A DNA stretch of 32,000 nt from Methanothermobacter marburgensis str. Marburg (GTDB taxonomy: Archaea; Methanobacteriota; Methanobacteria; Methanobacteriales; Methanothermobacteraceae): NCBI RefSeq assembly GCF_000145295.1, contig NC_014408.1, positions 390,001 to 422,000 of the forward strand. Direction: 5' to 3'. The stretch's first letter is position 1, and each line of letters starts with the position of its first letter. The notes beneath the pieces are model-generated. The model ran no database searches. It worked only from the letters and a program-made list of their open reading frames with translations, and was not told the DNA's origin. Both the position numbers and the translations under genes were made by a program. Below are positions 1 through 32,000 of this stretch, in pieces.

Positions 1-2
1 GG

Positions 3-350
3 TTATGTAAGGAGATCCTTAACGCGTTCGGCACTTCTCCTCATCTCGATACGGATAAGACCAAGATTTATATCAACGTCGGTTATCAGTACAAGTATTC
101 CCTCCCCGGCGTCTATCATGAGGGTCTTACCCCGGGTACCCTCAATCATAACCTGTTCAAGGGGCTCATGCTTTATTTCCTCGGCGGACCTTTCTGCAGT
201 ACCGAAAACTGCTGAAGCCATTGCAGCGACCAGTTCCCCGTCTATGTCGGATGGAACCTCACTTTCGATTACAAGACCATCCTTACCAACAACGAGGGAA
301 CCATTTACCCCATTGATCCTACCTAAATCTTTAAGTATTCTTGCTATCAT
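3..350 (-). CDS. Roadblock/LC7 (MglB-like) domain protein, 115 aa
   Basis: ORF track 3..383(-). I moved the start to ATG 350..348 because GGAGG (complement of 357-361) lies 6 nt upstream, while the 383 start has no SD. The pattern [45 protein letters not shown] is typical of Roadblock/LC7 (recognised by eye). Confidence 0.75.
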
Positions 351-383
351 ACTATGCCTCCATAAACAGAGTATTCTACCCAA

Positions 384-398
384 AATATATATGCTTTA
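384..398 (-). promoter_or_regulatory. TATA-box-like element upstream of the Roadblock gene
   Basis: The minus strand reads aaagcatatatattt, centred ~40 nt upstream of ATG 350. Confidence 0.3.
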
Positions 399-478
399 AG
401 CATTTATTAATTAAATGAGTATGACTAACTAATTAACAGTTTCTATTTGATTCCAGCAAGTATTAAAGGAGTGATTAT

Positions 479-1531
479 TTGCACATATTATCTTCTGTTG
501 AGGAACTGAGGGAGCTGAATCCGTTTATAATCATTGGATGTGGCGGTGGAGGAGAAAAATTTGCAAATTTTGAGGGAGTCGAACCTGTCGGATTTGTTGA
601 CGATGACCCCAGAAAACATGGAAAGGACTTCTGCGGATTTAAGGTATCATCAAGCCTCCTTAAGCTTATAGATGAGACCGATGCAAGAAGTGTTGCAATA
701 ATGCTCCCCATAGGTGCAGAGGGCACCGCCCTCAAGTATGCTGTGCAGGCGATAAATGAGGGTAAAAATGTTGTGACCTCATTCAGATCACTCCCACTGG
801 CAGATAACACTTCCCTCATAAAATTTGCAGAGCAGATGAATGTAACAATCAAGGAGATAAGCCCCCGCCTTGACAACGTAAGGAAAATATTCGGGGTTGC
901 ACCCCCACGCTGCACAGAGGTACTCCCCAAGATAAAATACAGGCACAGGGCACCTGTGGTATTTGTTGGGGGCACCTCACAGGAGTGCGGCAAACGCACA
1001 ACCACAAGGCTTCTGGGAAAGGAGGCAAAGGAAAGGGGTCTTGAGGCGGGAGTTATCTCAACCGATGAGATGGGACTTGAACAGCCGGTTGACATAAATT
1101 TCCGGGCAGGGAGCCTCTCTGTTATGGACGTTGCAGCGGCTGTTATGGGTTCGGTGAAGTACCTTGAGGAGGAGAAGGATCCGGATATAATATTCATAGA
1201 GGGCCAGTCAAGCCTCACTGAAAGGAAAAACCCCCACCCGAGGGGTTTATCGGCCTCAATACTTATAGGGGCGATGCCCGACGTTACGGTGCTCTGTCAC
1301 AGGCCAAACCATCCCTACAGAAAACCAAGGGGGGTAAAGGAGGAGATAAGGGCCATAGAGGCAATCGAGCCAACGAGGGTTATAGGGATTTCCTTAAATT
1401 TAAGAAACATGAATGACAGATCAATAATGGAAAGGTATGAAGCACGGTTTGGGCTTCCTGTTGTTGATGTTAAGAATGGGGGGGCTTCAAGATTAATGGA
1501 TGTGATCATGGAGCACATAGGGGAGATTTAG
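479..1531 (+). CDS. DUF1611-like protein (Rossmann-like N-domain plus P-loop-like domain), 350 aa
   Basis: Long ORF with TTG start at 479 preceded by AAGGAGTGA (466-474). It has GCGGGG near the N-terminus and a P-loop-like [13 protein letters not shown] mid-protein. The family name is from memory of this motif layout. Confidence 0.6.
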
Positions 1532-1891
1532 TTGAGGGACATTCTCGAAATGCTGAAGAAAAGCGTGGGACTTGATGAGGAAGTTAAGGAACCTGAGGAG
1601 ACGGAAACCATAATAGTGCCGGAGCACTCCTTCTATGAGATCATTCTCCTGAAGGCAAAGTCCATTGGGGATGTGGACGATGCCCTCTCTCAGGTGACCG
1701 ATGAGAAGAATCCGGTTATACTTGATCTCACCGAGATCCAGAGAGATAATCCATCGGATTTCAAGACGGTGGGGGAACGCATAAAGGATCTCAGGGAGAA
1801 TCATGGTGCAGAGGCGATACTCCTCTGCAATAAGGAGAAGAATGTGGTGATAATAACTCCACGGGAAATTAAACTCATCAGAAAGGGGTAG
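1532..1891 (+). CDS. sepF: SepF-like cell division protein (FtsZ membrane anchor family), 119 aa
   Basis: TTG 1532 abuts the upstream stop TAG 1529-1531; an alternative ATG is at 1550. The core EIILLKAKSIGDVDDALSQV..KNPVILDLTEI.......ERIKDL....GAEAILLCNKEKNVVIITPREIKLI follows the SepF/DUF552 pattern (strand, helix, PVIL-L, ..ITP..I). A short N-terminal amphipathic segment MRDILEMLKKSVGL is consistent with a membrane-targeting helix. Confidence 0.65.
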   Translation: MRDILEMLKKSVGLDEEVKEPEETETIIVPEHSFYEIILLKAKSIGDVDDALSQVTDEKNPVILDLTEIQRDNPSDFKTVGERIKDLRENHGAEAILLCNKEKNVVIITPREIKLIRKG

Positions 1892-1898
1892 TGGACAT

Positions 1899-2996
1899 AT
1901 GGAGCTTCCGATAACCAAACCATCCAAGATTTCCTACGGCGATGAGATAGATTTCAGTGAACTTCTTGAAAAACTTGCCTCAGATGAATACAATGGATTC
2001 ATAAGGATTACCCATGCGTCCGATGAGGGCTACATTCTATTCAGGGATGGGGTACACGTTGCAGCGTCATACGACAGATTCATGAAGGAGGAAGCTCTTG
2101 AAAGGATAATGGAAGTGGCAGATAAGACAGATACCCTCATAGAACTCTTTGATCTTAAAAGATCACAGCTGGATTACCTCATGGATATAAACAGGATCTA
2201 CATAATAGAGCAAAGAGATGAGAGGGTAATCGAGCCTCAAACGGTGGAAGAGGAAGACTACTTCAATCCAAAGGAGGCAAGCTACAGACAGCCCATAACA
2301 GATGAAGAGACGCCCGAAACGTCTGAAATAGCCGTTGATACTTCCCCTGACATTGAAGATACTGAATTCACAGGTGCTCTGGAAGGTGAAGATGCAGAAT
2401 CAACTGAAACCCAATCAAAGCCTCAGGTAGATGTTACAGGAGAAGTTACTCAGGAACCCCAAACTTTAAAGACTGAAGAGTCCCCTGAAGTTCCCGTCGC
2501 TAATGAATCGACTGATGCTGACACTGAAAAGGAAGAGGAACTTGAGAATGAAGCTTCAGAATCCATGGATGTGACTGACTCCAAACCACTCAGCAGAGAC
2601 GAGCTCATGAAAAAATATGGCCTCAGGGATATAGGTGAAGAGGAGGTCGAAAAGGTCCTTGAGACATATAAGGGTGGCGCGATCACAGATATCGATCCTG
2701 AAAGGGTTGAACTGACCCTTATGAATAAAATAAAAATGTCTATACTTGGAATACCCCGTATAAAGGGTGCTGAGGTGATCGTTTTCCTTGACAACACATA
2801 TGACCTTAGTGGAAGGATCAAGATAATGGTTGAACATGAGGGTAAGGGTATCTTCTCAAGGATCATGGGGGATTCAAAGGAGGAGGAGAACCTCAAGTTT
2901 CATATAATGGATATTGTTGAGATGGAACTCAGGAAAACATTCAGGGATTTTCCTGAGATAGTGGATAACTTTGAGGTGAGTATTGAGGTTCGGTGA
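1899..2996 (+). CDS. Conserved hypothetical protein with two globular domains joined by a ~120-aa acidic Glu/Thr/Asp/Pro-rich linker (possibly DUF2226-type), 365 aa
   Basis: ATG 1899 lies 7 nt after the sepF stop. The N-terminal domain has NGFIRITHASDEGYILFRDGVHVAASYD. Residues ~105-225 are low-complexity and acidic. The C-terminal domain is globular. T5 (3002-3006) follows the stop. Confidence 0.6.
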   Translation: MELPITKPSKISYGDEIDFSELLEKLASDEYNGFIRITHASDEGYILFRDGVHVAASYDRFMKEEALERIMEVADKTDTLIELFDLKRSQLDYLMDINRIYIIEQRDERVIEPQTVEEEDYFNPKEASYRQPITDEETPETSEIAVDTSPDIEDTEFTGALEGEDAESTETQSKPQVDVTGEVTQEPQTLKTEESPEVPVANESTDADTEKEEELENEASESMDVTDSKPLSRDELMKKYGLRDIGEEEVEKVLETYKGGAITDIDPERVELTLMNKIKMSILGIPRIKGAEVIVFLDNTYDLSGRIKIMVEHEGKGIFSRIMGDSKEEENLKFHIMDIVEMELRKTFRDFPEIVDNFEVSIEVR

Positions 2997-3021
2997 TCTG
3001 CTTTTTGCTGTACTGGACATC

Positions 3022-3034
3022 AATATTTATATTA
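3022..3034 (+). promoter_or_regulatory. TATA-box-like element upstream of minD
   Basis: aatatttatatta lies ~40 nt before ATG 3069, downstream of the T5 tract that follows the preceding gene. Confidence 0.35.
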
Positions 3035-3068
3035 GGATGACTGTTATTATCTATGTGGAGGTATTGGA

Positions 3069-3848
3069 ATGACAAGAGTGATTACAGTCGCATCAGGTAA
3101 GGGAGGTGTGGGGAAGACAACCATCACTGCTAACCTGGGTGTTGCCCTCTCAACCTACGGTGAAAGGGTTGTTGTGCTTGACGCTGATATAGCAATGGCA
3201 AACCTTGAACTCATCCTGGGGATGGAGGGAAAATCCGTCACACTTCATGATGTTCTCGCAGGTAACGCTTCAATTGAGGACGCGGTTTATGAGGGTCCCA
3301 ATGGCGTGAGGGTGGTACCTGCCGGTATATCACTTGAGGGGCTCAGAAACGTTAAACTTGACCGCCTTGAGGATGCCCTTGCATACCTCATAGAGGATAC
3401 TGATATACTCCTTATAGATGCTCCTGCAGGTCTTGAGAAGGACGCTGTTGCCGCACTTGCAGCTGCAGATGAACTTCTGCTTGTCACAACACCCGAGGTG
3501 CCATCAATAAGTGACGCCCTCAAAACAAAGATCGTCGCAAGTAAACTTGGCATCAACATAATAGGTGTTGTCATAAACCGTGAGCAGTACGATAAAACCT
3601 TCCTGAGTGTTGAGGAGGTTGAGACAATACTTGAGGTTCCTGTTATTGCGGTGATACCTGATGATCCCGAGGTGAGCAGGGCAGCAGCCTTTGGTGAGCC
3701 CATAGTCATTAAGAATCCAAAGTCACCTGCAAGCAATTCCCTGATGAAACTTGCAGCGGACCTCATCGGTGAGGACTATCAGCCAATAGAACCAGACAAG
3801 CAGGGTGTTATCGCCAAACTCATAAGCGGTTTGATGGGGCGAAGGTGA
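3069..3848 (+). CDS. minD: MinD/ParA-family ATPase (archaeal MinD-like), 259 aa
   Basis: Deviant Walker [11 protein letters not shown] at the N-terminus, VLDAD Walker A' and LLIDAPAG Walker B. GGAGG (3057-3061) sits 7 nt before ATG 3069. Confidence 0.85.
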
Positions 3849-3870
3849 TCACCCCCGGTGATTTATTTTG

Positions 3871-4704
3871 ATGAGTGTTGTCAGTGTTGGAACCTGCAAC
3901 ATGGATTTTATTTTTCGGGTGCCAAGATTCGTTGAACCAGACTCTGAGATGAACATAGAAGATTTAAATGTCATTCCAGGGGGGTCCGCGTTCAACTTTG
4001 CCGTCTGGATCTCCCACCTTGGATTTAAGGCCGGGGTTGTGTCATCGGTGGGCAGGGATGTTTACGGGGACATGATAACATCCCTTCTGGAATTCAGGGG
4101 AGTTGATACATCCTTCATATCAAGGCAGGGTGAAAAAACTGGTATGGCCTTCATATCAGTGGATGATACTGGAAGGAGGTCCATTTACTCCTACATGGGT
4201 GCAAACGCCAGTCTAAAGATTGGTGAGGCAGAATCAGAATATATAATGGCTGCAGATGCAGTTCATCTCAGCGGCTGCTACCTTGAGGTTGCCAGTGCGG
4301 TTTCAGGTATCAGGAACGTCTCCTTCAGCCCAGGCACACTCCTGGCATCATATGGCATTGAAAGGCTTTCAGGTGTTCTTGAGAGAACCAGCATAATATT
4401 CCTTAATGATGATGAGCTTGAGATGCTAACCGGCTCCGGGAGGTCAGGGATTGAAAGACTTCTTGAGGCCGGGGTCGGGAACGTTGTTGTGACCCATGGA
4501 CCCAGAGGGGCATCCTTCTTTTCAGAGGACCACTCAGAGACCCTGGAAATTGAGGCTGAGGATGCGCTGGATACCACTGGGGCAGGGGACGCCTTTGCAG
4601 CGGGTTTTATGTCAATGTGGCTTAGAGGTTCAGAGCCAGCTGAGTGCCTGAGAAACGGTCACAGGGTGGCACGCAGGGTGATTTCAAGGATTGGCGCATT
4701 TTAG
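3871..4704 (+). CDS. PfkB-family carbohydrate/nucleoside kinase, 277 aa
   Basis: C-terminal PfkB signature DTTGAGDAFAAGF and a ribokinase-like N-terminal GG dipeptide region (IPGGSAFN). GGTGAT (3857-3862) lies 8 nt before ATG 3871; TTG 3868 is an alternative start. Confidence 0.8.
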   Translation: MSVVSVGTCNMDFIFRVPRFVEPDSEMNIEDLNVIPGGSAFNFAVWISHLGFKAGVVSSVGRDVYGDMITSLLEFRGVDTSFISRQGEKTGMAFISVDDTGRRSIYSYMGANASLKIGEAESEYIMAADAVHLSGCYLEVASAVSGIRNVSFSPGTLLASYGIERLSGVLERTSIIFLNDDELEMLTGSGRSGIERLLEAGVGNVVVTHGPRGASFFSEDHSETLEIEAEDALDTTGAGDAFAAGFMSMWLRGSEPAECLRNGHRVARRVISRIGAF

Positions 4705-5466
4705 ATTGGGCTGATTTTAAGGAGATCCCTTATGTTTCCATCAGAAACCCGCCTTATGTCACTGCGGCTGAAACCCTCCATCTTCATTCTCTGAACCGTT
4801 CTTGGAACTGAAAGGGGATCAGATGGCGCTGAGCTCATGTCACTGTTAAGTACAAACCTGTCTGTCCAATATTCACGCAGAATTTCAACGGCTTCTTCTG
4901 GCGTGAGCTTTTCAGGTGGCACAGTCAGTCCCAAGCATGCATTCAGTTTCCACAAGCTCCGGGAGAACCTCCATGTTAACATGTTCAACCACCACCATGG
5001 ACTCATCGATTGTACCGTCGATTACATCCATTATCTGGGGGGTAACATCGGCCTTTTCTCTCCTTGGGGTGTGGACAATCACAGGGTAATCAAGCTCATC
5101 AGCCACTTTTAGCTGGGATTTAAAGACATCCTTTTCAATGTCTGAACCAGAGTCAAGACCCACCTCACCAACAGCAACCACAGACGGATTTTTGAGGAGA
5201 TCTGGGAGTTTTTCAATCACCCTTTCAGGGTCGCTGGGTATTGCACGGGGGTGTATTCCAAGGGCCGTATAGACTTTTAACCCGTTGCGGGCGGCCCTCT
5301 CAGGGTCCACTGTTAGTAGTCTCCTGAAATGCGCCATGACAACATCCGATGATGTCATCTCCAGGGGGTCATGGGCACAGGTAAGGGCCCCCTCTATGCC
5401 ACTCACAGCCATTAGCTCAAAATCTTCAAAGGGTCTCGTATCCGCATGTATATGGCTATCTATCAG
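4701..5466 (-). pseudogene. TatD-family metal-dependent hydrolase, interrupted by a 1-nt frame break and lacking a canonical start
   Basis: ORFs 4912..5412(-) and 4701..5006(-) are the two halves. Frame A reads ..VVEHVNMEVLPELVETECMLG then stops. Frame B resumes LGLTVPPEKLTPEEAVEILREY.. at the same nucleotides (GGG run 4930-4932). The amidohydrolase HxH motif (LIDSHIHAD) lies in frame upstream of the first ATG (5412). No ATG/GTG/TTG occurs before the upstream stop TAG (5488-5490). GGAGG (5474-5478) sits 7 nt before CTG 5466..5464. Confidence 0.6.
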
Positions 5467-5556
5467 TTCAAATCCTCCTTTAAACCACTACAACTGTAAA
5501 TTACTCAATAAAATATTTAAAATCTGATGAATATAAAGACATAAGGAGGCTGTTTG

Positions 5557-6405
5557 ATGTACAAAGAGAGGCTCACTGACGTATACGAATATCTCTATGA
5601 GGATCTTCAGTTCATCCTCAAATCCAGCATAAGGTTCAGGATAATGGTTTCGCTTCTCAGGTCACCGAAAACCTTTGATGAGATTAAAGGGGAAGTTAAG
5701 GTGAGCCTTCCAGCACTTTACAGTAACATAAAATTACTTCTTGAGGAGGGGGCCATCACCAGGAGGGGGAACTCTTACAGCCTTACATCAGAGGCAACCC
5801 TCAAGACCCTCTCAGCACTGAAATTGATGAACTCTGTGAGGGTTATGAATGGATTTGATGAAATGTGGCTGAATCATGATATCAGCGGGATTCCTGAATA
5901 CCTCATTGAGGATATTGACTGGCTCATAAATTCTGAACTCATCAGGTCAGCACCTGAGGATATATACAGGCCCCAAAACACCTACAGAAGACTTATATTG
6001 GATTCTGAGGAGGTTTATGGCGTATCCCCCATCTCTCACAGGGACCTGGTTGATATCTATGAGGGGTTCCTGGAAAGGGGGGTTCCTGTTGAACTTGTCC
6101 TCACAGATGGCGTGATACGGGAGATGGTTTTAAATGCAAGTTTCGGGCTCCTCAGGACTGCAATTAAGAACAGAAACCTTAAGGTTCTCCGATTTCAGGG
6201 CTCATTGAAGATTGCGTTCACGGTGACCGATAAGTTCCTCTCACTGGGTCTTTTTGATAGCAGAGGATTTTATGACCAGAACAGGGATATCATGAGTACT
6301 GACAGTAGAGCCATTGAGTGGGGCTTCCGGCTCTATGAACATTACAGGGAGAGATCTGAAAAGCTTGGCATCAGAAACCTGACTGGAATAATGTTATCAA
6401 TGTAG
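5557..6405 (+). CDS. Winged-helix transcriptional regulator with DUF1724/FilR1-type C-terminal domain, 282 aa
   Basis: ArsR-like wHTH near the N-terminus (SPKTFDEIKGEVKVSLPALYSNIKLLLEEGAITRRGNSYSLT) followed by a ~190-aa C-terminal domain. GGAGG (5546-5550) lies 6 nt before ATG 5557; TTG 5554 is less likely. Confidence 0.7.
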   Translation: MYKERLTDVYEYLYEDLQFILKSSIRFRIMVSLLRSPKTFDEIKGEVKVSLPALYSNIKLLLEEGAITRRGNSYSLTSEATLKTLSALKLMNSVRVMNGFDEMWLNHDISGIPEYLIEDIDWLINSELIRSAPEDIYRPQNTYRRLILDSEEVYGVSPISHRDLVDIYEGFLERGVPVELVLTDGVIREMVLNASFGLLRTAIKNRNLKVLRFQGSLKIAFTVTDKFLSLGLFDSRGFYDQNRDIMSTDSRAIEWGFRLYEHYRERSEKLGIRNLTGIMLSM

Positions 6406-6415
6406 GGGGCAGAGG

Positions 6416-7303
6416 ATGGAACTTAACAGTGATTTTAACCTACTTTCAGGGTTTTCGGATGACATTCATGATTTGCTTGCTGAGATCAGATTTATAGCAG
6501 GATCCCGGGTGCGATCAGGTGTAATACTCAATCTTATGGACGGAGAAAAAAGGGTTTCTGAGATCAGGGACATCATAAGGACCTCAAATTCAGCCACCAC
6601 ACATGCACTCATGGAGCTGGAGGAAAGGAGGCTGGTGGAGAGGTCCTCAGATACATGCAGACTAACTTCAAAGGGAAAGCTTATGGGAATCACCCTATCA
6701 AAATTTATGAACTCAATGGATGCTGTGAGGCTTCACAGGGAATTCTGGAACAAACATTCAATTGGATCAATTCCAGCGCGGTTCCTCATGGACATAAACG
6801 TCTTTAGGGACGCCTACATTGTTGAGGCAACACCAGATGACCTCCAGAGACCATACACAACCTACCTTGAGATGCTGGATAACGCCACCCGCCTCAGGGC
6901 AATGCTTTCATCCTGCCTTCCCAGGCACACAGAATCAATAGCAGGGTTCGTTGAAACTGGCGGAAGGGTGGAGCTCATACTGACACCTAACACATATCAT
7001 GTTTTTCTTGGGGAGTCTGGCTTAATGAACCTCCATGAACTCATGGATTCAGATTTACTGAGAATTGGTGTTCTCCCTGAGAATCAGGAGATCTCGTACC
7101 TGATATCTGACACTTTTTTCTCAATGAGCCTCTTTAAAAGGGATGGCTTTGATTCATCAAAAACGGAAATCCTGTTGGGTCATGGGGATGAGATTCTCCA
7201 GTGGGGGAACAGTCTGTTTGATTACCACTGGAGCCTCTCATCGGTACTGGACAGTGAATCTCTGGGCAGCGTCAGGGAGACCCCGCTTCCTCTGGAGGAG
7301 TAG
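6416..7303 (+). CDS. Winged-helix transcriptional regulator, paralog of the upstream gene (DUF1724/FilR1-type), 295 aa
   Basis: Same architecture as 5557..6405: wHTH (GEKRVSEIRDIIRTSNSATTHALMELEERRLVERSSDTCRLTSKG) plus a C-terminal domain with matching landmarks (FW..H.I..IP, VELILT). It starts 10 nt after the upstream stop. Confidence 0.7.
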   Translation: MELNSDFNLLSGFSDDIHDLLAEIRFIAGSRVRSGVILNLMDGEKRVSEIRDIIRTSNSATTHALMELEERRLVERSSDTCRLTSKGKLMGITLSKFMNSMDAVRLHREFWNKHSIGSIPARFLMDINVFRDAYIVEATPDDLQRPYTTYLEMLDNATRLRAMLSSCLPRHTESIAGFVETGGRVELILTPNTYHVFLGESGLMNLHELMDSDLLRIGVLPENQEISYLISDTFFSMSLFKRDGFDSSKTEILLGHGDEILQWGNSLFDYHWSLSSVLDSESLGSVRETPLPLEE

Positions 7304-7305
7304 TT

Positions 7306-9000
7306 TCAGGATTTTATAAATTCCTCTAACTTTGAATCCAGTTCCTCAATCTTCAACCTTATCTGACTGCAGTCATCCCTGCTCCTGAGGGTCACTGTTC
7401 CATCCTCAAGGGTTTCATGGTCCACTGTAACCGCAAATGGAACCCCTATTTCATCTGAACGGGCATACCTTCTCCCTATGGTCCCTGAGGAGTCAAATTC
7501 AGCTATGAACCCTGATTTTCTGAGCTTTCTTTTTATTTCAAGGGCAACCTCAACCATTTCTTTCTTGTTTACAAGGGGGAACACGCTGACCTCCACCGGC
7601 GCAACATGGGGTGGGAGTCGGAAGTAGGTCCTGTCATCTTCATCCACAAGGGAATGGAGGAGAAGGGTGTAGATTATTCTGTCTATACCGAATGATGGCT
7701 CTATGACATGTGGATAGACCTTTTCTCCTGTCACAACTTCCTCCACATCCTCAAAGGTGACATCATCTGGCAGTATTTCGAATTCACCGTCAAGGATGAA
7801 TTTGCCCTCATTCCTGAGTGCTTTTTCCACTTCATCAGCTTCAATTTCACTGAGTGCCTGGGCTATCCTTGCAGCGTCCTTGCGGAACCTTGGACCGAGT
7901 CTGCCCATGTCAGGTTTAACAGCGCGCCTTTTAATTTTCTTTGGTTTTTCGTATTCTATGAAAACCCTTAGGTCCTCGCCGCTGTACTGGCTGTGGGATT
8001 TTAGATCATAGTCTGTCCTGTCGGCTATCCCTATAATCTCTATCCAGCCATAGGAATCTGTGAATGCCTCAACGTCCCAGCAGTCAATTGCATAGTGGGC
8101 CATTTCAGAGGGAAGGTGCTGCCTGAACCTCAGGGCATCCTCGGGTATTCCTATATCTGTGAGGAACCTCTTTGCAAGGCAGAGGTGGTATGTCAGTATT
8201 TCACTTGATACAATGCCCTTTTCAACTGCTTCAGCAGCGGTCATCTCAGAGGGCTCTGAACCATCAAGCTGGTCATCTGCAGAATATAATCTGAGTTTAT
8301 CCCCTTTAACAGTATCAAAATCAGGGTGTGACTTGTCTTCAGGGTTGACGAATATCTCTGCCTCTGCCTGTGTGAACTCACGGAGCCTTATAACACCCTG
8401 TCTGGGTGATATCTCATTGCGGTATGATTTGCCCAGCTGAACAACGCCGAATGGCAGGCGGTTTCTGAAGAACCTCAGAAGCCTCTTGAAGGGTATGAAT
8501 ATCCCCTGGGCAGTGTCAAGTGTGAGGTACCCTGTTTTTTTTCCTTTAGCCCCTATCAGGGTCTGGAACATGAGGTTGTAGCTCCATACATGGGTGAGGT
8601 GTCCACCACACCTCGGGCACCTTATAGCCTCATCTGATATGATCTCTGTAAGCTCCTGGTTTTCGAGGCCCTCAACATCCCTTCCTGTTGCATCCTCGAT
8701 TATGTGGTCGGCCCTGTAGACATCCATGCACTCCTTGCACTGGGTCATTGGGTCATTGAAGTGGTCAACGTGTCCTGATGCCTTGAGGGCCTCCTCTGGC
8801 ATTATGGTGGGGGACTCTATTTCATAGAAGCCCTCCCTGACCACATAGAATTCACGCCACCTGTTCATTATCTTGTTCTTGAGTGTTGCTCCAAGTGGTC
8901 CGTAATCCACGAAACCTGCCACACCTGAGTAGATTTCAAATGAAGACCACAGGAAACCTCTCTTCCTTGCAACGGTCATTGTCTTTTCATGATTCAACAT
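7306..9000 (-). CDS. glyS: Glycine--tRNA ligase (archaeal/eukaryotic-type class II), 564 aa
   Basis: N-terminal KRGFLWSSFEIYSGVAGFVDYGPLG and DTAQGIF, a Cys cluster (CKEC..CPRCGG), and a C-terminal anticodon-binding domain (GRRYARSDEIGVPFAVTVD). I prefer ATG 9000 because GGAGTGATC (complement of 9001-9009) lies directly upstream. The track start GTG 9006 overlaps that SD. Confidence 0.9.
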   Translation of the reverse strand: MLNHEKTMTVARKRGFLWSSFEIYSGVAGFVDYGPLGATLKNKIMNRWREFYVVREGFYEIESPTIMPEEALKASGHVDHFNDPMTQCKECMDVYRADHIIEDATGRDVEGLENQELTEIISDEAIRCPRCGGHLTHVWSYNLMFQTLIGAKGKKTGYLTLDTAQGIFIPFKRLLRFFRNRLPFGVVQLGKSYRNEISPRQGVIRLREFTQAEAEIFVNPEDKSHPDFDTVKGDKLRLYSADDQLDGSEPSEMTAAEAVEKGIVSSEILTYHLCLAKRFLTDIGIPEDALRFRQHLPSEMAHYAIDCWDVEAFTDSYGWIEIIGIADRTDYDLKSHSQYSGEDLRVFIEYEKPKKIKRRAVKPDMGRLGPRFRKDAARIAQALSEIEADEVEKALRNEGKFILDGEFEILPDDVTFEDVEEVVTGEKVYPHVIEPSFGIDRIIYTLLLHSLVDEDDRTYFRLPPHVAPVEVSVFPLVNKKEMVEVALEIKRKLRKSGFIAEFDSSGTIGRRYARSDEIGVPFAVTVDHETLEDGTVTLRSRDDCSQIRLKIEELDSKLEEFIKS

Positions 9001-9015
9001 GATCACTCCTTTTCA

Positions 9016-9609
9016 TCAGATCCTTGAGGTTCTTATTTCATAATCATCCTTTATCCTGCTTGTCTGGGGCCTTGTCTGGCCGATGTATTTGCTGTCACGT
9101 GATGGGTGACCATATGGTTTCTCTGCAGGACTTGTCATTGTCTCGAAGACTATCTGGCAGACCCTCTGGCCAGGGTAGAGGGCCACCGGCATCTTACCTA
9201 TATTGGATATCTCAAGGGTTATCCTTCCATGGAAGCCAGGGTCCACGTATCCTGCAGTTACATGCATGGTTATGCCGAGTCGCCCGATGGATGAACGGCC
9301 CTCAACCCTTGCAACAAGGTTATCTGGGAGCCCTATGTATTCATAGGTTGTTGCAAGGGCAAATTCACCTGGATGTATTATGAATGGACCCTCCTCAACA
9401 TGAAAGGTTTCCATGTATGATTCTATATCCGCAGGGTCCTTGGGGTCTATGCAGGGTTTTCTTATAACCCTGAATCCCCTGAATTCATCGCCTATTCTAA
9501 GGTCAACTGAGGATGGCTGTATCTGCCTTTCAGGGTCATCAAGGGGGTCTATGGTTATCAGTCCCTCCTCAAGGTACCTCTTTATGTCACGGTCGCTGAG
9601 TATTGCCAT
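9016..9609 (-). CDS. dcd: dCTP deaminase (dUTPase-superfamily; bifunctional dCTP deaminase/dUTPase type in methanogens), 197 aa
   Basis: MAILSDRDI..L.I.P......IQPSSVDLRIG, and a later GR.TLEISN motif typical of Dcd. GAGGAG SD lies 8 nt before ATG 9609. Confidence 0.85.
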   Translation of the reverse strand: MAILSDRDIKRYLEEGLITIDPLDDPERQIQPSSVDLRIGDEFRGFRVIRKPCIDPKDPADIESYMETFHVEEGPFIIHPGEFALATTYEYIGLPDNLVARVEGRSSIGRLGITMHVTAGYVDPGFHGRITLEISNIGKMPVALYPGQRVCQIVFETMTSPAEKPYGHPSRDSKYIGQTRPQTSRIKDDYEIRTSRI

Positions 9610-9611
9610 TA

Positions 9612-9708
9612 AAACATCTCCTCTTTATTTTTGGGGGTATTTTTCTTTTACCTTGCTCTTCCCAAAGCATCTCCTCTTTATTTTTTGGTGCTGTCCTTTT
9701 CTTTCACC
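9612..9708. repeat. Imperfect direct duplication (period 53 nt) of the DUF1512-like 3' end / dcd SD junction
   Basis: The 18-nt exact core catctcctctttattttt occurs at 9615-9632 and 9668-9685. The flanks still align (aaa.catc.. upstream; gg..t.t..ttttc.ttt.acc downstream). Confidence 0.8.
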
Positions 9709-10756
9709 CTGATCTCTCCGGGGTTTTCAACGGCGTCAGGTATGCCGCTGCTGTTACCCACACCGATTATGAGGATTGAATCTGCATCTGATCTGGATAT
9801 TATATCCTCTATCCTTGAGCGGGCGACGCTGCAGGCGTCAAGTATTTCCCTCGTCATATGGGACATCGCCTCCTCGGGGGACATCTTTATTATGATGGCG
9901 TGGGTTCTGTGTTCAAGTATCATGTTCTCCATGAACCACTTTTCAACCCCCAGGCCACCTATGGCCACCCCGACCCCCTCAGCCACTGTACCTGTTTTTT
10001 CACCCTCCATTTTAGCGGCAGCATCCACCATTATAACCTCGTCGAACTCATCCTCACTGAGGATCTCCTCAAGGGCCTTCACCACCATTCCAAGCCTTGA
10101 ACCGGGACCATGTGGCTTCAGAATACCAATATCCTTATCCATGAATCTTTTCCTTACATAGACCATTTCATGGAGGTGTTTTTTTCTGTCCTCTTCATCT
10201 ATGAGCATCCCTGCTGTGAGGGGGCCGGCACCGTCACCCAGGGGGAGGGAGGATGAGATTGCCTGGCAGCCATCCAGGTATGCCCTGGCGGTCCTCATGA
10301 TCAGCTCAAGGTTCATCTGGAGTGCAACCAGAATCTGAAGGTTTCCTGTCTTCCTTGATAGTTCAAGGTTATGCCTGAGAAATTTGAGGATACCTCTGAT
10401 ACCTGCGGTCACCTTCATGCACATTATTATGGTTAGCCTTTTTTTCACTGTCCGCATCTGGGGGAAAGTACTTCAATCATCTCCCTGATACGGAGGTCTC
10501 CCATCTCAAGGAGCCTCCTGAATTTATCTGCAAGTCCTGATGGATCAATATCCGAGGGGGGTACTATGAAGAACTCCAGGTAGTCCTCCAGGAGACCCTC
10601 ATCTGTGATGCCGCTGAGGTCCATTATTATCTTTCTGGCCTTCTTCTCCATATCATCCAGTTCCCTGATGGCCCCCTCAACCGCAGAGAACATCCTCATC
10701 CTGATTATAACAGGCAGGAAAATGATGAGTACGATGAAGATAATGATACCCACCAT
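9678..10756 (-). pseudogene. DUF1512-like membrane-anchored protein, split into two overlapping ORFs (103 aa + 259 aa) at a C5 run
   Basis: ORF 10445..10756(-) has an N-terminal TM helix and ends ..EVLSPRCGQ*. ORF 9678..10457(-) starts 13 nt before that stop, in the -1 frame. One extra C in the C5 run (G5 on + at 10460-10464) would give a continuous 360-codon frame ..EVLSPQMRTVKK... The family name is from memory (archaeal ~360-aa proteins with one N-terminal TM). An alternative start is CTG 10777 (see findings). Confidence 0.5.
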
Positions 10757-10795
10757 ATCAAGTAAACCGAAAAACAGACCAAGACCTCCTGAACC

Positions 10796-11518
10796 TTATT
10801 CTTTCATCCTGTTTTTTATTCTCCGGAGGACACCCTTAAGTGTATGGTCCTCCCTTGCTGTTCTGAAGGCCCTCCCGGTCACATTCCTGAACACCCTCGA
10901 GGCAACCCTCTCCTTGTGTGGGGGAATGTCAATCAATGAGAGTATCTCGTCCATCTCATCCACGAGAAGTTTTTTTTCAACTCCTGAGGCATCCTCAAGT
11001 CCTTCGCAGTCAAAATCTCTTTTTTTGAATATCTCATAAAATATTATTGCGGCGGCGTGGGTTATATTCATTATGGGGTATTCCCTATCTGTGGGGATAC
11101 TCACCACCATGTCGCATAGGCCGAGCTCCCTGTTTGAGAGCCCATCCCCCTCACGCCCAAAGAGGATGAAGGTCCTTGAGGAGGGGTTGATGGCTGAGGC
11201 GAGCTGGGATGGTCTCAGGGGTATTCTGTCAACGTTGTAGCTCCCTCCAGGCACACCGGTTGTTCCAACAAGAAAGTCAGGTTCAAGGTTTTCTATCATC
11301 TCATCAAGGGTCTGGTAGATGATGGCATCCTCAACAAGGTCCCTGGCATGCATTGCCTGGTAATAGGCCTCATCCTCAAGGCTGCAGGGGTTTATGAGGA
11401 TGAGATTTTGAAGGCCGAAGTTCTTCATGGCCCTCGCAAGGAAACCCACATTCCCAGGGGTTTCAGGTTCCACAAAGACGACCCCAATGTTTCTGGAGAG
11501 GAGCTCGTAAACTTCCAT
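10796..11518 (-). CDS. SPOUT-class (SpoU/TrmH/TrmJ-like) RNA 2'-O-methyltransferase, 240 aa
   Basis: VVFVEPETPGNVGFLARAMKNFG.. at the N-terminus, FILFGREGDGLS and SIPT....P.MNITHAAAI at the knot region; these are typical TrmJ/SpoU motifs. GAGGGGG SD lies 6 nt before ATG 11518. Confidence 0.8.
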   Translation of the reverse strand: MEVYELLSRNIGVVFVEPETPGNVGFLARAMKNFGLQNLILINPCSLEDEAYYQAMHARDLVEDAIIYQTLDEMIENLEPDFLVGTTGVPGGSYNVDRIPLRPSQLASAINPSSRTFILFGREGDGLSNRELGLCDMVVSIPTDREYPIMNITHAAAIIFYEIFKKRDFDCEGLEDASGVEKKLLVDEMDEILSLIDIPPHKERVASRVFRNVTGRAFRTAREDHTLKGVLRRIKNRMKE

Positions 11519-11529
11519 ATCCAGCCCCC

Positions 11530-12999
11530 TCAGTCATCGGAATAGGCCATGTCGAGGAGTTCAAGGATGTTCATAACCTTCACGTCCCCAAGACCCTCCT
11601 TCTCAAGGGAATCCTTTATATGGAGCTGGCAGAAGGGGCATATTGTTATCACGGCGTCAACATTGAGTTTGCGTATCATCTCAGCCTTCTTCTTTCCCAG
11701 GCTTTCGGCTATCTCAGGTTTACCGGATTTCACACCTCCACCTGATCCACAGCACTGCCCCTGTTTTTCCATTTCAACAAATTCAAGGCCCGGGATGCTG
11801 TTAAGTATCTTCCTTGGCTCCAGTTTAACGCCCTGACCCCTCAGAAGGTGGCAGGGATCATGGTAGGTCACCCTCATATTGACAGGCTTCATTTTAATGT
11901 CGTCGATCCGATCTGCCAGGAATTCGCTGATGTCAAGGACGTTCAGTTCAACGCCATAACGGGGATAGTCCTTCTTGAGGGTGGCTCCGCAGCCAGCACA
12001 GACTGTTATTATGGTGTCATACCCCTCGAGGGCCCTCCTGTTTCTCTCAACAAGATCCTCAACAATGTCGAGCTGTCCTGTCCTTATCATGGGTGATCCG
12101 CAGCACACCTGACCATCAGGGACGTCAACCTCGAAGCCGTGTTCTCTCAGCACCCTCAGAAGTGCCATTCCAACATCAGGCATCCTGTAGTCGACCAGGC
12201 ATCCTGTGAAGAAACCTATCCTTGAGCCCGGGTTCTGCCCCACTGATTCAATGAAACCCTTTCCTATATGGTCAACGGATCTGCCTGTCTCTGAAATGAG
12301 TTTTTTGATCTTTCTGTGGGCATCGAGGGGTCCTGCGCCCTCTCTGCATGCCATGGCCCTCAGCTTTTCAATCGCATCCCCGGGTACATTGAGTTCCTTG
12401 GGGCATACCTCGGCACATTTACCGCAGGTGGTACAGCAGTAAAGTCCTTCCTCCACACCCCCAGCGGCTCTTTCGGCCTCATCACGTGGATCGAAGGCAA
12501 ATTTTGATATGTACCTCATGAAGTAGGGTCCTGCATACTCTGTGCTCTCCTTTATAACAGGGCATGAACTTATGCAGGAGAAACACTCTATGCATCCCCT
12601 CAGTTTTTTGGTGTCCTGGTAGTCCTCTGGTTTGATCCTCTGGATGCCCCTTGCTTCTGACTGGAGGTAGAGGCCCATGGCCCTCACCTTATCCTCTATT
12701 TCGCTCCTGTCAACCATCAGGTCCTTTATAACCGGGAGGTCCACCGGCTCAATAACGGCACCATCCTCCACCTCTGCCCTGCATGCCAGGACAACCTCTC
12801 CGTTCATCTTAACAGCACATGAACCGCACTGCCCTGCCCTGCATGAGCTTCTGAAGGCAATATTGGCATTATACATTTTATTTATAAGCTGAAGGGCATC
12901 AAGAACCTTCATTTTTTCCTTTGAAGGTATATCATAACTTTCAAGATGTGGTTTCTCATCTACACCTGGTTCAAACCTTAAAACCTTAACATTTATCAT
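11530..12999 (-). CDS. tfrB: Thiol:fumarate reductase subunit B-like iron-sulfur protein (SdhB/FrdB-like N-half fused to HdrD-like CCG-domain half), 489 aa
   Basis: 2Fe-2S motif CRAGQCGSCAVKMNG, ferredoxin-type CIECFSCISSCP and CCTTCGKCAEVCP, and two CCG motifs (QVCCGSP, QCCGSGGG). This fusion architecture is the one described for Methanothermobacter TfrB. No flavoprotein (tfrA) gene is adjacent. Confidence 0.75.
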   Translation of the reverse strand: MINVKVLRFEPGVDEKPHLESYDIPSKEKMKVLDALQLINKMYNANIAFRSSCRAGQCGSCAVKMNGEVVLACRAEVEDGAVIEPVDLPVIKDLMVDRSEIEDKVRAMGLYLQSEARGIQRIKPEDYQDTKKLRGCIECFSCISSCPVIKESTEYAGPYFMRYISKFAFDPRDEAERAAGGVEEGLYCCTTCGKCAEVCPKELNVPGDAIEKLRAMACREGAGPLDAHRKIKKLISETGRSVDHIGKGFIESVGQNPGSRIGFFTGCLVDYRMPDVGMALLRVLREHGFEVDVPDGQVCCGSPMIRTGQLDIVEDLVERNRRALEGYDTIITVCAGCGATLKKDYPRYGVELNVLDISEFLADRIDDIKMKPVNMRVTYHDPCHLLRGQGVKLEPRKILNSIPGLEFVEMEKQGQCCGSGGGVKSGKPEIAESLGKKKAEMIRKLNVDAVITICPFCQLHIKDSLEKEGLGDVKVMNILELLDMAYSDD

Positions 13000-13096
13000 T
13001 TTTATCTCCGCACCGAATCATGTGAAGAAATTATTTAGAATTAACTGAATCCTAATTGTTCATGGTCCATATTAAGGTTTGTGATTCCAACTGATA

Positions 13097-13113
13097 AATT
13101 TTTTATAAAATGT
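13097..13113 (+). promoter_or_regulatory. TATA-box-like element in the tfrB / iorA divergent region
   Basis: aaattttttataaaatg. If it serves iorA, it implies a 5' UTR of ~85 nt. Confidence 0.3.
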
Positions 13114-13217
13114 TAATAGATGTATTCTGAGTACGGTTGCTATGTGTACTGACAGGATGTATCGCCTTGCAGGCCATCCACAGCAGAGTACTTAAATTAT
13201 TACTCCGAGGTGATTTC

Positions 13218-15074
13218 ATGGAACTGGATGATATCCTTGACGCCGGAAGGGGCGATAGATTATTCTTACTTGGTAACGAGGCAGCGGTGAGGGCCGCAAT
13301 AGAGTCGGGGGTTGGTGTAGCAAGCACCTACCCGGGGACACCATCATCAGAGATAGGAAACGTCCTATCAAAGATTGCAAAGAGGGCAGGGATCTACTTT
13401 GAATTCTCGATAAATGAGAAGGTGGCACTTGAAGTCGCCGCGGCAGCCGCTGCATCAGGGGTCCGCTCATTCACATTCATGAAGCATGTGGGGCTGAATG
13501 TTGCATCAGACTCATTCATGAGTGTCGCATACACCGGTGTGAGGGCCGGAATGGTTGTCCTATCTGCCGATGACCCCTCGATGTTCTCATCACAGAATGA
13601 ACAGGATAACAGGCACTACGCACGCCTTGCATGGGTTCCACTCCTCGAACCCTCAAATCCACAGGAGATCCTTGAATACATGAATCATGCCTTTGAACTC
13701 TCAGAGGAATACAGGATACCGGTACTTTTAAGGACCACAACCAGGGTCTCACACATGAGGGGAGTTGTGGAGGCTGGCGAGAGAAGGGCGGAACCAGTGA
13801 AGGGGTTTTTCAGAAAGAATCCAGAGCAGTTTGTACCTGTACCTGCAACCGCAAGGGTGATGCGCAGGGAACTTGTTGAGAAGATGAAGAAACTTAAGAG
13901 AGTTGCAGACACCTCAGAACTGAACAGGGTACTCAATGAGGACTCTGAATCGGATCTGGGAATAATTGCATCTGGAGGGGCTTTCAACTATGTATACGAT
14001 GCACTCCAGACACTTGGACTTGATGTCCCGGTCCTGAAACTGGGATTCACCTACCCCTTCCCTGCGGGACTTGTAGCCGAGTTTCTCTCTGGACTTGAAG
14101 GGGTGCTTGTTGTTGAGGAGGTGGACTCTGTAATGGAGAAGGAGGTCCTTGCAGTCGCAACATCAGAGGGCCTTGATGTGGGGGTCCATGGAAAACTGGA
14201 CGGCACACTCCCTGAGATATATGAGTACAGTGAGGACATAGTTAGAAGGGCCATTTCAGGACTCACAGGAATCAAAAGCCATGAAAAGGGAATAGAAGCG
14301 CCTGAGTTACCTGAAAGACCCCCTGCACTCTGTCCCGGATGTCCCCACAGGGCCATGTACTATTCGGTGAGGAGGGCCGCCTCTGAACTCGGTATTGAGG
14401 GGGAGGATCTCATATTCCCCACCGATATCGGGTGCTACACCCTTGGGATAGAGCCCCCCTACTCTGCGGCAGATTACCTCCTCAGCATGGGGTCCAGTGT
14501 GGGTACCGCCTGCGGGTTTTCGGCTGCAACATCCCAGAGGATAGTTTCTTTCATAGGGGATTCCACCTTTTTCCATGCAGGTATACCGCCACTCATAAAT
14601 GCTGTCCACAACAGGCAGAGGTTCGTTCTGGTTATACTGGATAACAGGACAACTGCAATGACAGGTGGACAGCCACACCCGGGGCTCCCGGTTGATGGGA
14701 TGGGGGAGGAGGCCCCAGCCATATCCATAGAGGATATCACCAGGGCCTGTGGTGTTGAATTTGTGGAGACCGTTAACCCAATGAACATAAGGAGATCCTC
14801 TGAAACCATCAGAAGGGCCCTTCAGCACGAATCTGTGGCCGTGGTTATATCCAGATACCCCTGCATGCTATCTGAGGGCGCTGTCCGCGGAAGGCCGGTG
14901 AGGGTTGATGAGGAGAAATGTGACCTCTGTCTTGAATGCCTCAATGAACTTGCCTGTCCAGCGATAGTTGAGGAGGATGGAAGGGTATTCATAGATCCCC
15001 TCTACTGCAGGGGATGTACCATATGCCTCCAGATATGTCCAGCAGGAGCCATAAAACCGGAGGGAAAAAGATGA
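13218..15074 (+). CDS. iorA: Indolepyruvate:ferredoxin oxidoreductase, alpha subunit, 618 aa
   Basis: N-terminal [33 protein letters not shown]-binding [10 protein letters not shown], and a C-terminal 2x[4Fe-4S] [14 protein letters not shown] / [13 protein letters not shown] moved the start to ATG 13218 (GAGGTGAT at 13207-13214). The track start at 13137 adds a non-protein-like leader. Confidence 0.9.
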
Positions 15075-15661
15075 GCTACAACATTTATGTGTGTGGTGTT
15101 GGCGGTCAGGGGATAATAAAGACATCCGTTATAATCGGTGAGGCCGCCATGAATGAGGGAATGAATGTTGTCATGAGTGAGATCCATGGGATGGCCCAGA
15201 GGGGTGGTGCTGTCTCAACAGAGATAAGGTTCGGTGATGTGAGGGGTTCCATCATACCTCAGGGTGAAGCTGACCTCGTAATAGCCTTCGAACCCCTTGA
15301 GGCCCTGAGGGCACTTCCCAAAATGTCCGAAGACGCCTGTGTAATTGTGAATACATCAAAGATACCACCATTCAACCTGATAAAAAGCCCACACCCCTAT
15401 CCTCCCCTAGAAGAGATAATTAAAACTCTCGAGGAGAATGCAGGAAGGGTGAGGAGCTTCAATGGGGAGAAAATCGCTGTGGAGGCAGGTCACATACTAT
15501 CACTCAACATGGTTATGCTGGGCGCCGCAGCGGCCACCACTGGGTTTCCACTGGGTGAAGAGACACTTATAGAGTCCATGAAGAATAACCTGCCCCCAAA
15601 GTTGATGGAAGTAAACCTGAGGGCATTCCATGAGGGATTTGAGACTGTTAATTGTGACTGA
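15071..15661 (+). CDS. iorB: Indolepyruvate:ferredoxin oxidoreductase, beta subunit, 196 aa
   Basis: [15 protein letters not shown].. and [10 protein letters not shown] motifs of the IorB/POR-gamma family. ATG 15071 overlaps the iorA stop (ATGA). Confidence 0.9.
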
Positions 15662-15754
15662 GGTTTAAGTATTTGGAGGATGTAGATATCCTCAGACGTA
15701 GGAACTTAATTGTGACTGGTGGTTAAGGGTTTAGAGGATGTAGATATCCTCAGA
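15648..15754. repeat. Tandem direct duplication (49-nt copies, period 58 nt, 43/49 identical) of the convergent iorB / ACT-gene stop-to-stop junction
   Basis: Copy 1 is 15648-15696 and copy 2 is 15706-15754; I counted them base by base. The last 21 nt gaggatgtagatatcctcaga are identical. Each copy carries the hairpin GAGGAT-gtagat-ATCCTC. Confidence 0.9.
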
Positions 15755-16162
15755 TGAAAGTACGGGGATCCCAGCATCCTCAAGTGCCCTTATACCCTCA
15801 TCAACATCCTCTGTCCTTATAACAACGACTGCCTTTTCCCCCTTTTTCTCAACGAAGGCGTAGATGTATTCCACGTTTATATCCCTCTCTGTGAGCACAC
15901 CCAGTATACCGTCAAGTCCTCCAGGTTCATCAGGTACCTCAACGGCTATAACATCGTTGACCCTCACCACGAAGTTCTTCTTCTCAAGGGCTTTCCTTGC
16001 AGCTTCAGGGTCCGAAACTATCATCCTCAGTATCCCAAATTCGGATGTGTCCGCAATGGAAAGGGCCCTTATGTTTACACCCTCCTCTGAAAGGGCGTGA
16101 ATGGCATTTTTCAGCCTGCCCTTTCTGTTTTCAAGAAAGACTGATATCTGCTTCAGTTTCAT
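15731..16162 (-). CDS. ACT-domain (amino-acid-binding regulatory domain) protein, 143 aa
   Basis: Two ACT-like beta-alpha-beta-beta-alpha-beta repeats ([13 protein letters not shown]...L.EEGVNI.ALS and [17 protein letters not shown]). GGAGG (complement of 16171-16175) lies 8 nt before ATG 16162, and the gene starts 14 nt after the upstream ligase stop. Confidence 0.75.
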
Positions 16163-16176
16163 TTAAGGCACCTCCA

Positions 16177-17478
16177 TTAGTCAAATTTCCTCTTATCTAT
16201 TACCCTTATGGCTTTACCCTCACTTCTTGGAAGGCTTCCTGGCTCCACAAGTGTGACGTTAACACGCAGACCTATTTCGCTGTGTATATGCTTCTCTATC
16301 ATCCTTCTGGCCTCTTCCACATGTTTAACCTCATCGGAGAAGAGTTTGGGGGACGCTTCAACCTGGACCTCAAGCTCATCCAGAAACTCGGGCCTTGTGA
16401 CCACTATCTGGTAGTGTGGTTCAAGACCCTTTATCTTGAGGAGGGCCCTTTCGATCTGTGATGGGAAGACAATGACACCCCTGATCTTGAGCATGTCGTC
16501 GCTTCTACCGGTTATTCTGTCCATCCTCACAAGGGTACGGCCGCAACCGCATTCATCGTTCCTGAGGGCTGTTATATCCTTTGTCCTGAACCTGAGGATT
16601 GGCATACCCTCCCTTGTGAGTGTTGTGAGTACCAGCTCCCCCTTCCTGCCATAGGGGAGTTTCTCTTCTGTTTTAGGGTCTATTATCTCAGGGTAGAAGT
16701 GATCCTCAAATATGTGGAGGCCGTTCTTCTCGGTACACTCCTGGGCGACTCCTGGCCCTATTATCTCTGTGAGGCCATAGATGTTGAGGGCGGTGAGTCC
16801 CAGCCTTTCCTCTATGGCATTTCTCATTTCTTCGGTCCACATCTCGGCACCGAATATGCCTGATTTGAGGTTCAGACTTTCAATGTCGACGCCCTCCTTT
16901 TCAAGGACCTCTGCAAGGTAGAGTGCATAGGAGGGTGTGCATGTTATTATTGTGGTCCCGAAGTCCTGCATTATCTCGATCTGCCTCTTGGTGTTACCCG
17001 CTGAGATTGGGATGACGGTCGCCCCGATCTTCTGGGCCCCGTAGTGGACACCAAGGCCCCCTGTGAAAAGCCCGTACCCATAGCAGTTCTGTATACGGTC
17101 CTTCTTTGTTGCCATCCCCATGGTCAGGGATCTCGCCATTACCTCCGACCATATTTCAAGGTCCCTCCTGGTGTAACCGGAAACAACTGGCTTACCGGTG
17201 GTTCCTGATGATGTGTGGACCTCCACTATATCCTCATCTGGCACTGCAAACATCCCGAAGGGGTATGCGTCCCTGAGGTCATTCTTTGTGGTGAAGGGCA
17301 GCTTCTCTATATCATCCAGTGTTTCTATGTCCTCTGGAAACACCTCTAAATCGTTTAAACGTTTGTTGTAGTATGGCACGTTTTCATAGGCCCTTTTAAC
17401 TGTCTCCTGCAGTCTCCTGAGCTGTAATTCCTGTTTTTCTTCCTGACTCATGCATTCTGCTTCAGGGTTCCATATCAT
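16177..17478 (-). CDS. Phenylacetate-CoA-ligase-family adenylate-forming enzyme (PaaK-like; homologs in methanogens are also annotated as coenzyme F390 synthetase-like), 433 aa
   Basis: AMP-binding motif [15 protein letters not shown], and the C-terminal KIRG..V.P..IE lid motif of the PaaK family. AAGGAGATCA SD lies before ATG 17478. Confidence 0.8.
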
Positions 17479-17591
17479 TTTGATCTCCTTTGAATGTGAT
17501 TCTCTCAGTTTTCTTTCTGTAAAGACTTATATGTTAATTATCATTATCGTTAATTATAAATTGTAACTGATAAACGTAAGGAGGATGTTGA

Positions 17592-19172
17592 ATGGATTTT
17601 CTGGTACTGGGTATCGTTGTTCTCATCTACTTCCTTCTTGTGGGCTACGTTGGTTATGTGGCCTGGAGGAGGACGGAGACCTCAGAGGACTACATGGTGG
17701 CCGGTAGGAAGACCCATCCTTACATCATGGCCATGAGTTACGGCGCCACGTTTATAAGTACGGCGGCGATTGTGGGTTTTGGTGGTATGGCCGGTGTGTT
17801 TGGGATGGGGATACTCTGGCTGGTGTTTCTCAACATACTTGTGGGTATTTTCATTGCCTTTGTGTTCTTTGGTAAGCGCACGAGGAAGATGGGTCATAAC
17901 ATGTCTGCCCTCACCTTCCCGGAGTTCCTGGGGAGGAGGTTCAATAGCAGGTTCCTCCAGTCATTTGGGGGGGCCATAATATTCCTGGGAATGCCACTCT
18001 ACGCATCAGTGGTCCTTATAGGGGCCGCAAGATTTATTGAAACTACCCTCGGGCTTAACTTCAACATAGCCCTCATCCTGATGGCTGTTATTGTTGCTGT
18101 TTATGTCGTGCTGGGAGGTATACGTGGTGTGATGTATACTGATGCCCTTCAGGGTACCATAATGTTTCTGGGTATGATTTTCCTGGTTGTGTCAACCTAT
18201 TACATTCTTGGTGGTGTGGTGGATGCTCATCAGGCCCTCACCAGCATGTCTCATCTGGTGCCTGCAAAGGCCAGTGCTCTGGGTGCAACTGGCTGGACCA
18301 GCATGCCTGTTTATGGCAGCCCCTACTGGTGGACCCTCCTGTCAACCATAATACTCGGTGTGGGTGTGGGTGTCCTTGCCCAGCCACAGCTAATAGTGAG
18401 GTTCATGACGGTGAGGTCCAACAGGGAGCTCAACAGGGGTGTTCTGATAGGCGCACTCTTCATATTCGTGATGACCTGGAGCGCCTATGTGGTCGGGGCC
18501 CTTTCAAACGTTTACTTCTTCAAAAAGGCAGGTGTAATTGCCCTTCAGGCTGCTGGCGGCAATGCGGATAAGATAATACCTGTCTTTATCAATTCTGCCA
18601 TGCCTGAGTGGTTCTCCTATATCTTCATGCTGACCCTGCTCTCTGCCGCAATGTCCACACTCAGCGCACAGTTCCATGTGCAGGGTACAGCCATAGGAAG
18701 GGATGTGTATGAGACCATAAGAAACAGAAAGGGCGAAAGGTCAGTCCTCATAGCAAGGGGCGGTATTATCATTGCGGTTCTGATCGCGGTTGTTCTGGGC
18801 TACCTGCTGCCAGGGAGTATAATTGCGCAGGGGACGGCTCTCTTCTTTGGTATTTGCGCTGCTTCCTTCCTGTCGGTTTATGCTGCGGCTATTTTCTGGA
18901 GGAGGGCCACCCGTGAGGGCGCGATTGCAGGTATGGTTTCAGGCGCCATCGTGAGCCTCTTATGGCTTCTTTTCGAGTATAAGAAGACTGCGGAGGCTCT
19001 TGGGATTGCCAAGGCCATCTTTGGAGGTCCTGTTATTTCTTCGATGCCCTGGCCTGTTGTTGACCCGATACTGATTGGGGTGCCTGTCTCAGCGATCTTC
19101 ATGGTTGTTGTGAGTCTTCTTACGGAGCCACCGTCCCGTGAGCATGTTGAGAGATGTTTTGAGGGAGTCTGA
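17592..19172 (+). CDS. Sodium:solute symporter family (SSF; PutP/PanF-like) transporter, 526 aa
   Basis: About 13 predicted hydrophobic helices, with an N-terminal EDYMVAGRK and GATFISTAAIVG typical of SSF carriers. GGAGG (17580-17584) lies 7 nt before ATG 17592. Confidence 0.85.
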   Translation: MDFLVLGIVVLIYFLLVGYVGYVAWRRTETSEDYMVAGRKTHPYIMAMSYGATFISTAAIVGFGGMAGVFGMGILWLVFLNILVGIFIAFVFFGKRTRKMGHNMSALTFPEFLGRRFNSRFLQSFGGAIIFLGMPLYASVVLIGAARFIETTLGLNFNIALILMAVIVAVYVVLGGIRGVMYTDALQGTIMFLGMIFLVVSTYYILGGVVDAHQALTSMSHLVPAKASALGATGWTSMPVYGSPYWWTLLSTIILGVGVGVLAQPQLIVRFMTVRSNRELNRGVLIGALFIFVMTWSAYVVGALSNVYFFKKAGVIALQAAGGNADKIIPVFINSAMPEWFSYIFMLTLLSAAMSTLSAQFHVQGTAIGRDVYETIRNRKGERSVLIARGGIIIAVLIAVVLGYLLPGSIIAQGTALFFGICAASFLSVYAAAIFWRRATREGAIAGMVSGAIVSLLWLLFEYKKTAEALGIAKAIFGGPVISSMPWPVVDPILIGVPVSAIFMVVVSLLTEPPSREHVERCFEGV

Positions 19173-19242
19173 TGTGGAGGTTCTGTGATGGTTTATTTGC
19201 AGGAAGTTTCTGGAGACTCTGATGTGGAGGTTCTGTGATGGT
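19168..19242. repeat. Perfect 25-nt direct repeat (period 50 nt) duplicating the symporter stop / SD / start junction
   Basis: tctgatgtggaggttctgtgatggt occurs at 19168-19192 and again at 19218-19242, 25/25 identical. Confidence 0.95.
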
Positions 19243-19429
19243 GCTTGGTATACCTGATCCCTGGGTCTGGAGTGCTTACCTCCTCTGCATCCTTGTGACG
19301 GTTTTCTGTGTACTTTATGGTATTGTGAACTGGAACCGTGGAGGTGAGGATGAGGAGGAGCAGATAATGGAGGAACTCCAGTGGGAGGAAGAAGAGAAGA
19401 AGATGGAAGAGGATGAACTGGGCCTCTAG
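19238..19429 (+). CDS. Small single-TM symporter accessory protein with acidic C-terminal tail, 63 aa
   Basis: MVLGIPDPWVWSAYLLCILVTVFCVLYGIVNWNRG followed by a Glu-rich tail. This layout matches small subunits encoded directly downstream of SSF symporters. GGAGG (19226-19230) lies 7 nt before ATG 19238. Confidence 0.7.
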   Translation: MVLGIPDPWVWSAYLLCILVTVFCVLYGIVNWNRGGEDEEEQIMEELQWEEEEKKMEEDELGL

Positions 19430-19447
19430 GCCCCCCCTTTTATTTAT
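19420..19447 (+). terminator. Hairpin plus T-rich tract after the small symporter subunit gene
   Basis: GGGCC-tcta-GGCCC (19420-19433) spans the stop codon TAG and is followed by ccccttttatttat. Confidence 0.5.
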
Positions 19448-19597
19448 CAGGCGATTATTGTTGAAACCATTCTCATGATATGGGCCATTAAATTTCTAAA
19501 AACTGCTTTCTGCTGAAAATTTTGAAATCGTTCGGGATGTGATAATTTCCTAGAATCACAATTCTGCCAATAAAAATCAGGATCAAGCCTATCTGGC

Positions 19598-19616
19598 AAA
19601 AATAAAAATAAAAATA
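19598..19616 (-). terminator. Oligo-T terminator for the YhgE/Pip gene
   Basis: The minus strand reads tatttttatttttattttt, beginning 6 nt after the stop codon (19623-19625). Confidence 0.55.
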
Positions 19617-19622
19617 GTTTAA

Positions 19623-21518
19623 TCAGAAAAGACCGCTTTCTTCTAGTTTGCTCTCCATCCAGTGGGCCCTTTTATCCATTTTCTCCTTTACAAGTACCGT
19701 GATAAGGAAGGTCACCACGGGGAAGAGGGCAAGAAGTGCCATGTTCTTCCAGTAGATACTCCAGATCACACCAGCGACCACCTCCCTCAGAGCACCCACA
19801 GCGTAGGTGAGTGGAAGGTACGGGTGGATCGCCTGGAAAAATGGTGGCAGGAGTTCAACAGGGAATATGCCCCCTGTACCCGTGATCTGAAGCACCAGAA
19901 TTATTATTGAGAGGGCCTTTCCTGCGTTCCCCAGGGCAGATGTGAGGGAATAGATTATGAGCATGGAACAGATGCTCACATAGAGGGCTGTCAGCAGAAA
20001 CAGCAACGTTCCTGTTATCTGCACCTGGAGGAGCAGGGCTCCGGCTGCAACAACAAGGGCCTGACAGATGGCTATTATGATGAAGAGCCCCATCCTTCCA
20101 AAGTACACCTGTATGCTGCTGTATTCACCGTACTTCACCCTCATGCTTATCATTGCAACTGCGATAATACCTCCTATCCAGAGGGATATGGGTATGTAGA
20201 AGGGTGCAAGCGCGGATCCGTAATTCTTCACAGGGTAGATGTGCTCCTTCTCCATCTTCACAGGGCTTCTGAAGTATTCCCTCACAGCGGAAGGATCAAT
20301 GTCAGCCAGTCTCACAAGGCTGTTGAGGTCATCCTCACTGATCATGCCAAGCTTTCTGTGGGCGTCCTGAATCGCTGACCGCATAACTGGCCACTTGGAG
20401 TTTGCAATGCCCAGTTTTGATGACGCATCCCTCATGGCAGCATCTATCTGTGCCCTGTTATCCATGAGCTTGTTCAGTGCACTGTCCATTTTGTTGAGGG
20501 ATTCTCTGAGCTTCACAAGGCGTTCTGTGGTCCCCTTTGTTTTGAGGTCTGTCTCTATACCCTCAAGTATGCCCAGAACTGAGTTGGCCTTCTGGATATT
20601 GGCGTCTATCTGGTCCATCGCTGTTTTTAACTTAGGATCCCCGGTGGCGGAATATAAACTGCCAAGAACGGCCTTCAGGTATTTCATTGAGGCTATTGCC
20701 TCTGAAAGATGGGACTCCATGGACTGGACTGTTGATAGAGCCTTAGCAGGGTCTTTTCCAATGTAACTCTCCAGTAGACTGTATTTCTCCTTCACAAAGT
20801 TTGCGTTTTCCTGAATTTCTGGCAAATCACTCTTTAGCCCTGACCAGAGGTTCTGCCCCTTTTCGAGATCTGAATTTGCTGTGCTGAGGGTTTCATCGAT
20901 TTTACCAAGGTTTGCATTTAGTTCGCTGATGAATTTCTTTGTCCTGAGGATATCATCCCTGTTTGCCCTTGCAAGTTCACCGGCACTGCTTATCTTACCG
21001 AATATTATTCCGTCAATGGTCTTAACGACTTCACTGTTTATCTTTGCCTGAAGTGCATCTGCCCCTGCGTTCGTTATTCGTGGAGCCACAGGGTTCAGCT
21101 TGTCATTCACTATGTACTCGATGCTGGCCTGCCTGGGGGTGCCGTTCTTGATGGACAGGAGGTCTGAGCTGAAGTTTCCTGGTATTATGAGTACGGCGTA
21201 GTAGTCCCCCTCCCTGAGTCCATTCATGGCCTCTGACCGATCAACGAACTGCCAGTCGAAGTTCCTGTTATTCCTGAGTTCATCCACGAATTCTGCACCC
21301 ACATTGAGCTTTTCACCCTCAAAATTCACTCCCCTGTCCTCATTGACCACCGCAACCTTGATGTTGGATGTCTTTGAGTATGGGTCGAGGGTTGCCTGTA
21401 TGTTGAAAACTGCATACAGTGCCGGGATACAGATAATCACTGCAATGACGAATAGCACCACAGGACTGTTTTTAACGGTCTTGATGTCATTCCAGAATAT
21501 TTCCAGGGCTTTTTTCAT
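19623..21518 (-). CDS. YhgE/Pip-domain membrane protein (ABC-2-permease-like ends with a large helical extracytoplasmic insert), 631 aa
   Basis: One N-terminal TM, then a ~400-aa soluble region with heptad-like helical segments, then 5 C-terminal TMs. The opening MKKALEIFWNDIKTVKNSPVVL is typical of the family. I moved the start to ATG 21518 (GGAGG 10 nt upstream); the track start at 21581 adds FFFLHEY junk. Confidence 0.75.
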   Translation of the reverse strand: MKKALEIFWNDIKTVKNSPVVLFVIAVIICIPALYAVFNIQATLDPYSKTSNIKVAVVNEDRGVNFEGEKLNVGAEFVDELRNNRNFDWQFVDRSEAMNGLREGDYYAVLIIPGNFSSDLLSIKNGTPRQASIEYIVNDKLNPVAPRITNAGADALQAKINSEVVKTIDGIIFGKISSAGELARANRDDILRTKKFISELNANLGKIDETLSTANSDLEKGQNLWSGLKSDLPEIQENANFVKEKYSLLESYIGKDPAKALSTVQSMESHLSEAIASMKYLKAVLGSLYSATGDPKLKTAMDQIDANIQKANSVLGILEGIETDLKTKGTTERLVKLRESLNKMDSALNKLMDNRAQIDAAMRDASSKLGIANSKWPVMRSAIQDAHRKLGMISEDDLNSLVRLADIDPSAVREYFRSPVKMEKEHIYPVKNYGSALAPFYIPISLWIGGIIAVAMISMRVKYGEYSSIQVYFGRMGLFIIIAICQALVVAAGALLLQVQITGTLLFLLTALYVSICSMLIIYSLTSALGNAGKALSIIILVLQITGTGGIFPVELLPPFFQAIHPYLPLTYAVGALREVVAGVIWSIYWKNMALLALFPVVTFLITVLVKEKMDKRAHWMESKLEESGLF

Positions 21519-21606
21519 TGGTTTTATGCCTCCAGAGAATAAAGTATATTCATGTAAGAAAAAGAAGATAGTGAATTTCATCGTATAAAAAGGTTTTGGT
21601 TCACCG

Positions 21607-21625
21607 CATTTAAAATTTTAAATAC
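21607..21625 (+). promoter_or_regulatory. TATA-box-like element upstream of the PRC-barrel gene
   Basis: catttaaaattttaaatac lies ~50 nt before ATG 21667. Confidence 0.35.
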
Positions 21626-21666
21626 CCATGAGAACAATAATAATACAGTGACTGAATGGTGGTACC

Positions 21667-21900
21667 ATGAGGATAGTTGAAGAAATAATCGGCAAAGAGG
21701 TTCTTGACAGTTCCGCAACGGTGATAGGCAAGGTAAAGGACGTTGAGGTTGACATAGAATCCCAGACAATAGAGGCACTCGTTCTTGGAAAGGGTGGAAT
21801 ATCAGAGGGTCTTGGGCTATCAAAAGGCGAGACAATAGTTCCCTACGAGATGGTTAAAAAGATAGGGGACAAGATACTCCTAAGGGGCGGCGAGGAATAA
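21667..21900 (+). CDS. PRC-barrel domain protein, 77 aa
   Basis: IIGKEVLDSSATVIGKVKDVEVDIESQTIEALVL..........IVPYEMVKKIGDKILL is the canonical PRC-barrel pattern. A TATA-like box at 21607-21625 and GGTGG SD precede ATG 21667. Confidence 0.8.
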   Translation: MRIVEEIIGKEVLDSSATVIGKVKDVEVDIESQTIEALVLGKGGISEGLGLSKGETIVPYEMVKKIGDKILLRGGEE

Positions 21901-21914
21901 CAGGGTGAAGGTCC

Positions 21915-22076
21915 TTGCAGCTTAAGGGGATCTGCGGCCTCTGTGGCAGGGCGGACTTTCTCCACACCTGCAGGCTATGCGGATCAATGGTATGTTCAGG
22001 TTGTTACAGCGCCGAACTGGGGGTCTGTAAATTATGCAGGTCAAAGATCAGGAGAAACTCAGAGAGACACTCATAA
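21915..22076 (+). CDS. Small 4xCxxC zinc-ribbon/zinc-finger protein, 53 aa (not in the supplied ORF track)
   Basis: My own translation from TTG 21915 gives [53 protein letters not shown], stop TAA 22074-22076. There are four evenly spaced CxxC pairs within 35 residues. GGTGA (21904-21908) lies 6 nt before TTG, and the ORF starts 14 nt after the PRC-barrel stop. It overlaps the pyrE start by 43 nt in another frame. Confidence 0.6.
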
Positions 22077-22579
22077 AACTTCTTTCAGAGAGAAATGTCA
22101 TTCAGAGGGGTAAGTTTGTCCTCTCATCAGGCAGAGAAAGTGATTATTACGTTGATATCAAGCGAGCTATAACCGACCCTGAGGTCCTTGATGTGATAGC
22201 GAGGCTCATAAAGGGTGAGGTGGAGGGTGCAGACAAGATTGCGGGCCCTGCCCTGGGCGCGGTCCCCATTGCTACCGCAGTGTCCCTTTACTCCAGAAAG
22301 CCCCTCCTCATGATAAGAAAGGAAAAGAAGGGTTATGGAACATCAAAACTCATTGAGGGTGAACTTAAAACCGGTGAAAGGGTCGCTGTTGTGGAGGACG
22401 TCACAACAACTGGAGGATCACTTCTGAGGGCCGTGAGGGCGATCCAGGAAAATGGAGGGGTGGTTGAGAGGACATTTGTTGTGGTTGACCGTGAGGAGGG
22501 GGCGGTTGAGGAATTCAAAAAAAGGGGTATTGAACTCATACCGCTGATATCGGTCTCTGATTTCAGGGATGATCACTGA
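22034..22579 (+). CDS. pyrE: Orotate phosphoribosyltransferase, 181 aa
   Basis: [16 protein letters not shown] and the PRPP-binding motif [14 protein letters not shown]8 (22588-22595) follows the stop. Confidence 0.9.
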
Positions 22580-22620
22580 TTAATTAATTTTTTTTGAGCT
22601 TCTGATTTCAGGGGATCATA
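22556..22620. repeat. Short direct repeat (period 45 nt) duplicating the pyrE 3' end into the downstream spacer
   Basis: tctgatttcaggg (13 nt exact) occurs at 22556-22568 and 22601-22613. Both copies are followed by a gapped gatca match. Confidence 0.6.
22588..22595 (+). terminator. Oligo-T (T8) terminator after pyrE
   Basis: T8 run 9 nt after the pyrE stop; archaeal termination typically uses oligo-T. Confidence 0.55.
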
Positions 22621-22714
22621 TCCTATTTGAGAAAATCTGCTTTCACAGTTAATTGTCCAATGATTGTCTCATGATAGGGCACTCAAAATGATGCAGAATC
22701 CTCGAAGCATCTTT

Positions 22715-22721
22715 AAAAAAA
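22715..22721 (-). terminator. Oligo-T (T7) terminator after moaB
   Basis: The minus strand reads ggcttttttta 7 nt after the moaB stop. Confidence 0.5.
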
Positions 22722-22728
22722 GCCATAT

Positions 22729-23268
22729 TTATTCCCTGAGGTGCTTAACAAGGTGGCCGAGTTCAGGGACAGCAATTTCAATCCCAAGTTCCACCGCGTT
22801 CGGTGACCCTGGAAGTGCAAATATCAGTGTTTTTCTGTATACACCCGCCGTTGCCCTGCTGAGTATCGCCCCTGCTCCCAGCTTTTTAAATGAGAGGTAC
22901 CTGAATATCTCACCGAAACCATCCAGTTCCTTTTCAAAGATACCCCTTAGGGTCTCCACTGTTATGTCTCTACTTCCAATTCCTGTGCCACCGGTGGTAA
23001 ATATAACGTCAGCACCCTTATCTATCATATCATCAACTGCAGATAGAAGTTCATGTCTGTCATCAGGTATTATCCTGTATTCCTTAACAGAGTAACTTTC
23101 AGACAGTGCCTCCATGAGTTTTCTGCCTGATAGGTCACCTTCAGGTATTTCACCGGTTTTTCTGAATTCCTCATATTTTGAATCACTGAGGGTGATGACA
23201 CCGCAGATTATGTCCTCTGGAGCCAATCTCCTGTGCTCCTCCATGCTGGCACTTTTCATATCAATCAA
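22729..23268 (-). CDS. moaB: MoaB/MogA-family molybdenum cofactor biosynthesis protein, 179 aa
   Basis: Signature TTGGTGIGSRDIT and C-terminal LPGSP. The track start 23268 is TTG; ATG 23259 (MKSASMEE..) is an alternative. T7 lies on the minus strand (22715-22721) after the stop. Confidence 0.8.
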   Translation of the reverse strand: MIDMKSASMEEHRRLAPEDIICGVITLSDSKYEEFRKTGEIPEGDLSGRKLMEALSESYSVKEYRIIPDDRHELLSAVDDMIDKGADVIFTTGGTGIGSRDITVETLRGIFEKELDGFGEIFRYLSFKKLGAGAILSRATAGVYRKTLIFALPGSPNAVELGIEIAVPELGHLVKHLRE

Positions 23269-23418
23269 CCAGTATCTTAATAATGAACTGTGGATGTAAC
23301 ATGCTATTTATTGTGGGTGCAATTTATAAGTCTTTTGGTTTTTCTGTAAGCGAAAGTGAGTATATCCACGTTTCTGACAAGGAGAGAAAAGTAATAAAAA
23401 TTTATGGCGGTTTGGTCT

Positions 23419-23502
23419 GGGTAGGGTTTGATATTGGATTGGAGGCGGTTTCAATTCCAATTTAAAAGACCAGAATAAGTTTAAAAGTCCTGGACCCTAC
23501 CC
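23419..23502. other. Nested inverted-repeat element 1 in the long moaB / nob1 gap (candidate structured RNA or protein-binding site)
   Basis: Outer 9-bp perfect stem GGGTAGGGT (23419-23427) / ACCCTACCC (23494-23502). Inner hairpin ATTGGATTG (23433-23441) / CAA-t-TCCAAT (23452-23461) with a 10-nt loop. Confidence 0.3.
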
Positions 23503-23642
23503 GTTTACTATATATTAACACCACTATTTATAAAGTTTTCGTTAGATTGGTTCAACCGTTCTCAAGGACTTTTAAGCGCATTTAAGGGTTTTTAAACCAT
23601 CTAAACATGAAAATAACTGTTTTAATTTACTTTACAGAACTT

Positions 23643-23769
23643 CATGGTAATACTTTTTTACACCTGCCCGATTATCCACATGGTCTGTTGATGGGGTGTA
23701 TCTGAGGTTCTTCCACAGGGAAAGCCCAAACCCGGTACTTCCCCATGTGAGGGTAAATTTATTACCATG
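23643..23769. other. Nested inverted-repeat element 2 in the long moaB / nob1 gap (candidate ~127-nt structured RNA)
   Basis: Outer 10-bp perfect stem CATGGTAATA (23643-23652) / TATTACCATG (23760-23769). Inner 7-bp stem CACATGG (23677-23683) / CCATGTG (23743-23749). The enclosed segment is more GC-rich than the rest of the gap. Confidence 0.3.
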
Positions 23770-23793
23770 CTTCACCAAACCTCAAAATGGAAA

Positions 23794-23808
23794 CTTATTA
23801 TATTATAA
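23794..23808 (+). promoter_or_regulatory. TATA-box-like element upstream of the nob1-like gene (candidate promoter of the whole 23.8-32 kb unit)
   Basis: cttattatattataa is centred ~30 nt upstream of ATG 23832 with no SD in between, which implies a leaderless or near-leaderless transcript. Confidence 0.4.
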
Positions 23809-23831
23809 TCCCTGATTAATACGTGGTCTTA

Positions 23832-24329
23832 ATGAAGAGGGTTCTTGATGCATCTGCATTCATAAACGGATACATACCTGAGGGCACTGAAAACTACACC
23901 GTGAAGTCTGTAACAGATGAGATAAGGGACTTCAAATCGGTCATGGTCCTTGAGAGGGCACTCAGTGATGGCAGACTCAGAATAATGGAACCTGACCCTG
24001 AGAGCATGAGGGAGGTGGATGAGGTCACCAGCAGATCAGGGGATGCCATGAGACTCTCCAGTACAGACAGGGAGGTTATAGGGCTTGCCGTTTCACTCAG
24101 AAAGAGGGGCGAGGTAACTGTAATCACCGATGACTATACGATACAGAACACCCTCAGAATTCTTGGAATAGAGTTCAGCAGTGTCCTCACATCGGGTATA
24201 AAGGAGACCTATCAGTGGAGGAAGATATGCACTGGATGCAGGAGGGTGTACCCTCAGGACTACCAGTTCGGGGAATGTGAGATATGTGGCTCAGAGATAA
24301 AGAAGAAAAGATACAGGTCCCGCCGTTAG
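23832..24329 (+). CDS. nob1: PIN-domain endonuclease with C-terminal zinc ribbon (archaeal Nob1-like), 165 aa
   Basis: N-terminal VLDASAFI (PIN acidic residue), ITDDYTIQN, and a C-terminal CTGC..(17)..CEIC ribbon plus basic tail. This is the architecture of archaeal Nob1. ATG 23832 lies ~25-30 nt downstream of a TATA-like box with no SD, which suggests a leaderless mRNA. GTG 23823 is the track start. Confidence 0.7.
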
Positions 24330-24360
24330 AGGGGATCTTGCAGGAAGCTCGGGTGATCTT

Positions 24361-25482
24361 ATGAGAATAGGCGTGGTTGTCCACGGACCACAGATAGTTG
24401 ACTCAGGATACGCAGCAAAACTTATAGATTTTCTAAAAAAATATGGGGAGGTCAGGGCAAGACTGGGGGGCACCATGGGGCGGACCGCGGTCTATGACGC
24501 CCACCTTGAGGATGTTATAGACATCTCAGAGAAGAGACTCCCAAGTGAATCGGTTGACCTCTTTGCAGATGAGGGCGCCGGCATTGTTGTCCTCATGAAT
24601 TACGGAAAGTCCCGTATCACAGGGCATGGATTTGGATACAAGGTTTTCCAGAGATCAGAAAAAAAACCGCCAGTTGTTCAGATAGAAAGACCAGGTGAAC
24701 CCGATGGAAGTGTTGTGGCATGGAAGAGGGAGGCCGAGTCATTCGCAGAGAAACTGGCACGTGAACTTGAACTCGAGATGGTGGATCCAGAGGAGGTATG
24801 CAGGGAGATCTTCCATGGAGAGCCATGCGGTGAACAGAAGCCTGACAGAAGGGAGTACCGGAGGCTCGTGGGTGTCTCAGAGAATGAGAACATATTCGTA
24901 AATGGTATAGTAGTGGGGGTCTCAACGTCAGACGACGTCACCCTCGTCGCAGAGGACGGCGTGATCACTGAGATAATAGGTGGGAAGATAAAGGAACACG
25001 GGGTTGAAAAGCTTGGAAGGGTTAACCTCAAGGACGCGGTAGTGAAGACGGGACTTCTCCGCCGCTCCGAGGTAAAACCCAGAAAGGTGAAGGTAAGGGA
25101 AAATAATAAAAAGAAGTACCGGGTTTCGTTCTTAAACCACGCAGCAGAGGACATATACATGCTCCATGACTCTGATCTTGTTGTCACGGTTGGAGATGAT
25201 ACAACGCTCGTGGCTGCAGATATACTCTACAGATTCGATGTTCCCATAATAGGGATAACAGACGGTGATATAGATAGGGTGGTTAAGAAGGGCTTCAAAT
25301 GCGCAGATTCGATCATAATAGAGTTTGAGGAGGGATGGGACGATATAGTTGGTGAAAGAATCCACAGGGAGCTCTTCAGGGGTAAAAAAACCATTGAAAC
25401 CAATGATTTGGAAACTTTTAAAAGGGATCTACTACAGATTATAGATAATATAGGTGCAAGCTACACCGTGAGATACACCTAA
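24361..25482 (+). CDS. Conserved methanogen protein of unknown function (possibly DUF2117 family), 373 aa
   Basis: Clean ORF with GGGTGATC SD directly before ATG 24361. The N-terminus is [18 protein letters not shown] and the C-terminal part has [20 protein letters not shown] (acidic DxD-like motif). The family name is uncertain. Confidence 0.6.
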
Positions 25483-25504
25483 ACCGATAAAAAGAGGTGT
25501 GGAA

Positions 25505-26491
25505 TTGGATTTAGATGATATCATCCATTCCCTTAAAAATTTTGAGGGTGTAACAAGAAAACGGCCAATAAGAAATATAGTTTCTATTCTTAATGATGCA
25601 TTCAGTGTCTCGGGAAAAACACATCTCGGTTACGGTGATGATGCATCGGCCATCAGGATTGGCGACGGAAAACTTCTTTTACTGGCAGCAGATGGAATAT
25701 GGGGGCGTCTGATGGAGGCTGACCCCCACTGGGCCGGTTACTGTTCTGTACTTGTTAATGTTAACGATATTGCAGCCATGGGCGGTAAACCCGTGGGCAT
25801 GGTCAACGTTCTCTCAATTAAATCACGGGAGACCTGTTACAGTGTGATGGAGGGTATAAGAGAGGGGGCAGAGAAGTTCGGGGTCCCAATGGTGGGGGGC
25901 CACGTGCACCCTGACACACCCTACGATGCACTGGATGTTTCAATTGCAGGTATAGCATCGGAGGATGCTCTCATAACAAGCTGTGACGCAGAACCCGGTG
26001 ACAGGGTTATAGTGGGCATAGACCTCGATGGAAGGCCACACCCATCATTTCCCCTTAACTGGGACACAACCACCCATAAAACACCTGAAGAGGTGCAGTT
26101 CCAGATTGAGGTAATGTCCATCATCGCAGAAAGAAAGCTGGTAACTGCAGGTAAGGATATAAGCAACCCGGGGACCCTTGGAACACTGGGGATGCTGCTT
26201 GAGGCATCGGATGTGGGCGCACGGGTGGAACTGGAATCAATACCACGTAACAGATCAGTTAAGTGGGAGGACTGGCTTCGAATGTACCCTGGCTCAGGTT
26301 TTGTGCTGACAGCACGCCCAGAAAATGTTGCTGAATGTATTGAACTGCTCGAGTCTGCCGGAATAACCGCATCAGACGCCGGGGAGATAGTATCCGAAAG
26401 AAAACTCCACTTAGTCCATGATAATGATGAAAGGGTCCTCTTTGACTTTGAAAGGGACATCATAACAGGTGTGATAGAAGAAAAAATATGA
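25505..26491 (+). CDS. mmp2: Methanogenesis marker protein 2 (AIR-synthase/PurM-like ATP-utilising fold), 328 aa
   Basis: PurM/ThiL/HypE-type N-domain motif GYGDDASAI and DIAAMGGKP, plus a C-terminal PurM-like domain. GAGG (25494-25497) lies 7 nt before TTG 25505; GTG 25499 (track start) overlaps the SD. Confidence 0.75.
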
Positions 26492-26501
26492 GGGAGATCT
26501 G

Positions 26502-28043
26502 ATGTTTGTTAAGGTTAATGGACTGGATGTTGAACTCCCGGAGGGGGCCACAGTGAGGGATGCCATCGATGCTACAGGAGCCCCCTATGTGAAAGGCGCC
26601 CTTGTGGGCCTCATAAGCGGCACAAGGGAACTTGAAAGGACAATAGACACATACCGGATCAAAACAACAGCAGGAAGCATCCTGATTGAACTGCTCCCTG
26701 AGGAAGCACCTGAAATCGTTGAGACATGGAGGGAGGTCTACAGCAACCTTGAAAACCTCCGTATAAGGTGGACAACCCCATCCGAGATTTCAATGGGACC
26801 CCTGAAAACAGAACTGGAGCCGTCAAGGAAGGAATTCTTCTACGACGAGAATGAGGTTATAATGAGCCTCTCAGGGTTCAGCCCGGATTCAACCCACATA
26901 ATAATCTCCAGGGACCCCCATTCATCAGTATACGGCGCCCCGGCTGAGAACAGGGGTGTTTTTGCAAGGGTAACCGGCGGGGGAAGAACCATTGAGCGGC
27001 TGACAGACCGCGACGTGATAAGGTCAGTGGAACCAGTTGTTGAGAGAAAAAGCATAGTTGAGAGCGCCGCAGTGACAGACCTTGAAACACCACTTGAGGA
27101 TGGAAACCAGATATTCACCTACGTTAAGGTAAAACCATCCCACGAGTCCCCCCAGTCTGTTGAACACTTCTTCACAATGGTGGAGGAGGGGAAACTGAGG
27201 GTCGACTATGAGGCCAACTCATTCATAGGTTTCTACTCCCTTCAGGGGATAAAAAAGGATCCTGAAAAAATAGCAAAGAGAAACAGGGGCACAGTGACCC
27301 TTAGGAACACAGGAAGGGGTGCTGGAAGGGTTTACATATACAGGGAGGACAGGGTTTCAACACCATCCCACAACCTCATAGGAAACGTTACAGATGGAAT
27401 GGAACTGGTGGATATAGCAGGGGAAGGGGACCACATCACGGTGGAGTGCGAACCCGGCAGGATAATGACAGTATCCATGACCCAGAAGGAAGCAGAGGAA
27501 TACCTTAAAGGATACGGTGTCGAGCAGATACGGGACGGCATAATGGTTGACGATGCAATCGTTGTGGCCCAGGACCCACCCTACACCATGGACATACTCA
27601 AGGAGGGAAGGGTCAGAACAGTGGGCATAGAGGCCGATAAAATCCTGGAGGTTGAACTTGACCCTGATGCGCCAAGATCCTCATGGTACTTCCGCAGACT
27701 CACAGGCCTCATCGACACACCCATCGGATCCCTCAAGGTACACTTCGCCTTCCCAGGAATGAAGGTGGTGATGTTTGAGGGTGACAGATCCCTGGCAAAG
27801 GGCCTTGTACCGGAGAAAACACCTGAAAACTGCGTTAAAAAGGGCAGCATTGGCATAACAAACATGTCAAGGAGACACATAGGTATGGTTGGTGTCAGAC
27901 TCGAGGACAACGATGAATACGGCCCAACAGGGGAACCATTCAACGGTACCAACATAATAGGCAGAATCATAGAGGGCCTTGAGAATGTTGAAAAATTCAA
28001 AGAGGGGGACACAGTCTATGTCCGGGAAAGAAAAAAACCATGA
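26502..28043 (+). CDS. mmp3: Methanogenesis marker protein 3, 513 aa
   Basis: Size, position after mmp2, and the N-terminal [22 protein letters not shown] opening match my memory of the Mmp3 (UPF0288) family. ATG 26502 is preceded by GAGGGAG. Confidence 0.7.
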
Positions 28044-28464
28044 GGAATCAACAAGAATGATAATACTTGGGCCGTCATCAAGGCTGAGCTCATCAGAACT
28101 TGTCCAGAGGCTCCACCTCCTTGGACTGCCACTGACCATAAAATCAACATGTTACGGTGCGCTGGTGCATGGGGACACAGAGACTGTGATGGAGGCTGTC
28201 AGAAAAATACGCAGCCTGGACCCGACCAACATATTCACAAAGGAGAGGGGGTTCCCACCTGGGGACCCCAGGAGATGCAGAGGACACAGAGGAGCAGCAA
28301 GGGAGGGTTACCATCAGCTTGAAAAGGAATTCAAACTACTTGGATATGTGGGCGAGGCCCTTGAAAGGCCCCAGAAGGCCGAACCCGAAAAAAAGGAGAA
28401 GGTTTCTGTTGATGAATTTCGCGATGTAGTTGAGAGGAGTCTGAAATCCAGACAGAAAACATAG
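28018..28464 (+). CDS. mmp6: Methanogenesis marker protein 6, 148 aa (135 aa if ATG 28057)
   Basis: The core [40 protein letters not shown]...IRSLDP..IF.KERG....[10 protein letters not shown] fits the Mmp6 pattern as I recall it. The start is ambiguous: ATG 28018 (26-nt overlap with mmp3) or ATG 28057. Confidence 0.65.
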
Positions 28465-28475
28465 GGCTGATTGAA

Positions 28476-28847
28476 ATGAAAATAACTTCATCATCCACTG
28501 GAGAGGAACTCAAGGAACTTGGAATGTGTATACATGAACTTGTAAGTCGTCTTCCCCTCACAATAAGGAGCCGGGAAGCAAAGGGTCTTCGAATAGAGGA
28601 CGGCAAGGTGATCGATGACAGCTACACAGGACCCGTACTTGAAAAGGTCCTTGAATCAGGTGAGATAGCAAGGGAGACACCTGAGAGGGGACCCTACAAG
28701 GGGATACCCGTGGTCGTGGTACCCCTGAAGGAGAAGGGTGAGGTTCTCTGTGCGGTGGGAATCGTTGATGCCACAAAGGGCCTCTTCACAGACATGGTTG
28801 AAATAGCCAGAAGACCCCAGGAGGGAGACAGGGGGGAATTCTATTGA
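28476..28847 (+). CDS. Small conserved protein of unknown function embedded in the mmp cluster (possibly DUF2111), 123 aa
   Basis: ORF starts 11 nt after the mmp6 stop, and its stop TGA 28845-28847 overlaps the mmp5 TTG start. I recognise no motif; the sequence ends ..[29 protein letters not shown]... Confidence 0.55.
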
Positions 28848-29290
28848 AGATAGCGATATTTCCACCAAATTCACTTATACTTGCAGATCTTGTTGAAAGA
28901 AGGGGACATGAGCCCCTTGTAATCCAGAAAGAAATCAGACAGAAGGTCACAGACCCTGAAATTGATTCACCACCCTTCAACATAACCGAGGAGGACCCGA
29001 TAAGGGGCCTGAAGTATGCGGCAATAGAGGTTCCCTCAGGTGTGAGGGGGAGAATGGCAATCCTTGGGCCCCTCATAGAGGATGCGGATGCCGCCATAAT
29101 AATGGAGGAAGCCCCCTTTGGTTTTGGATGCATAGGATGCGCAAGGACCAATGAACTCTGCGTATTCCAGCTCAGAAAGAAGGGCATACCCACACTTGAA
29201 CTGAAATATCCCACAACAAGGGAAGAGACAATAGATGTGGTTAACAGGATAAACAAATTCCTGGACGAACTGGAGGCTCAAAATGGTTAA
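28844..29290 (+). CDS. mmp5: Methanogenesis marker protein 5, 148 aa
   Basis: The opening [25 protein letters not shown] and the Cys motif [14 protein letters not shown] match my memory of Mmp5. TTG 28844 overlaps the upstream stop (TTGA). Confidence 0.65.
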
Positions 29291-30521
29291 AATAGCCCAG
29301 ATTTCATGCGGAACCGACTACAGCGGTGTTCAGAAGGAAATTGAAAAGGCAGCGAGGACTTTCGGGGCCGAAATAGTGATCCCCGAGGCCGACCTTGACT
29401 ACATAGACGAGGCCTATGAAAAATTTGGGTTCAACTGTGCCAGTTCAAGCCTGAAACTCATGATAGCAAGGGCAATGTCAATCGTTGAGGGCAAAACAGA
29501 TGCCGACGCGGTTTTCATAGCAACCTGCTTCAGGTGTGCAGAGGGAGCCCTTGTAAGGAATGAGATAAGGAGGTTCATACAGCAGAACACAAGGCTTCCG
29601 GTTGTAACCTACTCATTCACAGAGAGAACAAAGGCCGATGAGCTCTTCATACGTATGGAGGCGCTCTCAACAATAGTGGCAAGGAAGAGCATACTTGCAA
29701 GGGAGAAACAGGAGGGCCTCACCCTTGGAATAGATTCAGGTTCAACAACCACCAAGGTAGTGCTGATGGAGGATAACGAGGTCATAGGAACAGGATGGCT
29801 TCCCACAACAGATGTCCTTGGCTCCGCAGAGAAGGGTATAGAGGAGGCCCTCGCAGGTACAGGTTACACGATTAAGGACCTTGATGGGATAGGAGTCACA
29901 GGTTACGGCAGGTTAACCATAGGGAAACATTACGGGGCCGACCTCATACAGGAGGAGCTCAGCGTGAACTCCAAGGGTGCAGTGTTTCTGGCAGACCACC
30001 AGAAGGGGGAGGCAACGGTCCTGGATATAGGGGGTATGGACAACAAGGTCATAACCGTCAACGATGGAATACCCGACAACTTCACCATGGGGGGTATCTG
30101 CGCCGGTGCATCATGGCGTTTCCTGGACATAACAGCCAGGAGGCTTGGAGTGGAGATAGATGAACTTGGAAGCCTGGCAATGAAGGCCGATTACGAGAAG
30201 GCGATGCTCAACAGTTACTGCATAGTCTTTGGTATACACGACCTTGTAACCGCACTTGCAGCGGGAGTTTCAAGGGAGGATGCAGCAGCCGCGGCATGCC
30301 ACTCGGTGGCCGAACAGGTATATGAGCAGCAGCTCCAGGAGATAGATGTGAGGGAACCCCTCATACAGGTGGGTGGAACATCCCTTATAGAGGGCCTTGT
30401 TAAGGCGGTAAGTGATATTCTGGGAGGTATCGATGTCATCGTACCCCCGTATTCACAGCACATAGGCGCAGTTGGAGCGGCCCTCCTTGTTTCTGGAATG
30501 AAAGACATCAGTGAGGGTTAA
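29283..30521 (+). CDS. mmp15: Methanogenesis marker protein 15 (BadF/BadG/BcrA/BcrD-HgdC-type ATPase domain with N-terminal Cys-containing domain), 412 aa
   Basis: Acetate/sugar-kinase-fold phosphate-1 motif [14 protein letters not shown], later [10 protein letters not shown] and VGGTS, and an N-terminal domain with [14 protein letters not shown] (29272-29276) lies 6 nt before ATG 29283, which overlaps the mmp5 end by 8 nt. Confidence 0.75.
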
Positions 30522-30522
30522 A

Positions 30523-31014
30523 ATGGGGATAAATGTTGAGTGCTACGACCCCCGGGGTGCAGAGGTCTATGAGATAATAGCCCGCCAGGTTCTTCAGGAT
30601 CTCCAGCTTGCAAGGGCAGTTGATGACCTGAGAATATGGGTTGATCCTCGAGAGCCGGTCTTCATCATAGCGGTTAAGACACAGAGGACCTCTGAGCCGA
30701 TTTACCTTGAGGACATGGTGGAGATGGAGGTTGATAAGGCCACCGGAGCAGTCCACCTGAGGATAAGGGATGAGACGTACCTTCCACAGCTACTTGAAAG
30801 GCTCTGGGAGACACAGGGGCGTGGCGGGGTACGGCAGCCATCCCGATTTGAGGTGGTGGTGGAGGACCCCATCTCGGATATCAGCGGAATGACGGTCCGC
30901 GACCCCTCAATGAACCTCGAGAAGAGGGTGTACGATGCAATATTCCGTATAATACCCGAGGGATTCCGGGTTATAAGGGACCTTTCAGAGGATAACATAA
31001 TAGCCCTTGGATGA
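30523..31014 (+). CDS. mmp17: Methanogenesis marker protein 17, 163 aa as read (about 185 aa if a +1 frame continuation to 31081 is real)
   Basis: Position after mmp15 and size class. GAGGG (30513-30517) lies 5 nt before ATG 30523; GTG 30511 is the track start. See the finding on the C-terminal frame break at 31009-31014. Confidence 0.6.
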   Translation: MGINVECYDPRGAEVYEIIARQVLQDLQLARAVDDLRIWVDPREPVFIIAVKTQRTSEPIYLEDMVEMEVDKATGAVHLRIRDETYLPQLLERLWETQGRGGVRQPSRFEVVVEDPISDISGMTVRDPSMNLEKRVYDAIFRIIPEGFRVIRDLSEDNIIALG

Positions 31015-31085
31015 TACCGATGAGGTGCTCATGGATGAATGGATTTTAAAGGTCAGGGAGATAATAGACGATATGAGGTGAAAAC

Positions 31086-31952
31086 ATGCCCGATCAGAGA
31101 CAGACACGCTTTGCCCACATAACAAAGGGTCAGCCCTGCTTCAATGAGAAACTGCATGACAGGGTTGGAAGGATCCATCTGCCCATCGCACCCCGCTGCA
31201 ATATCCACTGCAAGTTCTGCACAAGGGATATCAGTGAATGCGAAAACCGGCCAGGGGTCACTGCAAGGATCATGACAGCTGAGGATGCAGTAAAGCACGT
31301 TGAGAAGGTTAAGAGCGAGATGCCCATAAGTGTAATAGGGGTCGCAGGACCCGGCGATGCCCTTGCAAATGAGGAGACCTTCGAGTTCTTCAAAAAGGCC
31401 AGCAAGAAGTTCCCGGATCTCCTTAAATGCCTCAGCACCAACGGTCTGCTCCTTCCAGATAAGGCTGATGAACTGGCAGAGATTGGTGTTAACACAGTCA
31501 CAGTAACCGTGAACGCCATTGACCCTGACATAGGTGAGAAGATATACTCCTTTGTTATCTACAAGGATAAGGTCTACCATGGAAGGGAGGCCTTCGAGGT
31601 TCTCTCAAGGAACCAGCTTGAGGGTATAGAGAAACTTGCAGAGAAGGGTATCATTGTTAAGGTCAACAGTGTACTCATACCTGGCCTCAACGATGAACAC
31701 ATAGTCGACATTGCAAGGGAGGTTAAAAAGAGGGGAGCCTCCCTCATGAACGTTATACCACTCATACCGATGGGTGAGATGGAGGACTACCCACGGCCAA
31801 CCTGTGAGGAGATCGAGAGGGTCAGGAATGAGGTTGAAAAGATAATACCCGTATTCAGGGCATGCACACAGTGCAGGGCAGACGCCTACGGCATCCCAGG
31901 GAAAAAGGGTGCCGACAAGCACCTTGACATGACACCAGCGAGCCACTACTGA
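31086..31952 (+). CDS. nifB: NifB-type radical SAM enzyme (stand-alone radical SAM domain form), 288 aa
   Basis: N-terminal QPCFNEKLHDRVGRIHLPIAPRCNIHCKFCTR (the HPCY-like motif plus the CxxxCxxC radical SAM cluster site), TVTVNA, and C-terminal ACTQCRADAYG. Together these are the NifB signature. GAGGTGA (31075-31081) lies 4 nt before ATG 31086. Confidence 0.85.
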   Translation: MPDQRQTRFAHITKGQPCFNEKLHDRVGRIHLPIAPRCNIHCKFCTRDISECENRPGVTARIMTAEDAVKHVEKVKSEMPISVIGVAGPGDALANEETFEFFKKASKKFPDLLKCLSTNGLLLPDKADELAEIGVNTVTVTVNAIDPDIGEKIYSFVIYKDKVYHGREAFEVLSRNQLEGIEKLAEKGIIVKVNSVLIPGLNDEHIVDIAREVKKRGASLMNVIPLIPMGEMEDYPRPTCEEIERVRNEVEKIIPVFRACTQCRADAYGIPGKKGADKHLDMTPASHY

Positions 31953-31967
31953 AAATCCCGTGATAAC

Positions 31968-32000
31968 CATGAAGACACTGGAATGGAAGGACAACCGACT
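31968..32000 (+). CDS. 5' end (11 codons) of a probable aIF-2B/MtnA-family (ribose-phosphate isomerase-like) gene, truncated by the window
   Basis: ATG 31968 lies 15 nt after the nifB stop with GTGAT upstream. MKTLEWKDNR(L) resembles the M..L.W.D..L opening of the eIF-2B alpha/beta/delta-like isomerase family. Only 33 nt are visible. Confidence 0.35.

Follow-up and report, generated by a model that had tools for sequence, protein, structure and literature searches.

The eleven genes at the end of the window (the whole 32,000-nucleotide stretch of DNA analysed here) are the Methanothermobacter copy of a gene cluster, already known from the literature, that helps to activate the methane-forming enzyme MCR. 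The Discussion of Ramirez-Amador et al. (Nature 2025) describes MTBMA_c04360-c04410 in M. marburgensis as "followed by nifB", the locus tags being mapped here via Kaster 2011, and a 2026 preprint uses the name "MCR activation operon" for the counterpart in Methanosarcina. The earlier sequence-only reading had treated the cluster as an open lead, which it is not, the literature having already described it. According to the same preprint, the Methanosarcina operon is co-transcribed (RT-PCR), attempts to delete its genes in M. acetivorans failed, and Mmp15 is named as a candidate transient ATPase. It is likely that the locus is the Methanobacteriales version of this cluster, with a role of Mmp15, Mmp5, and Mmp6 in electron delivery. 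What is added here is the PAS-like nature of DUF2111, the identity of the IF-2B gene as MtnA-type and of the PIN gene as archaeal Nob1, and a 1.7-kb patch of sequence anomalies.

Gene order, junctions, and transcription signals

A check of gene order and strand gave eleven genes on one strand from 23832 to the window end, as had been claimed. The features are the following:

23794..23809, + strand: TATA-like A/T box CTTATTATATTATAAT, candidate promoter of the unit, 23-38 nt 5' of ATG 23832
23832..24329, + strand: archaeal Nob1-like endonuclease, PIN_6 domain and 4-Cys zinc ribbon (PF17146, NF009145)
24361..25482, + strand: DUF2117 protein, 373 aa, three alpha/beta domains (PF09890, E = 2e-132)
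25499..26491, + strand: Mmp2, PurM/ThiL/SelD-superfamily ATP-using enzyme (TIGR03267, 539 bits, cut-off 365)
26502..28043, + strand: Mmp3, structural subunit of the MCR activation complex (TIGR03268, 746 bits)
28018..28464, + strand: Mmp6 (DUF2102), start 28018 or 28057 (TIGR03272, 169 bits)
28476..28847, + strand: DUF2111, stand-alone PAS-like sensor-type domain, 123 aa (PF09884)
28844..29290, + strand: Mmp5 (DUF2112), translationally coupled to Mmp15 (TIGR03271, 252 bits)
29283..30521, + strand: Mmp15, N-terminal 3-Cys domain and HgdC/HadI/BcrAD-type activase ATPase (TIGR03286, 757 bits)
30523..31014, + strand: Mmp17, truncated to 163 aa by a 1-nt insertion (TIGR03291, positions 2-162 of 185)
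31010..31081, + strand: frame-shifted Mmp17 remainder DDTDEVLMDEWILKVREIIDDMR, its stop 4 nt before nifB
31086..31952, + strand: NifB, short form of 288 aa without NifX-like domain, radical-SAM [8Fe-9S-C] L-cluster synthase (TIGR01290)
31969..32000, + strand: IF-2B-family gene, first 10-11 codons (MKTLEWKDNR), MtnA-type S-methyl-5-thioribose-1-phosphate isomerase

The gene identities given earlier are correct, with profile matches above the curated cut-offs for all families except NifB. Recomputation reproduced all the junctions reported before, apart from that between NifB and the last gene, which is 16 nt (ATG at 31969) and not 15. The others are 31 nt (PIN to DUF2117), 16 or 22 nt (DUF2117 to Mmp2, from GTG 25499 or from TTG 25505, the start picked by gene callers in relatives), 10 nt (Mmp2 to Mmp3), -26 or 13 nt (Mmp3 to Mmp6, from ATG 28018 or ATG 28057; in most Methanobacteriales Mmp6 begins before the Mmp3 stop, with a median of -26), 11 nt (Mmp6 to DUF2111), -4 nt (DUF2111 to Mmp5, as in most Methanobacteriales), -8 nt (Mmp5 to Mmp15, as in 24/25 Methanobacteriales), 1 nt (Mmp15 to Mmp17, ATG 30523), and 71 nt (Mmp17 to NifB, with truncated Mmp17).

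No strong A/T box other than that at 23794..23809 lies immediately before the first gene. Almost every start is preceded by an SD-like purine tract, and none of the junctions of the cluster carries an oligo-T tract, both as noted before, while such tracts do occur at unit-terminal genes elsewhere in the window. The depletion of T-runs within the cluster relative to other coding sequence is not significant (1 observed, 3.3 expected, P = 0.16). In this compact genome, the genes are probably co-transcribed from the candidate promoter near 23794. Nonetheless, other Methanobacteriales frequently have more than 100 nt between Mmp2 and Mmp3, between Mmp17 and nifB, and between PIN and DUF2117, which leaves room for internal promoters and counts against a single transcript.

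Core proteins and a proposed delivery of electrons

Mmp3 and Mmp17 belong to a complex on MCR whose other members are McrC, Mmp7, and the ABC ATPase A2 (PMC12176620). In this complex, three [8Fe-9S-C]-like clusters form an electron wire that leads to F430 and allows the reduction of Ni(II) to Ni(I). McrC, Mmp7, and A2 are not encoded in the window. Mmp3, assigned here by NCBIfam only, is a subunit in PDB 9H1L (PMC12176620). For Mmp17, the full-length protein of L001, a relative with 99% identity, served as the query in place of the window copy and matches PDB 8S7V_G/9H1L; the solved structure agrees with the earlier placement of both proteins in the activation complex. The Nature 2025 paper proposes NifB as the source of the [8Fe-9S-C] clusters in this complex, and NifB would supply the wire here as well. 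It reaches 308.7 bits against TIGR01290 (cut-off 343.65; profile positions 9-282 of 441), a shortfall that is expected because the short form has no NifX-like domain, and it is near-identical to the solved M. thermautotrophicus NifB (7BI7/7JMA/7JMB, 622 bits), with C38/C42/C45 and the other cluster cysteines invariant among homologues.

The activase signature reported earlier for Mmp15 was recovered by TIGR00241 (352 bits) and by PDB matches to HadI, HgdC, and MbdQ (4EHT, 1HUX, 9GAI, 7YYL). Like the HgdC/HadI/BcrAD activases, Mmp15 has the ATPase domain (residues 146-402) and both [4Fe-4S]-bridging cysteines (C273, C313), which are invariant in 34/34 homologues, as are C9, C82, and C85 of the N-terminal domain; C82 and C85 belong to the Cys motif that had been quoted. 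The job of this family is the ATP-driven injection of low-potential electrons, not cofactor assembly or cluster trafficking. In Mmp5, H22, C96, and C99 (C96-x2-C99) are invariant in 33/33 homologues, so that the quoted motif is present, but its third cysteine, C106, is found in only 14/33. Mmp6 has C45 and C87 in 33/33 and H33 in 32/33. By hhalign, Mmp5 has weak homology to the N-domain of Mmp15 (probability 24%).

DUF2111 contains no Cys. Its AF2 model (pLDDT 87) matches PAS, GAF, and Cache sensor domains in Foldseek with a TM of about 0.5, its profile matches multi-PAS histidine kinases weakly, and some proteins combine the domain with wHTH+DUF4443 or with a receiver domain. The Methanomassiliicoccales form carries a fused winged-helix regulator and lies divergent to A2-McrC-Mmp. 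By modelled fold, profile, and regulator fusions, DUF2111 is a PAS-like domain, and it may regulate the MCR activation system as a ligand-sensing or regulatory subunit.

Because of family membership and conserved ligands, an electron role is proposed for Mmp15, Mmp5, and Mmp6. Hydrolysis of ATP by the Mmp15 activase would drive an electron from the bridging [4Fe-4S] cluster to very low potential, and the Mmp15 N-terminal 3-Cys domain and Mmp5 (H and CxxC), perhaps with Mmp6 (2 Cys), would act as the site that receives or relays it and passes it on to the L-cluster wire. Mmp2, Mmp5, Mmp6, Mmp15, and DUF2111 are absent from the co-purified M. maripaludis activation complex, so that their participation is deduced from linkage and essentiality only.

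The sequence-only reading had instead taken Mmp2, Mmp5, Mmp6, Mmp15, and the two unnamed proteins (DUF2117 and DUF2111) as a dedicated ATP-driven cofactor or cluster maturation line. Such a line, with no electron delivery, would insert the NifB L-cluster into McrC/Mmp7 or mature another MCR cofactor. The adjoining nifB is in line with it, as is locus L030, where a NifB-like gene separates Mmp17 from a weak Mmp7-like match (tblastn identity 34%, without an NCBIfam match); a short NifB without the NifX-like carrier domain needs some carrier, the two to three invariant Cys each of Mmp5, Mmp6, and the Mmp15 N-domain fit transient or shared cluster sites, the PurM superfamily of Mmp2 includes the maturation enzyme HypE, and these proteins are all absent from the purified working complex. 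However, Mmp15 is a full HgdC/HadI-type activase of an electron-transfer family, DUF2111 is Cys-free and PAS-like rather than NifX-like, DUF2117 has no conserved Cys, and Mmp2 and DUF2117 are linked to the core in Methanobacteriales only. This makes a maturation line less likely, and as stated it is not supported, given the family of Mmp15 and the nature of DUF2111. From the earlier proposal, the activation-complex subunits Mmp3 and Mmp17 and NifB as cluster-maturation enzyme stand, and the rest is not supported as stated.

Synteny and flanking genes

Synteny was surveyed in 80 species, 10 kb either side of DUF2111. The full eleven-gene order occurs in Methanobacteriales only, in about 25 species, and since it is kept at 45-85% amino-acid identity (45-60% for PIN and DUF2117), the arrangement is not due to chance. 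Methanomassiliicoccales and Methanofastidiosa likewise have the core Mmp3-Mmp6-Mmp5-Mmp15-Mmp17 as a cluster, in Methanomethylophilaceae with the order A2-McrC-Mmp3-Mmp6-Mmp5-Mmp15-Mmp17-Mmp7, and nifB joins it in one further lineage. Mmp5 and Mmp15 are adjacent in every lineage seen. In Methanobacteriales and Methanofastidiosa, DUF2111 has Mmp6 on one side and Mmp5 on the other; outside three orders its neighbourhoods are unrelated. DUF2117 accompanies the core in Methanobacteriales only. In the window, the core Mmp3-Mmp6-DUF2111-Mmp5-Mmp15-Mmp17 is followed by nifB and extended 5' by Nob1 and the DUF2117-Mmp2 pair and 3' by the MtnA-type isomerase.

The PIN gene, called nob1-like before, encodes an archaeal homologue of the rRNA-processing (D-site) endonuclease Nob1 (NF009145, 289 bits, cut-off 223; PDB 2LCQ of P. 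horikoshii Nob1, E = 1e-27, with human and yeast NOB1 also matched), in which C133, C136, C149, and C152 are invariant in 23/23 homologues; it is probably a ribosome-biogenesis passenger. The last gene, previously aIF-2B-like, does belong to the IF-2B family, although it is actually the MtnA-type isomerase, as seen from the full-length orthologue in L001 (TIGR00512, 371 bits, cut-off 279), and an MtnA-type gene lies 3' of nifB in 21 Methanobacteriales loci. Like Nob1, MtnA is most likely a housekeeping neighbour, and it could plausibly recycle 5'-deoxyadenosine and methylthioadenosine by-products of radical-SAM chemistry. DUF2117 carries an NAD-kinase-like GDDTT...PIIGITDG motif in its C-terminal domain and matches the NAD_kinase N-domain weakly (24 bits, cut-off 25.5); its AF2 model (pLDDT 81) gave only generic Rossmann-type matches against the PDB in Foldseek. 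Mmp2, the "SelD homolog" MTH1864/MTBMA_c04350 of Kaster 2011, has AIRS and AIRS_C domains and PDB matches to ThiL, PurL, PurM, and SelD, in agreement with the PurM/HypE-like signature noted earlier.

The claim of a single functional unit comprising all eleven genes is not sustained, given the probable housekeeping type of Nob1 and MtnA and the restriction of the flanking genes to Methanobacteriales. There is a real, if tentatively held, possibility that only the Mmp3-to-Mmp17 block and nifB are functionally linked, and that genome compaction and read-through transcription have fixed Nob1, DUF2117-Mmp2, and MtnA as neighbours in Methanobacteriales. The rRNA endonuclease and salvage isomerase identities point this way, as do the PIN-DUF2117 gap of 28 to 3013 nt among Methanobacteriales (median 120 nt), the finding of PIN, DUF2117, Mmp2, or MtnA near the core at none of the sampled loci outside Methanobacteriales, and the Methanosarcina operon, which is without these genes (2026 preprint). 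The stable order in divergent species speaks against it, together with Mmp2 being a methanogen-specific marker, the tight DUF2117-Mmp2 junction (directly adjacent in 24 Methanobacteriales loci, median 13.5 nt), and the plausible by-product link of MtnA with NifB.

Mmp17, NifB, and the 1.7-kb patch

An extra A at 31014 causes the premature stop of Mmp17 in the window. The extension suspected earlier is real in relatives, where the protein has 185 aa and ends 4 nt 5' of nifB, and their Mmp17 tail aligns to the M. maripaludis Mmp17 C-terminus in 8S7V. Four residues of Mmp15 that 34/34 homologues share are altered in this copy (G278W, E282D, G302A, and Q319H), and NifB has H16Q at a His invariant in 26/26. 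A decaying, non-functional copy, perhaps tolerated because the Mrt isoenzyme, a paralogue, or some other second system compensates, would account for the frameshift and for these changes at positions invariant across orders. This is improbable, since the 18 differences from a contig of 99.8% identity are confined to 1.7 kb and the remaining 6.3 kb is free of them, no truncated Mmp17 product is found among recorded sequences, and the homologous genes of M. acetivorans could not be deleted (2026 preprint). Many of the 18 differences are G/C swaps, and the whole pattern is typical of a local sequence-quality problem; the anomalies are probably sequence errors. In the genus Methanothermobacter, NifB may also serve nitrogenase.

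The published MCR activation locus

The cluster that runs on the plus strand from 23832 to the end of the window, in the order Nob1-DUF2117-Mmp2-Mmp3-Mmp6-DUF2111-Mmp5-Mmp15-Mmp17-NifB-MtnA, is an already published MCR activation locus. The activation complex of M. maripaludis, solved by Ramirez-Amador et al. (Nature 2025, PMC12176620), is composed of McrC, Mmp7, Mmp17, Mmp3, and A2, and holds three [8Fe-9S-C]-like clusters, of which NifB is probably the maker according to the Discussion of that work. For M. marburgensis, the same Discussion reports a larger set of clustered Mmp genes (MTBMA_c04360-c04410), "followed by nifB". Given that the "SelD homolog" of Kaster et al. 2011 (MTBMA_c04350/MTH1864) is Mmp2, the published range corresponds to Mmp3, Mmp6, DUF2111, Mmp5, Mmp15, and Mmp17, and together with nifB this range is orthologous, within one genus, to the window locus, with its M. 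thermautotrophicus counterpart at MTH1865-MTH1871 (tags mapped via Kaster et al. 2011). The upstream Nob1, DUF2117, and Mmp2 and the downstream MtnA are not discussed in the Nature 2025 paper, and DUF2111 is not singled out there. The copy in the window differs from the published locus in carrying a frameshifted Mmp17 and odd substitutions.

In Methanosarcina acetivorans, the set Mmp5, Mmp6, Mmp17, Mmp7, Mmp3, Mmp15, and A2 has been named the "MCR activation operon" (bioRxiv 10.64898/2026.03.18.712670). These genes were found by RT-PCR to be co-transcribed, at a level approximately 40-fold lower than mcr, and deletion failed for every one of them, this evidence being from M. acetivorans only; in the same work nifB is cited as essential and Mmp15 is put forward as a candidate transient ATPase. 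Five Mmp genes are common to this operon and to the window cluster, which adds DUF2111, Mmp2, DUF2117, nifB, Nob1, and MtnA, whereas A2, Mmp7, and McrC are absent from it and must be elsewhere in the genome. None of these three was matched by the remaining window ORFs with a length of 150 aa or more, and they lie outside this locus in the published Methanothermobacter arrangement (PMC12176620).

That the cluster encodes subunits of the activation complex and a cluster-synthesis enzyme, as the sequence-only reading had proposed, holds true and agrees with the published view. Mmp3 (TIGR03268, 746 bits) and Mmp17 (TIGR03291, 221 bits) are structural subunits of the solved complex, in which their M. 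maripaludis homologues are found (PDB 8S7V, 8S7X, 9H1L), and the full-length Mmp17 of the 99% identical relative CP043480.1 matches chain G of 8S7V with E = 6e-21. Unlike the window cluster, the activation genes of M. maripaludis are dispersed; the purified complex does not contain Mmp2, Mmp5, Mmp6, or Mmp15, and its cluster ligands are in McrC and Mmp7, neither of which is encoded in the window. MCR is the source of nearly all biological methane, and the route to the approximately -650 mV for the reduction of its nickel cofactor is only partly understood. The cluster gathers the remaining uncharacterised candidates, namely Mmp2, Mmp5, Mmp6, Mmp15, DUF2111, and DUF2117, beside NifB. The locus is known and under study in the field and, for this reason, opens no new question; the useful additions are a lead on DUF2111 as a sensor or regulator, the sorting of core genes from lineage-specific passengers, and a sequence warning for 30114-31829.

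This warning comes from the comparison of the window with its closest relatives, to which it is 98.9% (CP043480.1) and 99.78% (Logan contig L090) identical. All 18 differences from the Logan contig, comprising 17 substitutions and one insertion, fall within the 1.7 kb of 30114-31829, with none in the preceding 6.3 kb, and many of them are G/C swaps. The substitutions G278W, E282D, G302A, and Q319H of Mmp15 are at positions that do not vary among 34/34 homologues drawn from several orders, and H16Q of NifB replaces a histidine that is invariant in 26/26, with the solved M. thermautotrophicus NifB having Ala-His at that place. An extra A at 31014, in addition to T>G at 31010, cuts Mmp17 to 163 aa, a product with no exact match on record, while the remaining 23 codons can be read in the +1 frame at 31010-31081. 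The extension of Mmp17 suspected from the sequence alone is its true C-terminus, given that relatives encode 185 aa and end, as this frame does, 4 nt before nifB. The stretch 30114-31829 is probably a low-quality patch of the source record, and a local sequence problem rather than biology.

Gene order and junctions

The eleven same-strand genes claimed for 23794-32000 are borne out in order and strand. Pfam and NCBIfam also agree with the assignments that had been made for the Nob1-like PIN_6 gene, DUF2117, Mmp2, Mmp3, Mmp6 (DUF2102), DUF2111, Mmp5 (DUF2112), Mmp15, Mmp17 (DUF2113), and NifB. On recomputation, the junctions match those listed in the sequence-only reading, except that between NifB and the last gene, which is of 16 nt and not 15.

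Junctions between consecutive plus-strand genes of the cluster (nt; negative values are overlaps)
PIN (Nob1)-DUF2117: 31
DUF2117-Mmp2: 16 with the GTG start at 25499, or 22 with the TTG start at 25505
Mmp2-Mmp3: 10
Mmp3-Mmp6: -26 or 13
Mmp6-DUF2111: 11
DUF2111-Mmp5: -4
Mmp5-Mmp15: -8
Mmp15-Mmp17: 1
Mmp17-NifB: 71
NifB-last gene: 16

As had been noted, SD-like tracts precede nearly all starts, and no cluster junction has an oligo-T tract, in contrast to the unit-terminal genes in the rest of the window. The scarcity of T-runs inside the cluster versus other coding sequence is not significant (P = 0.16), and T-run depletion was dropped as an argument against internal terminators. A scan for sigma-70 promoters and intrinsic terminators gave counts equal to the shuffled expectation, and such a scan is not meaningful for archaea. 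What points to co-transcription in M. marburgensis is limited to how closely the genes adjoin and to junctions free of oligo-T. Upstream, approximately 550 nt of AT-rich (39% GC) non-coding DNA at 23269-23822, with several A/T boxes and T-runs, separate Nob1 from a divergent gene with a MoCF_biosynth domain; no Rfam families or tRNAs were found in the window, this stretch included. Elsewhere, at 5554-7303, two adjoining genes with FilR1_middle domains ("methanogenesis regulatory protein FilR1") are tandem putative regulators unrelated to the cluster.

Synteny was evaluated in 80 species-level loci around DUF2111 homologues, with 10 kb on either side and all the window proteins mapped. The full order from Nob1 to MtnA is kept in approximately 25 species of Methanobacteriales, where several junctions stay tight: Mmp5-Mmp15 is -8 in 24/25, and the medians are -4 for DUF2111-Mmp5, -26 for Mmp3-Mmp6, and 13.5 for DUF2117-Mmp2. 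Other gaps are looser and often exceed 100 nt, with medians of 114 for Mmp2-Mmp3, 74 for Mmp17-NifB, and 68 for NifB-MtnA, and that of Nob1-DUF2117 has a median of 120 and reaches 3 kb. These loose gaps indicate that the packing into a single tight unit belongs to the compact genome of Methanothermobacter.

Outside this order, Methanomethylophilaceae have one run A2-McrC-Mmp3-Mmp6-Mmp5-Mmp15-Mmp17-Mmp7 and Methanofastidiosa have Mmp6-DUF2111-Mmp5-Mmp15-Mmp17-Mmp7-Mmp3. The linkage of Mmp5-Mmp6-Mmp15 to Mmp3/Mmp17 is seen in Methanobacteriales, Methanomassiliicoccales, Methanofastidiosa, and L030, a locus from a MAG of an unclassified member of Methanobacteriota, and has also been reported in Methanosarcina (bioRxiv 10.64898/2026.03.18.712670). 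The minus strand of L030 carries, at 639-4723, Mmp5-Mmp15-Mmp17, a NifB-like radical-SAM gene (207 bits to TIGR01290), and a weak Mmp7-like ORF (34% tblastn identity, no NCBIfam hit). As judged from these matches, L030 is a second lineage with a putative nifB-like gene embedded among activation genes. Outside Methanobacteriales, none of Nob1, DUF2117, Mmp2, and MtnA turned up beside the core in the 80 loci, each covered for 10 kb on either side of DUF2111, and the outermost genes of the cluster are probably passengers.

Among these outer genes, the PIN protein is an archaeal Nob1, with a PIN_6 domain followed by a 4-Cys zinc ribbon and matches to PDB 2LCQ and human NOB1. Mmp2 (TIGR03267, 539 bits) belongs to the PurM superfamily, with the AIRS N- and C-terminal domains (PF00586 and PF02769); it is closest to the sll0787 family and ThiL, and its PDB matches are ThiL, PurL, PurM, and SelD. 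The model of DUF2117 has three alpha/beta domains and a sub-threshold NAD-kinase-like motif, and a Foldseek search against the PDB gave generic Rossmann-type matches only (TMq <=0.22). In CP043480.1 no gene is called at the place of DUF2117 (5487-6662), although a tblastn match of 97% identity covers it with 169 nt missing; that record may carry a frameshift or an annotation gap. The last gene had been labelled aIF-2B-like but encodes no translation factor. Its orthologue at 13125-14054 of CP043480.1, scored in its place with only about 10 codons lying inside the window (31969-32000), reaches 371 bits to TIGR00512 versus a cut-off of 279 and identifies the product as an MtnA-type S-methyl-5-thioribose-1-phosphate isomerase. 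MtnA is found 3' of nifB in 21 Methanobacteriales loci, and its salvage of the radical-SAM by-products of NifB would be plausible but is speculative.

NifB and a putative electron injector

The radical-SAM CxxxCxxC motif of NifB (C38/C42/C45) is invariant, as are, for the K1/K2 cluster ligands, C18, C115, C260, and C263, and the protein scores 622 bits versus M. thermautotrophicus 7BI7/7JMA; its shortfall against the TIGR01290 cut-off is due solely to the missing NifX-like domain. It is essentially the crystallised M. thermautotrophicus NifB. It is of the proven L-cluster synthase type of the nitrogenase cofactor assembly line (NifB to NifX/NifEN), with a structure solved from this genus, but NifX, NifEN, and NifH are not near nifB in the window, and the clients that have been proposed are McrC and Mmp7.

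Residues 146-402 of Mmp15 form a complete HgdC/HadI/BcrAD-type activase, with an end-to-end alignment to TIGR00241 (352 bits), a match to PDB 4EHT with E = 6e-32, and the ASKHA ATPase fold at residues 148-402 (PF01869, 255 bits). The phosphate-binding motifs ([18 protein letters not shown] and VGGTS) align to HadI. C273 and C313, both invariant in 34/34 homologues, align to two cysteines of HadI, the first being C125 and the second, presumably, C164. Mmp15 keeps the two cysteines per monomer that would bridge a [4Fe-4S] cluster at the dimer interface. The ASKHA motifs and both bridging cysteines are common to the activases of 2-hydroxyacyl-CoA dehydratases and benzoyl-CoA reductases, but Mmp15 adds an N-terminal domain of 145 residues with three invariant cysteines, and its partner is not of the HgdAB or BcrBC type; the presumed partners are Mmp5 and the MCR activation complex. 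In Mmp5 a His and the CxxC pair are invariant, and its translation is everywhere coupled to that of Mmp15; Mmp6 has two invariant cysteines. The Cys motifs that had been called conserved hold at C82 and C85 of Mmp15 (34/34) and at C96 and C99 of Mmp5 (33/33), and do not hold at C106 of Mmp5, which is kept in only 14/33.

The sequence-only reading had taken the remaining genes of the cluster for a dedicated ATP-driven maturation line, and the family evidence fits electron injection and sensing better. Mmp15, Mmp5, and Mmp6 would use ATP to inject electrons of low potential into the L-cluster wire, which is the most economical model given the analogy with the activases. The electron-transfer partner of Mmp15 may be Mmp5 together with the N-terminal domain of Mmp15. 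The view that these two are clear paralogues was not upheld, with an hhalign probability of only 24% (E = 8e-4 around CxxC); in Pfam, the N-terminal domain gives only sub-threshold hints of CGGC and UPF0004.

DUF2111 as a candidate sensor

The AF2 model of DUF2111 has a pLDDT of 87, and every one of its top Foldseek matches in the PDB is a sensor domain of the PAS, GAF, or Cache type, with a probability of approximately 1.0 and a TM of approximately 0.5, the E-value being only about 3e-3. The conserved polar residues are H20, R31, R39, D47, and the YTGPVLE motif. A role as a NifX-like carrier of the L-cluster was ruled out by the confident PAS/GAF-like model and the lack of conserved cysteines. 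No more than 143 representative clusters came out of an exhaustive profile search, and the profile weakly matches multi-PAS histidine kinases (E 1e-9 to 1e-4). Among the representatives, DUF2111 is fused to winged-helix and DUF4443 domains, in both domain orders, and to a receiver domain.

In Methanobacteriales and Methanofastidiosa, DUF2111 is a stand-alone PAS-like domain encoded between Mmp6 and Mmp5. In 7/7 Methanomassiliicoccales loci, DUF2111 is instead the C-terminal domain of a protein of approximately 320 aa.

Loci with the wHTH-DUF4443-DUF2111 gene
L054:9353-10324
Further in L044, L057, L060, L071, L076, and L083

In four Methanomethylophilaceae loci, this gene is divergent from the A2-McrC-Mmp3-Mmp6-Mmp5-Mmp15-Mmp17-Mmp7 run, at a distance of 136-205 nt, and in two Methanomassiliicoccus loci it is 0.5-2.6 kb from A2; the fetched stretch of the seventh locus (L060) has no A2 or Mmp genes. 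Both the fusion and its placement favor a sensing or regulatory role over that of a maturation enzyme. A tentative proposal, which we regard as rather less probable than its alternatives, is that DUF2111 is the ligand-sensing module of MCR activation and that the fusion is a dedicated transcription regulator of the divergent operon. DUF2111 might sense a readout of the state of MCR such as heterodisulfide, coenzyme, or F430. To our knowledge, no regulator of MCR activation has been described.

No consistent neighborhood of DUF2111 is shared among the fetched loci outside the Mmp cluster, its neighbors being BirA/BioY in Methanoculleus, an ECF component in Methanosuratincola, and DUF166/Mtd in Methanosarcina. 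In the Methanoculleus locus (L085:6001-7409), the stop codon of a stand-alone DUF2111 gene lies directly against the start of a gene for a BirA-like biotin ligase/repressor, with BioY and ECF ATPases next in line, and in Methanosuratincola DUF2111 adjoins an ECF S-component.

Follow-up and report, generated by a model that had tools for sequence, protein, structure and literature searches.

Why should nifB stand at the end of an array of mmp genes rather than beside the genes of nitrogenase, and does this position link the synthesis of carbide-containing clusters to the activation of MCR? The question arises in a 32,000-nt stretch of the Methanothermobacter marburgensis genome, hereafter the window (NC_014408.1:390001-422000). 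The arrangement itself is on record. The extra mmp genes of M. marburgensis have been reported as clustered, "MTBMA_c04360-c04410, followed by nifB" (Ramírez-Amador et al., Nature 2025, PMC12176620), and the same authors proposed NifB as the builder of the [8Fe-9S-C] clusters found in the MCR activation complex, a proposal based in part on a report that M. acetivorans cannot do without nifB (Saini et al., 2023). Earlier, a NifB homologue had already been listed among the methanogen-specific genes (Kaster et al., 2011). A 2026 review repeats the link between NifB and MCR activation, and a 2026 preprint reports that the genes of the mmp operon resisted deletion in M. acetivorans. Our reading of the window is therefore a rediscovery of a published hypothesis, both the gene order and the idea connecting NifB with MCR activation having appeared in 2025. 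In the literature searched, we found neither a survey of nifB–mmp synteny nor direct proof that the activation complex owes its clusters to NifB. What is new here is a modest addition, namely the order-wide conservation of the mmp17–nifB pair and the occurrence of related arrangements in Bathyarchaeota and Archaeoglobaceae.

The NifB protein and its cluster ligands

The open reading frame at 31086–31952 on the plus strand encodes 288 residues, its ATG being the first start codon past an in-frame stop. Judged by its sequence, the product is a genuine stand-alone NifB, i.e. a radical-SAM L-cluster/NifB-co synthase. Over the full length, 265 of the 288 residues (92%) are identical with NifB from M. 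thermautotrophicus (MtNifB; PDB 7BI7, 7JMA, 7JMB; E ~1e-186), and the Methanothrix protein (6Y1X) is matched with E = 1.7e-85. Pfam returned the radical-SAM domain only (PF04055, E = 1e-24), with its CxxxCxxC motif formed by C38-N-I-H-C42-K-F-C45. The first-pass annotation had described a complete stand-alone NifB from three motifs, and all of them were recovered in this frame: CNIHCKFC (C38/C42/C45), KGQPCFNEKLHDRVGRIHLP (quoted likewise as QPCFNEKLHDRVGRIHLP) and CTQCRADAYG.

The nifB family model TIGR01290 scored 308.7 bits, below its cutoff of 343.65, with profile positions 9–282 of 441 matched; the next best family, MoaA, reached only 77.7 bits. We attribute the sub-cutoff score to a missing NifX-like C-terminal domain, which we take to correspond to the unmatched positions 283–441 and to be absent from stand-alone archaeal NifBs. 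In our judgement, the 92% identity with a crystallised and characterised NifB outweighs the low score. MtNifB has been characterised as functionally homologous to the nitrogenase cofactor biosynthesis protein (Fay et al., 2015), and [8Fe-9S-C] cluster synthesis is likewise reported for this 92%-identical orthologue.

Each of the two auxiliary clusters, K1 and K2, is held by two cysteines and one histidine (Saini et al., 2023, citing the MtNifB structure). The corresponding residues C18, H24, H31, C115, C260 and C263 are all present in the window protein, as in 7BI7 and 7JMB, and none of the 23 differences from MtNifB affects these positions or C38, C42 and C45. In an alignment of nine sequences (A4), C18, H31, C115, C260 and C263 were invariant, while position 24 was H in eight and C in Methanothrix, which agrees with the published H/C variation at this site. 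The assignment of individual ligand residues to K1 or K2 is given in the structure papers.

The mmp array and the mmp17–nifB junction

All genes of the array are on the plus strand, in the order PIN-DUF2117-mmp2-mmp3-mmp6-DUF2111-mmp5-mmp15-mmp17-nifB-mtnA-family. Their packing is operon-like: from the PIN-domain gene to the mtnA-family gene, the spacing of neighbours ranges from −26 nt (an overlap) to +31 nt. The first gene encodes a PIN-domain protein (23823–24329; PF17146, 3e-16; NF009145, 289 bits) and keeps this place in relatives as well as in most loci of the Methanobacteriales. It is followed by a DUF2117 gene (24361–25482; PF09890, 1.9e-132) of an archaeal family that accompanies mmp genes: in 36/37 Methanobacteriales loci it adjoins mmp2, and it also occurs near nifB and mmp genes in two more distant loci of our survey (L056, L080). 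Next come mmp2 (25499–26491; methanogenesis marker 2, AIR-synthase-like; TIGR03267, 539 bits at a cutoff of 365), mmp3 (26502–28043; TIGR03268, 745.9 bits) and mmp6 (28018–28464; TIGR03272, 168.7 bits). The start of mmp6 was placed as in relatives, where the protein has 148 aa and its gene overlaps the end of mmp3; the longest reading frame begins at 27979. The DUF2111 gene thereafter (28476–28847; PF09884, 8.4e-36) was found in Methanothermobacter and Methanobacterium loci and, among the surveyed nifB loci, was not detected in those of Methanobrevibacter or the Methanosphaera-like group. It is followed by mmp5 (28844–29290; TIGR03271, 252.3 bits) and by mmp15, encoding a BcrAD/BadFG-type ATPase (29283–30521; TIGR03286, 757.2 bits). 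Beyond mmp17 and nifB, and 16 nt past the latter, a gene for an mtnA-family isomerase (31969–32000) starts with MKTLEWKDNR.. and runs off the window; a gene beginning in the same way is found at 11446–12375 in the closely related locus L001 and scores 371 bits with TIGR00512.

The core order mmp3-mmp6-mmp5-mmp15-mmp17 (26502–31081) is the same in all Methanobacteriales loci and in the loci L005, L092 and L056. The activation complex of M. maripaludis contains McrC, Mmp7, Mmp17, Mmp3, A2 and a DUF2098 protein (PMC12176620); of the genes for these subunits, mmp3 and mmp17 are present in the window and mmp7, mcrC and atwA are absent. Queries with McrA/B/G/C/D, Mmp7/8/10/14 and A2 (tblastn and family scans of the large ORFs) found none of them in the window. 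Nor did family scans of the large ORFs and tblastn with NifH/D/K reveal any nifH/D/K/E/N gene in the window, in line with what had been noted at first pass. The only weak nif-type match, at 3069–3848, is an archaeal MinD ATPase. Scans for tRNA genes and Rfam families gave no match in the window.

The distance between mmp17 and nifB had been given as 71 nt, possibly only 4 nt. This ambiguity arises because a single extra A at position 31014, recognised in alignments with four Methanothermobacter loci (L001–L004, ~96–97% DNA identity to the window), frameshifts mmp17. As a consequence, mmp17 (30523–31014) is truncated at residue 163, its stop codon lying at 31012–31014; the ATG at 30523 follows the gene calls of relatives, the longest reading frame starting from a GTG at 30511. 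The match to TIGR03291 (220.7 bits) covers profile positions 2–162 of 185 only, and the closest homologues have 185 aa, ending ..VCTDEVLRDEWILKAREIIDDMR. By translation against relatives, the displaced C-terminal coding tail, ending ..TDEVLMDEWILKVREIIDDMR and a stop, is located at 31015–31081 in the +1 frame of the plus strand. It holds a conserved Trp, W173, which does not vary in alignment A3. Over the 8.7 kb aligned with three relatives, the extra A has no counterpart as a shared internal indel, and a T-to-G change relative to all four loci lies beside it at 31010. Behind the frameshift, which removes the tail from mmp17, there is either an error of sequencing or a lesion peculiar to the strain. 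The stop of mmp17 thus precedes the nifB ATG by 71 nt in the window and by 4 nt in the four close relatives; without the extra A, it would fall at 31079–31081, again 4 nt before the nifB ATG, so that the shorter distance was right in substance.

A Shine-Dalgarno sequence, GAGGTGA (31075–31081), is separated from the nifB ATG by 4 nt and overlaps the last codons and the stop of the mmp17 tail, in line with the first-pass remark that it lies inside the preceding reading frame; it is identical in L001–L004. A consensus scan, which is weak evidence, gave no TATA-like match on the plus strand between 29295 and 32000, a range that includes the 1.8 kb ahead of nifB. The 4-nt gap in relatives, the Shine-Dalgarno sequence in the mmp17 tail and the absence of a TATA-like box upstream are indirect signs of co-transcription. 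In our view, nifB and mmp17 are probably transcribed together and coupled in translation, it being the spacing that suggests co-transcription.

Linkage of nifB to mmp genes across archaea

A NifB alignment served to scan one genome per GTDB species; the 80 best loci, taken with 10-kb flanks, were surveyed, as were other loci. The mmp, mcr and nif genes near nifB were located by phmmer/hmmsearch and selected proteins were checked against NCBIfam. NifB was chosen as the scan anchor, Mmp17 being too divergent (mean column identity 30–36%) to offer a conserved stretch of 7–10 residues; a profile search for diverse Mmp17 proteins returned Methanobacteriales only, and Mmp17 diversity was drawn from a representative library and cluster look-ups.

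Among the best 80 loci, mmp17 directly precedes nifB in the same orientation in 49/50 assessable Methanobacteriales loci, covering four genus-level groups: Methanothermobacter (4/4), Methanobacterium/-aceae (14/14), Methanobrevibacter (27/28) and Methanosphaera-like genomes (4/4). The sole exception is the contig of a Methanobrevibacter MAG (L020). NifB identities to the window go down to 60% in this set. Kept in 49/50 loci, the adjacency is not due to chance. In this order, the mmp17–nifB junction equals in stability the core mmp junctions, namely mmp15–mmp17 (adjacent in 46/47 loci), mmp5–mmp15 (44/44) and mmp3–mmp6 (42/42), while mmp2–mmp3 (25/39) and nifB–mtnA (21/42) often break. In M. 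cuticularis, mmp17–nifB is intact although 7.5 kb are inserted between mmp15 and mmp17.

The linkage is not confined to the genus Methanothermobacter, and beyond the Methanobacteriales the association of nifB with MCR-activation genes recurs in unrelated lineages (L056, L057, L080), nifB having come to join such genes independently in Bathyarchaeota and Archaeoglobaceae. On the Bathyarchaeota chromosome OY970340.1, atwA on the minus strand is followed by mmp3-mmp6-mmp5-mmp15-mmp17-nifB-mmp7-mmp8, and mcr genes lie at a distance of 7 kb. A second Bathyarchaeota locus contains mcrC, mcrAGB, nifB, DUF2117, mmp2, mmp3, mmp6, mmp17, mmp7 and mmp15 within 20 kb. On an Archaeoglobaceae contig, nifB overlaps mmp14 and lies beside mmp8 and a gene for an A2-like ABC ATPase. 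On a Methanothermococcus contig, nifB and mmp17 are convergent neighbours.

Elsewhere the two are apart. No mmp or mcr gene was present within 10 kb of nifB in the Methanocella, Methanoperedens, Methanomethylicia, Methanosarcinales and Methanomicrobia loci with full 10-kb flanks, and the mmp17 locus of M. jannaschii contains no NifB. When anchored on Mmp17, several loci showed mmp17 followed by mmp7 and not by nifB. These are the GCA_902158745.1 contig, whose operon is headed by atwA as reported for Methanosarcina, a Halobacteriota contig, a JGI metagenome contig (mmp17-mmp7-mtr genes) and one further MAG. In a Nezhaarchaeota locus with mmp3-mmp6-mmp17 and mcr genes, neither mmp7 nor nifB adjoins mmp17. 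Three radical-SAM genes in such neighbourhoods were rejected as nifB: the one two genes downstream of mmp17 in M. jannaschii (17 bits), the one beside mmp7 in L092, which is Mmp10, and the one after mcrBAG in L009. Hence, nifB is a conserved member of the mmp cluster in Methanobacteriales, and no general rule holds across MCR-bearing archaea.

The linkage is missing in many MCR-bearing lineages, and mcrC and mmp7 are located outside the window; both observations speak against a role of NifB in cluster supply.

Stand-alone NifBs were also found within nifH-nifB-nifD-nifK clusters, in Chloroflexaceae, one Bathyarchaeia genome and one other archaeon, and in a rough neighbour-joining tree (no bootstrap) these form a separate branch. 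In the same bootstrap-free tree, the mmp-linked copies do not form the single clade that had been considered at first pass, their placement following taxonomy. This is what vertical inheritance of a chance arrangement predicts, and the absence of linkage from most other orders sampled fits as well. One might accordingly suppose that the synteny was simply inherited and has no meaning for MCR, the Methanobacteriales having kept an ancestral neighbourhood and NifB having any essential non-nitrogenase role in another L-cluster or Fe-S enzyme. We regard this as unlikely, since the mmp17–nifB pair outlasts rearrangements on either side and since nifB lies beside MCR-activation genes in three distant contexts (mmp17/mmp7; mmp14/mmp8; mcr plus DUF2117). 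Moreover, many NifBs are unlinked to mmp genes and some of these are in nifH-nifB-nifD-nifK; a conserved nifB neighbourhood, where there is one, appears to track the client of the enzyme.

Possible clients of NifB and comparison with known systems

In the published structure of the activation complex, three clusters were modelled as [8Fe-9S-C], FeSI and FeSII on McrC and FeSIII on Mmp7; FeSIII sits at the Mmp7/Mmp17 interface and FeSI–III form a path to F430 (PMC12176620). Clusters of this kind had been mentioned at first pass. Of the idea built upon them, the part in which NifB supplies carbide-containing clusters for MCR activation fits the conservation of the junction and its recurrence in unrelated lineages, whereas Mmp3 and Mmp17 as recipients are contradicted by the structure, in which the ligands are provided by McrC and Mmp7.

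The position of nifB with the mmp genes is most likely explained by NifB supplying the L-cluster-like centres of the activation complex. We think it probable that the stand-alone NifB of the window, encoded by the last conserved gene of the mmp array and probably coupled with mmp17, is a housekeeping enzyme that supplies the L-cluster-like centres of McrC and Mmp7 besides serving nitrogenase cofactor assembly. In this enzyme, the radical-SAM cluster together with S-adenosylmethionine would fuse the auxiliary [4Fe-4S] clusters K1 and K2, and the fused pair would enclose a SAM-derived carbide, giving the [8Fe-9S-C] L-cluster; for the NifB orthologue, fusion of K1 and K2 around a SAM-derived carbide is established. 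The product would feed nitrogenase cofactor assembly as well as the three L-cluster-like centres held by McrC and Mmp7, which in turn would serve as a low-potential electron path reducing F430 to Ni(I) in the ATP-dependent activation complex. While the nature of the enzyme, the gene order and its conservation are shown by the present data, delivery of clusters from NifB to this complex, which we infer here, has already been proposed in the literature.

Service to nitrogenase alone would give the position after mmp17 no other meaning than constitutive expression. Such a role would be in keeping with the characterisation of MtNifB mentioned above. Also, Methanothermobacter has a nif operon (nifHDKEN) elsewhere in the genome, so that a nitrogenase role would by itself suffice to retain nifB there. 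The identical arrangement occurs, however, in Methanobrevibacter and Methanosphaera-like genomes, including gut genera, and most of these are not known to carry nitrogenase. In addition, NifB was present in 245/245 methanogen proteomes analysed and nitrogenase in only ~67%, leaving about one third with NifB and no nitrogenase; and in M. acetivorans deletion of nifB was not possible even with ammonium, to which its expression was unresponsive (Saini et al., 2023). An exclusive commitment to nitrogenase is therefore very improbable.

Slightly less probable still is that the L-cluster-like centres are made by Mmp proteins such as Mmp2, Mmp15, Mmp5 and Mmp6, NifB being a bystander or back-up. The array does encode the AIR-synthase/SelD-like Mmp2 and the BcrAD-type ATPase Mmp15, and the roles of the additional Mmp proteins were left open by Ramírez-Amador et al. 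(PMC12176620). No radical-SAM enzyme is found among Mmp2, Mmp15, Mmp5 and Mmp6, however, and no enzyme other than NifB is known to insert carbide. Furthermore, when M. acetivorans is complemented with the NifB of a methanogen that lacks nitrogenase, this NifB supports diazotrophy, and it therefore makes a genuine L-cluster.

Returning to cluster supply by NifB, the transfer might involve Mmp17 itself. The AlphaFold model of an intact Methanothermobacter Mmp17 (pLDDT 97.5) matches chain G of PDB 8S7V, the Mmp17 subunit, with a TM score of 0.91. A fold search with this model matched only that chain and returned no carrier fold, and thus gives no support to Mmp17 as a cluster carrier of the NifX/NafY type. 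A more specific version, which we hold to be possible though rather doubtful, is that NifB is a dedicated, operon-encoded maturase with Mmp17 as its docking partner, the L-cluster being handed directly to the surface-exposed FeSIII site at the Mmp7/Mmp17 interface. If so, selection would keep the mmp17–nifB junction, and likewise mmp17-nifB-mmp7 in a Bathyarchaeota genome.

If NifB does supply these centres, a carbide-cluster chemistry once thought to be exclusive to nitrogenase lies at the root of nearly all methane production in biology, and NifB would become a possible target for methane mitigation. The idea is important and, as said, already in the literature.

Compared with MtNifB, the window protein has equal length (288 aa), is likewise stand-alone without a NifX domain and shares the CxxxCxxC motif and the K1/K2 positions. 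One of its 23 substitutions is H16Q within the nearly universal HPC motif: His is found at position 16 in 83/84 other loci and Gln in the window, where it may represent a sequencing error.

The published M. marburgensis cluster (Ramírez-Amador et al.) is the same extra-mmp array with nifB directly downstream, and it was given the same functional reading, i.e. that NifB probably forms the clusters. It was described in one sentence and for one species, whereas the window sequence carries a frameshifted mmp17.

The core gene order is held in common with the MCR activation operon of Methanosarcina and Methanomicrobia, atwA-mmp3-mmp6-mmp5-mmp15-mmp17-mmp7 (compare L005 and L092). That operon has atwA (component A2) first and mmp7 last, with nifB elsewhere in those genomes. 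The window array is without atwA and mmp7 and has DUF2117, mmp2, DUF2111 and nifB added.

Finally, the nifH-nifB-nifD-nifK clusters of Chloroflexaceae, the Bathyarchaeia genome "Bathy6" and the archaeon BMS3Abin16 likewise contain a stand-alone NifB, of ~50% identity, inside the operon of its presumed client. Here the client is nitrogenase or a nitrogenase-like NifHDK, and the NifBs belong to the separate branch of the rough tree described above.

Sequence differences in mmp17 and nifB

Alignment of mmp17 with its counterparts in Methanothermobacter relatives revealed two differences at window 31010–31014, namely a T-to-G substitution at 31010 and one additional A at 31014. The extra A shifts the reading frame, and the final ~20 residues of the protein, among them an invariant Trp, are lost. 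It is the sole internal indel across 8.7 kb when the window is compared with three relatives of 96–97% identity. Either the sequencing went wrong at this point or the frameshift is a genuine lesion. In Methanosarcina acetivorans, mmp17 is among the genes that could not be deleted (2026 preprint).

In nifB, codons 15–16 carry two C-to-G changes (window 31129 and 31133), by which the A-H-P-C of the near-universal ‘HPC’ motif becomes G-Q-P-C. His occupies this position in 83 of the 84 other NifB loci fetched; the residue is not known to be one of the cluster ligands. The G-Q-P-C reading may represent a sequence error.

Gene neighbourhood of nifB in Methanobacteriales

A gene of the mtnA family (methylthioribose-1-phosphate isomerase) begins 16 nt past nifB, at 31969, and runs off the window at 32000; its counterpart in the Methanothermobacter locus L001 (11446–12375) matches TIGR00512 at 371 bits. 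Loci of Methanothermobacter and Methanobacterium have this gene directly next to nifB, and in Methanobrevibacter it is frequently displaced; the adjacency is found in 21 of 42 Methanobacteriales loci. Speculatively, the enzyme could serve in the salvage of 5'-deoxyadenosine or MTA, by-products of radical-SAM reactions.

Methanothermobacter and Methanobacterium carry DUF2111 between mmp6 and mmp5, whereas none was detected there in the Methanobrevibacter and Methanosphaera-like loci (L021–L055). Many Methanobrevibacter loci show a 0.6–1.8 kb insert between mmp2 and mmp3. Contig CAVDAS010000016.1 (L052), labelled ‘Bacteroidaceae bacterium’, bears a full cluster of the Methanobrevibacter type that begins with PIN and continues through mmp17 to nifB; its NifB is 69% identical to that of the window. 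Almost certainly, a methanogen contig has either contaminated this bin or been mislabelled in it.

Candidates other than NifB or nitrogenase

In Methanocaldococcus jannaschii (L77117.1; L090, 10001–11993), mmp2 and mmp15 lie near mmp17 (MJ0802), and a gene for a 286-aa radical-SAM protein is found two genes downstream of the latter. This protein was ruled out as NifB (17 bits) and matched no specific NCBIfam family; it is a radical-SAM enzyme in an mmp neighbourhood. The only ‘nif-like’ signal within the window consisted of weak P-loop matches to the NifH and CfbC models at 3069–3848. The gene there encodes an archaeal MinD-type ATPase (TIGR01969, 397 bits), not a nitrogenase protein.

nifB among methanogenesis and nitrogenase genes in other lineages

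In the Bathyarchaeota locus L056 (OY970340.1, 5695–12731), nifB lies in a tight array, mmp3-mmp6-mmp5-mmp15-mmp17-nifB-mmp7-mmp8, flanked by mmp17 and mmp7, the latter encoding a cluster-binding protein; a divergent atwA is located upstream and mcrA/G/C follow 7–10 kb downstream. In the Archaeoglobaceae MAG SKYB18 (L057, 970–5750), the methanogenesis marker genes associated with nifB are different ones: the 5' end of mmp14 (TIGR03285, 611 bits) is shared with nifB, and mmp8 and a gene for a double ABC ATPase resembling A2 (296 bits, under the A2 cutoff) are convergent to this pair. Stand-alone NifB is encoded within nitrogenase clusters of the order nifH-nifB-nifD-nifK (L078, 9140–13546; L084; L064–L085, Chloroflexaceae) in one Bathyarchaeia genome, one unclassified archaeon and eight Chloroflexales genomes, and these NifBs form a separate branch in a rough NJ tree.
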